This document shows, one piece after another, positions 1-63,239 of a stretch of 63,239 nt of DNA. Made by a program: the position numbers and the translations under genes. The DNA lies in contig PFDI01000004.1 of the NCBI GenBank assembly GCA_002772695.1, positions 326-63,564 of the forward strand. The letters are read 5' to 3'. The stretch comes from Candidatus Pacebacteria bacterium CG10_big_fil_rev_8_21_14_0_10_44_54 (GTDB lineage Bacteria > Patescibacteriota > Microgenomatia > UBA1400 > PJMF01). The notes beneath the pieces were generated by a model, which saw only the letters and a list, made by a program, of their open reading frames with translations, did not search any database and was not told where the DNA came from. Position 1 is the first letter of the stretch, and every line of letters begins with the position of its first letter.

Positions 1-73
1 GCCAAGCTAGCCAAGGTGGTCACGGCGCGTGTCTGAAAAACACGAGATTGAAGTTCGACTCTTCAGCTTGGCA
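1..73 (+). tRNA. tRNA-Phe(GAA)
   Basis: Acceptor GCCAAGC/GCTTGGC, anticodon arm CGTGT-CT-GAA-AA-ACACG, T arm TGAAG-TTCGACT-CTTCA; no encoded CCA. Confidence 0.93.
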
Positions 74-89
74 CAAAATTGCTTTGTGC

Positions 90-287
90 TTACCGCTTGC
101 CCAACATACTGAGTATCAGTTCTTTGATAAATTTTGCGATTTCTTTTACGATAACACCGAGTGTTTTCCCAAGAAATTTGGAAGAGTCTTCGGCGACATA
201 ACCAGCTTGTCGATTAAATTCTGGTGATGAAAGATATGATTTAATGCTCATACTTTGAGTATACACGAGGTCGTTGTACAATAGCAC
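90..287 (-). CDS. Small hypothetical protein (65 aa)
   Basis: ORF fills the gap between two tRNAs; no recognisable motif. Confidence 0.45.
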   Translation of the reverse strand: MLLYNDLVYTQSMSIKSYLSSPEFNRQAGYVAEDSSKFLGKTLGVIVKEIAKFIKELILSMLGKR

Positions 288-291
288 ACGC

Positions 292-363
292 GCGAGAATA
301 GCTCAGTGGTAGAGCGCTTCCTTGCCAAGGAAGAGGTCGCGGGTTCGAACCCCGTTTCTCGCT
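292..363 (+). tRNA. tRNA-Gly(GCC)
   Basis: GCGAGAA/TTCTCGC acceptor, CTTCC-TT-GCC-AA-GGAAG anticodon arm, GGTTCGAAC T loop. Confidence 0.96.
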
Positions 364-1589
364 CAAATAAACGTAAGTGCTGTTCCGATTTTATCAGCTC
401 GACCTGTTCGACCAATACGATGAATGTAGTCCTCGTATGATTCTGGCAAGTCGTAGTTGATCACGTGGGTAACATCTTTAATGTCTACACCACGAGAGAC
501 AACATCAGTAGCTATTAGGGCCTGAATATAACTACTTTTAAATGCTTTTAATGCACGTTGTCTTTGTCCCTGAGATTTATTGCCGTGAATAGCATCAACC
601 TTGAAGCCGCGATATTGTAGTTCTTTTTTGAGCTTCTCTGCTCCGTGTTTGGTGCGACCAAAGACAAGCACTTTGGCAAAGCCGTCGGTACTAAGCAGTT
701 CATGAAGCACGTCAACTTTTGATTTTCCTTTGAGCTTCACAATTTCTTGTCTTACTTGCACGGCAACATCTTGTGTTTTTACTGATACAGTGACTGGATT
801 TTTTAGAAAACCATGCATAATCTCTCGCACCCGCGGTGTCATAGTGGCAGAGAAAAACAGCGACTGTCGTTGTTTTGGCAATATTTGAATAATCTCTCTA
901 ATTTCTTTGACAAATCCCATATCAAGCATACGATCGACCTCATCCAAGACAATATTAGTGAATTGCTCAAAGCGAATTTTTCGTCTCTGATTGAGGTCTT
1001 TGATGCGACCAGGAGTGCCAATGACAAAGTGTTGTCCACGGCGCAGTGACTCAATTTGTCGGTGGATAGGCGCTCCACCAATACAAAGGCTTGAATATAT
1101 CTGCATTCCAGGAGCAAACGACGTGAGTTCATCGCGTACTTGAAGCGCGAGCTCTCGGGTTGGGACGATGATGAGTACCTTCTCATTTTGATTGTTCTGC
1201 ACTTTTTCGAGTAGGGGAATCAAGAATGCAGCGGTTTTGCCAGTGCCTGTGTTGGCTATACCAACGACGTCTTTGCCTTCCAGGATATGAGGAATAATTT
1301 GATCTTGAATTGGGGTCGGCGTTGTATAGCCTCGCTTTGCAATATTATCCTTCAGTTGTTTGCTGATGTTGAAGTCAGCAAATGCATGCATTGGTTCAAA
1401 CGCTTTCTTTTCAACTTCTGGTAGCTGTTGCAGTTGCAATCCGGCCTGAATAATTACTGGAGTTGGATCGAAGGTCGCCTGTCTGCGACCACCTCGATTT
1501 CCACCACTACCAAATCCAGAAAAATTATTCCGACCACGATTGTTGTTGGCCCGGTTCTGAAAACCACGACCACGATTAGAGTTATACAT
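363..1589 (-). CDS. DEAD-box ATP-dependent RNA helicase (RhlE/CshA-like) with an N-terminal RGG/Asn-rich tail
   Basis: Q motif PTPIQ, motif I ANTGTGKT, PTRELA, TPGR, DEVD, SAT, HRIGRTGR. Confidence 0.95.
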   Translation of the reverse strand: MYNSNRGRGFQNRANNNRGRNNFSGFGSGGNRGGRRQATFDPTPVIIQAGLQLQQLPEVEKKAFEPMHAFADFNISKQLKDNIAKRGYTTPTPIQDQIIPHILEGKDVVGIANTGTGKTAAFLIPLLEKVQNNQNEKVLIIVPTRELALQVRDELTSFAPGMQIYSSLCIGGAPIHRQIESLRRGQHFVIGTPGRIKDLNQRRKIRFEQFTNIVLDEVDRMLDMGFVKEIREIIQILPKQRQSLFFSATMTPRVREIMHGFLKNPVTVSVKTQDVAVQVRQEIVKLKGKSKVDVLHELLSTDGFAKVLVFGRTKHGAEKLKKELQYRGFKVDAIHGNKSQGQRQRALKAFKSSYIQALIATDVVSRGVDIKDVTHVINYDLPESYEDYIHRIGRTGRADKIGTALTFI

Positions 1590-1720
1590 ATAACGCTTCT
1601 TTCTTTGCGTACTACCATTGGGTTAAAGACAAGAAGCAAGTTTGTTTAAGGGAATTTTTATGCTTAAAAAGAAATGCGAGCTAAACCCGTGTTGCAAGAT
1701 TTAGTTTACAACAGGAGTGC

Positions 1721-1748
1721 AGTATAGCATATGCGTGTTGGAAGTCAA
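1721..1748 (-). promoter_or_regulatory. Sigma70-type promoter of the DEAD-box helicase
   Basis: Minus strand TTGACT-16 nt-TATACT with TG extended -10; predicts a ~125-nt 5' UTR. Confidence 0.65.
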
Positions 1749-1768
1749 ACTATAGGATATTTTATTTG

Positions 1769-1839
1769 ATGCCCGACTTGGATTCGAACCAAGATTGACG
1801 GCTTCAAAGGCCGCTGTCCTGCCATTAGACGATCGGGCA
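1769..1839 (-). tRNA. tRNA-Gln(UUG)
   Basis: Reverse complement TGCCCGA/TCGGGCA acceptor, GCGGC-CT-TTG-AA-GCCGT anticodon arm, TTCGAAT T loop. Confidence 0.94.
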
Positions 1840-1841
1840 AC

Positions 1842-3389
1842 TCAACGGGTATTGTAACATTGCTCCAGATTGATTTCACCGATTAGCTGTGGACCCTCGA
1901 ACACCATGCCAGTGATGAGTTGTACCAAGTCAGCGCCGAGGCGAATCTTCTCTGCCGCGTCTTCTGGTGTGAAAATGCCACCTGTGCCAACGATGACAAA
2001 CCTATTGCCAAATTCTTTTTTGGTAAGAGCAATATATTTGTTTGATTGTTTCCAGGTTGGTTTACCACTGACGTTGCCTCGCAACATTTTCCAGTGTTTG
2101 CGATCGGCAGAAGTCATGGCTGTATTTTGCTTATTTTTGCTCAAATTGCCAAAGATTACCCCGGCAACTTTGTGTTTGGCGGCAACAATGAGGAGTGTTC
2201 TTGTTTCTTGTTCATTTTGGTCGATGGGCATTTTGAGGAAAATCGGTTTTGAGATCTTTAGTTTATCGAGTGCGCGAAGTAGCAACTCTAGTCTGTCAGG
2301 CGTAGTGAATGGTTCGCCCTCAAACGTATTGGGACAACTGATGTTCATTTCGTAGTACAGATGCTCTACGCTTGAGTTTTCGAAGAGTCTAAAGCACTGT
2401 AGGATGTCAAGCATTTGTTGTCTAGTTGAGTCAAAGTGTTTGTTGGTGCTGGCGATGCTAATGCCCGTTGGGATTTCAAATCGTACTTTTTGTAAATCAG
2501 TAATGATGGCTTTGGCACCAAGATTTTTGAGACCTTTGTTTACCAGCAGAGCTTTGGAGTCTGGAAACCTGCCGAGTCGTGGTTTTTGATTTCCTCCATA
2601 TGACTCCAGGGTGACGGTACCAATAGTGTGCCAGCCAAAACCAACAGCCGGAACTGCTCCCGATAATTGTCCGTTGTAATCGAAACCAGCAGAAAGACCA
2701 ATCTTGTTGGGGAAGTTTATGCCAGCCTGCGTCGTGAGAAGCTTGGGGTCTTTTACCGAGAAACAGAGACTAAGAAGTGTTTTGCCCAATTTTGAGTTGC
2801 CCAAAAATTGGCCGAGGTTGAGCATGTTTGTGTGAACAGACTCAGCATCAAAAAGAAAAAAAATTGGTTTGAGCAGGTAGCGGTACACGATTCCAAGTTT
2901 TTTTTGCAAGAGTGATCTAATAAAAAATGCTGGTGATTGCAATGACATTTTGAGGTATATGGTTGTAATCACAAAAAGTGAAATCGAAGTAGCAGCCGAG
3001 ATGAGACAGTACTTACACCATTCGCCGATTGCAAATGCCATGATTGAAATCAGATAGATAGAAAAAACAAAGCCAAAGATCGTGAGAAGCCAAAGAAGTT
3101 CTATCGGTGTAGCTTTAAATCTTCGCCATTTTTTTGAAATCGCTTGCTGATCCAAATCAAAGACATGCAGTAGACTCAAGATAAAAACAGTGATGTAGTA
3201 CATAAAGCCAAGATATGCGACCGGTAATGGGCCGATGTGCGCCCAGGGGCTTGAGAGCACACTGCCGCAGTCAAAGTTGCTGCCACATGTAGGTACTATT
3301 TGTTGCCATTCCTGCCAGCTAATATAGCCGGAATCGAGTATGCCGATAAGCGAGAGTGAAACGAGTAAAAGCGAGAGTAACACTTGCAT
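1842..3389 (-). CDS. pyrD: Fusion of a vitamin K epoxide reductase (VKOR) domain and a membrane-type (class 2-like) dihydroorotate dehydrogenase
   Basis: N-terminal TM helices with CGSNFDC loop, SVLSSPWA and WCKYC; C-terminal FPNKIGLSAGFD, GTVT, KPRLGR, NISCPN, SGKP, GTGGIFT, ADLVQLITG. Confidence 0.9.
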   Translation of the reverse strand: MQVLLSLLLVSLSLIGILDSGYISWQEWQQIVPTCGSNFDCGSVLSSPWAHIGPLPVAYLGFMYYITVFILSLLHVFDLDQQAISKKWRRFKATPIELLWLLTIFGFVFSIYLISIMAFAIGEWCKYCLISAATSISLFVITTIYLKMSLQSPAFFIRSLLQKKLGIVYRYLLKPIFFLFDAESVHTNMLNLGQFLGNSKLGKTLLSLCFSVKDPKLLTTQAGINFPNKIGLSAGFDYNGQLSGAVPAVGFGWHTIGTVTLESYGGNQKPRLGRFPDSKALLVNKGLKNLGAKAIITDLQKVRFEIPTGISIASTNKHFDSTRQQMLDILQCFRLFENSSVEHLYYEMNISCPNTFEGEPFTTPDRLELLLRALDKLKISKPIFLKMPIDQNEQETRTLLIVAAKHKVAGVIFGNLSKNKQNTAMTSADRKHWKMLRGNVSGKPTWKQSNKYIALTKKEFGNRFVIVGTGGIFTPEDAAEKIRLGADLVQLITGMVFEGPQLIGEINLEQCYNTR

Positions 3390-3410
3390 TCTGTTTGTTA
3401 TAGTACTCGG

Positions 3411-4157
3411 TTATTTCTGTAAGACAAGATAATGATTGAGATTTTTTTCTTTGCCGTCAGCATAGAATTCTTTGATAAGTGTTAGGCTAGAATTAGCTAC
3501 TAATTTTTTTCGTTCATTGCGCGTGGTATGGTTGGCATAGCGTAGAGCAGCAGTTCCTCGTTGCCAATCAAGGATATAGTCACCCGATTCAAGTTTGTTT
3601 GTATCAAGCCCAAGAATGTTGGGATCAACTTGTTTTTTTTCGAGTCGTTTTGCCTCGATAAAATCCCAAAAAGTAATCACACAGATGCCAGTTACATTAA
3701 GCTGTTTGCGCAACTTGATAAAAAAAATGGTCCGCAATTTTTCACTTGGTATATGGTGCACGAAACCAAAAACTACCACGATGTCGAATGTTTGATCTGG
3801 GATAACTTGCTGGTTTTGCAACAAGCGTTGGATAATATCTTCATTTTGAAATGTAGTGTTGATGTTGTCAGAAAGGCGTTGTTTTTTTGCAAACTCTAGC
3901 AACTGCTTGTTGTTATCAACCCCAAGATACTCAAACTGCAAATAAGGACACTTTTGAGAAAGAAAGTGAGCAAACCTGCCATTACCGCAAGCCATATCTA
4001 GGACGCGAATGGGTTTATTTCTTAGCTTAGTAATAATTGGAAGTAGTTCGCTCCAGCCATCCCAAGATTTGTTTCTCGATTGACAAAATTCAGCAGCTGC
4101 TTTGTTATAAAAGCTGGTTGTGATATTGGCAAGTCGCTGTAGTGTTTTGTCATCCAT
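3411..4157 (-). CDS. Class I SAM-dependent methyltransferase
   Basis: VLDMACGNGRF motif I, GVD motif II. Confidence 0.85.
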   Translation of the reverse strand: MDDKTLQRLANITTSFYNKAAAEFCQSRNKSWDGWSELLPIITKLRNKPIRVLDMACGNGRFAHFLSQKCPYLQFEYLGVDNNKQLLEFAKKQRLSDNINTTFQNEDIIQRLLQNQQVIPDQTFDIVVVFGFVHHIPSEKLRTIFFIKLRKQLNVTGICVITFWDFIEAKRLEKKQVDPNILGLDTNKLESGDYILDWQRGTAALRYANHTTRNERKKLVANSSLTLIKEFYADGKEKNLNHYLVLQK

Positions 4158-4195
4158 GCTGATATTTCCAGACTAGCAGCTATAATAAATATCCT

Positions 4196-6004
4196 ATGTC
4201 TCGATCTACACAGTATACCAGTGACGTAAAACAACTTGATGGGCTGGTGGAAGAGTTGTTGCAGTGTGAAGCTTTGGATCGAACAAAAATTGAGAAGATC
4301 AAAAAAAAGCATGCACGTGTCAATGGTGATGTATTCTCGCAGTCAGCAATTTTGGACCATTACAGGAAGCTTATGGCAAAAGATTCGAGTGCGACACAAT
4401 CAAAAAAACTACTCGCCTTATTACTCAAAAAACCAACGAGAACTTTGTCTGGTGTTGCGCCAATTACCGTTCTCACCAAACCCTTTCCCTGCCCTGGGAA
4501 GTGCATTTTTTGTCCCAATGATGTTCGAATGCCCAAGAGTTACTTGGCCGACGAACCTGGTGCGCAACGGGCCGAAAGAAATTACTTCGATCCCTATTTG
4601 CAAACCTACAATAGGCTGATGGCATTACAAACCATCGGACATGATGTCTCCAAAGCCGAGTTGATTATTCTTGGTGGCACTTGGTCATTTTATCCAGAGG
4701 CATACCAAATTTGGTTCATCAAGGAGTGTTTTCGCGCTCTCAATGAGTTTGCTGAAAGTGTTAACTCGATAGCCGAGGTAGAAGCGGTTTATACCGAGCT
4801 TGAAGCAAACTTACAAACAGGGCGTAGCAATAATCCAAAAAAAAATAAACAACGATTCGCTGCGCAAGAAATTGACGGACTGGATCTAAAAAAATCATAT
4901 AATAAGGTTATTTCACAGTTATACGTCGCACCAGAAAAAATAGGCGGTTTTGATAGATATCAATCGGCCGACTGGTCAGAGCTAGAGGCTCAACAAATGA
5001 CTAATGAGAACTCGAGGATTCGTAATGTCGGTCTGGTGATTGAGACAAGACCAGACTCGATATCGGAAAAAGAAGTTTTGAGAATCAGACGACTGGGTTG
5101 TACCAAGACTCAAATTGGGGTGCAGAGTTTGCAGGACGCTGTGCTTTTAAAAAATAATCGCGGCCATGATGTAGCAGCTACGTGCAGAGCATTTGCTCTA
5201 CTGCGATCTGCTGGGTTTAAGATACATGCGCACTGGATGGCAAATTTGCATGGCTCTTCGGTTGAGATGGACAAACGTGACTTTGATCAGTTATTTGCTG
5301 ATCCAGATTTTTGTCCCGATGAGCTCAAGGTATACCCTTGCTCGCTTGTTGGTAGTGCCGAATTAGCAAAGTATTACAAAACTGGGCAATGGCAGCCTTA
5401 TACGCAGAGTGAATTGTTGGAAGTAGTCTCACATACGCTTACCAATACTCCAGAATATTGTCGGCTCACTCGAGTGATTCGAGACATACCTTCGCAAGAT
5501 ATAGTTGTGGGTAATAAAAAAACTAATTTCCGTGAAATCGCTACAAGCTCAGTAACAAAACTTAGGCTAGTACAGCCTGATATACGGGCTCGTGAAATTC
5601 GCGGAAAATCTGTGAAACGAGATGAGTTACGATTGAAAATGTTTTGCTATAAGACTTCAGTTGGGATAGAGGTTTTTTTTCAACATGTTACAAAACAAAA
5701 TAAAATTGCATCATTTTTGCGCTTGTTGTTGCCACATCAGCCGTCATTTGTGCCGGAACTTGGTAGTTCTGCAGTTGTACGCGAACTACATGTTTATGGC
5801 CAACTCGTTTCCCTTGGCAGCAAGGCAGATACGAAGCAATCACAACATCTGGGATTAGGAAGCGAGTTACTCGAAGTGGCAAAAGTAGAAGCAACCCAAG
5901 CAGGATATAAAAATTTGGCAGTAATTTCGGCAATTGGCACCAAAGAGTACTACAAAAAAAGACACTTTCGAAATGGAAAGTTATATCAGCACTGTGCGTT
6001 GTGA
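4196..6004 (+). CDS. elp3: Elp3-family radical SAM/GNAT tRNA uridine(34) acetyltransferase
   Basis: CPGKCIFCP cluster motif, PKSY, GGT, ETRPD, HWMANL, C-terminal RELHVYG and QHLGLG GNAT motifs. Confidence 0.92.
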   Translation: MSRSTQYTSDVKQLDGLVEELLQCEALDRTKIEKIKKKHARVNGDVFSQSAILDHYRKLMAKDSSATQSKKLLALLLKKPTRTLSGVAPITVLTKPFPCPGKCIFCPNDVRMPKSYLADEPGAQRAERNYFDPYLQTYNRLMALQTIGHDVSKAELIILGGTWSFYPEAYQIWFIKECFRALNEFAESVNSIAEVEAVYTELEANLQTGRSNNPKKNKQRFAAQEIDGLDLKKSYNKVISQLYVAPEKIGGFDRYQSADWSELEAQQMTNENSRIRNVGLVIETRPDSISEKEVLRIRRLGCTKTQIGVQSLQDAVLLKNNRGHDVAATCRAFALLRSAGFKIHAHWMANLHGSSVEMDKRDFDQLFADPDFCPDELKVYPCSLVGSAELAKYYKTGQWQPYTQSELLEVVSHTLTNTPEYCRLTRVIRDIPSQDIVVGNKKTNFREIATSSVTKLRLVQPDIRAREIRGKSVKRDELRLKMFCYKTSVGIEVFFQHVTKQNKIASFLRLLLPHQPSFVPELGSSAVVRELHVYGQLVSLGSKADTKQSQHLGLGSELLEVAKVEATQAGYKNLAVISAIGTKEYYKKRHFRNGKLYQHCAL

Positions 6005-6006
6005 AT

Positions 6007-6339
6007 CTATTCGTTGAGTAAGCGCTTGTGTGTATAGGCAATTTTTCGTTTCATGACTGTCTCGATATCAATATCAAGCTCGATTGCAAGCAACACCAAC
6101 GATCCGAGTACGTCTGCAAATTCATCTTCAACATTTTGATGTGAGAATTTGGCAATTTTGCTATTGCGTTGAATATTCATGCTTGTTAGCAGTTCGTCTG
6201 ACAATTCTCCAAGTTCCTCTACAATTTTCATGGTGCGCGCAAAAACGCGTTGTTGGTTATTTTTTAGTGGCCAGAGCCGATTGAGGATATCAGCAATAGC
6301 TTGGTATTCTTTGGTAAGTTTTGAAATTGTCATCGACAC
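6007..6339 (-). CDS. MazG-like nucleotide pyrophosphohydrolase
   Basis: KIVEELGEL...EDEFADV acidic MazG motif. Confidence 0.8.
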   Translation of the reverse strand: MSMTISKLTKEYQAIADILNRLWPLKNNQQRVFARTMKIVEELGELSDELLTSMNIQRNSKIAKFSHQNVEDEFADVLGSLVLLAIELDIDIETVMKRKIAYTHKRLLNE

Positions 6340-6345
6340 AATTTT

Positions 6346-7779
6346 TTATTGTATCACGGATGCCTGGTAGGAGTGCCAATATTTATTGCACCAATCAGTG
6401 CCAAAACCAGGCAATGTGGCACAAACCTGAGCAGATTCTGGTTGTAGCAGAGCAAGGATGAGAATTTGTTGGTCTGTTGCTACTTGGTAGCGAGGCAATT
6501 TTCTAGTTAGCCTTTCTCTCCAGACTATGCATTTTTGTAATTGGACACGTTCAGCAGTATCTACAAGTGTTTTTTGTATTTGATCGGCATGCATTTGGTC
6601 ACTGCAGCGATCACACGACACACATGTTGTTTTGTCATTTTTTTGCCCAAAGTAGGCTGCAATTTGTTTGGTGAGACATCTAGAGTTGTATAAAACTTTG
6701 ATGACTTGTTGTAGCTTTTTATTGAGAGAATGAATCTGCACCAGCACCTTAAAATCCTTTTTGAGTAGTAGTACATAGCCCTGTGACGACTTTGTATCTC
6801 TACCTGCTCTACCCACTTCTTGGTAGTACTGCTCGATACTTGCTGGAGGATGGTAGTGAATGACAAATCGGACATCAGACTTATCAATTCCCATACCGAA
6901 TGCGCTGGTTGCTATTATTATTTGTATGTCTCCGGACATAAATCTATGCTGTTTTTTTACTCGCTGTGCATATTCCATGCCACCGTGATAATTGGCAACC
7001 TTCATTTTTGTTTGAGGCACAAAGCGTTTGATAGTTTGCAGCACTTCAAGCGTTGCAGCTCTGGTTGCTACATAAATTATTCCAGTTTCATGCTGGTGTT
7101 TTCTCAAGATTCGGAGTAAATGGATAACTTTTTCTAAAATTGTTTCACACTGGATTATTTGTAGCAAAATATTTGATCTGACAGCAGGCAGTGAGAATAT
7201 CTTTGTATTTTTCATCTCAAGACTTGAAATTATGTCATTTCTTGTTTGCAGAGTAGCTGTCGCAGTAAAAGCGGTTATAATTGGTCGTACTTTCCATATT
7301 GAAAGTACTGCTGTAATATTTCTATACTCTGGTCTAAAATCGTGTCCCCATTCACTAATGCAGTGCGCTTCGTCTACTACAAGCTGAGACACACCTTTTT
7401 TTGCAAGCATTGATTGAAATTTTTTTTGCCGCAATCGCTCTGGTGTACAGTACAAAATCTTCCATTTTCCTGCCAGAACCTCCTTCATTCTTATCAGTGT
7501 GTCTTGTCTAGTGAGCTGTCCAGAAAATAAAGTAGCAGGAATGCCTTTGGCTTGTAGGTTCTTGACTTGGTCTTCCATCAGCGCAATAAGTGGCGAGATT
7601 ACAATAGTGAGTTTTGGCAAGATTAATGCTGGAATTTGAAAACAGACAGATTTGCCACTACCTGTTGGGAGGAGGACTAGAGTATCTTTGCCAGACAATA
7701 TAGCCTGGACAATAGCAGCTTGTAGTGGTCGGAACGACTTTATACCAAAATATCTGTAAAGAACTTGTGAGGGATGCAT
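6346..7779 (-). CDS. recQ: RecQ-family DNA helicase
   Basis: LPTGSGKS, DEAHCISEWGHDFRP, TATAT, AFGMGIDK, QEVGRAGRD, Zn-binding Cys cluster. Confidence 0.93.
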   Translation of the reverse strand: MHPSQVLYRYFGIKSFRPLQAAIVQAILSGKDTLVLLPTGSGKSVCFQIPALILPKLTIVISPLIALMEDQVKNLQAKGIPATLFSGQLTRQDTLIRMKEVLAGKWKILYCTPERLRQKKFQSMLAKKGVSQLVVDEAHCISEWGHDFRPEYRNITAVLSIWKVRPIITAFTATATLQTRNDIISSLEMKNTKIFSLPAVRSNILLQIIQCETILEKVIHLLRILRKHQHETGIIYVATRAATLEVLQTIKRFVPQTKMKVANYHGGMEYAQRVKKQHRFMSGDIQIIIATSAFGMGIDKSDVRFVIHYHPPASIEQYYQEVGRAGRDTKSSQGYVLLLKKDFKVLVQIHSLNKKLQQVIKVLYNSRCLTKQIAAYFGQKNDKTTCVSCDRCSDQMHADQIQKTLVDTAERVQLQKCIVWRERLTRKLPRYQVATDQQILILALLQPESAQVCATLPGFGTDWCNKYWHSYQASVIQ

Positions 7780-7820
7780 GCCTGATCTTGGCAGAATTTG
7801 TTGACAACAACTGTAATGTC

Positions 7821-9002
7821 TTACGAGAAGTAATTTTTATCTTTCAGTTTCTCTGGTAATAAACTCTCCTTTGAATCAGGATACATCTCGTATCCCTTGC
7901 CATATCCAAGCTCCTTCATTAGCTTAGTTGGAGCATTTCTTAGATGTAATGGTATTGGTAAGTTCCCATGCTTCTTTACGTCATCCAGTGCTGCAAAGTA
8001 GGCATCATACGCAGAGCGATTTTTTTTGCAGTTGCTTAGATATGCTACGCCATGAGCTAGGTTGATTTGTGCTTCTGGATAGCCAATTGTTTCGACTGCA
8101 CGAAATACTTCGTTTGCAACCACCAGTGCGGTGGGCGCAGCAAGGCCGATATCTTCACTGGCAAAGACAACCATTCTGCGGGCAATAAATTTGGGATCCT
8201 CACCAGCATGGACCATTCTCGCGAGGTAATACAATGCGGCACTGCTATTACTCGCCCGCATTGATTTGATAAATGCGCTGATTGTATCGTAGTGCTCTTC
8301 ACCTGCTTTATCATAACGAATAAGGTTTGATTGTAAGCTTGCCTTTATATTTTCAATCGTTATTTGATCATAGAGTGCTTTGGTGTGTTCTAGTGTATTG
8401 AGTAGTTTGCGTGCATCACCAGCTGAGTATTCTACAAGCCAGTCTTTTGTATTTTTGTCGATTTTTATGGATATGTGTTCTGCGTCTTTCCAGTAATCTT
8501 GGGATCTGTGGATTACTTTATATAATTCATCATGATTTAGCTGTTGTAAGGTATACACTTTAGTTCTCGAAAGTAGCGCAGAAATAATTTCAAAACTAGG
8601 ATTTTCCGTTGTTGCACCAATCAGTAGCAACTCCCCTGTCTCCACGTATGGCAGCAAAAAGTCTTGTTGGGCTTTATTGAAGCGATGTATTTCGTCCAGG
8701 AATAGCACTGGTGCGAGTGTTGATTGATCAAGTCGCTTTTGTTTTCGTTCATTTTCTATGATCACACGGATATCTGCTTTGCCAGCTGATACGGCAGATA
8801 GCTCATAAAATTCTCGCCGCTGTTCTTTGGCTATGATTCGGGCAAGGGTTGTTTTGCCTACACCAGGAGGACCCCAAAAAATCATAGAAAAAACCAAGTT
8901 CCTTTTGAGCGACTCAGTGATCGGCTTACCTGGTCCAATGAGATGTGGTTGTCCCAGATACTCGTCGAGTGAGTTGGGTCGTAAGATGTTTGCAAGCGGC
9001 AT
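7821..9002 (-). CDS. rarA: Replication-associated recombination protein A (RarA/MgsA); start reassigned to ATG 9002
   Basis: [48 protein letters not shown]. Confidence 0.95.
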
Positions 9003-9006
9003 ACTA

Positions 9007-9957
9007 CTACTGTAGCAGTATTTTGTAGATTTTGTTCTTCTTTTCTTCGGTGAGGTGAATACAGACGAGTCCTGTCCTAGGTTGTCCATAATAGATTGCT
9101 GTTCCCAGTGGTGCGAGCAAGATAAGTACTGCGGCTGCCAAGTCCTCTTCTCCTTCGACAAATATATAGCGATGTTTTTTTTTGAGCGCAGCGGTGAGTG
9201 TCTTGGTCAGATGAATCGAAATACTACCAGCTGGATTAACCGCGAGCAGCTCTATTTGGTGATTTGGCACAACAGGTGGGTAGTAGATTTTTCTTTGGAT
9301 TCTATAATCAAAAACCGCCAGATCATGTTTCCAGCTGTTTGCCAAAAACTTCTGTAGTGATGAATCGCCAACGACTATCTGCAACCCTTTGCTACTCGTT
9401 GGTTGTTCTAGTACTTCTCCTTGAATCTCTGCAAAGAACTCTCGCTGTTTTTTATCAAGCACGATTGTTTTGGCCAGAGCCTGGTTATAGAGCCTGCCAT
9501 TGCGACTGGCAACTCCCTGACGAATACTCGTACTGCTTAGAGGCGTGCCATCACAAAGCATCACTAGCGGGACCTGCACTATTGGCAGTACAGGAAGATT
9601 TTGTTTAGTTCTTGTTTGGTTGATGATATCTGCTCCCGGCATTGTATCCGAGGAAACACAGAGCACATCTATTTTTGTGTCGCTCAATATTGTTGGTCCA
9701 AATATGTTTTTGAGCGGAAAAATTTTACATGGATAGTGTTTTTGCTTGCAGTAGTTTTCGACGTCTTTGACACGAGCGGCAAATGGTTCGAGGGTAGCTG
9801 CTGCTTGTTTTTCTAGTGATCTGGCAAACACATCTGTTGTGACTCCGATGGCAAGCTTTTCTGCGATGCTACCTGCTTCATCAATCAGCGCCTGATGCCC
9901 AAGATGAAAATGATCAAAGGTGCCACCGAGCCCCGCCAGCTTGTACTTTTTTGTCAT
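9007..9957 (-). CDS. coaD: Archaeal-type phosphopantetheine adenylyltransferase fused to a DUF359 (GTP-dependent dephospho-CoA kinase-like) domain
   Basis: GGTFDHFHLGH (HxGH), LSSTSIR, then VVGD, DYRIQR, NPAGSI, VEGEEDLA, YGQP. Confidence 0.8.
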   Translation of the reverse strand: MTKKYKLAGLGGTFDHFHLGHQALIDEAGSIAEKLAIGVTTDVFARSLEKQAAATLEPFAARVKDVENYCKQKHYPCKIFPLKNIFGPTILSDTKIDVLCVSSDTMPGADIINQTRTKQNLPVLPIVQVPLVMLCDGTPLSSTSIRQGVASRNGRLYNQALAKTIVLDKKQREFFAEIQGEVLEQPTSSKGLQIVVGDSSLQKFLANSWKHDLAVFDYRIQRKIYYPPVVPNHQIELLAVNPAGSISIHLTKTLTAALKKKHRYIFVEGEEDLAAAVLILLAPLGTAIYYGQPRTGLVCIHLTEEKKNKIYKILLQ

Positions 9958-10714
9958 GCTGTATCATACCTTCTTTTTCCAACTGCAAAAATGCGACTGC
10001 AAAATGTTTTTTGTCTCCAGTAATTTTTGCCAGCAATTCATCTTTGGTAAGCAGTGACTCTTGTGTCAGCAAGCGAATAATTTCTCCCCGAACTTGTCTG
10101 GGCGAGCCGACGAATTTTGATTGCTTGGTATAGCCTGTGCTCCTGCGGCCGTGATTACCGGTGAGTTTTTTGAGTACCGAGCCGTAATCCATCAGCGCCC
10201 AGTACCACTCGCGCGGACTTTTTCTGTCAAGGGTCGCATTTATCAATTTGAGTAGTTGCCTGTCAGATACTTTCGACTTGTTTGGAAAAAAGTGATACAA
10301 AAAAACAGTTCGAATGTTGGTCTCGATCATGGTGACAGGTAGGTTATAGCTAAAGGCACGAATTGCAGTTGCAGTATAGGGCCCGATGCCGGGGAGTTTT
10401 TCGAGTTCAGCAAGTGAGTTAGGAAATGGCTTGCCCGCTAGTTTTTGTGCACACTGGTGTAAGTATTTTGCTCGGCGGTTATAACCAAGGCCTTGCCAAA
10501 GCATCATTACTTGATATTGTTTCGCTTTTGCCAAGACAGAAATACTAGGAAATTGCTCTAGAAATGCCAGATACTTTGGGATCACTCGCTCGACTTGGGT
10601 TTGTTGCAGCATGAGCTCTGAGACGAGAATGCGGTAGGGATCGGCTGTTTTGCGCCATGGCAGATCGTGGCGACCGTAGTTTCGATACCATTTTTTAATA
10701 TAACGCTCAAACAT
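9914..10714 (-). CDS. mutY: A/G-specific adenine glycosylase lacking the [4Fe-4S] cysteines
   Basis: RHDLPWR, VSELMLQQTQV, WQGLGYNRRA, LPGIGPYTA HhH. Confidence 0.92.
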   Translation of the reverse strand: MFERYIKKWYRNYGRHDLPWRKTADPYRILVSELMLQQTQVERVIPKYLAFLEQFPSISVLAKAKQYQVMMLWQGLGYNRRAKYLHQCAQKLAGKPFPNSLAELEKLPGIGPYTATAIRAFSYNLPVTMIETNIRTVFLYHFFPNKSKVSDRQLLKLINATLDRKSPREWYWALMDYGSVLKKLTGNHGRRSTGYTKQSKFVGSPRQVRGEIIRLLTQESLLTKDELLAKITGDKKHFAVAFLQLEKEGMIQHDKKVQAGGARWHL

Positions 10715-10738
10715 ACTTGAGTTGCTATACTAGCAGAG

Positions 10739-11494
10739 ATGAATACATTGCGAACAGGATTTGATACAGAACGCTTTCGCAAGGAGTGTCTTGCTCGAGG
10801 AGATTTGGCGCAACTGGCAAAAACCTATGACGGCACATTTTCCGAGATACAGAATGGCAACTCGCCACAGTTTTGGGAAGCAAAGTTTGTTGATACTGAG
10901 TCAGAAACTTTCCCGATGGCTCAAGATCGCAATCAGACTATAGTCTCGCTCCTCCAACCAAACACAAAAGTCCTCAACCTAGGGTCGGGCAAAGGTTTTT
11001 TGGAAGCACTAGTTTGGCAAAAGTTTGCCAACAAAATTGACTTTACCGGGACAGATTTTACTAAGCGGTCTCTTGCTCGACTTGCTAAGTTATATCCAAA
11101 CTACAACTTTTTACATGCCAATCTTCTCCAGCTTCCATTCAAAAAAAAATCCTTTGATTGTGCGTGCTTAATTGAAGTACTGGAGCATATCTCTGCAAGC
11201 CAAACATTTGGTGTTTTGAGTGAACTGCATAGAGTTGTACAACAAAATGGTCGTGTGTTCCTCAGCGTTCCTATCAATGAAGATTTAGAAGAAATGATGC
11301 CACATAACCCAAATGAACATGTGCGGGTTTATAGTGAGGAACTGCTGCGATATGAGTTAGAAACTGCTGGATTCTCTGTTGAGAAAGTCTATAGATTTTC
11401 TGCTTTTAATAGTTTGTATCGATTAAAAAAGATAGTAAACCAAGTGCTCAACTTGAGGCAGCCAAACAATTTGCTACTTGTGTTGCGAAAATAA
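10739..11494 (+). CDS. Class I SAM-dependent methyltransferase (Methyltransf_11-like)
   Basis: VLNLGSGKG, GTD, LPF..FD, EVLEHI. Confidence 0.85.
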   Translation: MNTLRTGFDTERFRKECLARGDLAQLAKTYDGTFSEIQNGNSPQFWEAKFVDTESETFPMAQDRNQTIVSLLQPNTKVLNLGSGKGFLEALVWQKFANKIDFTGTDFTKRSLARLAKLYPNYNFLHANLLQLPFKKKSFDCACLIEVLEHISASQTFGVLSELHRVVQQNGRVFLSVPINEDLEEMMPHNPNEHVRVYSEELLRYELETAGFSVEKVYRFSAFNSLYRLKKIVNQVLNLRQPNNLLLVLRK

Positions 11495-11498
11495 GTTG

Positions 11499-11572
11499 TC
11501 GGGGAGACAGGACTCGAACCTGCGACCTCACGCTCCCAAAGCGCGCACTCTAGCCATCTGAGCTACTCCCCG
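11499..11572 (-). tRNA. tRNA-Pro(UGG)
   Basis: CGGGGAG/CTCCCCG acceptor, CGCGC-TT-TGG-GA-GCGTG anticodon arm. Confidence 0.95.
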
Positions 11573-11595
11573 AGGATCACTATTATAGCAGTTAG

Positions 11596-11678
11596 TGCCT
11601 CGGGTGGGACTCGAACCCACAAGGTCTAGGACCATCAGATTTTAAGTCTGACGCGTATACCAATTCCGCCACCGAGGC
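11596..11678 (-). tRNA. tRNA-Leu(UAA)
   Basis: GCCTCGG/CCGAGGC acceptor, TCAGA-CT-TAA-AA-TCTGA, long variable arm. Confidence 0.95.
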
Positions 11679-11742
11679 GAGGCAGACAGATTATATAACA
11701 CTGCCAATCATTTTGGTTCTCGGGTATAATTCTCCTTTCGCT

Positions 11743-12921
11743 ATGAAGAGCAAAACACTTCTTATTCTCGCGCTTGTGATGATGGTCAATGCATTAAGTT
11801 ATGGCACGATCATTCCTCTGCTCTATCCGTATGCATCGAGATATGGTATTAATCCTCTTGGTTTGAGTTTGTTGTTTGCGTCATTTTCATTATTTCAATT
11901 CTTGGCAACTCCAGTCATCGGTGCGTTGTCTGACAAACATGGTCGCAAACCCCTACTGCTTTTGAGTTTATTTGGTACTAGTTTATCATTGGCATTTTTT
12001 GCTTCCGCTCAAGCATTGTGGCAATTGTTTCTGGCACGGATTCTTGATGGTGCAACCGGGGGAAATATGTCAGTTGCTCAAGCTGTTATCGCAGATTCTG
12101 TCTCTGGAAAGGAACGCTCACGTGCGTTTGGTCTACTTGGTGCCTCGTTTGGTTTTGGATTTTTGATTGGGCCTGCTTTGGGAGGATTTTTGAGCGGCTA
12201 TGGATTGACAGTCCCCTTTTGGTTTGCTTCTGGTCTCGCTCTCGCTGGTACGTTGCTCGGATATTTTTTTCTTGAAGAAACAAATCCCAAGCACAAGCGG
12301 ACGGAGCTTAGCTCTGCTATCAAATTATTGCAGCCACAGGAAATGATATCTGCCCTCAAGATGCCAGTTATTGGAATCCTGCTGGGTTTGACCATTATCA
12401 TTTCGCTGGCAGGAAACGCATTTATTATAGGATTTCAGTCATTTACTGTTGACGTACTTAGTCTTAGTCCCAAAGAAATTGGTCTGCTTTTTACGCTAGC
12501 GGGTTTGATAAGTTTGATCACCCAAACAGGCGGCATCAAACTGCTTGAGCGATTTGTCCCAATCAAAGAAAAACTACTCATGTATTTGTTGAGCGCTGCG
12601 GTTGTTTTCTTGTTAGCTTTAACTTTTGCGAGCACCTTACCGGTCTTTACCATTGTATTGGTATTTTTTATGTTCCCAAATTCAGCAATGGCCCCAGTAC
12701 TCTCTGGAATAATTTCTGAAAATACACCGAGCAACAAACAGGGCAAGGTTTTGGGCATCAACCAGGCTTTTACCTCGCTTGGGCAGATTATCGGTCCAGT
12801 GTTTGCAGGAGTGGTGGCCGACTACTATGTACCGGGGATTTTTACGTTTTCTAGTATGTTGATGTTGGTTGCATTTGTCATTTTGTTCAAACAAATTGTG
12901 TCAATGTCCACTTCGCGGTAG
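11743..12921 (+). CDS. MFS transporter (TetA/DHA1-like); start reassigned to ATG 11743
   Basis: ~12 TM segments, GALSDKHGRKP motif A, ARILDGATGG motif B, GPALGG motif C. Confidence 0.92.
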   Translation: MKSKTLLILALVMMVNALSYGTIIPLLYPYASRYGINPLGLSLLFASFSLFQFLATPVIGALSDKHGRKPLLLLSLFGTSLSLAFFASAQALWQLFLARILDGATGGNMSVAQAVIADSVSGKERSRAFGLLGASFGFGFLIGPALGGFLSGYGLTVPFWFASGLALAGTLLGYFFLEETNPKHKRTELSSAIKLLQPQEMISALKMPVIGILLGLTIIISLAGNAFIIGFQSFTVDVLSLSPKEIGLLFTLAGLISLITQTGGIKLLERFVPIKEKLLMYLLSAAVVFLLALTFASTLPVFTIVLVFFMFPNSAMAPVLSGIISENTPSNKQGKVLGINQAFTSLGQIIGPVFAGVVADYYVPGIFTFSSMLMLVAFVILFKQIVSMSTSR

Positions 12922-12932
12922 AATAGCGAGGC

Positions 12933-13006
12933 GCGGGTGTAGTTCACCGGTAGAATGACTCCCTTCCAAGGAGTAGAAGAGGGTTCGATTCCCTTCACCC
13001 GCTCCA
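12933..13006 (+). tRNA. tRNA-Gly(UCC)
   Basis: GCGGGTG/CACCCGC acceptor, ACTCC-CT-TCC-AA-GGAGT, encoded CCA. Confidence 0.96.
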
Positions 13007-13007
13007 T

Positions 13008-13032
13008 ACCGGACATATGTCCGGTTTTTTTT
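13008..13032 (+). terminator. Intrinsic terminator after tRNA-Gly
   Basis: Perfect palindrome ACCGGAC-ATAT-GTCCGGT followed by a T run. Confidence 0.7.
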
Positions 13033-13110
13033 ATTTCTCCCCAATAAGTCAGCCTTTTCTTGAGTCCGAGCAACAATTTCTGTTAAAATTTCACCAGCCT
13101 GGAGACGCAT

Positions 13111-13332
13111 ATGACCGTAAAGAGAATAGAACCTATTAAAGACACAGCCATATTTACTAAAGAGGAAATTAAAGAATTCAAAGAACTTGCTCTAAAAGAA
13201 TATGGAGTTAAATTAACTGATGAGCAAGCCTTTGAACAGGGCTATGCGTGAGTTTCATTGGTTGAGACTGTGATAAAAAAGACTCTTGAAAAAAGAAGAA
13301 GGTCAAAAGAGCCGCTAAAAAACGGTTTTTGA
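13111..13332 (+). pseudogene. Small helical protein, homologue of 35130-35324, with an internal TGA (13249-13251)
   Basis: Not in ORF track: MTVKRIEPIKDTAIFTKEEIKEFKELALKEYGVKLTDEQAFEQGYA*VSLVETVIKK...; EYGVKLTDEQA aligns with EYGIELDEQTA. Confidence 0.65.
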
Positions 13333-14112
13333 TACTTTTTTAATCCCTTCAATCAATTCATCAATCTCTTCTTTTGTAGGTTCAGTTGACTTTTTATGAT
13401 CACATTTATTTCTTAGATCAGCTAAATGCTGAATTTGCCTCCAAACAGGCGTCTCAATAACGTTATTTCCTTTGAGTAAGTCATTAAGATCACCAATAGT
13501 AGGGTCTTTTTTAGCGACTTTTGATCCATGATTATCACACACTTGCAAAAGATGTGATTCTAGTACAACTCCCGCTATTGCACCGGCTCCCCGAGCAAAT
13601 CCACTATTATTTAGCTCTTGAGCAGCATCTAACTCTGAGTCAAGTAAATCTGCTTGAACTAATTGCTTTATATCAAAAAGAGAGCTTTGGAATCTTTGCT
13701 TTACAGCCTTTAGTATGTTTAATTGCTGTTCAAATTTTGGAATTGCAGCGCTTTTATCAACAACTATCTCTTTTTCCCATCCGCGCGTAAGTTGAAGTCC
13801 TTGTAAATAGTCCTCGACTACATAATTTTCATAGGATATTTCTTTTCTGGATTTTGGTTTTGCAAACAACCTAGTAAAATCATCTAGCCGATCAGGTAAT
13901 AGTTGTCTGATGATCGTCAGAGACTCAGAGTACCACGACTGGTATGTCTCCTCAAATTTAGGTAAATCTTTTATAAAATCTTTCGCCTTTTCACCTAGCC
14001 GCTCTTTAACTTTAGCGGGGTGGCAAGCATAAAGCATTGCATTATACAGGTGATCACCTTTATCAATGAGAGTCTCCAGATCCTTTTTGTATTTTTGAAG
14101 GTTATTCATCAT
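13315..14112 (-). CDS. HEPN (DUF4145-like) domain protein, putative RNase/defence effector
   Basis: AGAIAGVVLE helix, TIGDLNDLL, R-X4-H motif RNKCDH near the C-terminus. Confidence 0.7.
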   Translation of the reverse strand: MMNNLQKYKKDLETLIDKGDHLYNAMLYACHPAKVKERLGEKAKDFIKDLPKFEETYQSWYSESLTIIRQLLPDRLDDFTRLFAKPKSRKEISYENYVVEDYLQGLQLTRGWEKEIVVDKSAAIPKFEQQLNILKAVKQRFQSSLFDIKQLVQADLLDSELDAAQELNNSGFARGAGAIAGVVLESHLLQVCDNHGSKVAKKDPTIGDLNDLLKGNNVIETPVWRQIQHLADLRNKCDHKKSTEPTKEEIDELIEGIKKVSKTVF

Positions 14113-14162
14113 TCTCCTAAGATTGATTGACTATATCAAAAAATAACACTTTTTTCTATAAT

Positions 14163-14705
14163 ATGATCATGATTTACTTCACTTTAACCGGCAATATCGA
14201 TGCTTCAAATACTCAGGGATTAATCCATTTCTTCAATAGCCAGATTATTGACCAAAACTACACTGATACCCTCACTATTTTTCTATCCTCTATAGGGGGT
14301 GATATTGATGCCGCAGTCCGCGTTTATGATTTTTTAAAGTCAATTCCCAATAAAGTACACACTATTGGTTTTGGGCAAATCGATTCAGCTGCAATTACAA
14401 TATTTCTTGCCGGTGACAAGCGAACAGTTTTAAAGAAGACCCGATTTAGATTTCATGAACCAACCTACTACATGCAGCAATCGGATTCTGTTTTGGCATT
14501 CTTTGAGGAAAGAGTTCGGTTATTCCATCAGCTTGATAAAAGAATGAAGGAGATCACATCTGAACAGACTGGTAAAAGTCTTACTCAAATAAGCAAGCTT
14601 TATTCAGAAGGAAAAATACTGGATACTGTTGAAGCAAAAAGCTTGGGTCTGGTAAGTGAGATCGTTAGTGAAATGCCGAAACCAACAACCTTACCTACTC
14701 CCTGA
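14163..14705 (+). CDS. ClpP-like serine protease (start at ATG 14163 or 14169)
   Basis: IFLSSIGGD, GFGQIDSAAITIFLAG (catalytic Ser), RFHEP (His), EAKSLGLV. Confidence 0.8.
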   Translation: MIMIYFTLTGNIDASNTQGLIHFFNSQIIDQNYTDTLTIFLSSIGGDIDAAVRVYDFLKSIPNKVHTIGFGQIDSAAITIFLAGDKRTVLKKTRFRFHEPTYYMQQSDSVLAFFEERVRLFHQLDKRMKEITSEQTGKSLTQISKLYSEGKILDTVEAKSLGLVSEIVSEMPKPTTLPTP

Positions 14706-14819
14706 TAAACTTAAGAAACTTTTGATGCCGACATGACTCTTTAGTGCAGTGAGTTGTAGAATTAAGTCAGGGGTGATCGACTCACGCAGGTTCGAGCGAA
14801 GTACGGTGACCCGCTCCAT
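14691..14819 (-). other. Orphan recombinase C-terminal tail/att arm at the distal end of the Gly islet
   Basis: Reads MERVTVLRSNLRESITPDLILQL... from the duplicated core, in the same frame as MERV at the tRNA junction. Confidence 0.55.
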
Positions 14820-14820
14820 A
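14809..14820 (+). repeat. att core duplicate of the tRNA-Gly 3' end
   Basis: ACCCGCTCCATA identical to 12997-13008. Confidence 0.85.
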
Positions 14821-14872
14821 TCCGTACCGTTCCAAAACGGGCACGTTTTCGTACTGTACCCACAAAGTTTAT

Positions 14873-15055
14873 ATGAAAATCACACACAGCAACCTTGTCT
14901 TTACCCGAATGTCATATGAGAATGAGCTAGAGCTTGAAAAAGCAGTTGTTGCTAACTCAAAGCAAATGTTTGGGTCAAAATCCGTATATTTTGACATCAA
15001 GAAGCGAGTAAAAAACGGGATGGGCAAAGAATTGTTACTAAGAAGCAATAAATAA
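14873..15055 (+). pseudogene. Probable 5' fragment of a larger accessory gene
   Basis: YENELELEKAVVANSKQMFG..VYFDIKKR looks like an N-terminal domain; early stop with a short open frame downstream. Confidence 0.35.
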
Positions 15056-15298
15056 AGCTCCAGGGCTCAAAGAGCAGATAGAAAAGCTGGTTCAATTTAC
15101 TAAATTCAGTGGTATCGGAGAATCTCTTGAGGGAGCTAGTAAGATGTCTGATATTTTTTAAGACAACCATCCGCTAGTAATATGCGGCTAAACTTAGCAG
15201 TAAGCACAATATGTTGTGTTATTCACACATGACATCACTATATTTTTTGGGATAAGAGCCAGTTATTATAGCAAGAAGGATTTATTGTATTGTCGTTC

Positions 15299-15335
15299 AA
15301 AAAAAACAAAAACCCCCACAGTACTGTGAGGGTTT
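15299..15335 (-). terminator. Intrinsic terminator downstream of hsp20
   Basis: Minus strand AAACCCTCACAG-TA-CTGTGGGGGTTT followed by TTGTTTTTTT. Confidence 0.75.
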
Positions 15336-15360
15336 CGTTCTGTCCAGCTAGCGCATGCTG

Positions 15361-15780
15361 TTACTTTTGTTTTTTTGTAACAGTGAGCTTCTTTGGTTTA
15401 GAAGCCTCAGCTTTTTTGAAAGTTACAACGACAACGCCGTCTTCTACCTCTGCAGTAGGTTCTTTGTTGTAGTCGATAGTGCCGGGTACTGCAACTCGGT
15501 ACGAGTAGCTCCAGCTTGATCTGCTGTAGTGCTTTTTATCTGCATCATCAGTTTTCTCTTCCTTCTCCGCCTTTACCCAAAGCACACCTTTTTCGAAGGT
15601 GATATCGACCTTGTCTGCTGGTACGCCAGCAACATTGGCTCGGACGACAACTTCGTCGGCTGTTTCGTAAACATCAAGGTTGTTGCTTGCTGCAGAAACA
15701 GTGGTGAGCTCATCATCATCCCAGACTGACGGCCAACGACTTAGCATATTTGCAAGCGGACTATATCTTACTAGTGACAT
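15361..15780 (-). CDS. Hsp20/alpha-crystallin small heat-shock protein
   Basis: LDVYET, ANVAGV, GVLWVKAEK, AEVEDGVVVVTFKK. Confidence 0.92.
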   Translation of the reverse strand: MSLVRYSPLANMLSRWPSVWDDDELTTVSAASNNLDVYETADEVVVRANVAGVPADKVDITFEKGVLWVKAEKEEKTDDADKKHYSRSSWSYSYRVAVPGTIDYNKEPTAEVEDGVVVVTFKKAEASKPKKLTVTKKQK

Positions 15781-15796
15781 AAAGCTCCTTTCGCTA

Positions 15797-15863
15797 TTAG
15801 CACTCTACTTATTACTCTGCTAGAAGTATGCCAAAATTAGCAGAGGTTGTCAAGTACTGCTAA
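15797..15863 (-). promoter_or_regulatory. Two CIRCE-like (HrcA) operators overlapping the hsp20 promoter
   Basis: TTAGCACTC-N9-CTCTGCTAG (15797-15823) and TTAGCAGAG-N9-TACTGCTAA (15837-15863); minus-strand TTGACA-17 nt-CATACT. Confidence 0.75.
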
Positions 15864-16554
15864 TAGGTGGAGAAATCTCAAGTATGTTGGCGTCACCAAG
15901 TTGCTCAAGCGAGTAAGGACCAAATTTTGTTCTGACCAGCTTGACAACCTCATAGCCGATCCGGCGCATCATGCGACGAATCTCATGTTTTTTGCCTTCT
16001 GACAAAGTGATTTCAAGTAGCGTGGTGCTTTCGTCAGTATCTAGAATTTCGGCAGAATCTGGCGCAACATAACCCTCTTTGAGCTTGACGCCCCTCTTGA
16101 GATGTTCGAATGCCAAAAAACTAACTTTTCCCGCTACGGTTACTTCATATGATTTCTTTACATCAAACGATGGATGAAGCAATGTGTTGGCATACTCGCC
16201 GTCGTTGGTTAGCAAGAGTAGTCCTTCGCTCTCTTTGTCGAGCCTGCCCACGGGAAAGAGGCGTTCTTCGATATCATTTGGAACCAGTGACAAGACCGTT
16301 TTTCGCCCATGTTCATCTGAGGTAGAAGAGACTAGGCCAGCTGGTTTGTAGACAATGAAGTAGCGTAGTTTTTCTGGTTTTGTAATGTTTTTGTTGTCAA
16401 AAGTGATTGTATCGGTTGTTGTATCGACCCGTTGGCCAATGTGAGCTGGTTTGCCATTGACCTGCACCCGGTTGGCAAGAATCATGTTCTCTGCCTTTCT
16501 TCGTGACGCAACTCCTGCTTGTGCAAGTGCTTGTTGTAATTTCATGTTCGGCAT
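15850..16554 (-). CDS. rRNA pseudouridine synthase (RsuA/RluB family, S4 domain)
   Basis: AGVASRRKAE S4 domain, GRLDKESEGLLLLTNDG, EGKKHEIRRM. Confidence 0.93.
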   Translation of the reverse strand: MPNMKLQQALAQAGVASRRKAENMILANRVQVNGKPAHIGQRVDTTTDTITFDNKNITKPEKLRYFIVYKPAGLVSSTSDEHGRKTVLSLVPNDIEERLFPVGRLDKESEGLLLLTNDGEYANTLLHPSFDVKKSYEVTVAGKVSFLAFEHLKRGVKLKEGYVAPDSAEILDTDESTTLLEITLSEGKKHEIRRMMRRIGYEVVKLVRTKFGPYSLEQLGDANILEISPPISST

Positions 16555-16576
16555 GGTGATAGTATACTCTCTCGAT

Positions 16577-17617
16577 ATGCAAAATTGGCAAAGAGCACTT
16601 CAAGATTCCGGCTTTAAGCATAAGCTGCTGTTGAGAGAAAAAGTAATCGACACGATTCGTGAGTTTTTCAAATCACAGAAATTTCACGAGGTTGAAACCC
16701 CTTTGTTGGTGCAGCATGCCGACCCAGAGACCAGCATTTCACCATTCATCTCGTGCTTGGATCAAATAGACAAAAAATATCAAGGATTTTTGACTACCAG
16801 TCCTGAATTTGCTATGAAAAAGTTGCTTGCCGGTGGGTTTGGCAATATTTTTCAGATTTGCAAGAGCTTTCGCAATGGCGAGCCTATTAGTTCTCGCCAC
16901 AATCCTGAGTTTACTATTCTTGAGTGGTATAGAACTGAAGCTGATTACACCGATATAATGGATGATTGTGAAGCTTTGCTGAAATTTATCGCTGCTGAGC
17001 TCGGATTGACATCACTGCAATACCAGGGTGTTGAGTACGTTCTCAATCAGACATGGGAGCGACTTTCTGTCGCCGAAGCATTTGCCAAGTATGCTGGAAT
17101 AGATGAAGTAACGTTGCTTAATCCTACTGCCTTTTTGCAGGTGGCAAAAGAAAAAGGTTATGCAGTAGCCCCAGAAAATACTTTTCAAGAATTATTCGAT
17201 CAGATTTTTGTTAATGAAATCGAACCGCGACTTGGGCAGAACACGCCAACAATTCTCTATGATTACCTCGCTTCTCAAGCAGCCTTGGCTCGTAAGAAAC
17301 CAAGTGACCCTCGCTATGCCGAGCGATTTGAGTTTTACATAGCTGGCATCGAGCTTGGTAATGCATTTTCAGAACTTGCCGATTGGCAAGAACAGCAAGC
17401 GCGGCTGGAGGAGCAAAACGTACAGCGCAAAAAACTTGGCTTGCCAATTGTCGGAGTCGACCAGAATTTTATTACAGCGATCAAATCTGGTATTCCGCAA
17501 ACTGGTGGTATTGCGGTTGGCGTTGATCGGCTTATCATGTTATTTGCAGATGAGACAAACATTGCAAATACGCTCTTATTTCCCGCAGCTGATGTGTTTT
17601 CACTTGAGGACGCATGA
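16577..17617 (+). CDS. epmA: EF-P lysine ligase EpmA (GenX/PoxA); start reassigned to ATG 16577
   Basis: TSPEFAMKKLLA, FRNGE..HNPEFTILEWY, ELGNAFSEL, GVDRL; no anticodon-binding domain; adjacent to efp. Confidence 0.9.
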   Translation: MQNWQRALQDSGFKHKLLLREKVIDTIREFFKSQKFHEVETPLLVQHADPETSISPFISCLDQIDKKYQGFLTTSPEFAMKKLLAGGFGNIFQICKSFRNGEPISSRHNPEFTILEWYRTEADYTDIMDDCEALLKFIAAELGLTSLQYQGVEYVLNQTWERLSVAEAFAKYAGIDEVTLLNPTAFLQVAKEKGYAVAPENTFQELFDQIFVNEIEPRLGQNTPTILYDYLASQAALARKKPSDPRYAERFEFYIAGIELGNAFSELADWQEQQARLEEQNVQRKKLGLPIVGVDQNFITAIKSGIPQTGGIAVGVDRLIMLFADETNIANTLLFPAADVFSLEDA

Positions 17618-17632
17618 TACAATTCTGACTCT

Positions 17633-18193
17633 ATGACGATCAAAGCAGGCAATATTCGCAAGGGCATGTATATTTTGTTCAAGCAAGCACCACATTTGGT
17701 GACCAAAACAGATTTTATGAGTCCCGGCAAAGGATCTGCTTTAATGCGGATAAAACTCAAGAGTATTCTTGGATCTGGAACAACTGATTTTACCTATAAA
17801 TCAAATGAAAGTGTTGAAGAAGTTGAGGTTTCAAGCAAGCAAATGCAGTATTTATATAAGGACGGCGATGAGCTTGTTTTTATGGATGGCACTACGTTTG
17901 AGCAACTGAGTGTGCCGATAGAGTTGGTTGGTGATCAACATCAATTGCTGAAGGAAGAACAGCAGGTATATGTACTTTTGTTTGATGAAAAGCCAATAGG
18001 AGTCCGTTTGCCGGACAAAGTAACACTGCTCGTATCGCATGCAGAGGATGCAGATGGAGGCAATACAGTTGGACAGGCTCGCAAAATGGTTGAGCTTGAA
18101 ACAGGTTTTTCGCTTCTCGCCCCACTTTTTGTGAAAACTGGCGACTCACTGATTATCGACACGACCTCGATGAGTTATTTTTCTCGAGCTTAA
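17633..18193 (+). CDS. efp: Elongation factor P
   Basis: SPGKGSA loop with Lys, QYLYKDG, FMD..TFEQ, PLFVKTGD. Confidence 0.95.
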   Translation: MTIKAGNIRKGMYILFKQAPHLVTKTDFMSPGKGSALMRIKLKSILGSGTTDFTYKSNESVEEVEVSSKQMQYLYKDGDELVFMDGTTFEQLSVPIELVGDQHQLLKEEQQVYVLLFDEKPIGVRLPDKVTLLVSHAEDADGGNTVGQARKMVELETGFSLLAPLFVKTGDSLIIDTTSMSYFSRA

Positions 18194-19446
18194 GCGCTCG
18201 CTTGTCGTTCGATCTCTAGCAAGCGATTATATTTGGCAACTCGCTCGCCGCGTGTTGGCCCTACTTTGATGTAGGCAGCACCAACTGCTACAGCCACATC
18301 GACCATACTGGTGTCGTTGCTTTCTCCTCCGCCACGATGCGACGGCACGATCATGAGTTTGTGTTTTTGGGCAAGTTGACAGCATTGAATAGTTTCAGTT
18401 AAGGAACCGATTTGGTTCAGTTTCACCAACACTCCAGATACAGCTTTGAGGTCAATTGCTTTTTGTAGTCGTTTGACGCTGGTGACGGTGAGATCATCAC
18501 CGATTAGTGGCACGTTGTGCTCGGCGCAAAGAGCTTGCATAATTGGCCAGTGGTCCCAGTCATCTTCGGCCAGCGGATCTTCGATACTGACAAAGGGATA
18601 TTTCTTGAGCCAATCTCGGTAGTAATCGATCATTTGTTTGGCATCAAAGTTGGTTTTCTCAAGTTTGAGATGATACATATTGTCTTGGTAGTACTCGCTT
18701 GCAGCTGGATCGATCGAAATTCCCAGATCTTTGCCTGGTTCATAGCCAGCTTGTTCGATTGCATTAACCAAAAATTGTAGCGGCTGTTCATTTGAAGTTA
18801 TTCCTCCAGGTGCAAAGGCGCCCTCATTGCCGACATTGGTAGATAAACCATTTTTTTGTAAAATCTTTTTTACTAGATGGTAGGCCTCAAGTGTCGCACG
18901 CACGTGTTCTCGGATTGGTTTGCTGCCTATAGCAGAAAGACAGAACTCTTGCAGATCAGTTGAGTTATCGGCATGTTTACCGCCTTCGACTGTCACCATC
19001 ATTGGTTTTGGCAGTGAGCGTACTGTTGGCAGCTTGAATTCTTCGAGAATGTAGAGGTAGAGCGGTTGTTTGCGACTCTGCGCTACTGCTTTGGCGTATG
19101 CGAGTGAAATGGCGAGGATTGTATTGCCACCCAGCTTTTTTTTATTTACCGTGCCGTCTATTCCAATCAAGGCGTTATCGAGCGCTGCTTGCGATACAAA
19201 GGATTGTTTGGTCAGTACTGGCGCCAGCACTTGATCAATGTGTGCGATCGCTGTCAGCATGCCATTACCGTTGTATCGATTACTATCACCGTCTACTAGT
19301 ACAGTTGCCTCGTACGAACCGGCCGAAGCACCATAGGGCACCGATGCTACCCCTGCACTACCATCAGAAAGTTCAAGGGTAACCTCGAGTGTCGGATAAC
19401 CGCCAGAGGCGATTATTTCATATGCGTTAAGAGAGGAAATATGCAT
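18190..19446 (-). CDS. eno: Enolase (divergent)
   Basis: GASAG, GGKHA, QEF, EDP, GDDL, KLNQIG, SHR, ERVAKYNRLL. Confidence 0.93.
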   Translation of the reverse strand: MHISSLNAYEIIASGGYPTLEVTLELSDGSAGVASVPYGASAGSYEATVLVDGDSNRYNGNGMLTAIAHIDQVLAPVLTKQSFVSQAALDNALIGIDGTVNKKKLGGNTILAISLAYAKAVAQSRKQPLYLYILEEFKLPTVRSLPKPMMVTVEGGKHADNSTDLQEFCLSAIGSKPIREHVRATLEAYHLVKKILQKNGLSTNVGNEGAFAPGGITSNEQPLQFLVNAIEQAGYEPGKDLGISIDPAASEYYQDNMYHLKLEKTNFDAKQMIDYYRDWLKKYPFVSIEDPLAEDDWDHWPIMQALCAEHNVPLIGDDLTVTSVKRLQKAIDLKAVSGVLVKLNQIGSLTETIQCCQLAQKHKLMIVPSHRGGGESNDTSMVDVAVAVGAAYIKVGPTRGERVAKYNRLLEIERQASA

Positions 19447-19450
19447 GCTA

Positions 19451-20443
19451 CTAGCATAGCAGTTTTTCTAGATGCTTCACCTCGTTTTTTGTCCCTACAA
19501 AAAATGGTATGCGCTGGTGCAACTCTCTTGGTTGGATCTCTAGCACGTCTAATCTACCATTGCTTGAATAGCCACCAGCTTGCTGTGTTAGGAATGCAAA
19601 GGGAATACCTTCATACAACAGCCGCAGCTTGCCGTTTGGATTTTTGTTATCCGCAGGATAGAGAAAAATACCACCCTTGAGTAAGTTGCGATGAAAGTCT
19701 GCAACAAGTGAGCCAATATATCTTGCTGAGAGGGGTTTGCCAGAATGGTTTTTACTAGTTTTATATTCACTCACTATGTGTTTAATGGCATCGTTCCACT
19801 TTGGCTCATAACTCTCATTGACACTATATATTGTTGTTATAGCAGGATAGTGAATGTTCTCATGTGAAAGTAAAAACTCACCAATCGATGGATCGAGCGT
19901 AAAGCCGTGCACCCCCTTGCCAGAAGAAAATACCAACATCGTGCTTGAGCCGTACACAATATAGCCAGCGCAAATGGCGTTTTTGCCAGCTTGTAGATAA
20001 TCTGATTTTTGCAGTTTGCCCGATTTTGATTTTCGTTTGAAAATGACAAAGTTGGTGCCGACGCTGACATTGACATCAATGTTGGACGAGCCATCAAGTG
20101 GATCTATGTGCACGATGTACTCGGCAGTATGATGAATTTTATCTGTAAAAACTACGATATTGTCTACCTCTTCGCTTCCTACCGCGGCAACGTGTGGTGA
20201 TTGCCGGAGTAGCTCGGTGAATGTTGTGTTAGCAAGTTCATCGAGCTTTTGTACCTCTTCTTTCTGAATGTTAATTTTGTCAGTTTTTCCGAGAATATCG
20301 ACCAACCCGGCCCTGTTTATTTCTCGTGAGACGATTTTTGTCGCAAGCACGATTTGAGAAATAATATTTCCTAGCTCAGTGCTTTTTTTGCTATGCGTGT
20401 GTTGCTCAAATAAAAAATTGGTGAGGTTGGTGATTTTTTTCAT
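19451..20443 (-). CDS. fbp: Class 1 fructose-1,6-bisphosphatase
   Basis: EVQKLD, DPLDGSSNIDVN, RYIGSLVADFHR, GKLRLLYE. Confidence 0.95.
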   Translation of the reverse strand: MKKITNLTNFLFEQHTHSKKSTELGNIISQIVLATKIVSREINRAGLVDILGKTDKINIQKEEVQKLDELANTTFTELLRQSPHVAAVGSEEVDNIVVFTDKIHHTAEYIVHIDPLDGSSNIDVNVSVGTNFVIFKRKSKSGKLQKSDYLQAGKNAICAGYIVYGSSTMLVFSSGKGVHGFTLDPSIGEFLLSHENIHYPAITTIYSVNESYEPKWNDAIKHIVSEYKTSKNHSGKPLSARYIGSLVADFHRNLLKGGIFLYPADNKNPNGKLRLLYEGIPFAFLTQQAGGYSSNGRLDVLEIQPRELHQRIPFFVGTKNEVKHLEKLLC

Positions 20444-20449
20444 ACACGT

Positions 20450-21502
20450 CTAGGCAATAGTAATCTTTGGTTCCAAGTACACATCTTGAATCGAGTTAAG
20501 GAGCTCAATGCCATCTTTTATCGGCTTCATGAATGCTTTTCTACCAGAGATGAGCCCCATGCCCCCCGCTCGTTTATTAATAACCGCAGTCATAACCGCC
20601 TGTTGCAGGTCATTGTCTCCGCTACTGCCACCCGAGTTGATGAGGCCAACTCTACCCATGAAGGTATTTGCAACTTGGTAACGATTCAAGTCAATTGGGT
20701 GCTCGCTGAGCAAATTGTCATACATTTTGTCGCTTTGTTTGGCAAATTTTAGATCGCGAAAGCCATAATTTGTAGTCGCTTGTTTTTGTTTGACAATATC
20801 TGCTTGAATAGTTGCTCCAAGGTAGTTGGCTTGTCCGGTGACATCAGCGGCAGTGTGGTAGTCGACATCTTTTGTTTTAAAATGTGAGTTGCGCGCATAA
20901 CACCACAGGACTGTAAACATGCCGAGATTGTGTGCCTGCTCAAATGCCTGACTTACTTCTTGAATTTGTCGCGAAGAGTGCTCGCTACCATAGTAGATAG
21001 TCGCGCCAATGCCGACCGCTCCCATCTCAAATGCTTGGTTTACACTGCCAAAAAATACCTGATCGTACTTTTGTGGGTAGCTCATCAGCTCGTTGTGGTT
21101 GAGTTTGACAATGAAAGGGATTTTGTGTGCAAATTTCCTTGATACAGAGCCAAGCGCGCCGAGCGAGGAAACAACCGCATTACAGCCACCCTCGAGCGCG
21201 AGTCTGACGATATGCTCAGGATCAAATAAATCTGGTCGGGGAGCAAACGAAACACCAGCGGTGTGTTCAATACCCTGGTCAACTGGTAAGATCGAGACGT
21301 AGCCGGTACCAGCCAACCTGCCATGACTGAAAAGTGCTTGGAGATTTCTTAGCACGGGAGGAGTGCGGTCGCTGTCAGTGAGCACTCTATCAATAAAGTC
21401 AGGACCCGGTTGATGCAGTAAGTTTTTACTTATTTTTGGATTTTTGAACTCGAGCAGGTCGGTGGCTTTTTCTGCCAAAATACTAGTTATTTTTTTATAC
21501 AT
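20450..21502 (-). CDS. fbaB: Class I fructose-bisphosphate aldolase (DhnA/FbaB)
   Basis: [42 protein letters not shown]. Confidence 0.95.
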
Positions 21503-21535
21503 AACCTCCTCCTAGAGTACTAATATTTATATAGA

Positions 21536-22348
21536 TTACTTCCATTTTGCTACCGCTTCTTCAAAGTCACTTTGGGCGGAAATATCGTGCCATATACCTT
21601 GAAAGACAAATGCACTCAATTGTTTTTGATCGATAAGCTTTGGGATTAAGTCATGATCGATATCCATTGGTGCGTTTGCCGTGATGTAGTCAAATACGAC
21701 TTTAGAAAAAATATACAAGCCAGTATTTACCAAGCCAAGCGCATCATTTGATTCTTTAGTGGAGTAATTTACTGCGGTGTTTCCTTGAATCATTACTTGT
21801 CCATATTTGTTTTCACCCATTCTTGGTTTAACTCCAATTGTGGCGGTGTTGCTTTCTATAAAGTGAAAATCAATAAAATTTTTGAAGTTCATGTCGGTGA
21901 GAATATCTCCGTACATGAGTAAGAAGGTCGACTCTTGAATCAGTTTTTTTGCTGCTAGCAGGGCGCCAGCACTTCCCATTGGTTTTGTCTCATAGACATA
22001 CTCTATGTTGACACCCCTGTCACTGCCATTGGAAAAAATATTCTCAATTTGTCGTGAGCTTGCTTCGACACAGAGTATGATTTTTTTGAATCCATACAGT
22101 TTGAGCTGATTGATCATTATGTTGAGAAGACTTTGCCCGTGTATTTTTTTGAGCGCGATATTTCTGGTCAAAACCTTTTTGCCTCCGGCCAAAATAACTG
22201 CTGTTTCTACTTTTTGCTCAAATCCTTGGGTGATCAAAAACTCGATTGCTTGTGAACGATTGCTAATATCTGAGTAGTCGATCACAGCGTCAACTTTTTC
22301 TAATATTTCTGGCGGAAGCGTGATGGTCAATTGTTGTTTTTTTCTCAT
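21536..22348 (-). CDS. Ribbon-helix-helix DNA-binding domain fused to a degenerate sugar-phosphate nucleotidyltransferase domain
   Basis: LTITLPPEILEKVD..NRSQAIEFLI (CopG/NikR type), then AVILAGG, ETKPMGSAGA, YGDIL; GxGTRLxPLT..PKP loop degenerate. Confidence 0.8.
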   Translation of the reverse strand: MRKKQQLTITLPPEILEKVDAVIDYSDISNRSQAIEFLITQGFEQKVETAVILAGGKKVLTRNIALKKIHGQSLLNIMINQLKLYGFKKIILCVEASSRQIENIFSNGSDRGVNIEYVYETKPMGSAGALLAAKKLIQESTFLLMYGDILTDMNFKNFIDFHFIESNTATIGVKPRMGENKYGQVMIQGNTAVNYSTKESNDALGLVNTGLYIFSKVVFDYITANAPMDIDHDLIPKLIDQKQLSAFVFQGIWHDISAQSDFEEAVAKWK

Positions 22349-23610
22349 GCGAGCAAGGGTTCAAGCCCTGGTAGTTTTTTGCCGGTCAAGAACTCAAGAG
22401 CTGCCCCGCCCGAAGCCGAAACGTTATCGAACCTGCCTTGGAGACTAAAGTGTTGCACAGCGTTGATTGTGTCGCCTCCACCAATGGTGGTAACAGCACT
22501 TGTTTTGGCCACAGCACTCGCTACAGCATGGGTGCCCTCGGCAAATCCGGTTTGCTCAAATACTCCCATGGGACCGTTCCAAAAAACAGTATGAGCTTGC
22601 AGAATAATGTCACGATATAGTCGTTGTGTTTTTGGTCCAATATCAAGAAACATTAAATCTTTACTCAGTCCCTCCTCTGTCTCGCTGGTAAGTGATACAA
22701 CTCGCTTGCTTTTTGGATTATTCATTGCAGTAGCAGCGATTACATCTGAAGGATAAATAATTTTTGGCAAAGGAATATAGCCGTTGAGCAGCATTTTTTC
22801 GATCTTGTTGGTATTCATGAGATCAAGTGCGACCTCAACAAAATTTGCTCCGTTGGTTGATTTTTCTGTCGGCGCACAGTCTTCTAGGTATGAATTGCAA
22901 ATATCGATACCTTGGGCCTTAATAAAGTTGTTTGCTACGCCCCCACCAACGAGTACTACGTCCGAAATTTTTGTCAAATTGCGTATGGCTTCTATTTTGC
23001 CAGATATTTTTGCCCCACCGACGATAGAGACAAACGGATGCTTTGGGTTTTGTAGTAGTTTTTGGAGCACATGGTATTCCTGTTCCATGGCAGGTCCTGC
23101 AAAAGCGGGTAGCAACTGTGCGACCCCTGCGACGCTCGCGTGTTTTCTATGAGTTGTAGAGAAACTTTCATTGACAAAAATATCTGCGAAACTTGCAAGT
23201 TCTTGCGCGAGCGAGTTGTCGTTTTTTGATTCTCTAGGATCAAATCGAGTGTTTTCTAGAATCAACACTTCTCTTTTTTGCAGTCGTGAGACAGCTTGTT
23301 TGGCCATTTCACCAGTCAGGGCTTTGCATGATATCACCGCTTGCCCAAGAAGATGCTCGAGGTGCTCTGCCATGGGTTTGAGTCGTAAATTTTCGTCAAC
23401 TTTTCCTTTTGGCCTGCCTGCATGCGAAACTATGATTACTTTGCAGTTGTTTTTGAGCAACATCTGGATTGTTGGCACCGTGATTTGAATACGCGTATCC
23501 TCTGCAACAACAATTTTTTCTCCAATTTTTTTGAGTGGAACATTGTAATCGACCTTAAGCAAAACTGTTTTGTTTCTGACTTGTTCGGGGGTAATTACTT
23601 TGAGTGTCAT
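22345..23610 (-). CDS. pgk: Phosphoglycerate kinase
   Basis: VDYNVP, SHAGRP, LENTRF, GGAKISGK, WNGPMG, GGGDT, SGGAALE. Confidence 0.96.
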   Translation of the reverse strand: MTLKVITPEQVRNKTVLLKVDYNVPLKKIGEKIVVAEDTRIQITVPTIQMLLKNNCKVIIVSHAGRPKGKVDENLRLKPMAEHLEHLLGQAVISCKALTGEMAKQAVSRLQKREVLILENTRFDPRESKNDNSLAQELASFADIFVNESFSTTHRKHASVAGVAQLLPAFAGPAMEQEYHVLQKLLQNPKHPFVSIVGGAKISGKIEAIRNLTKISDVVLVGGGVANNFIKAQGIDICNSYLEDCAPTEKSTNGANFVEVALDLMNTNKIEKMLLNGYIPLPKIIYPSDVIAATAMNNPKSKRVVSLTSETEEGLSKDLMFLDIGPKTQRLYRDIILQAHTVFWNGPMGVFEQTGFAEGTHAVASAVAKTSAVTTIGGGDTINAVQHFSLQGRFDNVSASGGAALEFLTGKKLPGLEPLLA

Positions 23611-23673
23611 ATAGTGTCATACAATATATAGCATAGATGTGTATTTGTGCAACTTGGTTATTGGTAATGCAAG

Positions 23674-23695
23674 GATTGTTCGAGCTCAAACAATC
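23674..23695. promoter_or_regulatory. 22-bp palindrome in the pgk/VIT1 divergent promoter region (candidate operator)
   Basis: GATTGTT-C-GAGCTC-A-AACAATC, one mismatched pair. Confidence 0.45.
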
Positions 23696-23716
23696 TGCCA
23701 CACTATATTGCATACA

Positions 23717-24244
23717 ATGTCACATTCTTTTGATCCAAAACTTTTGAAAGCAGCAGTATATGGGGCCAACGATGGTATCGTCACCACCTTCGCGGTTGTT
23801 GCAGGAGTAGCTGGCGCTCAATTGTCTTCCAATATTGTGATTATTCTCGGTATAGCCAACATGATTGCTGACGGCATGGCAATGGGGCTAGGTGACTTTC
23901 TCGGTGAACAGTCAGAACAACACATGCGACAAAAACAAACAGGGCGCTCTACCACTTCAGGTTTGTGGAAATCAGGTTTAGTGACGTTTGTTTCATTTGT
24001 GCTTGCTGGCTCTATGCCACTGGCTCCTTATTTTTTGGCAGCAATTGGTGTGAAAGTGCCGAGCGAGTCTGTGTTTGATTTTTCTATACTATCGACTATG
24101 GGCGCGCTTTTTTTTGTCGGTTCGATTAGGACGAAGTTTTCTGATATCAATTGGTTTGTAGGAGGACTGCAGATGCTGGGTATTGGCGCCATTGCTGCAT
24201 CAGCAGCTTATTTCTTTGGGGCTTGGTTGGAGCCGATGTTATAA
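23717..24244 (+). CDS. VIT1/CCC1 family Fe/Mn transporter; start reassigned to ATG 23717
   Basis: YGANDGIVTTFAVVAGV, GIANMIADGMAMGLGDFL, GSMPLAP. Confidence 0.9.
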   Translation: MSHSFDPKLLKAAVYGANDGIVTTFAVVAGVAGAQLSSNIVIILGIANMIADGMAMGLGDFLGEQSEQHMRQKQTGRSTTSGLWKSGLVTFVSFVLAGSMPLAPYFLAAIGVKVPSESVFDFSILSTMGALFFVGSIRTKFSDINWFVGGLQMLGIGAIAASAAYFFGAWLEPML

Positions 24245-24256
24245 ATTCAGATTTAT

Positions 24257-24342
24257 TGGGTAGAGTACGGGAGGCTGTTAGAAATTTACTAAATCAAAAA
24301 AATGATATTCAAATTAGTTCGAAATTATTTTTTTCCACTTAG
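24257..24342 (+). other. Junction J1: att arm encoding an orphan LSR C-terminal tail
   Basis: TGGGT AGA GTA CGG GAG GCT GTT AGA = GRVREAVRNLL...; lies 13 bp after the VIT1 stop. Confidence 0.7.
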
Positions 24343-24600
24343 GATTTGAGCTAGAACAAATGATGCCAGCATAACTCCAACCAGTGATAGTAATAATCCG
24401 CCATGAATCATCCATCCCACTTCACCAAGAGAATCAAACTGAGACTTAGAAAAAAAGATGATCATTTCAAAGGCCACTGCACAGAATCCAAAGAGCCTTA
24501 GATAGAGTGCCTGTTTATTGTTTTTCATATGTACTCATTATTGCTTTGATTCATAATAGAATAAAGCATCAAAATATGTTTATATATCAATATAATGGGT
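24258..24600. mobile_element. Mini-cassette 1 (339 bp core to core), one gene, no recombinase
   Basis: Bounded by GGGT cores of J1 and J2; its right end IKICLYINIMG resembles the LSR end FKLYLSENPTMG. Confidence 0.55.
24325..24528 (-). CDS. Small two-TM membrane protein (cargo of cassette 1)
   Basis: 67 aa with two hydrophobic segments; convergent with the J1 tail. Confidence 0.6.
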   Translation of the reverse strand: MKNNKQALYLRLFGFCAVAFEMIIFFSKSQFDSLGEVGWMIHGGLLLSLVGVMLASFVLAQILSGKK

Positions 24601-24651
24601 AGAGTTCGAGACGCCATTCGCACCATGTTCCAATACTACCAAAAATTATAG
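24596..24651 (+). other. Junction J2: att arm encoding an orphan LSR C-terminal tail
   Basis: ATG GGT AGA GTT CGA GAC GCC ATT CGC = MGRVRDAIRTMFQYYQKL*. Confidence 0.7.
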
Positions 24652-25215
24652 TGTCACTCCAACTCCAGGTTTAAGTTCCCCTCCATTAAGTACCTTGCAC
24701 AAAATACCTCGCCTCGAATAAACACCGTTTTCAGTTTTTACTGCAAGAGCTTTAATCAATCCCAAACCGTTATGATCTTCCAATTTCTTACATGGATAAG
24801 CATGGTCTACTACTTCCAGCATAATTCCATTATCAAAAGTTACAACGGAACCCACTTCTACATCTCCTAAATCACTCAAGCCTTCAACTACCATCTGCTC
24901 GTTAAAGTCACCGTGTTGCATATCTAATCCAAGATTCTTATTCACCCAGATTCTAATTTCTTCAGCCACAATACTGATAGGTCGATCATTAGGTTTCAAT
25001 GTGCCTGGTTTTGTAAAACTCTCACGAAGCTCTCCAGAATGAGCATCACCTTCAATTCCTAACATTCCAATGACTATAAAATCCTGTGGGTAAGTGGGGA
25101 ATCCATGTTCTGGACTCATACATACTGCAACAACTTTTCCTGACTTTGACTCAACTGACATAGACTCCTTCTACTTATACTCAATTCCGGTTCGAGTAAA
25201 GTCTTGTAATGGGGT
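24597..25215. mobile_element. Mini-cassette 2 (615 bp core to core), one gene, no recombinase
   Basis: Bounded by J2 and J3; right end AAAGTCTTGTAATGG matches LSR-proximal AAAATCCTACAATGG at 11/15, all four mismatches transitions. Confidence 0.55.
24646..25161 (-). CDS. MOSC-domain protein (YiiM-like)
   Basis: GKVVAVCMS, GIEGDAH, DRPISI, GDFNEQMVVEG, YPCKKL, RRGILCKVLNGG. Confidence 0.8.
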   Translation of the reverse strand: MSVESKSGKVVAVCMSPEHGFPTYPQDFIVIGMLGIEGDAHSGELRESFTKPGTLKPNDRPISIVAEEIRIWVNKNLGLDMQHGDFNEQMVVEGLSDLGDVEVGSVVTFDNGIMLEVVDHAYPCKKLEDHNGLGLIKALAVKTENGVYSRRGILCKVLNGGELKPGVGVTL

Positions 25216-25305
25216 AGAGTACGGGAGCTTGTTAGGAAATTATACCAGTGCTACTTACTTGGTGAAAGTCAGTCAAATACTTCGAATGTTGCTTGCCTAG
25301 GTTGA
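25210..25305 (+). other. Junction J3 (attL of the 13.8-kb element) encoding the probable native LSR C-terminus
   Basis: GGT AGA GTA CGG GAG CTT GTT AGG = GRVRELVRKLYQCY...LG*; joins the LSR in frame via the GGGT core. Confidence 0.75.
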
Positions 25306-25398
25306 GAATACATCATTTTGATCGTGCTACCAGCATGCCTGTATTCAGTAAATTAGGATAAATCTATCAAAAAATGATAAAATCTGATAAATAAGAAT

Positions 25399-25875
25399 AT
25401 GAACAAATACAAATGGCTGGTCGTCTTTCTACTTTTATTAACCTTAGTCGGCATCCTATTTTTTCAAAAAAATAAGACCTCTGTGTTGATGGAGAACTCA
25501 TTGGATGATTCAGAGACTGAAATAACTGATGAGGCTTGGTGTGATAATGCAAACGAAGCTCAGACTTTTGAAAAACCAATCCCTGTTGTATGGACAGCAC
25601 GCTTTGATGGCTGTCTGGTCAGTTGTCAAGGAGCGTCATTTACAAAAGCCATGGATGATGGAAAATACCCTCGTTTTGCAGGCTATTACCCCGATACGAA
25701 AGGGGGTTATGACCCAGATGAGTTTAACCCAATACCTGAAAAGTATCAAAACAATGAACTGGTCTTAAAAATATCAGGGAATTGGATAGGTATTCAAGAT
25801 GATCATCCGCAAACTGTTTTTGATGGAAAATGCGTCCCTATAGTTGAGATAAAGCAAATAGAAATCTCAAACTAA
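25399..25875 (+). CDS. Membrane-anchored/secreted hypothetical protein
   Basis: N-terminal hydrophobic anchor, four Cys in the soluble part. Confidence 0.7.
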   Translation: MNKYKWLVVFLLLLTLVGILFFQKNKTSVLMENSLDDSETEITDEAWCDNANEAQTFEKPIPVVWTARFDGCLVSCQGASFTKAMDDGKYPRFAGYYPDTKGGYDPDEFNPIPEKYQNNELVLKISGNWIGIQDDHPQTVFDGKCVPIVEIKQIEISN

Positions 25876-25888
25876 TTATTTCAGCAAT

Positions 25889-26149
25889 TCAAAAAATCTG
25901 CAAATCCTCACCCATTGCAAATGTTCCTATCATAACGCTATCTTCAAAGGTTGAATCATCTTCTGCTTGATAACCACCAGCTTCAATAATCTCAGCTATT
26001 AAATCAGCTTCGGTAAGATCGGGCTGGTCTGCATTCTTTTCTAAATAGGCTGAAAAAAATACTTCAAAATCAACACCTGTAGTAGCCTCAACGGCTTCTT
26101 TGACAGCGACCATTAGCTCAGCTCCAGGCTCTTTGTCTTCGTTTGGCAT
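25889..26149 (-). CDS. Very acidic 86-aa protein (candidate DNA mimic); start reassigned to ATG 26149
   Basis: GGAGG RBS, ATG 1 nt after the upstream TAG; 22 D/E versus 3 K and 0 R. Confidence 0.7.
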   Translation of the reverse strand: MPNEDKEPGAELMVAVKEAVEATTGVDFEVFFSAYLEKNADQPDLTEADLIAEIIEAGGYQAEDDSTFEDSVMIGTFAMGEDLQIF

Positions 26150-26150
26150 A

Positions 26151-26675
26151 CTATGCACCTCCCTCGTTATTTTTTTCAGCATCATCACTTTTAGTTGAAG
26201 CAAACTGTGTAATCGTTTGTTCGCTTTGATAAAGTTTGCCAGCAATCCACCCCAACGCCTGAATCAAAAGAAACAGCACTTCTGCAAAAAAGTTCCGCAG
26301 GTAATACATACCCGTTTTCTCTCTGTAGTGAACTTCCGCTTCTTTATTTACTGGCATTACTGGTTTATCCACTTCTGTCCTTCTGGGTAGATTGATGCCG
26401 ATTCTGTGAGTCCCAGGAATGGGGGCTACAAGCTCAATTTTGCCAGTTGGTGAGGCGAGAAATAAGGCGATGTCTCTTGAAAGATTTTCAAAGTTTGAGA
26501 TTGGTTCACCCATGGCAATTTCTAGCTGAAATTCCAAGTGTTTTTCATGGAAATTGATCTCCATGACTCGAACTTTGATCCCGTGTGCAGCAAAGTTATG
26601 TTCTAACGAAGAAGCAAGCATCGGCACATTTTCAACTGGTTTGATAATTTTAGATTTTGAGGTTGATTTTTGCAT
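26151..26675 (-). CDS. Stand-alone FtsK alpha-domain protein with a C-terminal TM helix; start at ATG 26675
   Basis: LEHNFAAHGIKVRV..NLSRDIALFLA..VAPIPGTHRIGINLP matches the FtsK alpha pattern; no Walker A motif. Confidence 0.7.
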   Translation of the reverse strand: MQKSTSKSKIIKPVENVPMLASSLEHNFAAHGIKVRVMEINFHEKHLEFQLEIAMGEPISNFENLSRDIALFLASPTGKIELVAPIPGTHRIGINLPRRTEVDKPVMPVNKEAEVHYREKTGMYYLRNFFAEVLFLLIQALGWIAGKLYQSEQTITQFASTKSDDAEKNNEGGA

Positions 26676-26676
26676 A

Positions 26677-27429
26677 TTAGGTTTCATTGAGTATCTCCAA
26701 TACTTTATTAGCAAGCTCTCTTTTCTCAATCAAGAACTTGGCATACTTTGATTGATCGGGGCGATTCAGTCCCACAGTAAAAGTTCTCAGTCCTGGCTGT
26801 TTATTTTCATTAGCGGTCAGTTTCAAAAACTCTGGTGCAGGAATACAAAAAACGTGTTCATGGATGTCGCCCTGAGTGAGATCAAAGTAAACGAAAACCA
26901 TGAGCATCCGCCTTTTATTGATGATGTTTTTTTCTTTGACAGTTGATACAAAGCCGTTGTTTCTATCGCCAAAGGTTGATTTAACCTGGATATAGGCAAC
27001 TTCTAACACACCTCTTTTTTTTACGATAATATCAATACCCTCATCATCACTGATCGGTCTGTAGCAAGAAAGCCCAGTATCACCATAGAGAGTGATCAGC
27101 TCAGCAACTCTTGCCTCAGCAATGTCGCCCTTTTGCTTGGTGTTGAGGTCACTCGTGACACGATGTTTTACGATCTGAGCCTTGGCACTTACTGATTTTT
27201 GAGTACCCTCAGCCCGCAGACCATAAAATCCTGGCTCACTACGATAAAAAATAGAGCTATCTCCATTCTTTTGAATGTCCATCGAGATTCGGGCGTTCAT
27301 GGTAGCCCAAGGTGTTGATCCCTCTGACTGCAAGCCAAGTTTCAAGGCTCGTTCAGTTATTTCTTTGTAGTGAATTGGTTTTTTTGCTTCACTGATGACT
27401 CTTTGGGCGAGAGATAAAAATGTTTCCAT
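26677..27429 (-). CDS. HARE-HTH domain fused to a PD-(D/E)XK endonuclease
   Basis: AQRVISEAKKPIHYKEI..TPWATMNARIS..FYGLR; QKGDIAE, DDEGIDIIV, YIQVKS. Confidence 0.8.
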   Translation of the reverse strand: METFLSLAQRVISEAKKPIHYKEITERALKLGLQSEGSTPWATMNARISMDIQKNGDSSIFYRSEPGFYGLRAEGTQKSVSAKAQIVKHRVTSDLNTKQKGDIAEARVAELITLYGDTGLSCYRPISDDEGIDIIVKKRGVLEVAYIQVKSTFGDRNNGFVSTVKEKNIINKRRMLMVFVYFDLTQGDIHEHVFCIPAPEFLKLTANENKQPGLRTFTVGLNRPDQSKYAKFLIEKRELANKVLEILNET

Positions 27430-29342
27430 TAGACCCTTTCAATTACTTCATCCCCAGCGATGTTTCTGACTTTGATTCGCAAGGGTTTTTTGCTCATGGT
27501 GACTGTGCCATCCCAGAACTTCTTGGTTTGTTCGCCATCCACAATCATATAACCATTTTTATCAATCTTGATCTCGTGGTCAGATACCCATACACCGTCA
27601 GTATTGGTACAGTCCACACTGATAAACTCAATCAGCTCCAAGCCCTCATCACTGATCTCAATCCTTTTTTGGTTCGCCGTTTTCTTGCCATTGAACTCAG
27701 TAATTTTCTGAATCAAAACATCAGAGATGAAGCGGTCAAAAGCAATGGTGTGTTTGCCAGCTTGTTCTTTGACGGTGTACTCCACCACATCAGGACTGAC
27801 GATCAAATCAATCAGCTCTTTGAGGTCTTTGAAAACAAACTGAACGGGTTTACCATCCGCATCTCGCAAGTCATAGTCTTTTCTCATTTTGTCGATCTCT
27901 GCTTGACCAGTGATGTCCACGCTACACACCACTACTTTACTGATTCCATCCAACTTGGCGGTTTCGTCCATGATCTTGCTAAACAAAGAAGGGTTGAGAA
28001 TGGCTTGCCCTTTGTCTTTGAGGTTGGGTATCCAGCAAGGGCAGACTGTTCCTTTGTCAGTGATTGCACCAAACCAGAATGAGCCAAAGTCGTGCGTGGT
28101 AGTTAGTCCTGGGACGATGGTTGCAAGTTTATCCATTGTTTGCTGTGGGTTGCGGAACAGGTCGATACCATCCTTTATTTTGAGGATGTCAAAGCTCGCA
28201 CCTGCTTCTACAAAGCGGTCACGCATGGTCTGAATAGCATTGATACCCACATCGGCAGTGATAAACTTTCTACCCAGATCATGAGCGACTTTTGCGGTTA
28301 CGCCAGAACCACCGAAAAAGTCTACAACTACCAAGCCCTCATTGGAGCTAGCTTTGATGATGCGTTGGAGTAAGGCTTCTGGTTTTTGCGTGGCATAGTC
28401 AGTTTTTTCGCTTAGGTTTTTGGGGTCAACAGCCTTTATATTCCAAACAGAGTCAAGTGTATTTCCCTCTAATGCGAGGATAACATCGTTTTTTCCAGGT
28501 TTTCTGTGATTTTGTTTCACAAATCTATCATAGTAACCCTTGAATCGTGAGTCAGTTTCAGGATAATTTGCTCCCGTGATTTCGTTATTTTCATTTAGGT
28601 ATGAGTTCCACCGTGTGAAGTCGATAGTTTGCTCAACATTACTATCTTTCAGCAAGTTGAAAGAGTAGTCCGATGTTTTGGAGTAGAAAAAAATTACGTC
28701 ATGTTTTCTTGGAAAGTATGAAGATACCTGACCTTGATAGGTCTGATAATGCCATACAATTTCATTTCTAAAGTTCTCTTCACCAAACACTTCATCAAGA
28801 AGTACTTTTGCATAATGACCTATATGCCAGTCTAAATGGACATAGATACTAGCAGTATCACTCATCACTTCTTTGATTGCGAGCAATCTCTCATACAACC
28901 AGTTGAGGTAGTCTTCTTTCTGCCAAATATCACCGTACATGGTTTCTTCTAGAACTTGCAAGTCTTTGTTGTCAACTTCTTCACCTGCTTGAGATTGGAG
29001 TTTTGCTTGAGCTTCTTCTAGCTTGGCAACGAGTTTAGGATTTTGTCTGATATAGATTTTCTTGGCGTAATTAGCCCCACTTGCAAACGGTGGGTCAATA
29101 TAGACCAGATCAACCGTAATACTTTTCTCTTTTAGATAGGCACAGGCGTTGAGGCAGTCACCGTGAATGAGTAGGTTATCCTCAGACTTTTTACCTACTT
29201 TTTCGATCAGCTCAGTTTCAAAGTACGGCATCCCTTGCAGTTGAAAATCCTTAGCTGAGAGCTGGCGGTGGTATCGCAAGAATGGCAAGACAGCTTGTCC
29301 TCTCAGAGGTTCAACTTTATATGGAATGTATTTGATCGGCAT
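27429..29342 (-). CDS. mod: Type III R-M methyltransferase (Mod, beta-class adenine MTase)
   Basis: YIDPPF motif IV precedes DFFGGSG motif I; YATQKPE. Confidence 0.9.
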   Translation of the reverse strand: MPIKYIPYKVEPLRGQAVLPFLRYHRQLSAKDFQLQGMPYFETELIEKVGKKSEDNLLIHGDCLNACAYLKEKSITVDLVYIDPPFASGANYAKKIYIRQNPKLVAKLEEAQAKLQSQAGEEVDNKDLQVLEETMYGDIWQKEDYLNWLYERLLAIKEVMSDTASIYVHLDWHIGHYAKVLLDEVFGEENFRNEIVWHYQTYQGQVSSYFPRKHDVIFFYSKTSDYSFNLLKDSNVEQTIDFTRWNSYLNENNEITGANYPETDSRFKGYYDRFVKQNHRKPGKNDVILALEGNTLDSVWNIKAVDPKNLSEKTDYATQKPEALLQRIIKASSNEGLVVVDFFGGSGVTAKVAHDLGRKFITADVGINAIQTMRDRFVEAGASFDILKIKDGIDLFRNPQQTMDKLATIVPGLTTTHDFGSFWFGAITDKGTVCPCWIPNLKDKGQAILNPSLFSKIMDETAKLDGISKVVVCSVDITGQAEIDKMRKDYDLRDADGKPVQFVFKDLKELIDLIVSPDVVEYTVKEQAGKHTIAFDRFISDVLIQKITEFNGKKTANQKRIEISDEGLELIEFISVDCTNTDGVWVSDHEIKIDKNGYMIVDGEQTKKFWDGTVTMSKKPLRIKVRNIAGDEVIERV

Positions 29343-29354
29343 ATTATATTTCCT

Positions 29355-32222
29355 TTATGTTGTTGTGTTACTAAAGTAGTGATTGATTCTGTCTGTGATG
29401 GCTTGACGGTGGTAATCAAGGTCTTTGCCGTCTTCGAGATAAAGGAAGTCAAACGCTTTGGCATTGAGATCAACAAAGGTGTTTTCCATGAACTGTCTGA
29501 TGTCAGTAAAATCGTGAGCGAGGTGTGATCCTTTTGTTTCAATGATGAGTGTTTTGGCAATCTTGTTCCCTTTACGCTCAATCACTACGAAGTCGGGGGT
29601 GTACTGATCTTGAATCAGCTTCCACTGGTCATTGATTTTTTTGTAAATCTTGATTTTGAATGTAGAGAGGAAGCGGTCACCATTGAAGTAGACCTCAAGC
29701 TGGCTTTTCTGAAAGGCACTGAGGTTGAAGATATGTTCCAGAATCTTTCTCTCGAAGTCACTTGCCGTGAACTCGTATGGAATGTAGTGGAAAGAGCGGT
29801 CTTTGTACGTGATAGGGAGTTTAGACTGTTTGATCTCATCAATCTTGGCTTCAATTCCCGCAGAGAAAGTAGCGTCACTACCCATGGCAAGTTTCGTAGC
29901 TTCAAGCTGTTTGATTTTATCGCTCTCAGAGGCAGTGATGCCATCAATAGGTGTTTTTTGCTTGTCATAGTCAGCAATCTTATTGATGAAGTCAATGTTA
30001 TCGGGGTAGATTTTAGCTTTAGTTGAGATAGGGTTTTTGTTGATGTCAGCTACTAGCCAAGATACAGATTCAGGTTTGAGCGATTCGTGGACTCTCACCG
30101 CTGATTGTGGCGTAAAGCTCAAGTGAATAGCAGTAATGATCCTACTTAGAGAATATCCAGAGCGTAGCTCACCAGCTTGTGTCAGCAATCCATAGACATC
30201 AAAAAGACTTTTTCTATATTGATGTAGTTGGCTGTAAAATACTCCCCCAAAGGACGACTTGAAAATCAGATTGAGGAACTCAGAAAAGCTGAGTTTCTGG
30301 TACGCATAATCAAGCGGTGAATGGCTGACACTAGAAGTATCATCAAAGTCTAGCCCAGTTCTAGTGCTAGCTATCTCTGGCACGAAATATGGATTGTCTT
30401 TACTGGCTTTGAGCTTGGTAGTTAACTCAGTCAAAGCAGGTTCGGGGTTCGCCTCAACTACTTCATTCAATACCTCATATTCAAGAAGCAGTTGTTTGTA
30501 CTCTAGCGGTGGCAACTTGAGGTACTTTCTACGGTCAACCCGTAGTAAGGTAGGTTCTTCTTCCTTGCCTGCCTCGAACTCTTTGATGCTGATCTTGTGC
30601 TTATCACCCAGCTCTTTTTCCAGGTGGCGGTAGTTTGTTTGATTGAGGTAGATCAAGCCTGTTTCAGTTTGAGCATCATCTACTTCTCGCAAGCAACGGC
30701 ATGAGGTTTGCAACACCATGTTTTTTGGGCTGTCACCCTCACCAGACAACACTACACCCGTGAGCGACTGACAATCCCAGCCCTCTTTGCCGATTTGAAC
30801 CAGTAGAATGACCCGTTTATTAGAGTATGGGGTATCCAGCTTGCTAAACTCTAGGTCTGCTTCTTTATCAAGAGTATAGGTTTTACCTGACTTTGATTTC
30901 TTTGACTCACCGTAGTATTTGAAAACCTCAGAGGAATCTAAGCCTTTCTCAGCGTAGAAGTTCAATACAATAGGCATGACTTCTTCCTCTAATCGCTCGA
31001 TATTGGCACAGTAGATGGCGAGTTTCGGCTTCCTGCCGTCCTGGTAGGTCTTGTCATAAAACTCGGCGTAAAAGTCCTCTAAGCTGGCTTTGACGATGGT
31101 TTCAGTATGGCTAGAGAAGCTCTTGATAACGGGTTGTTTGAGAAAGTTTCGCACGCCATCTTTTAGCTCGTAGTGGTAAACCGTGCTAGGGATTTGATCG
31201 AGGGCAAGAGTAAGTGAACCAGCCGTTATCTTTCGTTTGAAGTACGGCGTGCCAGTAAAACCGATGATATTGATGGTGTTCCCCTGATTGAACTGGTTAT
31301 TGATGACGAACTTGAGCTTATTTTCCTCTTTTTGGATGTGATGCACCTCATCAATCAAGATGCTTAGATTTGGCACTTGGGCAAGTTTATTTCGTAATTC
31401 GTTTTCAAGATTGCTTTTTTCATCCCCGTTTACTTCAAATAGCGTTCCCTTGTAGGGGTCTTCTACTACCTTATCCAAGACAACTTTTTCGGCATTGGTG
31501 ACAAAGACATAGCCACTTGGGTTAGCCTGTTGCAAGCACTCTTGAACTTTACGAGCATTAGGGTTGTTGATTTTGTTGCTTCTTTTGGCGGTCTTAGCAA
31601 CATCTAACACCACGAACTTTATTTGCTTTTTGATTTTGGTGGCAATATCAACGGGCAGTATCCAGGTTGGATCAAAGCGTTCAATGCTCCGCAGAGATGG
31701 CACAACCGAGCTTTTTAGTCCACTCGGAGCAAAAATCAAGAAGTTCTTGGCGAAACGGTCATCAGTGTTATTGAGGTTGAAATACAAGTCGATATAGATC
31801 ATGGAAGCCATGACAAAGGTTTTGCCCGCTCCCATTGGCAAGCTCAATAAGACGTTAGAAATATGGTTATAGCCACCAAAGAGATCAACAAAAAAGCCCT
31901 CTAGCTCTTGGGGACTGGCTGTTTTGGCGAACTTCTCTAGCTTTTTGTTTTCCAACTCTTGAGAAATATGCACCAGCAGAGTTGTCAGGCTATCACCCTC
32001 TGTATCTGGGTAACGCTCTTTGAATACCACGACCAGCGGTTTATTGTCTGTCACACACTTGAGCCAAAGGTACACCTTGAGAGCCTCGATTTGGGCATCT
32101 CGGAGCTTTCCAGTAGCTTCAATATGCCTGAGGATGTACCCCGCAACTGAGTTCTTATTTTCTTTTTCGGCATCCGACCACTCGAATGCTCTACTGGTTA
32201 GGTAGTTTTTTATAATGTTCAT
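29355..32222 (-). CDS. res: Type III restriction enzyme Res subunit (SF2 helicase plus PD-(D/E)XK)
   Basis: LPMGAGKT, DEVHH, FTGTP, IGKEGWD, C-terminal YTPDF..IIETKG. Confidence 0.88.
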   Translation of the reverse strand: MNIIKNYLTSRAFEWSDAEKENKNSVAGYILRHIEATGKLRDAQIEALKVYLWLKCVTDNKPLVVVFKERYPDTEGDSLTTLLVHISQELENKKLEKFAKTASPQELEGFFVDLFGGYNHISNVLLSLPMGAGKTFVMASMIYIDLYFNLNNTDDRFAKNFLIFAPSGLKSSVVPSLRSIERFDPTWILPVDIATKIKKQIKFVVLDVAKTAKRSNKINNPNARKVQECLQQANPSGYVFVTNAEKVVLDKVVEDPYKGTLFEVNGDEKSNLENELRNKLAQVPNLSILIDEVHHIQKEENKLKFVINNQFNQGNTINIIGFTGTPYFKRKITAGSLTLALDQIPSTVYHYELKDGVRNFLKQPVIKSFSSHTETIVKASLEDFYAEFYDKTYQDGRKPKLAIYCANIERLEEEVMPIVLNFYAEKGLDSSEVFKYYGESKKSKSGKTYTLDKEADLEFSKLDTPYSNKRVILLVQIGKEGWDCQSLTGVVLSGEGDSPKNMVLQTSCRCLREVDDAQTETGLIYLNQTNYRHLEKELGDKHKISIKEFEAGKEEEPTLLRVDRRKYLKLPPLEYKQLLLEYEVLNEVVEANPEPALTELTTKLKASKDNPYFVPEIASTRTGLDFDDTSSVSHSPLDYAYQKLSFSEFLNLIFKSSFGGVFYSQLHQYRKSLFDVYGLLTQAGELRSGYSLSRIITAIHLSFTPQSAVRVHESLKPESVSWLVADINKNPISTKAKIYPDNIDFINKIADYDKQKTPIDGITASESDKIKQLEATKLAMGSDATFSAGIEAKIDEIKQSKLPITYKDRSFHYIPYEFTASDFERKILEHIFNLSAFQKSQLEVYFNGDRFLSTFKIKIYKKINDQWKLIQDQYTPDFVVIERKGNKIAKTLIIETKGSHLAHDFTDIRQFMENTFVDLNAKAFDFLYLEDGKDLDYHRQAITDRINHYFSNTTT

Positions 32223-32263
32223 TTTTTATACTTATATTTTAGTGCAAGAGTCTGACAAGAACC

Positions 32264-32443
32264 TTACATTTTTACTTTTCTTTTCTTGAGGAACTCATTG
32301 AGATCGTCCTCTTTGATCCTCAATTCCTGCTCTAGTTTATAGGCTGGAAGTCTTTTCGCCTTGATATAGCGGTAAATGGTCATCTTGCTCACTTTGAGAG
32401 CTTGGGCGACTTCTTCAATGGTGAGGAGAGTCTGTGTTTGCAC
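32264..32443 (-). CDS. Excisionase-family (HTH_17) DNA-binding protein, GTG start, 59 aa; not in ORF track
   Basis: MQTQTLLTIEEVAQALKVSKMTIYRYIKAKRLPAYKLEQELRIKEDDLNEFLKKRKVKM. Confidence 0.85.
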   Translation of the reverse strand: MQTQTLLTIEEVAQALKVSKMTIYRYIKAKRLPAYKLEQELRIKEDDLNEFLKKRKVKM

Positions 32444-32452
32444 ACTCTGATA

Positions 32453-32488
32453 ATATCACTTGTTCACATTTGTTTACAAGGGTGATAT
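32453..32488. promoter_or_regulatory. Candidate operator in the divergent promoter
   Basis: Inverted repeat ATATCAC...GTGATAT enclosing tandem TGTTCACA (32461) and TGTTTACA (32471), 10 bp apart. Confidence 0.45.
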
Positions 32489-32506
32489 AGTTTTCCACAT
32501 ATAAGT

Positions 32507-33673
32507 ATGAGCATAAAGTTTGATTGGTCTTACTTTATCCACATGGTAAAGCAAGACTTACTACTAGAATACCTTACTAAGGTCTGGCAACTAGACCTTA
32601 CGGTTGGTGATTTTGAAACAGAAGATGATCGAGTTGCCTTTTTACGAGCTGAGATCGAAAAATTAGCTACTGATCGGTTCGATGACATCCAGATTGATCT
32701 GACAAAGGTTCGCCAGCTATCAACCAAGCCAGGTGTGCAACGGCTCATTTTGATCGCTAACAATAGTAATCAGCAGGTTGACGACCCTTACGTTGACCTA
32801 AACGTCTACAATAGAGCCTTATTTTACCGAGTCAATTATCACGATATTTTCCAAACAGCCTACGTTTTGAACGAAGTACAACCCCGCAAAAAGAAGTTGC
32901 GACATGGTTTGAAGTCTGTGTCAGTCAAAAATCTCATGGGCAAGACTACCGAATTAGCTACTCAGATCAGCGAATACCTGACAAAAAACGAAAAAAGAGG
33001 TGAAGCCTGTAAAGTTGATAGTCACGATTTTGGTAGCTCAATCTGCTTCACCGCATACCCCACCAACTACCCTCAAGACTTACTCTTTTTTGATGGCGAG
33101 CAGTGGAAAAACGAGGTGAACAGACCTGGTTTTCAGATAACCTTTCTTTATTATCCAGAGGGCGGACGACTCGAAATTGACTGCCAGGGTAGCTGGCAGA
33201 AGAAACACGCCTTGATGCAGATTTTCAACACCGCTGTTTTGGAGAGCGATGTGCCAGTTCCGCTCTATCAGTTGCAATTCAACCTGGACAAATTAGTTGA
33301 AGACGGCTTTGAGATGGTGATTGACCCTCAAGATATGGGTGAAGAACCTCAACTCAAGTCAATTCGCCTCAAGAGAAGACACAGCAATACCCCAGAGCGG
33401 TACACCATCGAAATTGACAACGGTACTGGTGTTACGCCAATTAGAGATGCGATGAACCACCGTAGATTGACTTTGGAGTACTACGAAGTTGACCAGGCTA
33501 AGATCAGTTTCAAGTTTCCTGGTTTGCAAAAAACTGGCTGGGTTACAGTTGACTTATCACTGCCTGACGGCAATTCACCTGGGAGCGATGAAAAAGATGA
33601 AAAAGCCCAGAATTACCTTGAAAAATGGGGAGTTATCAGCCGTGAAGACGAATCCAGCCCATCTACTGACTGA
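32507..33673 (+). CDS. Hypothetical protein (388 aa), first gene of a coupled pair
   Basis: Long ORF; no catalytic motif recognised. Confidence 0.8.
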   Translation: MSIKFDWSYFIHMVKQDLLLEYLTKVWQLDLTVGDFETEDDRVAFLRAEIEKLATDRFDDIQIDLTKVRQLSTKPGVQRLILIANNSNQQVDDPYVDLNVYNRALFYRVNYHDIFQTAYVLNEVQPRKKKLRHGLKSVSVKNLMGKTTELATQISEYLTKNEKRGEACKVDSHDFGSSICFTAYPTNYPQDLLFFDGEQWKNEVNRPGFQITFLYYPEGGRLEIDCQGSWQKKHALMQIFNTAVLESDVPVPLYQLQFNLDKLVEDGFEMVIDPQDMGEEPQLKSIRLKRRHSNTPERYTIEIDNGTGVTPIRDAMNHRRLTLEYYEVDQAKISFKFPGLQKTGWVTVDLSLPDGNSPGSDEKDEKAQNYLEKWGVISREDESSPSTD

Positions 33674-34715
33674 GATGGTTCTACATCCCAGCACCTCTCT
33701 TTCTCAGCAGGAAGCTGACCAGTTTTTAGGTTCTCATCGTTCTTTTTTTCAAGATACCAGCATGATTGTGGACGCTCCCTCAAGAAAGTGGGCAAATTGT
33801 CTGAGTTGTGGTAAGACGCATGAGGTTACGCCCCTCAATGGACTGCTTATATTGTCTTGCTCAGAGCAAGGGGTTGAGGATGTCATTATCACGGCTGATG
33901 AGCTAAAGAGTGTTCGATTCAATCTTAGCGGTTTTCACTCTTGGCTACAAAGTCTGTTTTCTTTGCAAGGCAACATCGAAGCCTCTGAGGACAAGGTCTT
34001 ACTTGGTCAGGGGACGGTGAATGGCAAGCAAAGGCTGTTTATTTTCAGTCAGGATAACTCGCCTCAAGCCAGAGTGAAGCTATGCCAAGATCACCGAGCC
34101 AACCAACCAGTTATTTTGTACCTCAGTACTACCCTCAACAATCATAATCAGGGCTATGACATCAACTTGACTGAGTACCTGGTAGTACAAGAAAACAATC
34201 TGAGTATTGATGTCAGCTCGGCGTTGGGTGTGATTGAAGACACTGTCCTGCCTTTGGAGAACGACACCCAGCTAACCTCTAGCAATTTTGCTATCGAGTT
34301 GAAGCTCACGGATGACAAAATTGTGCTAACTGGCACAGCTCTTGGTAGTTCATATCCAGCGTTCAAAGCCAAGAAAAAGCGAAGCACTGCCATATCCAGA
34401 CTATTGAGAACCCTACTCAAGTTGCATGAAAGCGACAAAGAAACGACCCCGAAAACATATAAGCAAAGTGTGCTTGAGGCGAACTACATTGACCCTCGCA
34501 AAAACAAACAAAATGACCTTGCACAAATGGATCTCAGTCAAGATAAGCGACCACTGAGCAACCTCTGCTCATCCTTATTGCCATACTTTTTCACACATCG
34601 GTATGACAAAGACGATGGCTTAGTGATCGAGTTCAAATCAGCCATCTCTCAAGAGGACTGGAACGGTCTTTCAGACTCAGAAAAGCAAAAGATTTTGGCT
34701 TCAAAGGCTGAATAG
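33642..34715 (+). CDS. Hypothetical protein with an N-terminal CxxC..H..C putative Zn finger; GTG 33642 (or ATG 33675) start
   Basis: GGGAG upstream of GTG; CLSCGKTHE..LSC; overlaps the upstream gene's stop. Confidence 0.75.
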   Translation: MKTNPAHLLTEMVLHPSTSLSQQEADQFLGSHRSFFQDTSMIVDAPSRKWANCLSCGKTHEVTPLNGLLILSCSEQGVEDVIITADELKSVRFNLSGFHSWLQSLFSLQGNIEASEDKVLLGQGTVNGKQRLFIFSQDNSPQARVKLCQDHRANQPVILYLSTTLNNHNQGYDINLTEYLVVQENNLSIDVSSALGVIEDTVLPLENDTQLTSSNFAIELKLTDDKIVLTGTALGSSYPAFKAKKKRSTAISRLLRTLLKLHESDKETTPKTYKQSVLEANYIDPRKNKQNDLAQMDLSQDKRPLSNLCSSLLPYFFTHRYDKDDGLVIEFKSAISQEDWNGLSDSEKQKILASKAE

Positions 34716-34739
34716 CCAACCTCGTCAATCCCTATTTCC

Positions 34740-34810
34740 TGCATTTAGTTGCATTTAGCAACGCCCCTTAGTTGTGTTCTTCTGTGATTTTTGCGTTTAC
34801 GTGCATTTAG
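34740..34810 (+). repeat. Two pairs of 9-bp direct repeats at 10-bp spacing upstream of the DUF5659 operon
   Basis: TGCATTTAG at 34740, 34750 and 34802; TGCGTTTAC at 34792. Confidence 0.6.
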
Positions 34811-34875
34811 CGTTTTGGTTCAAAAATCGCACTTATCATTGACCCATCAAACAAAAATGAGTCAAAAGGATAAGC

Positions 34876-35124
34876 ATGAAAAACGCACACAAATACTTTA
34901 CCACCTACGACCTAAACCTATCAGCAGTATTGGTTTCGCAAGGTTTTACTTTAGAAGAAATCGAAAAATCTGGCGGTACTAAAGGCCTCTTTTACTTCAA
35001 AAAGAGCGACAAACTTCTAGTAGTCATTGATAGCTACTGGAAAAACCAACTCCAAATCTCTCCGCAAACGCTTTTTAGCAGTTTGAAGTCTATCAAAAAT
35101 CGCTTGTATAGCGATTGGAAGTAA
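34876..35124 (+). CDS. DUF5659-like small protein
   Basis: FTTYDLNLSAVLVSQGF..FYF..YWKNQLQISP..LKSIKNRLY. Confidence 0.7.
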   Translation: MKNAHKYFTTYDLNLSAVLVSQGFTLEEIEKSGGTKGLFYFKKSDKLLVVIDSYWKNQLQISPQTLFSSLKSIKNRLYSDWK

Positions 35125-35129
35125 AAGCC

Positions 35130-35324
35130 ATGTTGAGCCGTGCCTCAGTGGCGAAGTTCCAGCACATCTACTTCCAAGAGTACGGCATTGAGCTGGATGA
35201 GCAGACAGCCTACGAGCTGGCGAATAACCTCGTCAACCTGTACCGAAGTGTCTACTTACCAGACACAAAAAATATAAGTAAGCAGTATGAAAAAAACACA
35301 TCAACTCAGAAGAATCAAAGCTAA
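35130..35324 (+). CDS. Small helical protein of LSR elements (candidate directionality factor)
   Basis: MLSRASVAKFQHIYFQEYGIELDEQTAYELANNLVNLY; a homologue is present in the tRNA-Gly islet. Confidence 0.7.
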   Translation: MLSRASVAKFQHIYFQEYGIELDEQTAYELANNLVNLYRSVYLPDTKNISKQYEKNTSTQKNQS

Positions 35325-35706
35325 GAAGTCCTACTCCTCTATGGAGTTGGCTAACTTACTTGGCGTTCATGTCCAAACCGTCCGAACTTGGGCAAGCAAT
35401 GGTCTTGCTCCGCTGAGTTCCGAAGTCCATCGACCACTATTTTTAGGTCAGACCGTCAAATCTTATCTCTCGCAACAACAAAATGCCCGCAAGGTGAAGC
35501 TCCAAGCTGGTGAGTTTTACTGCCTACGGTGTCGAAAAGCAGTTACACCCGCTTTAGTGACCGAGGTAGATCGCCACGTCCTCATTGGCAAGCAAAAAGA
35601 TTCGATTTTACTCACCGCTCACTGTCCACAGTGCGATTGCCCTGTCAACAAGTTTTCTAGCCGAATATCAACTACACAGAAAGGAAAATATGCTACTAAC
35701 GCATAA
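35287..35706 (+). CDS. HTH DNA-binding protein with a C-terminal 4-Cys Zn ribbon
   Basis: YSSMELANLLGVHVQTVRTWASNGL; YCLRCRK...HCPQCD. Confidence 0.8.
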   Translation: MKKTHQLRRIKAKKSYSSMELANLLGVHVQTVRTWASNGLAPLSSEVHRPLFLGQTVKSYLSQQQNARKVKLQAGEFYCLRCRKAVTPALVTEVDRHVLIGKQKDSILLTAHCPQCDCPVNKFSSRISTTQKGKYATNA

Positions 35707-36034
35707 ACGATATGCCGTATCAGGTGATTGGTATCAACCCAAAGCCCAGCTTCTCAGCAAGCCAAGCGTGGTGCTGGCAGAGTACCACGAAACATCATCA
35801 AGCTCTGGCGATTGGAGCGGGTACTTTTTGCAGAAAATCGGGCAAGCCTACCACCTGATTTTATTCACCCAAGAGAACCTTTACCCAGAGGACGGCTTTG
35901 AGCTGGTGACGGGCGAGGTAGTCCATACTTTCAAATCTGAGCCAAACAAATCCGATGTTGCAAAGGTCATTATCTCAGTACTTGAACACCCTCGTAATCA
36001 CTCACTTAGTAATAGCGCAGAATTGAAAGGATAA
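35690..36034 (+). CDS. Hypothetical protein; start reassigned to ATG 35690
   Basis: AAGGA RBS; overlaps the upstream gene. Confidence 0.6.
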   Translation: MLLTHKRYAVSGDWYQPKAQLLSKPSVVLAEYHETSSSSGDWSGYFLQKIGQAYHLILFTQENLYPEDGFELVTGEVVHTFKSEPNKSDVAKVIISVLEHPRNHSLSNSAELKG

Positions 36035-36036
36035 CT

Positions 36037-36177
36037 ATGTTGAATCACGCTCAATTATCATTTTTAGCTGTACTGCTTTGGGTTGGAATAACCTATCTAG
36101 CAACAGCCAAGAAAGAGTTCCCGTGGCACTTAGTAATTTTGGCAGTAATTATCACGCTTGAATTGCTTTCGAAATAG
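36037..36177 (+). CDS. 46-aa two-TM small membrane protein; not in ORF track
   Basis: MLNHAQLSFLAVLLWVGITYLATAKKEFPWHLVILAVIITLELLSK; AAAGGA RBS; fills the gap between two genes exactly. Confidence 0.6.
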   Translation: MLNHAQLSFLAVLLWVGITYLATAKKEFPWHLVILAVIITLELLSK

Positions 36178-36186
36178 AAAGGAAAT

Positions 36187-37302
36187 ATGTCAAAAATCAA
36201 AGACAAAAACGAACGTATCAAACGCAAATATCTCAACTGGCTACAAGAGGCTGAGGGCTTCTCAGAGAAATCAATCACAGCAGTAGAAACAGCCCTCTGG
36301 AAGTATGAGGAGTTCAGTAGAGATTCAGACTACAGCACGTTCAATCACAAAATCGCTGAGCAGTTCAAGAAGCACCTGGTGAACAACAAAAACAGAATAA
36401 GCAACAAGACACTCTCGCTAAGATCGCAATATCACGTTCTCAGGCACGTTCGCAATTTCTTGACTTGGCTATCTGGTCAAGTTGGGTATAAGTCAAGAAT
36501 CTCGACTTACGATGTCCAGTACTTGCAGTTGAGCAAGAAAGATCGGCGGGTGGCGACCTCTGCCTCACTTCCCAAGTACCCAACCCTTGAGCAGATCAAA
36601 CAGCTTTGTAGCTTTTCAGTTCAAACTGAAATTGATCAGCGGGATCGGGCGTTGATAGCCTTTACTGCTCTAACAGGTATGCGGGATCAGGCGATTGTTA
36701 CCTTACCACTGGGTTGTTTTGACCAAGAGAAAATGCTGGTGCAACAGCTTCCTAGCAAAGGTGTTCAGACTAAGTTCAGCAAGGATATTTACACCACCCT
36801 TTTTCATGTTGATGAAACGCTCGTGAGCTACTTCTTGAAGTGGTATGACTATCTGAAAACTGAAAAGCACTTTGGGCTTGATGATCCAATGTTTCCAAGT
36901 ACGGCGGTTGGTTTTGTTGGTGAGAATCATCATGCTTTTACCTCTATGGGTGTCAGCAAAGAGTTTTGGGCAGATACAAACCCGATGCGTAAGATTTTTC
37001 AAGCTCGAAGCAAACAAGCGAACGTACCTTACTACACCCCCCATAAGTTTAGGCACTTTATCATCAATGAAGCCCAGAAGCACATCACTAGCATTGAACA
37101 ACTCAAGGCACTAAGCCAGAATCTCGGTCATGAAAATATCAGCACGACCTTTCACGGCTATGGTGCAATTGATACTTACAGAGTCAATGAGTTAGTTAGC
37201 TCGATTGATTTTACAGGACTCCCTCAGAACCGAGCTGAAGAAGCTCAGCTTGAGAGAATTGCTGATCTTGTGGCTAAAAAATTGGGTAGAACTGAGCTAT
37301 AA
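36187..37302 (+). CDS. Tyrosine recombinase/integrase
   Basis: LTGMR (R), TKFSK (K), HKFRH (HxxR), LGH, catalytic Y in FHGYG. Confidence 0.9.
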   Translation: MSKIKDKNERIKRKYLNWLQEAEGFSEKSITAVETALWKYEEFSRDSDYSTFNHKIAEQFKKHLVNNKNRISNKTLSLRSQYHVLRHVRNFLTWLSGQVGYKSRISTYDVQYLQLSKKDRRVATSASLPKYPTLEQIKQLCSFSVQTEIDQRDRALIAFTALTGMRDQAIVTLPLGCFDQEKMLVQQLPSKGVQTKFSKDIYTTLFHVDETLVSYFLKWYDYLKTEKHFGLDDPMFPSTAVGFVGENHHAFTSMGVSKEFWADTNPMRKIFQARSKQANVPYYTPHKFRHFIINEAQKHITSIEQLKALSQNLGHENISTTFHGYGAIDTYRVNELVSSIDFTGLPQNRAEEAQLERIADLVAKKLGRTEL

Positions 37303-37309
37303 TGATTGT

Positions 37310-37395
37310 GTTGACCCAGCTTGCAATGGTGCATAAAAAAAGGCAGTTCTGCCAGCGGATCGCATGATTGTTGGGTCAACCAGAACTGTCTTTTT
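37310..37395 (+). promoter_or_regulatory. Structured leader between the two recombinase genes
   Basis: AAAAAGGCAGTTCTG (37337-37351) pairs with CAGAACTGTCTTTTT (37381-37395); GTTGACCCAGC (37310-37320) pairs with GTTGGGTCAAC (37370-37380). Confidence 0.55.
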
Positions 37396-37397
37396 AT

Positions 37398-39080
37398 ATG
37401 AGAATAAGAAAAACACTTACTACCACTAGGTCACGCAAATCTGGACTAAAGAAACAGAATCGGTACATTTTATACGCCCGTAAATCTACTACCTCGGAAG
37501 ATCGTCAAGTCGCCTCTATTGATTCCCAAATTGAAGTTATGACAGAAGTGGCTCGTGAGCATGACCTCGAAATCGTTGAGGTACTCAGCGAAGCAGGTTC
37601 AGGCTTCAAGATAGGTAGGACAGCGTTCAATGCCATGATCGAGAAGATCGAAAATGGTGAAGCAGACGGTATCATTGTCTGGAAGCTCTCTCGTCTTTCC
37701 CGCAACCCTGACGATGCAGGTAAGATCATGGGCTTACTACAGCGGGGTGAAATCAAGCATATTCGAACAGTTGACCGCAACTGGTATCCAGAAGACAACG
37801 TGATGATGATGTACGTTGAGTTTGGTATGACTAACCAATTCAGCCGTGATCTGAGTTCGGATACTCGCCGAGGTTTAGTCAAGAAAGCTGAGCGTGGTTG
37901 GTTGCCAAACGCTATTCTCCCGCTTGGGTATATGCACAGTCCATACAAGAAGTTAGGCGATGAGGAAATTATCATTGATGAAAACCGCTATTTCTTGATC
38001 CAAGAGGGTTTGAAGTTGGTAGCCTCTGGACAGCAAACACCAGTTGAAGCTCATGGCTATTTAGTTAGTCAAGGTGTTGTGGGAAAAAGAAGCGAGGCGT
38101 TACCCAAGAGTACTTGGTACAAAATGCTGGTTGAACCACTGTATGCGGGTACTTTTGAGTATCCAATCGGAAGCGGTCAATTTTACGAATCCAAAGCACC
38201 CAGAGCTATCGAGCCAACTGAGTATGATGCTATTCAAGTAGTTCTAGGAAGAAAAGATAAGCCACGACCAAAGCGACACTTTTTGCCGTACACAGGTTTG
38301 ATGAAGTGTGGCGAGTGTGGTTGCTCTATCACTGCGGAGAAGAAACAAAAAGTGCAAAAGAATGGCAATGTTCATCACTATGTTTATTACCGTTGTACAA
38401 AGAAAAAGGGTGACTGTGGTCAACCTTGTACGAATGTTGATGTACTGGAAAAGCAGTACAAGTCCATTCTGAAACGCATCAAAATCCCACCTGCCTTTCA
38501 CGAATGGGCAATTGATGAAATCAAACTTGACCAAGAAAAAGTGGTCAGGGATCGTGACTTGAGCCTTGAGCGAGCCAGAAATAACTATGATGACTGCCTA
38601 GCTGAAATTGATAACTTGGTGAAGAAATACTTAGACGGGAAAGTGCCAGAAGATTACTATGATCGCAACCTAGCCAAGCTCAACAAAAATAAGAAGATAC
38701 TAGCGAAAATCCTAGAGGGTATTGATAAAAGTGTTGATGAGAACTTGCAAGAGTTGGATCAAGATCTCGACTTTGCCGTGACAGCTAGAAGACGCTTCAA
38801 CAAAGGTGACGATCATAAACGCCGAGAGATTATCTCGTACTTAGGATCGAACCTTACCCTGACTGATCACACACTAGGCATAGAGTTGAAAAAACCACTA
38901 AAACTGGTTGCAGAAATCGCCAAAGAGGTCAATGAAGCTGTGCAAAGGTTTGAACCACTGGAAAATGCGGATAATTCGGAACAATTCAAACTATATTTGT
39001 CTGAAAATCCTACAATGGGTGGTATACCGGATTCGAACCGGCGACCTCCGCTGCCACAGAGCGGCGCTCTAACCAACTGA
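37398..39080 (+). CDS. Large serine recombinase (resolvase + recombinase + Zn ribbon + coiled coil); last ~20 codons are antisense tRNA-His
   Basis: YARKST (catalytic Ser), EDRQ, SRLSRN, PLGY, CGECG..YYRC..C; ends MGGIPDSNRRPPLPQSGALTN*. Confidence 0.95.
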   Translation: MRIRKTLTTTRSRKSGLKKQNRYILYARKSTTSEDRQVASIDSQIEVMTEVAREHDLEIVEVLSEAGSGFKIGRTAFNAMIEKIENGEADGIIVWKLSRLSRNPDDAGKIMGLLQRGEIKHIRTVDRNWYPEDNVMMMYVEFGMTNQFSRDLSSDTRRGLVKKAERGWLPNAILPLGYMHSPYKKLGDEEIIIDENRYFLIQEGLKLVASGQQTPVEAHGYLVSQGVVGKRSEALPKSTWYKMLVEPLYAGTFEYPIGSGQFYESKAPRAIEPTEYDAIQVVLGRKDKPRPKRHFLPYTGLMKCGECGCSITAEKKQKVQKNGNVHHYVYYRCTKKKGDCGQPCTNVDVLEKQYKSILKRIKIPPAFHEWAIDEIKLDQEKVVRDRDLSLERARNNYDDCLAEIDNLVKKYLDGKVPEDYYDRNLAKLNKNKKILAKILEGIDKSVDENLQELDQDLDFAVTARRRFNKGDDHKRREIISYLGSNLTLTDHTLGIELKKPLKLVAEIAKEVNEAVQRFEPLENADNSEQFKLYLSENPTMGGIPDSNRRPPLPQSGALTN

Positions 39081-39092
39081 GCTAATACCACC
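39018..39092 (-). tRNA. tRNA-His(GUG) with G-1; integration target
   Basis: G-GTGGTAT/ATACCAC-C, CCGCT-CT-GTG-GC-AGCGG anticodon arm, TTCGAAT. Confidence 0.95.
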
Positions 39093-39122
39093 AGATTTGG
39101 GGTATTATAGACTAAGCTGTCT

Positions 39123-40472
39123 ATGCTGAAAAGTCGGGTGCTTACCATACTACTACTGTTGTGTTGGTTGTTTTGCGGTATCGTCGCGACGTTGGCAGGA
39201 TTTTCTAGTTTTTTTTACTCCTGGCTTTGGATGGTACTACTGTTTCCATCAGGTTTATTTCTGCTTGTTGCTTGGCGGGTATTGCGGCAGTTTTTCAAAT
39301 TACCTCGATTAGAAAAACTGCTTTTTGCTCTGGTTTTTTTTATTTTGTTGCTACATTTTTTACAAGTATTTGTGCCAGAAACAGGTTTTGATGCGCTCTG
39401 GTATCACTTGCCGCTTGCTCAGTTATTGAGTGAAAACCACCAATTTATTTATTCACCAGAGCTATATCAGAGCGCCAATCCCCAGTTTGCCGATAGTATT
39501 TTCGCGCTTGGATTTGTAGCTGCAGGTGGTTTGGGCACAAAGCTTGTTGCGTTTAGTTTTGCTACGACACTGCTTTTGGTTTTGTATCAGGTTGCTCAGA
39601 TATTTTTGGGTCGCACTTGGTCATTGTTTGCGGTCCTCGCGGTAAGTTTATTTCAAGTAGTCTCGTGGCAAGCTGGTAGTTTCTATATTGATATAGCCAA
39701 AGCCGTTTTTGATTTGTCGGCGGTTTGGTTGGTGCTTGAGAGTTTTTTTGTGAGCGAGCAGAAAAATAAACAGCGGTACCTGCTTGCCGCTGCGCTTGTC
39801 TTTTCTGCTTCTGCAGCAAGTAAAGCGTTTTCAATTTTGTTATTGCCTAGCATAATGTTTAGTTTAGTCTTAGCTGTACCGAAGCTGCGAGCTAGCATGT
39901 TGGTTATACCTATTTTGGCATTAGTTTTGCTAGCTCTGCCGTTTTATCTTTTTTCATTTCAAAACACTGGTTCACTTTTCTTTTCTACGATAGTGCAGGC
40001 GGATCAGTTGTCAGTGTTCGAGTATGTGGTGCGACAAGTTTTGCGGTTTCCGTTTTTTTTCATTAACTTATTTTTTACGAGAGATTATACTTCCCCACTT
40101 TTGGGATTATTGCCATTGGCAATGTACTTTTTGCGAAAACAAATTTGGCAAAACAAGCAGCTGCAAATTCTGTTATTTGTCACTGTCAACCAACTGGCAA
40201 TTTGGTGGCTTGTGCCTCCACTTTCAACGCGCTACGGCTTGGCGGGGTTTATAACAGGCTTGATCCTTGTGTTAGTTTGGCTGTCTCAGCAAAAACAAAA
40301 TCGATTGTTACCGTTGCTTGTATTAGTCACCCTGATTTTTTTACTTCCTCGCTTGGTTGTTGCCAAACGATCACTGGCTTACTTGCTCGGTGGACAAACT
40401 GAATTTGAGTACGTCAAACAATTTACAGATGACAATAACGCCTGGCTACTTGACGCTTGGTATCATGAGTAA
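39123..40472 (+). CDS. Polytopic GT-C-like glycosyltransferase
   Basis: About 11-12 TM segments; GFDALWYHLP luminal loop; YIDIA. Confidence 0.65.
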   Translation: MLKSRVLTILLLLCWLFCGIVATLAGFSSFFYSWLWMVLLFPSGLFLLVAWRVLRQFFKLPRLEKLLFALVFFILLLHFLQVFVPETGFDALWYHLPLAQLLSENHQFIYSPELYQSANPQFADSIFALGFVAAGGLGTKLVAFSFATTLLLVLYQVAQIFLGRTWSLFAVLAVSLFQVVSWQAGSFYIDIAKAVFDLSAVWLVLESFFVSEQKNKQRYLLAAALVFSASAASKAFSILLLPSIMFSLVLAVPKLRASMLVIPILALVLLALPFYLFSFQNTGSLFFSTIVQADQLSVFEYVVRQVLRFPFFFINLFFTRDYTSPLLGLLPLAMYFLRKQIWQNKQLQILLFVTVNQLAIWWLVPPLSTRYGLAGFITGLILVLVWLSQQKQNRLLPLLVLVTLIFLLPRLVVAKRSLAYLLGGQTEFEYVKQFTDDNNAWLLDAWYHE

Positions 40473-40473
40473 G

Positions 40474-40547
40474 TGCGCCAACCAGGACTCGAACCTGGGA
40501 CCTACTGCTTAGAAGGCAGTTGCTCTATCCGGCTGAGCTATTGGCGC
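40474..40547 (-). tRNA. tRNA-Arg(UCU)
   Basis: GCGCCAA/TTGGCGC acceptor, ACTGC-CT-TCT-AA-GCAGT. Confidence 0.95.
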
Positions 40548-40625
40548 CAGAAGAATTTTTCTATTATACCGTAGACATCGGGCGTTGCTTGCCTTTCTAT
40601 GGCTCACAGGTGATAATAATCACTT

Positions 40626-41387
40626 ATGATGGATGGTGTACGCGTTATTGTTTTGGCAGGAGGGCTTGGTACCCGGATGGGCGGTGAGCTGCCAAAAGTG
40701 TTAACACCCCTCAATAATAAGCCGATCATTGGTTATTTGGTCGCAGAGCTCGCCAAACTTCATTTGCCACACTCCCCCACAATAATCGTTGGAGCCAAGG
40801 CAGAGATGGTACGAGAGTACTTGGGTCCCGAGTACCACTATGTACAACAGCCGCAACAACTTGGGACGGGCCACGCAGTTGGCTGTGCTCGAGAGGAGTT
40901 GCTCGGGACCGCAGATACTATCGTCACTCTATACGGAGATCACCCATTAGTTACGGCAAAAATGGTAAAACGTTTGGTCGAGAAGCATTGTGAGGAACAG
41001 CCAGCTATGACACTTGGAGTTGTGAAAGTACCAGATTTTCAAGATTGGAGAAAGGCGCTCATCAACTTTGGTCGGGTTGTACGCAATGCCGATGGAAGTG
41101 TTGGGAGAATTGTTGAGTTCAAGGATGCGACTGAGGCAGAAAAAAATATTACCGAAGTAAATCCGAGCTATTTTTGTTTTTCGTCGGAGTGGTTGTGGGA
41201 GAATATTACCAAACTAAGTAACTACAATGCACAGCAAGAATACTATCTCACTGATCTGCTTAAGGCTGCTTTTGACCAAGGGGAAAAGGTGGCAACTATC
41301 CAAATTGAACCACAAGAAGCACTCGGTATCAATACACCAGAAGAACTAGCCAAAGTTGCTGAGTTTATGGAGCAAAAGCAAGTTTAG
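40626..41387 (+). CDS. GlmU-type N-terminal nucleotidyltransferase domain only
   Basis: LAGGLGTRM..LPKVL, QQLGTGHAV, YGDHP, IVEFKDA, EYYLTD, GIN. Confidence 0.85.
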   Translation: MMDGVRVIVLAGGLGTRMGGELPKVLTPLNNKPIIGYLVAELAKLHLPHSPTIIVGAKAEMVREYLGPEYHYVQQPQQLGTGHAVGCAREELLGTADTIVTLYGDHPLVTAKMVKRLVEKHCEEQPAMTLGVVKVPDFQDWRKALINFGRVVRNADGSVGRIVEFKDATEAEKNITEVNPSYFCFSSEWLWENITKLSNYNAQQEYYLTDLLKAAFDQGEKVATIQIEPQEALGINTPEELAKVAEFMEQKQV

Positions 41388-41644
41388 CTTTTTTGTGTTT
41401 TTGCTTTGGTTTTTTTAGCCTTTGCCACGGTTTTGCGAATCACTTTTTTACCTCGTGCAACTACTTTTTTCTTGAATGCTGTCGGATCTTTTTTATACTC
41501 TGTTTCGGCTTTTTTAATTTTTACCGCAGTTGATTCAATTGCTTTTTTTGTTTTTGCCCTATTTTTTTCATTTGAAAGATAGGCCGCTGCCGCGCCGAGT
41601 ACTACTCCAGTTATGAGCGAGAAAATACCTTTTTGTTTTGCCAT
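41384..41644 (-). CDS. YtxH-like small protein
   Basis: ITGVVLGAAAAYL anchor followed by a basic coiled tail. Confidence 0.65.
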   Translation of the reverse strand: MAKQKGIFSLITGVVLGAAAAYLSNEKNRAKTKKAIESTAVKIKKAETEYKKDPTAFKKKVVARGKKVIRKTVAKAKKTKAKTQKS

Positions 41645-41652
41645 GTTTCCTC

Positions 41653-43089
41653 CTAAGGAATACTTACTATTTTTAATACGTTGGTCATGTTAGGTTGCTT
41701 CCAGTGCGAGCCGTGGATAAGCAATACCACTTCTCCACTTTTCGCGATGCCGTGTGTCGCGAGCTGCGCGACAACACCTTGTGTATCTGAAAGATTTTCA
41801 TTCTCTAGGCTGATGATCCAAGGTTGTATGCCGTAAACTAGACTCAGTTGATGGTAGGTGAGTTGAGAATCTGTGACAACATCAATGCGTCGTATTCGGC
41901 GGAAGCGTGCCAGCTGTTTGGCAGTTGTGCCAGTCTCAGAAAAGCAGACTACGCGGTCGATCACCAAACTTTTGCTTGGATCGCCAGAGGTTTTAAGTAG
42001 GAGGGAGACAGCATGGGTGAGCCATTGGCTTGCGTCGATATCTGGAGGTTCAATGGTGTTTGGTTTGGCAAATTGTTCGTTATACGCGACGATCTTGGCC
42101 TGCGCGGCTACCGCTTTGACAGGGTACTTGCCGATGGTGGTTTCTTCAGAAAGCATAACAGCATCGGTGCCGTCATAGACTGCATTAGCCACGTCGCTCA
42201 CTTCTGCTCGAGATGGATAGGGAAAATTAACCATACTTTTGAGCATCTGCGTAGCAGTTATTACTGGTTTTGCTTGTTCGAGACACAGCTTGATGATAGT
42301 TTTTTGCCAATGTATCAATTCTTCAAAAGCAACCTCTACTCCTAAATCACCCCGGGCGATCATGACAACGTCGGTTGCTAGCACAATCTCATTGAGATGG
42401 TCGAGAGCTGATTGATTTTCTATTTTGGCTACGATGTTAGCCATAAGATTTCGCTTATTAAGCTCCTCTCTGAGATTGTGAACATCTTGAGCATTGCGCA
42501 CAAACGAGAGACCGACGTACTCGACCAGATCATTAGTTGCTGCGTCCAGATGCATATAATCTTGTTCGACAAGAGGTGGCATGTTTATCACTACTCCTGG
42601 CGTGTTGAGAGATTTTCTATGTCCGATGCTGCAAGCATTTTTTGCTTCGGCTATCAGACTGTCAGCATTTTTTCCGACAATGACAAATTCTCCCAAGCCA
42701 TCATCAATGATTAGTGTATTTCCCTCTACTTCAGCATCAATTACTGCTTGGGGAATGATGATAGTTTTCTCAGCAGTATGTTGCGTTGTGGCAAAAGTGA
42801 CGCGTTCGTTTTCTTGGATTTCTATTGGCTGTTCTCCTGGAGTTTGAATGCGAATTTCAGGTCCTTGCAAATCAATTAAGATAGCTATTGGTACATCCAA
42901 GCGACTCGCCACCGACTTGACGCGTAGGATACGTTCGCGATGCCACTCGGGGGTTCCATGCTTAGTATTAAAGCGTGCAACGTTCATGCCGGCGTGGATT
43001 AGTTGTTCGATTACCGTTTCTGATTCGGTGGCTGGACCGATGGTAGCGACTATTTTTGTTGCCTTTGGATGTGTACTCATTGTGTCCAT
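41653..43089 (-). CDS. pyk: Pyruvate kinase; start reassigned to 43089 or 43080
   Basis: TKIVATIGP, ARFNTKHG, DLQGPEIR, AKIE, MIARGDLG, ATQML, SRAEVSDVANA. Confidence 0.95.
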   Translation of the reverse strand: MDTMSTHPKATKIVATIGPATESETVIEQLIHAGMNVARFNTKHGTPEWHRERILRVKSVASRLDVPIAILIDLQGPEIRIQTPGEQPIEIQENERVTFATTQHTAEKTIIIPQAVIDAEVEGNTLIIDDGLGEFVIVGKNADSLIAEAKNACSIGHRKSLNTPGVVINMPPLVEQDYMHLDAATNDLVEYVGLSFVRNAQDVHNLREELNKRNLMANIVAKIENQSALDHLNEIVLATDVVMIARGDLGVEVAFEELIHWQKTIIKLCLEQAKPVITATQMLKSMVNFPYPSRAEVSDVANAVYDGTDAVMLSEETTIGKYPVKAVAAQAKIVAYNEQFAKPNTIEPPDIDASQWLTHAVSLLLKTSGDPSKSLVIDRVVCFSETGTTAKQLARFRRIRRIDVVTDSQLTYHQLSLVYGIQPWIISLENENLSDTQGVVAQLATHGIAKSGEVVLLIHGSHWKQPNMTNVLKIVSIP

Positions 43090-43156
43090 TATCCAACGCT
43101 TGACAGTTCTTCTCAAGTGGAAGATTATGTTGGTTGTAAACAACATAAAGGACCTC

Positions 43157-43642
43157 ATGATTGCACAAACCAAAACTGGACAAGATCTTGTCGAAGAGGC
43201 GTTGGCTAGCACAGATTCTGGTGTAGCTCTTGACGAAATTGTGGAGTCTGATAATTTGGCAGACTCATTGACGCATCTACAAAGTGTGATCGAGCGCAAT
43301 GCTTTGGAGTCAGAAAAAATAGCGGCAGATCTCAAATTAAAGAGAGAAAGTCTGCGATCTGTTTACGAAAATGATGCGCGGCTTTCTGCGGTTGAAGATG
43401 AGGCACAACAAAAATCACAATTGGTAAAGGAAGAAAAAGCTCGCTTGCTTGCCAGCCCACAAACAGTAGCAATTAGAACGTCAATTGCAGAATTGACTGC
43501 TCAGAAAAAGGAATTGGAGGAAACACTCAGCAATCATCTGCTAAATTATTTTCAGTTGACCAATTCAAAAAGTTTTGACACAAGCGATGGCGACCAATGG
43601 GAGTTTTCGGTTGCTGCAAAAGTAAAAACAAGAAAAAAGTAA
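43157..43642 (+). CDS. Coiled-coil hypothetical protein; start reassigned to ATG 43157
   Basis: AAGGA RBS; long heptad helix ending GDQWEFSVAAKV. Confidence 0.65.
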   Translation: MIAQTKTGQDLVEEALASTDSGVALDEIVESDNLADSLTHLQSVIERNALESEKIAADLKLKRESLRSVYENDARLSAVEDEAQQKSQLVKEEKARLLASPQTVAIRTSIAELTAQKKELEETLSNHLLNYFQLTNSKSFDTSDGDQWEFSVAAKVKTRKK

Positions 43643-43646
43643 GTGT

Positions 43647-43895
43647 TTAACTCAGTCGTTCTTTGATCCGTTGCAAGACAACGGGTGAGACATTCTTCAT
43701 GCGTTTGAGACTGCGGGCCCTGCGGCGAAGTCGTTTCATTTCGATTTTCTTGACCGCTCGTTTTTTTGATGGTTTGACAAAGTACATTCTATCTTTGGCA
43801 GTCTGTACAATATCTGTTTGGGTTACCGCTTTTTTGAAACGTTTGATAATATCGAAAACGCTATCGCTTTTTTTGGCTCGAATAATGATTGGCAT
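43647..43895 (-). CDS. rpsU: 30S ribosomal protein bS21
   Basis: IKRFKKAV..YFVKPSKKR pattern. Confidence 0.82.
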   Translation of the reverse strand: MPIIIRAKKSDSVFDIIKRFKKAVTQTDIVQTAKDRMYFVKPSKKRAVKKIEMKRLRRRARSLKRMKNVSPVVLQRIKERLS

Positions 43896-43917
43896 AAGGT
43901 GGGTATTATACCGCTAC

Positions 43918-44397
43918 TTATTCGTTTTGGTAAGAGGCTCTGATGCTGGTTGCTAATTTGGCTAGCTTTTCGTCTGGGGCTCGGTGCGAATCGTGCGAAC
44001 TGAGGTAGCCAGGATACATCTCAAAGTAAGTGTCGATAGGTCCTGATTCAATTGGTTTCCAAGACTTTAGATCACCTGTGCCGTGCATGGGGTATAGTTT
44101 GCTATGTAAGTGGTCGACTCCAAAGCCTTCAAAGAACATGCCGCAGCGGGAAACGTCGGAAAAAAAATTGGTCAAGATATTGGCAACTTTTTTGGTTGCG
44201 AGTATTAGTGCTTGTAGATCGTCATCTGTTTGGGCAAAGGGATCGCTGCCCAAATGCTGCTTTGGAATAACTACAGTAAAACCTTCGGTATTGGGGAAAA
44301 TTGAGAGAAAACCCAAGTGCTGTTGGTCTTCCCAAACTTGATGTATCGGAATATCCCCGGTGGAAATTTGGCAAAAAACGCAGTAGTTACTTGCCAT
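43918..44397 (-). CDS. HIT-family nucleotide hydrolase
   Basis: CVFCQI, FLSIFP, VVIPKQH, VDHLHSKLYP. Confidence 0.88.
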   Translation of the reverse strand: MASNYCVFCQISTGDIPIHQVWEDQQHLGFLSIFPNTEGFTVVIPKQHLGSDPFAQTDDDLQALILATKKVANILTNFFSDVSRCGMFFEGFGVDHLHSKLYPMHGTGDLKSWKPIESGPIDTYFEMYPGYLSSHDSHRAPDEKLAKLATSIRASYQNE

Positions 44398-45265
44398 AGA
44401 GTTCTTTAACTAATGTTTGTATTTGATCCAATGTCAATGGTGTTGGTTTTTGGTTAGTGTTTTTTCTCGAGCCATTGAGTAGCATTTTGCCACTGGGGTG
44501 AAAATACCAGGTGCCAGTTGAGTCTTTGGCGGTAATCACTTCGTATAGTTTTTCAAGTGTTAGAGTATTGTCAGGTCGAACTTTTATCCGTATATTACCA
44601 AGTTTTGGATCTTTGCGAATCACCATGGCTATACCACGTTTTTGTGCAAGTTTGATTACATCATCGTTTTTGCTTTCGATAGCTAGGCACTTGCCTGCTT
44701 GTGTCAAAAAAATGTGCCCCTTTGCGTCCAAAACTTCTTCAGCCTTATGTTGTTGTACCAACACGTTGTACGCGTTGTCCAAACATTGGAGGCCAAACTG
44801 AAGCTGGCGCTCGTCACTTTGTTGGTCAGCCAACTCTTGGCCTCGGATTAACTCTTGGATCATAAAAGCGTATCTTGGGTTATCTGCTTCAGGCCAATAA
44901 ATTTCGCCAAAGTGATCAATTTCTGTGACGAAAGAAACGATTGATTGCAGAGCCTTGTCTTGGGAAATTTCAAGATGCTTACTACCCAAATACTCAAATA
45001 CAAGAGAGGTAGCGCAAATACTACGACTACTTTTTTCTACTGTGTGGTGGTCGAACTGTCCTTTGCCAGTATCTACATGAAAGACGTCTTGGGGATCGAC
45101 GTCTGCCTCAGCAAGCTCTGTCGCTGAGATTTTTTCACCTGGATTAACAAAGAAAATTTTTGCGTTGGAAAAGTCTTGTGCTGCAAAGCGGGTAAATAAC
45201 CAAACACTGCCAACAGCATCCAAATCCGGGGCATGGTGGGTAACAAGAGCTCTACGTTTCTTCAT
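44387..45265 (-). CDS. DHH/MYG1-like phosphoesterase; start reassigned to ATG 45265
   Basis: VTHHAPDLDA, HVDTG.G.FDHH. Confidence 0.65.
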   Translation of the reverse strand: MKKRRALVTHHAPDLDAVGSVWLFTRFAAQDFSNAKIFFVNPGEKISATELAEADVDPQDVFHVDTGKGQFDHHTVEKSSRSICATSLVFEYLGSKHLEISQDKALQSIVSFVTEIDHFGEIYWPEADNPRYAFMIQELIRGQELADQQSDERQLQFGLQCLDNAYNVLVQQHKAEEVLDAKGHIFLTQAGKCLAIESKNDDVIKLAQKRGIAMVIRKDPKLGNIRIKVRPDNTLTLEKLYEVITAKDSTGTWYFHPSGKMLLNGSRKNTNQKPTPLTLDQIQTLVKELYGK

Positions 45266-45476
45266 GTCTGGAGTATAACAGAAAACCCACCACAACAGCC
45301 AAATTTCTTGCGAAACAGGTCAGTTGTCGTGGGTTGTTCCTCACCGGAATGTATGAGTACTATATGGCGTGATATAGAAAAAACACAGTAGGAAAATGTC
45401 TTGAGTTAGAGGTCTATAACACTTTTGCTGCTTTACAAAAAATTAGTTATAAGCCTAAATAATTCACGCAGATTTT

Positions 45477-47219
45477 TCAGGTATTTTTGCAGCGATTGCA
45501 AACTTCTTCAAAACTAATTAGTTGACTAGTATCACTCCCTCGAGCTTTCCACTCTAGCTTGCCATCAGTCTTTTTTGAGACGATTAGTCGATGTGGAATG
45601 CCGAGTAGATCAGCGTCGGAAAATTTAACTCCAGCGGATTCTGAACGATCATCCCAAAGCACCTCTACTCCAGCAGCTTGAAGTTTTGCAAATACCTCTG
45701 CAGCCTCATTTTCAACGCCAGCAAGTGAGACTAAATGTGCTTGATATGGGGCGATAGACGCAGGCCAAATGATGCCATGCTCGTCATGGTGCTTCTCGAC
45801 CACTGTCGCCATTGTGCGACCGATCCCAAAGCCGTAGCAACCCATATAAAATGGTTTTTGCTCACCTGTTTCACTGGTGAATGTCGCGCTCTGCATCTTC
45901 TTTGAGTAGTGATAGCCGAGTTGGAAAATGTTGCCGACTTCTATACCGCGCTTTTCGACTAGGGTGCTTTTGCCATCTTTGGTTTTAAAGCCTGGCTGGG
46001 CCATGGCAATGTCACCTTCGATATCATGAGTAAAGTCTTTTCCATAGTTAACATTGATGGAATCAGTTCGGTCCTCTTTTTGTCCACCGATAAAATTAAC
46101 AACAGTGCCCAGGGAAAGATCCGCAACATAAAGTACCTGACGATTTCTTTTTCCCGACTTTGTCTTTGTTTGTTTCAAAAATTTGTGTCCCCATGAATGA
46201 ACATAGCCTGGTTTTGTTCCAAGCAGAGCAAGATCTTCGATGGTTGCCGCTTCCAGTGAAACAAAGATTTCTTTAGTGTTATTATTCAAGACATGAAGAA
46301 GTTTTACTTCGTTCACTTCTAAGTCTCCCCTGATTGTAGCGATCACAATATCACCTTCTTGTGTTTTGTAAACGACATTCTTGAGGAAGTAGCACTTATC
46401 TTTTCCATAGTGTTTTATGTTGTCTTCCATTGTTTTAACCCAACTGGGTTGTTCAATAATTTGCAGTGCTCGAATTTTTTCATCTGGGTTTATTGTTTCT
46501 CGTTTGAACTGTGCAATGTCCTCATGTGCTGAGTATTTACCGTCTGCCGACACAAAGAAGCGACCTTCGCCAAGCTCAGATTCTACCTGAAATTCATGAC
46601 AGTATTCGCCGCCAATGTAGCCGTTGTCGGCCGCAACTTGGAGTACCTCAAGCCCCATTTTTTCATACATGCGTTTGTAAGCTTCAGCCATATTTTTGTA
46701 TTCTCTCAGAAAATCTTCTTCACATGTATGAAAAGAGTAAGCATCCTTCATGATAAACTCACGCACGCGCAAAAGTCCACCCCGAGCTCGTAACTCGTCT
46801 CGAAATTTATTAGAAAACTGGTAGAGATTAACGGGCAAATCCTTGTGTGAAAGGCGTAGCTTACGGACGATGTCGACAAACATTTCTTCGGCTGTGCCAC
46901 CAAGAGCAAACGCTGACCCGTTTCTATCTTCAACTTTCATGAGTTCAAAGCCAACTGAGTTGGTGCGATTTGTTTCTTCCCAGAGAGCAAGCGGATGTAG
47001 TGTAGGAACAAGCATTTCTTGTGCGCCTGTTTTATCCATTTCCGCTTTGATAATTGCTTTCATTTTTTCGTGTACACGCCAGCCAAGCGGCAGGAAGAAA
47101 AATCTACCGGCGCTTGATTCTCGAATGAATCCACCCTTGATAAGTAAGTTGTAGCTAGCAAACTTTGAGTCTTTGCTTTCGTCGAAAGTTGCTTTGCCAA
47201 ATAATTTTGAGTATTTCAT
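45477..47219 (-). CDS. proS: Proline--tRNA ligase (bacterial type, with editing insertion)
   Basis: KFRDELRARGGLLRVREF, GIEVGNIFQLG, GCYGFGIGR, VKFSDADLLG. Confidence 0.96.
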   Translation of the reverse strand: MKYSKLFGKATFDESKDSKFASYNLLIKGGFIRESSAGRFFFLPLGWRVHEKMKAIIKAEMDKTGAQEMLVPTLHPLALWEETNRTNSVGFELMKVEDRNGSAFALGGTAEEMFVDIVRKLRLSHKDLPVNLYQFSNKFRDELRARGGLLRVREFIMKDAYSFHTCEEDFLREYKNMAEAYKRMYEKMGLEVLQVAADNGYIGGEYCHEFQVESELGEGRFFVSADGKYSAHEDIAQFKRETINPDEKIRALQIIEQPSWVKTMEDNIKHYGKDKCYFLKNVVYKTQEGDIVIATIRGDLEVNEVKLLHVLNNNTKEIFVSLEAATIEDLALLGTKPGYVHSWGHKFLKQTKTKSGKRNRQVLYVADLSLGTVVNFIGGQKEDRTDSINVNYGKDFTHDIEGDIAMAQPGFKTKDGKSTLVEKRGIEVGNIFQLGYHYSKKMQSATFTSETGEQKPFYMGCYGFGIGRTMATVVEKHHDEHGIIWPASIAPYQAHLVSLAGVENEAAEVFAKLQAAGVEVLWDDRSESAGVKFSDADLLGIPHRLIVSKKTDGKLEWKARGSDTSQLISFEEVCNRCKNT

Positions 47220-47253
47220 TGTGCTCTATTCTACCAGTCGAGCGAGTTCTAAT

Positions 47254-48150
47254 CTAAGCAAACTGCGAAACCGCTTCGGCAATTTGCGGTGAAATATCTA
47301 TGATTTTTACTTTTGTATCGTGTTTTTTTTGCTGCACAGAGTTGGTGGTGACAATTGAATTCAGGCCAAACTCTTGCACAATTGTCTCAGTTCCTTGTGC
47401 AAAAATGCCGTGGGTGGCAAAAATATTGACTTCCTTAGCCCCTTTTTTCATCAGCAGTTGTGTTGTTTCGATCACCGTGTTACCCGAGACTATAGCGTCG
47501 TCATACGTTAGACAAATTTTACCTTTTACGACTCCGTGAATTGCTTCTACCATCACTTCACCGCTCTTAAGGTTGCGGCGTTTATCAATGTTTGCAAATG
47601 GTACACCAAGTTCATCGGCAAATTGACGCGCACGCTTGATGCCTCCAAAATCTGGGCTGACGACAACGCAGTTTTTGAGATCAAAATTTTCTCTTGTGTG
47701 TGCGACAAATAAGTCGAGAATACTAAGGTGTGTAGTTGGTACCGAGAAAAAACCTGGGATGCTCGCACTGTGCAAATCAACCAAAAAAATACGAGCAATG
47801 CTCGGTCGAGATAAAACATCAGCAATGACTTTGGCTGCTATGGCTTCACCCGGCTGAAATACTTTGTCTTGCAGTGAGTAACCAAGCCAGGGAATAACAA
47901 CAAAAATTTGTTTGGCTCCGAGGCGTTCTGTAGCATCTACCATTAGGAGTAACTGAATAATATTACTATCTACTGGTTGATTGAGTGATTGTACTATTAC
48001 AATAGTTTCGCCAGATACTTTGGCGTCGATACAAATTTTTTGCTCACCGTTGTGAAAACTTGTGCAGTCTGTCGAGAGTAGTTCCGACTGCAACTGTGTT
48101 GCTACCTTGTTTGCCAGTTGAGGGTTTGCCGTACCAGCGATAATTTTCAT
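47254..48150 (-). CDS. prs: Ribose-phosphate pyrophosphokinase
   Basis: FHNGE, DLH, VVSPDFGG, DKRR, DDAIVSGNT, ATHG. Confidence 0.93.
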   Translation of the reverse strand: MKIIAGTANPQLANKVATQLQSELLSTDCTSFHNGEQKICIDAKVSGETIVIVQSLNQPVDSNIIQLLLMVDATERLGAKQIFVVIPWLGYSLQDKVFQPGEAIAAKVIADVLSRPSIARIFLVDLHSASIPGFFSVPTTHLSILDLFVAHTRENFDLKNCVVVSPDFGGIKRARQFADELGVPFANIDKRRNLKSGEVMVEAIHGVVKGKICLTYDDAIVSGNTVIETTQLLMKKGAKEVNIFATHGIFAQGTETIVQEFGLNSIVTTNSVQQKKHDTKVKIIDISPQIAEAVSQFA

Positions 48151-48154
48151 ATCT

Positions 48155-51055
48155 TTATGCTCTATGCTCTTGTGCTTGGATAAGTCCGCACTTTTTGTAT
48201 TTTAACCCACTGCCACAAGGACAAGGATCATTTCTACCAATCTTAATTTTTTTTGAGCCGGGCAAAGGCTTTGCTTGTGCCTTCGCCGAACCAAGAGCCG
48301 CAGCTAAATCTCCGGTACTACCAGAGGTAGTTTGGCCGGCTGGTGTTGGTATGGCTGCATCAGCCACTTCTTTGGTGAGTGACTCGTTGATGTCATCCTT
48401 GTGCTCGATCATTCGGGTTGGTACCGCATTTTGTGTGGTAGAGTCTCGTGGTTGAACGCGGAAAATACGACTTGCAATGGTGGATTCGATGCTTCCTACC
48501 AGTTGCGAAAACATGCTAAAGGCTTCCTTTTTATATTCAGAAAGAACTGTTTGTTTGTCACCTCGTAGCCAAATACCATCCCGCAGGCCTTCCATAGCAT
48601 CGAGGTGATCCATCCATCTTTCGTCAAGCGTCGTGAGCGAGATAACTCGCTCAAGAAATCTCATCTGCTTGGTACCAAACTGTTTTTCTCTTGTCTTATA
48701 TGCCCTGTTTGCTAGGTTGCTTAACTCCTCGATAATTTCTTCAGTGGTATTTTTTTTACTCAGTTCTTTGGCTAGTTGTTGTTGTGAGGCAGTGTCAAAG
48801 GGGATGAGCTTGGAGAACTCGCGCACCAATTCGCCAAACTCACTGTCAGTATATTGTTGCGGCGCATGAAGCGAGACAATGCTCGAGACTTCATCAGATA
48901 CGTAGCCAGAAATCTCTTGGTGCAAATTATCAGCTTGCTCGAGTAATCGACGCCTTCTCTGATAAATAATCTCACGCTGTTTGTTCATGACATCGTCAAA
49001 TTCGACGAGGCGCTTGCGCTGATCAAAGAAAAAACCCTCAACCTTGACTTGAGCAGATTCAATTGATTTGCCAATCATCGAGTGCTCGATCGGCTGGTTC
49101 TCCTCAATTTTGAGGAAGTCCATTACTTTTGAGATTTGCTCGCCTCCAAAGATGCGCATAATCTCATCTTCGAGCGAAATAAAGAATTGTGACGCACCCG
49201 GATCTCCCTGTCGCCCCGCTCGTCCTCGCAGCTGGTTATCAATACGTCTCGACTCATGGCGTTCGGTGCCAAGAATATAGAGACCGCCAGATTTGACGAC
49301 TGCATCATGCGATTTTTTCCAGGTTGCAACTGCCTTTTGATACTCAGCTAAGTTGTAGTGTGCCGGATTTATAGAAGGAGCGAGCTTGAGTTCTTTGGCA
49401 AGCTTTTGATCGGCTGCAGCTGGTTTGCCTATCTTTTTGCTTTTGCGATAATCTTTGAGCTCAGGTTTTGAGCCTCCAAGGACAATATCGACACCGCGTC
49501 CAGCAATGTTGGTCGCGACAGTGATAGCACCTTCCTTGCCTGCATCGGCGATGATAAAGGCTTCACGTTCGTGATTTTTGGCGTTCAGGACTTGATGAGG
49601 GATTTTTTTGCGTGCAAGAAATTGCGCAACAATTTCATTATGTTCGATCGAGCGCGTACCGATTAAGACTGGTTGTCCAGACTTATGCAGCTCTTCTACT
49701 TCTGCAGCGATTGCCGAGTATTTGGCAGCAGCAGTTTTGTAGACAATATCTGGCTTATCGTCACGTCGTACTGGCACATTGGTAGGTATAACCAAGACAT
49801 CTATGTCATATATTTTTTTGAACTCTTCTGCCTCAGTCACTGCGGTACCTGTCATGCCAGAAAGTTTTTTGTATTGGCGGAAGTAGTTTTGAATAGTGAC
49901 GGTCGCCAAGGTTCTCGACTCCTGTTGGATTGGCACATTTTCTTTGGCTTCAATTGCTTGATGCAGTCCGTCAGAATAGCGGCGTCCAAACATGAGTCGG
50001 CCAGTATGCTCATCGACAATAACTACTTGTTTATCTCTGACAATATAGTCTTTGTCTCGAGTAAAAACAGTTTTTGCTTTGAGGGCGGCTTCGATGTGGT
50101 GGATAGTGTCGAAACTCTCTTCATAAAGGTTTTTTACTCCTAGTTTTTGTTCTACTCGTTTCACCCCAAGATCAGTCAGGGTGACGCTGCGGGCTTTTTC
50201 ATCGATTGCAAAGTCAGCACCTTTTTCGAGTGACGTTACCATCTGCGAGTACTCGTAGTATTTTTTGGTTGGTTGGCTATCGGGTGCAGAAATAATGAGC
50301 GGGGTGCGAGCTTCATCAATAAGAATAGAATCTGCTTCGTCAACGATAGCATAATGATGAGTGTCGTTTGGTCGTTGTGCCATTTGATCGAGTGACTGCA
50401 CCATATTGTCGCGAAGGTAGTCAAAGCCGAACTCATTATTGGTGCCGTAGGTTATATCTGCAAAATAGGCTTCTTTTCTCGAAACAGGTTTGAAGTGCTC
50501 AAGTCGTTCATCGCCCCGTTCTTCTGACTCAAATGTTGGGTCATAGAAACTTGATTTTTCGTGAGCGATCACTGCAGTTTGCATGCCAAGGAATGAGTAG
50601 ACTGGTCCCATCCAGCCTGCGCCGAGTTCTGCGAGGTAGTCATTGACAGTGACAAGGTGTGCGCCTTTTTCGAGCAACGCATTGAGGTAAAGTGGCGCTA
50701 CCACTGTCAGCGTTTTGCCTTCACCGGTTTTTTGTTCAGTGACAGAGCTATAGTGTAGGGCAATGCCAGCGAGTAGTTGGACATCAAACTGGCGCATGCC
50801 GAGTACTCGGCGAGATGTTTCTCTGACAGTCGCAAACACCTCTGGTAAAAGCTCGCGAAGAATCGTGGCATCATCTTTGCCAGATTCTCGTTCTGTCTCG
50901 ATGTTTTTTTTGAACTTTTTAGTTTGGATTGCAAGTTTTGAATCAGATAGTTTTTTGATATCTGGTTCAAGTTCATTAATTTGTTCAACTATAGTCTGGT
51001 ACTTGTCAAGTTGTTTTTGGTTAGAGTCAAATAAGCGAGTAAAAAAACCTAGCAT
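48155..51055 (-). CDS. secA: Preprotein translocase ATPase SecA
   Basis: KTGEGKT, NEFGFDYLRDN, DEADS, AGRGVDI, RRIDNQLRGRAGRQGD, GRNDPCPCGSG. Confidence 0.98.
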   Translation of the reverse strand: MLGFFTRLFDSNQKQLDKYQTIVEQINELEPDIKKLSDSKLAIQTKKFKKNIETERESGKDDATILRELLPEVFATVRETSRRVLGMRQFDVQLLAGIALHYSSVTEQKTGEGKTLTVVAPLYLNALLEKGAHLVTVNDYLAELGAGWMGPVYSFLGMQTAVIAHEKSSFYDPTFESEERGDERLEHFKPVSRKEAYFADITYGTNNEFGFDYLRDNMVQSLDQMAQRPNDTHHYAIVDEADSILIDEARTPLIISAPDSQPTKKYYEYSQMVTSLEKGADFAIDEKARSVTLTDLGVKRVEQKLGVKNLYEESFDTIHHIEAALKAKTVFTRDKDYIVRDKQVVIVDEHTGRLMFGRRYSDGLHQAIEAKENVPIQQESRTLATVTIQNYFRQYKKLSGMTGTAVTEAEEFKKIYDIDVLVIPTNVPVRRDDKPDIVYKTAAAKYSAIAAEVEELHKSGQPVLIGTRSIEHNEIVAQFLARKKIPHQVLNAKNHEREAFIIADAGKEGAITVATNIAGRGVDIVLGGSKPELKDYRKSKKIGKPAAADQKLAKELKLAPSINPAHYNLAEYQKAVATWKKSHDAVVKSGGLYILGTERHESRRIDNQLRGRAGRQGDPGASQFFISLEDEIMRIFGGEQISKVMDFLKIEENQPIEHSMIGKSIESAQVKVEGFFFDQRKRLVEFDDVMNKQREIIYQRRRRLLEQADNLHQEISGYVSDEVSSIVSLHAPQQYTDSEFGELVREFSKLIPFDTASQQQLAKELSKKNTTEEIIEELSNLANRAYKTREKQFGTKQMRFLERVISLTTLDERWMDHLDAMEGLRDGIWLRGDKQTVLSEYKKEAFSMFSQLVGSIESTIASRIFRVQPRDSTTQNAVPTRMIEHKDDINESLTKEVADAAIPTPAGQTTSGSTGDLAAALGSAKAQAKPLPGSKKIKIGRNDPCPCGSGLKYKKCGLIQAQEHRA

Positions 51056-51087
51056 ACGATTCCTATCGGAGTTTGCATTCTAACAAA

Positions 51088-52371
51088 TTACTGCGCAACT
51101 GGAGTGATGAGTTTCTTGCCCATCATGGCTTGTAATACTTTGGGGATGACTATCGAACCATCTTTTTGTTGGTAGTTCTCGACAATAGCTGCGAGCAGTC
51201 GAGGTGATGCGGCCATGGTGTTATTGAGAGTGTAGACAAATTTTTTTGTGCCGTCGCTTGCTTGATACTTGATATCTAACCTGCGTGCCTGGAAGTCGTT
51301 AAAATAGCTTGCTGAGTGTGTTTCTCGATACTTTTTTTGGGCTGGAAACCAAGTCTCAATATCATACTTTTTGCGCTGGCCCGCTCCCATATCTCCGGTG
51401 CACATGAGTAGCACTTGGTATGGCAGTTCAAGATCAGCTAGCAGCTCTTCGCTCAAGTGAGTCATTTGCTCATGCCACTCTCGAGTTTTGTTTTCATCAG
51501 CCACGGTATAGACTACCTGCTCTACTTTGTTAAATTGATGGACGCGAATAATGCCTTGAGTATCCTTGCCGTGTGCGCCAACTTCTCTGCGAAAACAGGG
51601 TGAAATGCCAGCCATCTTGATTGGCAGATCTTTCTCTCGTAGCAGCTCTCCTGTATGAAAGGCGGTCAAGGCTACCTCAGACGTGCCTGCCAAGAATTGC
51701 TTATCTTGTGTGAGGTAATGATCTTCCTGTCCCCAGGGTAAGTAGCCGGTGCCCCACATAGTTTCTTCGTTTACGAGCACTGGTGCCGATAGGAGGGTAA
51801 AACCTAAGTTTTCAAGTTTTCTCAGAGCGTACTGCAGTAGTGTTTGTTCGAGGAGTACACCATCATTTTTGAGAAAGTATGAGCGAAAACCGCCGATACG
51901 AACCGCTCGCCTAGTATCGAGCATATCTGCTTGTTCCATGAGCTCATGGTGTGGTTTTGGCGTGAATGCAAATTGCTTTGGCTTGCCAATTGTTTTTACT
52001 ACTTTATTTCCCGACTCGTCTGCCCCGACTGGAACATCGGCTGCTGGAACGTTTGGAATCTCCAGCATTTTTTCTGCGAAGCTCGCTTCTGCTTCCTTTA
52101 GTTTTGGTTCCAGTTCTTTGAGTTGGTCTTTAATTTTCTTGCCTGCTTCAGTTTGTTTGGTGGTTGGTTTTTGCCCGGAACCAACTGCCTGCTTGATCGC
52201 TTCAGCAATCATATTACTTTGCTGGCGAAGGGTGTCTGTTTCGTTTTGCAGCTGTTTGCGAAGTGTGTTTACAGAGAGTACTTCTGCAACTACCTTTGGG
52301 TCGAGATTTTTTTGCTTACAAGCCGCGATAATCTCAGCTTTATTTTCTCTAATGTACTGGATACTCAACAT
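51088..52371 (-). CDS. serS: Serine--tRNA ligase
   Basis: IPNVP, GTSE, FRREVG, RVHQFNKVE, KYDIETWFP, TLNNT. Confidence 0.97.
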   Translation of the reverse strand: MLSIQYIRENKAEIIAACKQKNLDPKVVAEVLSVNTLRKQLQNETDTLRQQSNMIAEAIKQAVGSGQKPTTKQTEAGKKIKDQLKELEPKLKEAEASFAEKMLEIPNVPAADVPVGADESGNKVVKTIGKPKQFAFTPKPHHELMEQADMLDTRRAVRIGGFRSYFLKNDGVLLEQTLLQYALRKLENLGFTLLSAPVLVNEETMWGTGYLPWGQEDHYLTQDKQFLAGTSEVALTAFHTGELLREKDLPIKMAGISPCFRREVGAHGKDTQGIIRVHQFNKVEQVVYTVADENKTREWHEQMTHLSEELLADLELPYQVLLMCTGDMGAGQRKKYDIETWFPAQKKYRETHSASYFNDFQARRLDIKYQASDGTKKFVYTLNNTMAASPRLLAAIVENYQQKDGSIVIPKVLQAMMGKKLITPVAQ

Positions 52372-52380
52372 AACAATTCC

Positions 52381-52914
52381 TTACTTGTTTTGAAAAACTT
52401 TAATTAAAAAAGTAATGTGCTCGTCTGGCGTTTTGCCAATGAGTTCAAAGCCTTGGCGAATGTCATCTCGGCTAACATTAGCTGCAAATGACTTATCTTT
52501 GATTTTTTTCTTGACTGACTTTGCCTTCATATCGCTAAATCCACCTGGCCGCATGAGCGAAACAGCGTGCATGAGGCCCGAAAGCTCATCACAGGCAAAC
52601 AGATGGCATTCAATGACAGATTCTGGTTTCTTGCCAGTTCGATCTGGCGCATGTGCTGCAATAGCATCAAGCAGTTTCGTGGGGTATTCAGCGAGTAATT
52701 CGCTAAGCGCTTTATTTGGATGCTCGTTAGGATAAGCCTCCCAATCTAGATCGTGTAGTAGGCCAGCTTGATACCAAAGTTCGATATCCTCACCAAGGGT
52801 TTTGGCGTACGCTTCCATAGCTTCGGCAACCATATGACAGTGATTGAGTAATGCCGGATTTTTTATGTACTCTTTGAGCAGGTTTTCTGATTGTTGGCGG
52901 GTTGGGAGTGGCAT
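52381..52914 (-). CDS. HD (HDIG) domain phosphohydrolase
   Basis: LNHC..GLLHDLDWE..AH..ACDELSG. Confidence 0.85.
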   Translation of the reverse strand: MPLPTRQQSENLLKEYIKNPALLNHCHMVAEAMEAYAKTLGEDIELWYQAGLLHDLDWEAYPNEHPNKALSELLAEYPTKLLDAIAAHAPDRTGKKPESVIECHLFACDELSGLMHAVSLMRPGGFSDMKAKSVKKKIKDKSFAANVSRDDIRQGFELIGKTPDEHITFLIKVFQNK

Positions 52915-52916
52915 GA

Positions 52917-54563
52917 TTATGAAAGTTGTCTTATTCTACTCTTTCTCAACTCTGAATCAATCGAGAGCAAAAACCAAGCTGCGCGTGGGCCAGATTTTTT
53001 ACCCAAGAATGCTAAATAAATCGCCTGAAAACCTTGACGTGCACCAGGGCCTGCTTTTGCCAATTCAAACAATGCCTGCTGTAAATCAGCTGGTTGCCAG
53101 TCTTTTTCTTCGAGTAAATCAAGCGCACCTTGCAAAAATCCTATTTGCTCGCTGCTGAGCGAAGCTGCTTCTTTTGGCAACTCTGCCTTTGGCATGAGCT
53201 GGTATTCTTCTGGAGCGTAGCGCATAACCCATTTTTTGGCGTACAGTACTCTATTTTCTAACACTGCTATTTCACTTGGGGTCAGAGGCGACCCTGCTAC
53301 TTCGGAAAATTGTTTAACCAGATCGATCTCTGGGTGCTGCATCCAGAGTGCAATATCACGAAATCTTGGCAAAAAATGTGCTTTTGGTGTTTTCTCAATT
53401 TGCGCGAGCTCAAACGCACGACCGAGTCGTTTGTCACCTGCTTCGGTTTCCCAAAAAATTCGCGCTGCTTGATCATACTCGTCAAACAGATCTGGGATAG
53501 ACAGTGAGGCAGGATCAAAGTCAATAACTTGGTTGTAGTCTTTGCTTGCAAAGAGAAATCTACCAATGGTGGGCGGAAAGAGTTGGACAAACTCGCGAGC
53601 CGAGGTTCCGACGCCTTTGCTTGAGCTCATTTTGGCACCGCGTATCAGAATCCATTCATACGGAATGTCAAAAGGAGACTCAATAGCAAACACTTCCTTG
53701 CATAGGGCATTGGCCATATCTCGGGATCCGCCCGCGCTTGTATGATCTTTGCCAGCGCCTTCTACCGTTACGCCAAGTGCCACCCAGTGCGCTGGCCAAT
53801 CTACCTTCCAGAGCAGTTTGCCAGTACCTCCAAAGGGAGAAGTATTGCCAGAATAACCGCAACCTGCAGCCCAGGTGACTTTATTCACTTGACACTCAAA
53901 GCTGACTTCTTTTCCATCCCATCCAGTGGTGAGTGTTGTGCCAACCTTGCCGCATTCAGGACAAATAACCTGAAATGGATACCAATTTTCTGGTAACTCA
54001 TACTCCGCAACTTCTTTGTAAATTTTTCTTATTTTGCCTATTGAATCGAGGGCTGTTTTTATTACTGCATCCATTTTGCCCGATTCATACAGTTCATGAC
54101 TCCAGATTATTTTTTGCGAACAGCCGAGGGTACGAAATGCATCAATAAAATCAAAGGCGTAAAATTCTGCAAAGCTGTTCGCATTTTCATATCGATTTTT
54201 TTCTGCCGTGGTAGTGTGCGAAAAGTCGATGCCAGATTCTGCAATACTGGGTGCTGGTATTTTGCACAGCGGTACGCCCATGTATGGCTCAAATTTTTCT
54301 GCAGGTAAGTAACTTGGAAGGCCATCCATAGGATCCATGTCATTAAAGATATAGGTATTGGTAATTTCAGTTGTTGTGGTAGCTAGTGATTTGGCGACTA
54401 AATCGTGTAAAACTACGCCTCGTAGCGCACCGGTATGCACTCGTCCGGATGGAGTTTTCATGTCATCAACGTGTAGCTTTGTGGTTTTTGTCTTTTTTTG
54501 CCAGTCAGCAAGTTTTTCTCTCAGAGCATCTACCCAGTGATTTGAATGCTGTAATGTGTTCAT
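52917..54563 (-). CDS. lysS: Class I lysine--tRNA ligase
   Basis: KTPSGRVHTG (HIGH-like), DMDPMD, KVDWPAHW, GKDH, KMSSSKG. Confidence 0.95.
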   Translation of the reverse strand: MNTLQHSNHWVDALREKLADWQKKTKTTKLHVDDMKTPSGRVHTGALRGVVLHDLVAKSLATTTTEITNTYIFNDMDPMDGLPSYLPAEKFEPYMGVPLCKIPAPSIAESGIDFSHTTTAEKNRYENANSFAEFYAFDFIDAFRTLGCSQKIIWSHELYESGKMDAVIKTALDSIGKIRKIYKEVAEYELPENWYPFQVICPECGKVGTTLTTGWDGKEVSFECQVNKVTWAAGCGYSGNTSPFGGTGKLLWKVDWPAHWVALGVTVEGAGKDHTSAGGSRDMANALCKEVFAIESPFDIPYEWILIRGAKMSSSKGVGTSAREFVQLFPPTIGRFLFASKDYNQVIDFDPASLSIPDLFDEYDQAARIFWETEAGDKRLGRAFELAQIEKTPKAHFLPRFRDIALWMQHPEIDLVKQFSEVAGSPLTPSEIAVLENRVLYAKKWVMRYAPEEYQLMPKAELPKEAASLSSEQIGFLQGALDLLEEKDWQPADLQQALFELAKAGPGARQGFQAIYLAFLGKKSGPRAAWFLLSIDSELRKSRIRQLS

Positions 54564-54584
54564 CTTTGCCTTGTATTTTATATC

Positions 54585-54606
54585 AAAAACCCCGCTTGCG
54601 GCGGGG
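54585..54606 (-). terminator. Intrinsic terminator after greA
   Basis: Minus strand CCCCGC-CGCAA-GCGGGG-TTTTT. Confidence 0.7.
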
Positions 54607-54629
54607 GGTCATTTTTTTTGATTTCTATT

Positions 54630-55118
54630 TTATTTTATGACGATTATTGTGTAGAGTATTTCCCCCGCAGGTGCCTCTACTGCCACATTTTGACCTTTTT
54701 TCTTGCCAATGAGGGCTTTACCAAGCGGCGAACCATTGGAAATTTTTCCCTGTTCTGGTTCGGCCTCAAACTCTCCAACAACTGTGACTATTTTGGTTTT
54801 TTTGCTACCTTTTTTTTGAATCGTCACCGTCGACCCAAGTCCGACAGTTGTGTGGCTTGTGGTGTTGGTTACTATTTTAGATTTTGATAAAATTGTTTCG
54901 ATTTCATCTATTCTAGCCTGGAGCAACTGTTGCTCATCTCGAGCACTATGGTACTCGGCATTTTCAGAGAGGTCGCCGTGTTCTCGAGCGATTGTGATAC
55001 GTTCGATAACTGCAGGTAACTTTTCTTCAATGAGTTGGCGTAGTTCTTCTTTTAGCTCGGCCATACCAGCTTTGGTAAGCGTTATAGTCTGATCTACTGC
55101 TGTAGCTGTGTTCTTCAT
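54630..55118 (-). CDS. greA: Transcription elongation factor GreA; start reassigned to ATG 55118
   Basis: HGDLSENAEY, VGLGSTV, ISNGSPLGKAL. Confidence 0.95.
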   Translation of the reverse strand: MKNTATAVDQTITLTKAGMAELKEELRQLIEEKLPAVIERITIAREHGDLSENAEYHSARDEQQLLQARIDEIETILSKSKIVTNTTSHTTVGLGSTVTIQKKGSKKTKIVTVVGEFEAEPEQGKISNGSPLGKALIGKKKGQNVAVEAPAGEILYTIIVIK

Positions 55119-55162
55119 ACGCGTTGAGTATAATAGCTTTTTCGGATCTGACAATACTATAT

Positions 55163-55582
55163 CTATAGTTTTGTCTTTTTTGTTCTCTGGGCAACCTTGA
55201 TTTCTAACAATGCTTTTCGTAGCACTGCTTCTGCTCTAACAAGCTCTTCTTGTTTTTCGCTTGAAACGATCGACTCTCGTGCTGCTTTGACTGCAGCTTC
55301 TGCTTTTTGCAAACTGATATCTCGATCCGAGACGGCAGAGTCAACGATTACTATGACTTCATTCTCTCGAGATACAGTCAAAAACCCAGCCGAAACAACA
55401 ATGCTTTCTTGTTTTTGCTTTGTGGTGTAGTTTAGTTCGCCGACTTGTAGCTTGGCAACTAATGCAGTATGACCGGGTAAAATAGTAATCTCACCATGTT
55501 CTGAGGGAGCGGATACCTGTTCGGCTTGGCAGTTTACCAGCTCTTCTTCCTGAGAAACGATTCGTAGGTGCAGTGTTGCCAT
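55163..55582 (-). CDS. atpC: ATP synthase F1 epsilon
   Basis: GEITILPGH, VSAGF, C-terminal helices. Confidence 0.92.
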   Translation of the reverse strand: MATLHLRIVSQEEELVNCQAEQVSAPSEHGEITILPGHTALVAKLQVGELNYTTKQKQESIVVSAGFLTVSRENEVIVIVDSAVSDRDISLQKAEAAVKAARESIVSSEKQEELVRAEAVLRKALLEIKVAQRTKKTKL

Positions 55583-55590
55583 GTCGTTTC

Positions 55591-57859
<2,269 letters not shown>

Positions 57860-57861
57860 AA

Positions 57862-59379
57862 TTAGCTTGCCGTAAACTCTGAATGAGTTTCGTTAAATGT
57901 CTTGATGACTAATTCTAACTTTGCCTCAGTTTTTTCTTCAAACTTTCCGTCTGCAACGAGTTGTTCAAGTAATTTTTTGTGAGTAGACTTCATGTGTGTC
58001 ATAAACACCGCCTCCCATTCTGGAACTTTTTCTTCACTAACTGTATCGAGCAGTCCTCTGGTAGCTGCAAAAATTACCACAGCTTGTTCTTCTACCTTGA
58101 GCGGTGTATCCCAACCCTGTTTGAGTACTGCATTGACTCGTCCACCGCGTGCAAGCTGCCGCTTTGTTCTCTCGTCGAGGTCTGAGCTGAACTGTGCAAA
58201 TGCTTGCAACTCTCGATATTGTGCTAAGTCGAGCTTCATTGTGCCAGCTACTTGCTTCATAAGTTTGATTTGGGCGGCCGAGCCAACACGAGAGACGGAG
58301 AGACCTACGTTGATAGCTGGTTTCATGCCAGCGTTAAACAAGTCAGCCTCGAGATAAATTTGTCCGTCAGTAATCGAGATGACGTTGGTAGGAATATAGG
58401 CAGAAACATCATTAGCTTGCGTCTCGATAACTGGTAGCGCTGTGATTGAACCTCCACCATGCTTTTTATTTAAGCGACATGCACGTTCAAGTAAGCGCGA
58501 ATGCAGGTAGAAAACATCACCAGGATAGGCTTCACGACCAGATGGTCGACGAAGTAGAAGAGAAATTTCTCGATACGCTTGTGCGTGTTTTGAGAGATCG
58601 TCAAAAATAATTAAAACATCTTGGCCTTGTTCCAAAAAGTACTCCGCAATTGCTTGGCCTGCGTACGGAGCAAGAAATTGCTCAGCGGCTGTATCAGAAG
58701 CTGTCGCGGCCACGATAGTGGTGTATTCCATTGCGCCAGCTGTTCTGAGTGTGGCGGTAATTTGAGCAAGGTTGGATCTTTTTTGACCAATACAAACGTA
58801 GACGCAGGTTACATTTTGATCCGCTTGATTAAGGATTGTGCCAAGTGCAACGGCAGTTTTGCCTGTCGCCCGATCGCCAATAATTAATTCACGCTGTCCT
58901 CGCCCGATAGGTATCATTGCGTCAATTGCTTTAATCCCAGTCTGGAGTGGGACAGAAACAGATTGTCGTGCCATGACGCCAGGGGCTATTTTTTCTAACA
59001 CCATATTTTTAGTTTTGGTCAATGTTTTGCCACCGTCGAGCAAGGTGCCGAGTGGATTGACTGTTCTACCAATAATATCGTCAGAGACTGGAATGGAAAG
59101 GATTTGACCAGTACGTTTTACGGTTTGACCGGTGCTGATATGGCTTGCAGAGCCAAGTGCAACAATAGCCGTTTGTTCTTTTTCGAGACTCAAGGCAAGG
59201 CCAAATTGACCTTCGCCAATATCGACTAATTCACCAGCCTGAACTGCGTCGAGTCCTCTGACTCGAATAACGCCATCACCAAAGGACATAATTGTCCCAA
59301 CTGACTCTGGTGTGGTGGTAATATTTGCCCCAGCAATGAGCTCGCCGAGTAGGGCTTGTAATTGGTCTTGCTTCTTCAT
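57862..59379 (-). CDS. atpA: ATP synthase F1 alpha
   Basis: GDRATGKT, PSGREAYPGDVFYLHSRLLER, ISITDGQI. Confidence 0.97.
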   Translation of the reverse strand: MKKQDQLQALLGELIAGANITTTPESVGTIMSFGDGVIRVRGLDAVQAGELVDIGEGQFGLALSLEKEQTAIVALGSASHISTGQTVKRTGQILSIPVSDDIIGRTVNPLGTLLDGGKTLTKTKNMVLEKIAPGVMARQSVSVPLQTGIKAIDAMIPIGRGQRELIIGDRATGKTAVALGTILNQADQNVTCVYVCIGQKRSNLAQITATLRTAGAMEYTTIVAATASDTAAEQFLAPYAGQAIAEYFLEQGQDVLIIFDDLSKHAQAYREISLLLRRPSGREAYPGDVFYLHSRLLERACRLNKKHGGGSITALPVIETQANDVSAYIPTNVISITDGQIYLEADLFNAGMKPAINVGLSVSRVGSAAQIKLMKQVAGTMKLDLAQYRELQAFAQFSSDLDERTKRQLARGGRVNAVLKQGWDTPLKVEEQAVVIFAATRGLLDTVSEEKVPEWEAVFMTHMKSTHKKLLEQLVADGKFEEKTEAKLELVIKTFNETHSEFTAS

Positions 59380-59390
59380 ACGCTACTTTC

Positions 59391-59831
59391 TTAGGTTGCT
59401 ATTTTTTTGAGCAACACTTGCCGCAAAGTTTGCAACTTGCCTTTGAGTGTGCCGTCATACTCTTGGTTGTCCAAAACAATTTTTATGCCCCCAAGCACGC
59501 TTGGATCGACAACAATGTTGTACTCAGCTGGTCCAACTTTTTTATCTACAATCTCTTCGATTTTTTTGCGCTCAGCCGTTGTCAGTTCTACCGCAGTTAC
59601 CACTGATACAATTGGGAGTTGTGAGTGTAATTTTTTGATTTCACCGATAATACTGCCGTCGATTGTTTGCCCGTCGATTGTTATCGTTAAACCACCAATA
59701 ATAGCGGGGTCAACCAAGAATTTTGGAGTTACTTTACCCACTTTTTGCTGTAGAAGAGCGACAAGGCTTTTCTTTTGTGCGTCTGATACTGCTTGCGGGG
59801 TGACGATGGTTACCGCTTTGTTTTTGCTCAT
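59391..59831 (-). CDS. atpH: ATP synthase delta-like subunit made of two tandem C-terminal delta/OSCP domains; start reassigned to ATG 59831
   Basis: VDPAIIGGLTITIDGQTIDGS and VDPSVLGGIKIVLDNQEYDGT; sits at the atpH position in the operon. Confidence 0.8.
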   Translation of the reverse strand: MSKNKAVTIVTPQAVSDAQKKSLVALLQQKVGKVTPKFLVDPAIIGGLTITIDGQTIDGSIIGEIKKLHSQLPIVSVVTAVELTTAERKKIEEIVDKKVGPAEYNIVVDPSVLGGIKIVLDNQEYDGTLKGKLQTLRQVLLKKIAT

Positions 59832-59838
59832 ATTACTT

Positions 59839-60321
59839 TTATGCTGTAGCAATTGACTGTAATTCTTTTGCAATCAGGGCATGGTGATCTTTGTTACTAA
59901 GTTGTGAGCCGAGCACTTTGGTGGTTGTGGCCAAAACAAGCTCTACCAACTGGGCTTCCATTGCCGCGCGATCTTTTTGTTGTTGGGTTTTCCACTGCTG
60001 TTTGAGTCGAGAAATTTCGTTTTCAGCCTGCTTGGTAGCAGCGGCAATAATTTCTGCAGCTTGTTCTTTGGCACTTATCGTAGCTTCTTTGAGGATTTTT
60101 TCTCGCTCTTTCTCAATTTTTGTTTTTGAGCTTTTCTTCAATTCCTCAATCTTTTCTTGTTCTTGCAGCGCATTTTGTGCTGCTTTTTGTCCCTCTTCAA
60201 TCCTTTTTGATCGTTCTGCAAAAATTTTCAAGATTGGCTTGTAAAGCAAATACGAGAGCGCGCCAAGCACAATCAAAAAGTTGATTGCTTGGTACAAGAG
60301 TTGTGCTAACTGTATATTCAT
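59839..60321 (-). CDS. atpF: ATP synthase Fo b
   Basis: N-terminal TM, YKPILK, long coiled coil. Confidence 0.92.
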   Translation of the reverse strand: MNIQLAQLLYQAINFLIVLGALSYLLYKPILKIFAERSKRIEEGQKAAQNALQEQEKIEELKKSSKTKIEKEREKILKEATISAKEQAAEIIAAATKQAENEISRLKQQWKTQQQKDRAAMEAQLVELVLATTTKVLGSQLSNKDHHALIAKELQSIATA

Positions 60322-60348
60322 GAATACCCTTCTTGTTGTCTGTCTGCT

Positions 60349-60564
60349 TTAGACAAACTTGAGAATAAGAGCTACCACCAACGCATAAATTGCGATCGCT
60401 TCTGCAAAGGCGATACCCAAAATCATGTTTGTCTGGATTTTACTGGCAGCTTCTGGATTGCGGCCAATAGCTTCTAAGCCTTTTGATACCAGCATCCCAA
60501 TAGCAACTGCTGGTCCGATGGTCCCAAGACCCATTACAAAAGCGACGGCGAAATCTGTCGTCAT
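60349..60564 (-). CDS. atpE: ATP synthase Fo c
   Basis: GRNPEA loop; FAEAIAIY (Glu followed by Ala, H+-type pattern). Confidence 0.96.
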   Translation of the reverse strand: MTTDFAVAFVMGLGTIGPAVAIGMLVSKGLEAIGRNPEAASKIQTNMILGIAFAEAIAIYALVVALILKFV

Positions 60565-60573
60565 AAATCCTCC

Positions 60574-61398
60574 TCAATGTTCCTCATGGCTCATTGTAGC
60601 CATGTTAAAAAATACTAGTGAGAGCATAGAAAATACTAGGGCCTGAATGAATCCAACAAATAGTTCTAGACCATAAAACGGCAACGGGACACCAAGTGGC
60701 AGGAGAGCTGCGATGACGACCAAAAGTACTTCACCAGCAAATATATTGCCAAATAGACGAAACGCGAACGAGATTGTCTTGGCAAACTCAGAAATTAACT
60801 CAAGTATTCCTACAAAAAACATAATTGGAGTACTAAAATCAAAAAATTTCTTGAAATATGATAGTTTCAGAGCGTGCGCACCATACAGCTGTGTAGCGAG
60901 AATTGAGATGACGGCAAGCGCAAGCGTGGTATTGAGATCGGCAGTACCAGCGCGAAAAAGTGGCACCGCAGGCTCATGTTTTTCTTCTAAGGCAATTGGC
61001 TGATCGTGTGAGTCTAACTCTGGTTTGGCTGCGGTGACAACTTCATGTTGTTTTTCTGATTTTAAAATTGTACCGACCCCCGGCAATAAGCCGAACCAGT
61101 TATTGAGTAAAATAAAGAGAAAAAACGTGGCAACTAGAGGAAAAAACCGATGAGTTTTTTTGAGATCGTGTGTAATTGAGTGAACTAGATTAAACAGTGC
61201 TTCAACCACCCATTCCATCACATTTTGTAAGCCAGTGGGTCGAGAAGTTGGAGCGATTTTGCGATTTGCTATGACTGCGATCAATAGCAACAGAAGACTG
61301 ACGACAGAGGTCGTGAACATCGAGTTGGTTATAGCAATTCCACCAATATAAAAAATGGTTTCAGCTGAAAGTGAAATGTGAATGTTGTCGGCCACCAT
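60574..61398 (-). CDS. atpB: ATP synthase Fo a
   Basis: NNWFGLLPG, TADLNTT, SFAFRLFGNIFAGE, FIQALVF. Confidence 0.95.
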   Translation of the reverse strand: MVADNIHISLSAETIFYIGGIAITNSMFTTSVVSLLLLLIAVIANRKIAPTSRPTGLQNVMEWVVEALFNLVHSITHDLKKTHRFFPLVATFFLFILLNNWFGLLPGVGTILKSEKQHEVVTAAKPELDSHDQPIALEEKHEPAVPLFRAGTADLNTTLALAVISILATQLYGAHALKLSYFKKFFDFSTPIMFFVGILELISEFAKTISFAFRLFGNIFAGEVLLVVIAALLPLGVPLPFYGLELFVGFIQALVFSMLSLVFFNMATMSHEEH

Positions 61399-61485
61399 AA
61401 ATTACATTTTCATTATGTAGTAATTACGCACAACACAAGGCAGGATTATACCGACTCTCTCGATGTTGACAACCACTAACCTTGG

Positions 61486-63201
61486 TTATTCTGCTAGGAC
61501 CAGGACTATATCATAAGCACCTGCTGGGTCTTCTGTGTCTTTATTTTCCAGCTCTGAGACGGTTAAATCTGTCGCGCTTTCAACCAAATCAATCAACTCG
61601 GCATTTCCTTTGTATGCATCAGACAGTAGGACAAATGTGCCTTCTTCATCATATGTCCCCTTAGCATTGCCCGCCGAAACATCGGCGAAGTCTGCTTTGG
61701 TTAGTTGTGTTTTTATTGTCCCGGCATAACCAGCTTTGGTGGTAGCGTTGACGACAAGAACCTTGAGCTGCTTAGTATTAATAGCAGCTGCAGGGGAGGC
61801 CTCTTCCGCAGGAGTAATTGTGGGCTCAGGCGTCGCAACAGGCTCTTCGACCACTACAACAGGACTTGTTTCTGGTTGTGAGTTGCCAGAGAATTTGAGG
61901 AACAAGAGGCCGACGCCGATTCCGACTGCGACCGTAACTGCGAACGCTGCAATGGTGATAAATACCATTTTGAGCATTGGCGCTGCTGTTTGTTTATTTT
62001 TGATGATTGGTTTAGTTTCAGTTTCTGGCATATTGCTCGATTCTACGTCAGTTTTATCAGGTTCTTTATTTGGTGTAAACTGTGAAATATTGATTTCAAG
62101 CTCTGGTAGCATCTCTTTTTTTGGTTCAATTTTTGACTCAGTGACTGATTCTGGCATATCGTCATTTTCAACTTCTTCGACAGTTGGTGCCTCGGTCACA
62201 GCTGAAGTTTCTGTACTAGATTCGAGTTGTTTTTGGTTTGGTTCGGGTAGTTCGGCTTGTTTTGTTGGCTTTGGCAGATCTTCGGCAGGCATGGTTTCTC
62301 CTTTTGGCACGGCAGCCAATTGTGCTTTATACGAGGCAATCTCTGCTTCTGTAGCTGGAGCAAGAGAGAATTTTGGTACTGGATAGTCCTCAATTGAAAA
62401 AGTTCGCATGCTTGACTCAATAATTTGTCGTACATATGATGGCATTTTTTCTGCGTCATCGGAGAGAGTGCTGAGTTGCTGGAGCGGTATGGTGCCAGAG
62501 AGTAGCTCTGCTAGTCGTTTCTCGACTAAGTCATTTGTGAGTAAGTAGATAGTCTGGATGTTTGGTTCGGCACCCTTGAGTGTTTTGATAGTTTCTGCGA
62601 TGACTTCAGTTTCTGCTACCGTGGTCTGCATCGTCTGGTCGACACCGATATACTGGAGTGCACTATGTAGTGTGTTGCCGATTTGCAACACAGTAATAGC
62701 TGGCTCGAGGGAGACGATAGACTTAATTGCCCAACTGAGAGGCGAGATAGAAATTATACTCACTTTTGCCGCGTGCGCGCCAACTCTAATTGGAGCCAAG
62801 ACAGAGTGTTCAATAGCAGAGAGCTGGACGCGTGCGCTGCCCTTTAGTTCGGTTAGAACAAAAGTTTCTATAAGGTGTGTTTTGGAGTCGAGTGTCAATT
62901 GCGGTAGCAAGGTAGTTCTGAGGTACTGTTTAATTTTAGCGTCGGAGGTTTCCTCAACATTGACAATAGTATTGGTAAACAAAAAATCTGGCAGCACAAG
63001 TGTGTACGACTCATTTTCATCGAGTTTGGCAAATAGCTTGAAGACGTGTTCGGAAATGAATTCATTGTCATCAAGAAAGGTGCCATTGATCTGTCGGAAG
63101 GCGTGAATGGAGAAAGCGTGTGGTTTTTTGGTCGGAAGCAGCTCTGCAATGTAGGCCACATCCGGCAGAATGTAGAGTAATTTTTGTGTATTGAGCATCA
63201 C
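61486..63201 (-). CDS. PilM/FtsA-like N-terminal domain, acidic low-complexity linker, TM helix and LytR C-terminal domain
   Basis: LVLPD..VQLSAI..ISPLSWAIK; E/P/T-rich spacer; TM FITIAAFAVTVAVGIGVGLLFL; VLVVNATTKAGYAG..AGNA. Confidence 0.6.
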   Translation of the reverse strand: MMLNTQKLLYILPDVAYIAELLPTKKPHAFSIHAFRQINGTFLDDNEFISEHVFKLFAKLDENESYTLVLPDFLFTNTIVNVEETSDAKIKQYLRTTLLPQLTLDSKTHLIETFVLTELKGSARVQLSAIEHSVLAPIRVGAHAAKVSIISISPLSWAIKSIVSLEPAITVLQIGNTLHSALQYIGVDQTMQTTVAETEVIAETIKTLKGAEPNIQTIYLLTNDLVEKRLAELLSGTIPLQQLSTLSDDAEKMPSYVRQIIESSMRTFSIEDYPVPKFSLAPATEAEIASYKAQLAAVPKGETMPAEDLPKPTKQAELPEPNQKQLESSTETSAVTEAPTVEEVENDDMPESVTESKIEPKKEMLPELEINISQFTPNKEPDKTDVESSNMPETETKPIIKNKQTAAPMLKMVFITIAAFAVTVAVGIGVGLLFLKFSGNSQPETSPVVVVEEPVATPEPTITPAEEASPAAAINTKQLKVLVVNATTKAGYAGTIKTQLTKADFADVSAGNAKGTYDEEGTFVLLSDAYKGNAELIDLVESATDLTVSELENKDTEDPAGAYDIVLVLAE

Positions 63202-63239
63202 CCGTTAGTATACCATTGGAGCCAGGCTGGAAATCAAGG

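Follow-up and report, generated by a model that had tools for sequence, protein, structure and literature searches.

A large serine recombinase (LSR) gene in the window, the whole stretch of 63,239 nucleotides analysed here, appears to be cut by the attachment site at which its own product acts. We consider it very probable that this LSR put a 13.8-kb island into the 3' end of a tRNA-His gene, that attP lies within the LSR gene, that the C-terminus of the enzyme is exchanged in the process, and that a terminal helix belongs to the free form only. In the proposed series of events, attP would occupy the LSR 3' end, with the codons ...S-E-N-P-T-M as P arm, the crossover in GGGT at the next codon, and the first ~9 tail codons as P'. 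Integration would leave the tail codons at attL (J3), 13.8 kb from the rest of the LSR gene, and fuse that gene to the antisense strand of the tRNA; some relatives have a prophage tail that ends after only one or two codons. The P'-encoded segment would be an alpha-helix present only in the free state.

Table 1. Features of the island, its junctions and its target (positions in the window)
Feature	Position	Strand	Remarks
J1, older P' arm with tail reading frame	24259-24342	+	GRVREAVRNLLNQKN..., then stop; directly 3' of the VIT1 gene stop
J2, second older P' arm	24598-24651	+	GRVRDAIRTMFQYYQKL, then stop; ATTCGCACC at nt 19-27
Core GGGT at attL (J3)	25212-25215		Partner of 39017-39020, 13,805 bp apart
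P' arm and detached LSR tail codons	25213-25305	+	GRVRELVRKLYQCYLLGESQSNTSNVACLG, then stop; ZD-type motif GTTAGGAAA at nt 19-27
Integrated island, 13.8 kb	25216-39020		84%-identical element in contig L010
FtsK_alpha-domain ORF in island	26151-26729
HARE-HTH/PD-(D/E)XK protein in island	26677-27429
Type III R-M system in island	27429-29342 (Mod); 29355-32222 (Res)
Weak HTH_17/MerR-like ORF in island	35287-35706
Tyrosine recombinase (Phage_integrase)	36187-37302	+	Directly upstream of LSR; neighbour kept in close clade only
LSR gene, prophage (integrated) isoform	37398-39080	+	560 aa from ATG 37398; 570 aa from TTG 37368
P arm, LSR codons ...L-S-E-N-P-T-M	38995-39017	+	Outward reading GGATTTTCAGAC, mirrors tRNA T-arm
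Common core GGGT at attR	39017-39020		Crossover dinucleotide inside: GG or GT
tRNA-His(gtg)	39017-39091	-	ARAGORN; acceptor 3' strand and T-arm form the B' arm
Promoter-like site upstream of tRNA-His	39104-39132	-	Consensus match alone; no commoner than in shuffles

Junctions, attachment-site arms and the tRNA-His target

The window LSR has the features of a serine integrase, namely a resolvase catalytic domain (PF00239, residues 34-177, E 1.6e-21 by profile search), a zinc ribbon (Zn_ribbon_recom, PF13408, E 1.1e-7 by profile search) with four Cys invariant in alignment A1 of LSR homologues (C314, C317, C343 and C350), and an inserted coiled coil, which AF2 gives as long paired helices at 360-407 and 413-464. 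The catalytic Ser and conserved Arg residues (R38, S40, R84 and R109) are likewise invariant in A1. The recombinase domain PF07508, recorded for many homologues, was below match in the window protein. Foldseek, run with the AF2 model of a close homologue, matched full-length SPbeta (E 3e-20), Bxb1, phiC31 and LI integrases.

The integrated LSR ORF ends in ...ENPTMGGIPDSNRRPPLPQSGALTN and a stop, with its last 21 codons formed by antisense tRNA-His from 39018 on, and the tail of this 560-aa form is proline-rich and unrelated to that of the free form. The initial annotation had proposed that a join at GGGT to J3 keeps the frame and yields a 13,805-bp circle. We reproduced this: 39020 joined to 25216 gives, in frame, a 570-aa protein ending in ...ENPTMGRVRELVRKLYQCYLLGESQSNTSNVACLG before its stop, with a tail of GRVRELVRKLYQCY... 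after the join and a predicted attP of CCTACAATGGGTAGAGTACGG. The repeat GGGTAGAGTACGG occurs as two exact copies in the window (24258 and 25212, against a chance expectation of 0.01), with a third, diverged copy at 24594; the segments next to J1 and J2 are very short and encode no recombinase. Across loci the block of identity between attL and attR spans 4-7 bp, and 4 bp (GGGT) for J3; when the core dinucleotide is placed by symmetry, GGA/TCC mirror positions favour GT (39019-39020) and TA positions favour GG. By eye, the P' arm of J2 and the left arm of J3 show a dyad symmetry that we regard as weak, since the inverted-repeat tool reported none.

The predicted attP junction, for which the initial annotation had asked that reads be sought, is present in an independent contig (L001), where P, core and P' run uninterrupted and in frame without a tRNA; 14 of the first 15 residues of its tail are identical to those encoded at J3. 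It is the only contig close to the window element that shows attP. Homology between the window and both L001 and L010 ends exactly at 39020, and L010 carries its element at a different site, with non-tRNA DNA beyond the equivalent of 39020. The same P arm is joined to different tRNA-His genes, at the same nucleotide, in L002, L003, L004, L011, L013 and L014. Among related loci, the LSR ORF is open into the 3' end of an opposite-strand tRNA in 53 of 92, with His, Gln, Asn, Lys, Ser and other types fused, and the junction stays at the same LSR codon throughout 33-96% identity and nine tRNA species. Because this architecture recurs in dozens of independent contigs, the junction is not due to chance, and the layout recurs throughout a large, apparently undescribed integrase family whose hosts are mainly Patescibacteria, others being labelled Omnitrophota, Elusimicrobia, Margulisiibacteriota and more. 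Together with the 5-bp arm offset described below, the L001 attP, the end of homology at 39020 and the family-wide pattern bear out the original claim, that of an LSR gene split by its own att site and given a different C-terminus on integration.

The survey of tails that had been suggested at the outset gave an antisense-tRNA peptide in 41 of 120 LSR homologues and a stop within 3 codons in 47 (88/120 for the two), with free-type tails in 11. Short forms ending ...MGG were at one point candidates for free or truncated genes, and were rejected as such: they are integrated in L002, L003 and L004, where the antisense acceptor stem supplies the TGA. L076, L031, L040 and L019 have additional attL sites bearing P' tails, at distances of 8.8-10.6 kb upstream from the integrated LSR. 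Ten contigs break off at the junction or close to it, which would be expected if populations are heterogeneous. A degenerate scan of metagenome_contigs and genome_contigs with AAAATCCNNNNAATGGGTAGAGT for further attP copies returned 16 matches, all attributable to chance, with no LSR upstream. No close relative with an empty site was found and the ancestral attB was unrecovered, the one syntenic locus being distant (L092, 66-68% identity), with tRNA-His followed by CCA, a hairpin and a T-run.

The arms themselves carry a pattern that is specific to LSRs. In the tRNA-His B' arm the T-loop TTCGAACC occupies nt 15-22 counted from position 73, and a TTCGAACC-like motif lies at nt 20-27 in P', that is, 5 bp further out. 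For 10 of 15 P' arms, the best match to a T-loop position weight matrix (PWM) built from B' arms (start nt 13) was at nt 18, and the summed PWM score of the P' arms was reached by none of 2000 shuffles. The right-hand arms thereby fit the rule that attP places the zinc-ribbon-domain motif of LSRs 5 bp farther out than attB does (Rutherford 2013, PMC3783163). By this published rule, the enzyme appears to recognise the tRNA through the domains usual for LSRs: the zinc ribbon would contact the universal T-loop TTCGAACC, and the recombinase domain would read the acceptor stem, which would account for switches between tRNA species. As a counter-point, the P arm (family consensus ..TC(T/A)(G/C)AAAATCC-N7) looks B-type in its spacing, unlike the canonical LSR model, and the B arms have no consistent motif.

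The integrated tRNA-His ends ATACCAC-C-CA-TT, and with the left flank of J3 it would read ATACCAC-C-CCA. This restoration of CCA, offered initially as a sign of the event, is true as sequence but uninformative, and we rejected it as a functional clue: CCA is encoded in 0/7 other tRNA genes of the window, the left flanks of J1 and J2 would not restore it, and of 17 identical tRNA-His 3' halves elsewhere roughly half, no more, encode it. Because no terminator-like site was found adjoining the tRNA-His 3' end, transcription of the tRNA may run antisense into the LSR 3' end.

The exchanged tail as probable DNA site and protein segment

The alternative that survives best accepts the exchange and denies it a function: attP would overlap the LSR 3' end for compactness, the isoforms would work alike, and the tail swap would be a neutral by-product. 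We regard this as a serious possibility, somewhat short of probable. The conserved peptide of the tail, D-V/F-R-T, falls exactly on the TTCGAACC-like P' motif (nt 20-27), and is to that extent a putatively translated DNA site; its conservation need not mean protein function, because it coincides with the DNA motif that the enzyme should bind. In the integrated state both the sequence and the length of the tail are arbitrary (from 1, and often 1-2, to over 40 residues), and free tails themselves vary from 10 to more than 50 aa (up to 54), the one in L042 ending right after the motif. Prophage forms ending ...MGG and a stop are common in genes that are otherwise intact, and the tail is therefore not needed for gene maintenance. 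In the SPbeta integrase, moreover, the 28 C-terminal residues are disordered in cryo-EM maps (PMC11722253).

Against a purely neutral tail stand the pattern of substitution, the extent of conservation and the predicted fold. Three tail Arg positions are kept via different codons (AGA/CGA, CGG/AGG/CGT/CGA and AGA/CGC/AGG), and in the close clade all 7/7 nucleotide changes in these codons are synonymous. Conservation also extends past the ~27-nt half-site, as L/M-Y/F-x-x-Y in the close clade, and free tails can be aligned beyond the site at 45% identity over 53 aa (L073/L089) and at 46% (P0051/P0055). In AF2 models the free form has a confident terminal helix (533-551, pLDDT 84-88), whereas residues 551-570 of the integrated form fall below pLDDT 50, as a disordered tail; the alignments behind the two models differed, as did their overall confidence (85.6 vs 76.1). 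The synonymous Arg swaps, the conservation beyond the site and the AF2 models indicate that the tail is probably a real protein segment too.

Under the self-interrupting LSR that we favor, the helix would be present only in the free state, and the isoforms therefore probably differ; it is plausible, on sequence and model grounds, that free and prophage enzymes differ in activity, stability or directionality and so form a state switch. Our leading guess is that the prophage enzyme would be less competent for integration or differently directed, as in Mx8 IntX.

A bolder extension, which we think unlikely, is that the P'-encoded helix acts as a built-in, detachable directionality factor and that the same enzymes may also mobilise recombinase-less units in trans. 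The free-form site would then be a hybrid of a B-type P arm and a P-type P' arm, like canonical attL/attR. Recombination between canonical attL and attR normally needs a recombination directionality factor (RDF), and integration would accordingly call for the free isoform with its helix. The reaction would remove the helix and leave a nearly symmetric, attB-like attR (AAAATCC-N8-GT-N8-GGATTCG), on which the prophage isoform, lacking the helix, would carry out the reverse reaction with no separate RDF. Candidates for mobilisation in trans are the recombinase-less single-gene units J1-J2 and J2-J3, the latter a MOSC unit, together with the tandem P' arms in L076 and L019; such mobilisation, if real, would build small cassette arrays beside tRNA genes.

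The integrating enzyme and the state of the island

A second alternative assigns the integration to the tyrosine recombinase encoded directly upstream, with the LSR gene just housing its attP, as the repressor gene does in BPs. The initial annotation had left this obvious rival unconsidered. Tyrosine integrases are the usual agents of insertion at tRNA 3' ends (PMC4383910), the window shares with L001-L018 the pairing of a tyrosine recombinase gene with an LSR gene, the neighbourhood contains a weak HTH_17 excisionase-like ORF, and core identity reaches up to 7 bp in some loci. The tyrosine recombinase is, however, confined to 23 loci, the others yielding no convincing candidate, and most loci with a tRNA-fused LSR have none within 10 kb upstream. 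Neither a junction fixed at one LSR codon across such divergence and so many tRNA species nor the LSR-specific 5-bp displacement of the motif shared by P' and B' is in line with tyrosine-type integration, and the displaced tRNA 3' fragment typical of Islander-type insertions is absent at J3, where only the 4 bp of GGGT are common. We consider this alternative very unlikely and, on family distribution and arm geometry, reject the tyrosine recombinase; the LSR is the predicted integrase of the island.

That the island is instead a fixed, decaying remnant, the read-through from LSR into tRNA one old accident and J1-J3 unrelated repeats is slightly less credible still, since, although J1 and J2 sit beside very short segments without a recombinase and the attP of the exact element was absent from the scans of the two collections, the LSR is intact in both ORF and catalytic residues, as is the detached tail frame at J3, a near-identical attP is present in L001, L010 holds its 84%-identical element elsewhere, and the ten contig breaks around the junction fit heterogeneous populations. 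In the 13.8-kb island no genes for phage structural proteins were found.

If read in this way, the island's LSR presents a case of dual coding, in which the enzyme's own binding site would also be its last codons. Each recombination event would rewrite the enzyme, a natural experiment on how the C-terminus bears on LSR directionality, which is an active question. For gene callers, one protein would appear in three or more length classes by integration state only.

Comparison with known integration systems

Canonical LSRs (LI/A118, Bxb1, phiC31 and SPbeta SprA) have the same resolvase, recombinase, zinc-ribbon and coiled-coil parts, and share with the system described here short sites, a small core and a zinc-ribbon motif 5 bp further outward in attP, here in the right-hand arms. 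To our knowledge, attP lies outside the int ORF in known LSRs, and their usual targets are protein-coding genes. Here, in contrast, attB would be a tRNA 3' end and attP coding sequence, with a P arm of B-type spacing.

Mycobacteriophage BPs, to which the initial annotation had likened the island, integrates by means of a tyrosine enzyme and thereby truncates its repressor gene at attP, giving a state-specific isoform. The likeness ends with that isoform: here the recombinase would cut its own gene, and there is no repressor at the junction.

Insertion of serine integrases within protein-coding genes is the general description, with tRNA targeting called rare (PMC4383910, PMC3218068). A survey of LSR discovery leaves tRNA unmentioned (PMC10083194). 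Serine recombinases at tRNA genes include phiRSM1 (tRNA-Ser) and Mycobacterium AICEs (tRNA-Leu), which resemble the present case in their insertion; compared by description, an overlap of attP with the ORF or a tail exchange goes unreported for them in the available text of PMC3218068. Our literature search, which covered serine integrase genes that contain attP and Patescibacteria LSRs that target tRNA genes, brought up nothing relevant. Members of the family described here integrate at the 3' ends of tRNA genes, apparently through recognition of the universal T-loop, and between them have used at least nine tRNA species as targets; they offer a natural series in which the reprogramming of LSR specificity can be studied.

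An engineered parallel to the proposed free-state helix exists in synthetic integrase-RDF fusions, in which a small helical factor on the LSR C-terminus switches the preferred reaction (PMC5737554), and a C-terminal helix is the essential part of the RDF SprB (PMC11722253). RDF-like action of a natural, P'-encoded helix would be, by this analogy, pure conjecture.

The likeness to SSV1/pNOB8, also drawn initially, stands as regards an att site within the integrase gene: the int gene of that type spans attP and is partitioned upon integration (PMC4383910, PMC8371274). Those are archaeal tyrosine enzymes divided into two large, presumably inactive parts, whereas here the last 10-50 residues would be exchanged and the catalytic and DNA-binding domains stay intact. 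The closest bacterial precedent, which the initial annotation had missed, is Mx8 IntP/IntX. Mx8 is named among the integrases that extend across attP in the Islander paper (PMC4383910), and integration there makes a recombinant gene whose 3' end is new and whose protein is altered without being inactivated (PMC6070905, citing Tojo 1996 and Magrini 1999). Common to Mx8 and the present system are an att site in the integrase gene and a protein that changes upon integration. The gene cut here encodes a serine recombinase, and the system thus works like the tyrosine class of Mx8 and SSV1 without being a member of it. Mx8 is a single phage with tyrosine chemistry and another att architecture; here an LSR recurs in a broad family, and what is swapped would be a short terminal helix whose codons double as the site that the enzyme itself binds.

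The recombinase gene and its attachment site

The large serine recombinase (LSR) of the window, which carries Pfam Resolvase (E = 1.6e-21) and recombinase zinc-ribbon (E = 1.1e-7) domains, ends in its integrated form in ...LSENPTMGGIPDSNRRPPLPQSGALTN and a stop codon, and past ...ENPTM-G its codons run antisense through tRNA-His, from the acceptor stem over the T-arm and anticodon arm into the D-arm. GGGTAGAGTACGG occurs in two exact copies in the window, J1 and J3 (chance expectation 0.01), and in a third copy, J2, of 65% identity. Joining 39020 to 25216 gives an LSR reading ...ENPTMGRVRELVRKLYQCYLLGESQSNTSNVACLG followed by a stop, with a length from the ATG of 570 aa versus 560 aa in the integrated form, and a predicted excised circle of 13,805 bp. 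The initial annotation had described the ORF end, the antisense tRNA, the in-frame join at GGGT and the circle, and all these elements proved correct. Its remark that excision restores a tRNA ending in CCA is true as a description of the sequence but not meaningful as a clue; a 3' CCA is encoded in none of seven tRNA genes of the window (1-74, 292-364, 1768-1839, 11498-11572, 11595-11678, 12933-13006 and 40473-40547), so the organism must add CCA enzymatically.

Features of the island, its junctions and the adjoining short units
Feature	Position	Strand	Remarks
J1	24258		exact repeat copy
J2	24594		third repeat copy
J3	25212		exact repeat copy
J1-J2 unit	339 bp		one 67-aa membrane-like ORF (minus strand); no recombinase
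J2-J3 unit	615 bp		one MOSC-domain ORF (24646-25161, minus strand); no recombinase
HARE-HTH/PD-(D/E)XK protein	26677-27429		adjoins restriction-modification pair
Type III restriction-modification pair	27429-32222		N6_N4 methylase and ResIII helicase-nuclease; main cargo
Tyrosine recombinase gene	36187-37302		directly upstream of LSR
LSR ORF	37368 (TTG) or 37398 (ATG) to 39080	+	Pfam
tRNA-His(gtg)	39017-39091	-	ARAGORN

Three independent states were found for a nearly identical left arm (P) of attP: attP-like, fused to tRNA-His and fused to non-tRNA DNA. In L001, an ENA contig with an LSR of 85% identity, GAAAATCCCGTAATGGGTAGAGTACGGCAACTTGTTAG... continues unbroken and in frame into the tail GRVRQLVRKLYQCY... 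with no tRNA; this junction corresponds to the predicted attP, and the first 15 tail residues of J3 and L001 are identical at 14 positions. The P arm is joined to different tRNA-His genes at one nucleotide (AATGGGT/G..., the slash marking the join) in L002, L003, L004/L005, L011, L013 and L014, while in L010, a copy of the window island at 84% identity, the LSR reads into unrelated, non-tRNA DNA. Homology of the window with L001 and with L010 ends at 39020 in both. Taken together, these states identify the junction as a real recombination joint, and the proposal that the LSR gene is interrupted by its own att site is strongly supported and general to a large family, as judged from the L001 attP, the tRNA-fused loci and the ends of homology.

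At the non-tRNA site of L010 (9930-10160), the LSR ORF extends by about 70 unrelated codons (GPLPRNTSVVV...), and of the features of the tRNA arm (B') only TACC is retained at the corresponding position; this insertion is probably at a secondary (pseudo-attB) site. About ten more contigs (L005, L025, L028, L030, L060, L067, L078, L082 and others) break off at the LSR/tRNA junction or no more than a few dozen bases from it, which is the expected behaviour of an assembly graph where a population has more than one neighbour for one arm. A promoter-like TTTTCA-17-TATAAT, a consensus match at chance frequency, lies just upstream of tRNA-His (39104-39132, minus strand). No terminator-like site follows the tRNA 3' end within the LSR gene, and the nearest hairpin on that strand lies about 470 nt inside (again consensus matches at chance frequency); a hairpin and T-run come immediately after tRNA-His in L092, a distant relative in which this tRNA is unoccupied. 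Convergent transcription is a possible second state-dependent effect.

Recombinase identity and arm geometry

Integration could alternatively be the work of the tyrosine recombinase, whose gene adjoins that of the LSR upstream in the window and throughout the close clade (L001-L018; at least 49% identity). This is a serious rival, because insertion into tRNA genes is a hallmark of tyrosine integrases (PMC4383910). However, the tyrosine recombinase is present at only 23 loci by iterated HMM search, with nothing convincing at the remaining loci at E up to 10, and it is missing from most of the distant tRNA-fused relatives, so that most tRNA-fused LSRs act without it; the right-hand att arms, moreover, fit a 5-bp shift rule specific to LSRs, in which the zinc-ribbon-domain motif lies at 16-24 in attP half-sites and at 11-19 in attB (Rutherford et al. 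2013, PMC3783163). With arms numbered from tRNA position 73 (the base that opens the codon following anchor codon xTG), the B' arm holds the T-loop TTCGAACC at nt 15-22 at essentially all loci, and the right arms of attP (P') hold GTTMGAACC, TTCAGAAC or TTCGAACC at nt 19/20-27. For 10 of 15 P' arms, a B'-derived PWM (start nt 13) scored highest at nt 18, and none of 2000 shuffles reached the summed score at that offset. TAC.GGA at nt 8-14 is common to P' and B', and the attL/attR identity block is just 4-7 bp. On the distribution of the tyrosine recombinase and on this geometry, we assign the integrase role to the LSR. Most likely the T-loop is recognised by its zinc-ribbon domain and the acceptor stem by its recombinase domain, which would explain how the family could shift between tRNA species; the close-clade tyrosine recombinase could serve in dimer resolution, as a second integration system or as an excision helper.

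In the outward direction, the P arm has the sequence GGATTTTCAGAC, GGATTTTGAGAG or GGACTTTGAAC, which mirrors the T-arm at a roughly B-type distance; for 26 of 44 P arms, the PWM scores best at the mirror position of the B-type start. Within the LSR gene, it is the S-E-N-P codons that mirror the tRNA T-arm, at roughly attB-type spacing, and because the P arm mirrors the T-arm, attR of the window (38995-39040) is nearly dyad-symmetric (AAAATCC-N8-GT-N8-GGATTCG). The left arm of J3 has CCGGTTCGAG at about P-type distance, absent from other left arms. In the free form, the site resembles a B-type/P-type hybrid, an arrangement not expected under the canonical LSR model and confounded by the coding constraint on S-E/Q-N-P.

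Family distribution, cargo and tandem arrays

A protein search with the LSR returned 1652 matches, those named being Patescibacteria. The survey of homologous LSR tails that the initial annotation had called for gave, among the best 120 cluster representatives of these matches, 41 antisense-tRNA peptides (..xDSNxRPPxPQxGALTN-like), 47 stops at most three codons past the junction, 11 free-type tails, 9 others and 12 fragments. Short forms are integrated too, the antisense acceptor stem providing TGA in L002, L003 and L004. A scan at one genome per GTDB species yielded 582 confirmed relatives, with 80 loci kept; when all loci were combined, at 53 of 92 the LSR ORF ran up against the 3' end of a minus-strand tRNA (His, Gln, Asn, Lys, Ser, Ala, Arg, Ile or Gly) and its frame stayed open into the tRNA. 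Further attL sites, again with P' tails in frame, were located in L076, L031, L040 and L019, at 8.8-10.6 kb upstream of the LSR in its integrated state. On this distribution, the placement of attP within the LSR gene is a family trait.

This LSR family, or an identical tRNA-His, also turns up in several MAG records titled "uncultured Pseudomonadales" or "Gammaproteobacteria" (L011, L013, L014, L093-L098, L104-L106). In two of them (L011, L104), further genes share synteny with the window, at 64-72% identity. In other respects the window is similar to Candidatus Pacebacteria (L092), and the titles of these records look doubtful.

Besides its main cargo and the adjoining HARE-HTH/PD-(D/E)XK protein, the island holds an FtsK_alpha-domain ORF, a weak HTH_17/MerR-like ORF and the two recombinases, and no phage structural genes were found in it. 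Its gene content marks it as a small integrative island with a defence cargo, carried by a Patescibacteria genome. P' arms J1, J2 and J3 stand in tandem (24255-25215), both intervening units opening with a P' arm and an in-frame G-R-V-R tail. Tandem attL-like P' arms recur in L076 (927, 2858) and L019 (2989, 5331), and at the L040 attL (2752) an LSR P-arm remnant, TAAGGCGCAAAAG, precedes the P' arm, suggesting repeated insertion at a single tRNA. Decay of former islands or mobilisation in trans could account for the short single-gene units. In L006 (10001-15136; also L007-L009), an intact free-tail LSR, P0055, found as an identical protein on 19 contigs, lies 3.3 kb from a tRNA-His that is fused to a 99-aa remnant (..CTIWGGWRGSNP) of a different LSR; L006 holds a tandem array whose outer LSR retains its P'-type tail though integrated.

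The exchanged tail and comparison with known systems

With attP inside the LSR ORF, integration at a tRNA 3' end separates the final 10-50 codons from the gene, leaving them at the opposite end of the island, and substitutes whatever the antisense tRNA encodes; the attP location, tail detachment and replacement are demonstrated at the sequence level. The peptide conserved at codons +5 to +9 of free tails, [DE]-x-[VFI]-R-[TK], is a translation of the P' motif, so part of its conservation is DNA constraint, a share that the initial annotation had not foreseen. In the close clade (L001, L123, L124, L125, J1-J3), three Arg are kept via AGA/CGA, CGG/AGG/CGT/CGA and AGA/CGC/AGG, with seven nucleotide changes, every one of them synonymous, and conservation past the ~27-nt half-site takes the form L/M-Y/F-x-x-Y. 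Entire tails can be aligned without frameshift in other clades, with 66% identical bodies and 45% identical tails (over 53 aa) for L073/L089, and 77% and 46%, respectively, for P0051/P0055. The AF2 model of the free-form homologue P0013 (mean pLDDT 85.6) matches full-length SPbeta, Bxb1, phiC31 and LI integrases and has three C-terminal helices, the last of which (533-551; pLDDT 84-88) begins at the junction; in the integrated isoform of the window (mean pLDDT 76.1), residues 551-570 score below 50 and the helices before them fall to 55-73, a comparison that is only indicative because alignments differed between runs. The Arg codons, conservation past the half-site, alignable tails and AF2 models point to protein-level constraint besides that on DNA. 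The free isoform would possess a structured terminal helix missing from the prophage isoform, and the two therefore likely differ. We favour a prophage enzyme with lowered or redirected activity, and consider a real functional switch between isoforms, as first suggested, somewhat unlikely.

By its domains, fold and right-arm geometry, the window enzyme is a bona fide LSR. As of 2015, tRNA genes were not known as serine integrase targets (PMC4383910), and their use by serine recombinases has been described as rare, with phiRSM1 and Mycobacterium AICEs as cases (PMC3218068). IMEs with serine recombinases have been described as inserting within genes, and tRNA is unmentioned in a large LSR survey (PMC10083194); our search of the open-access literature brought up no case of an LSR ORF that contains attP. 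The arrangement works like that of Mx8 IntP/IntX and SSV1-type systems, but those are tyrosine enzymes (PMC4383910, PMC6070905), and the window LSR belongs to neither family. For Mx8, integration is reported to yield a recombinant int gene with a product of altered specificity (PMC6070905), and by analogy a functional switch may reasonably be inferred here.
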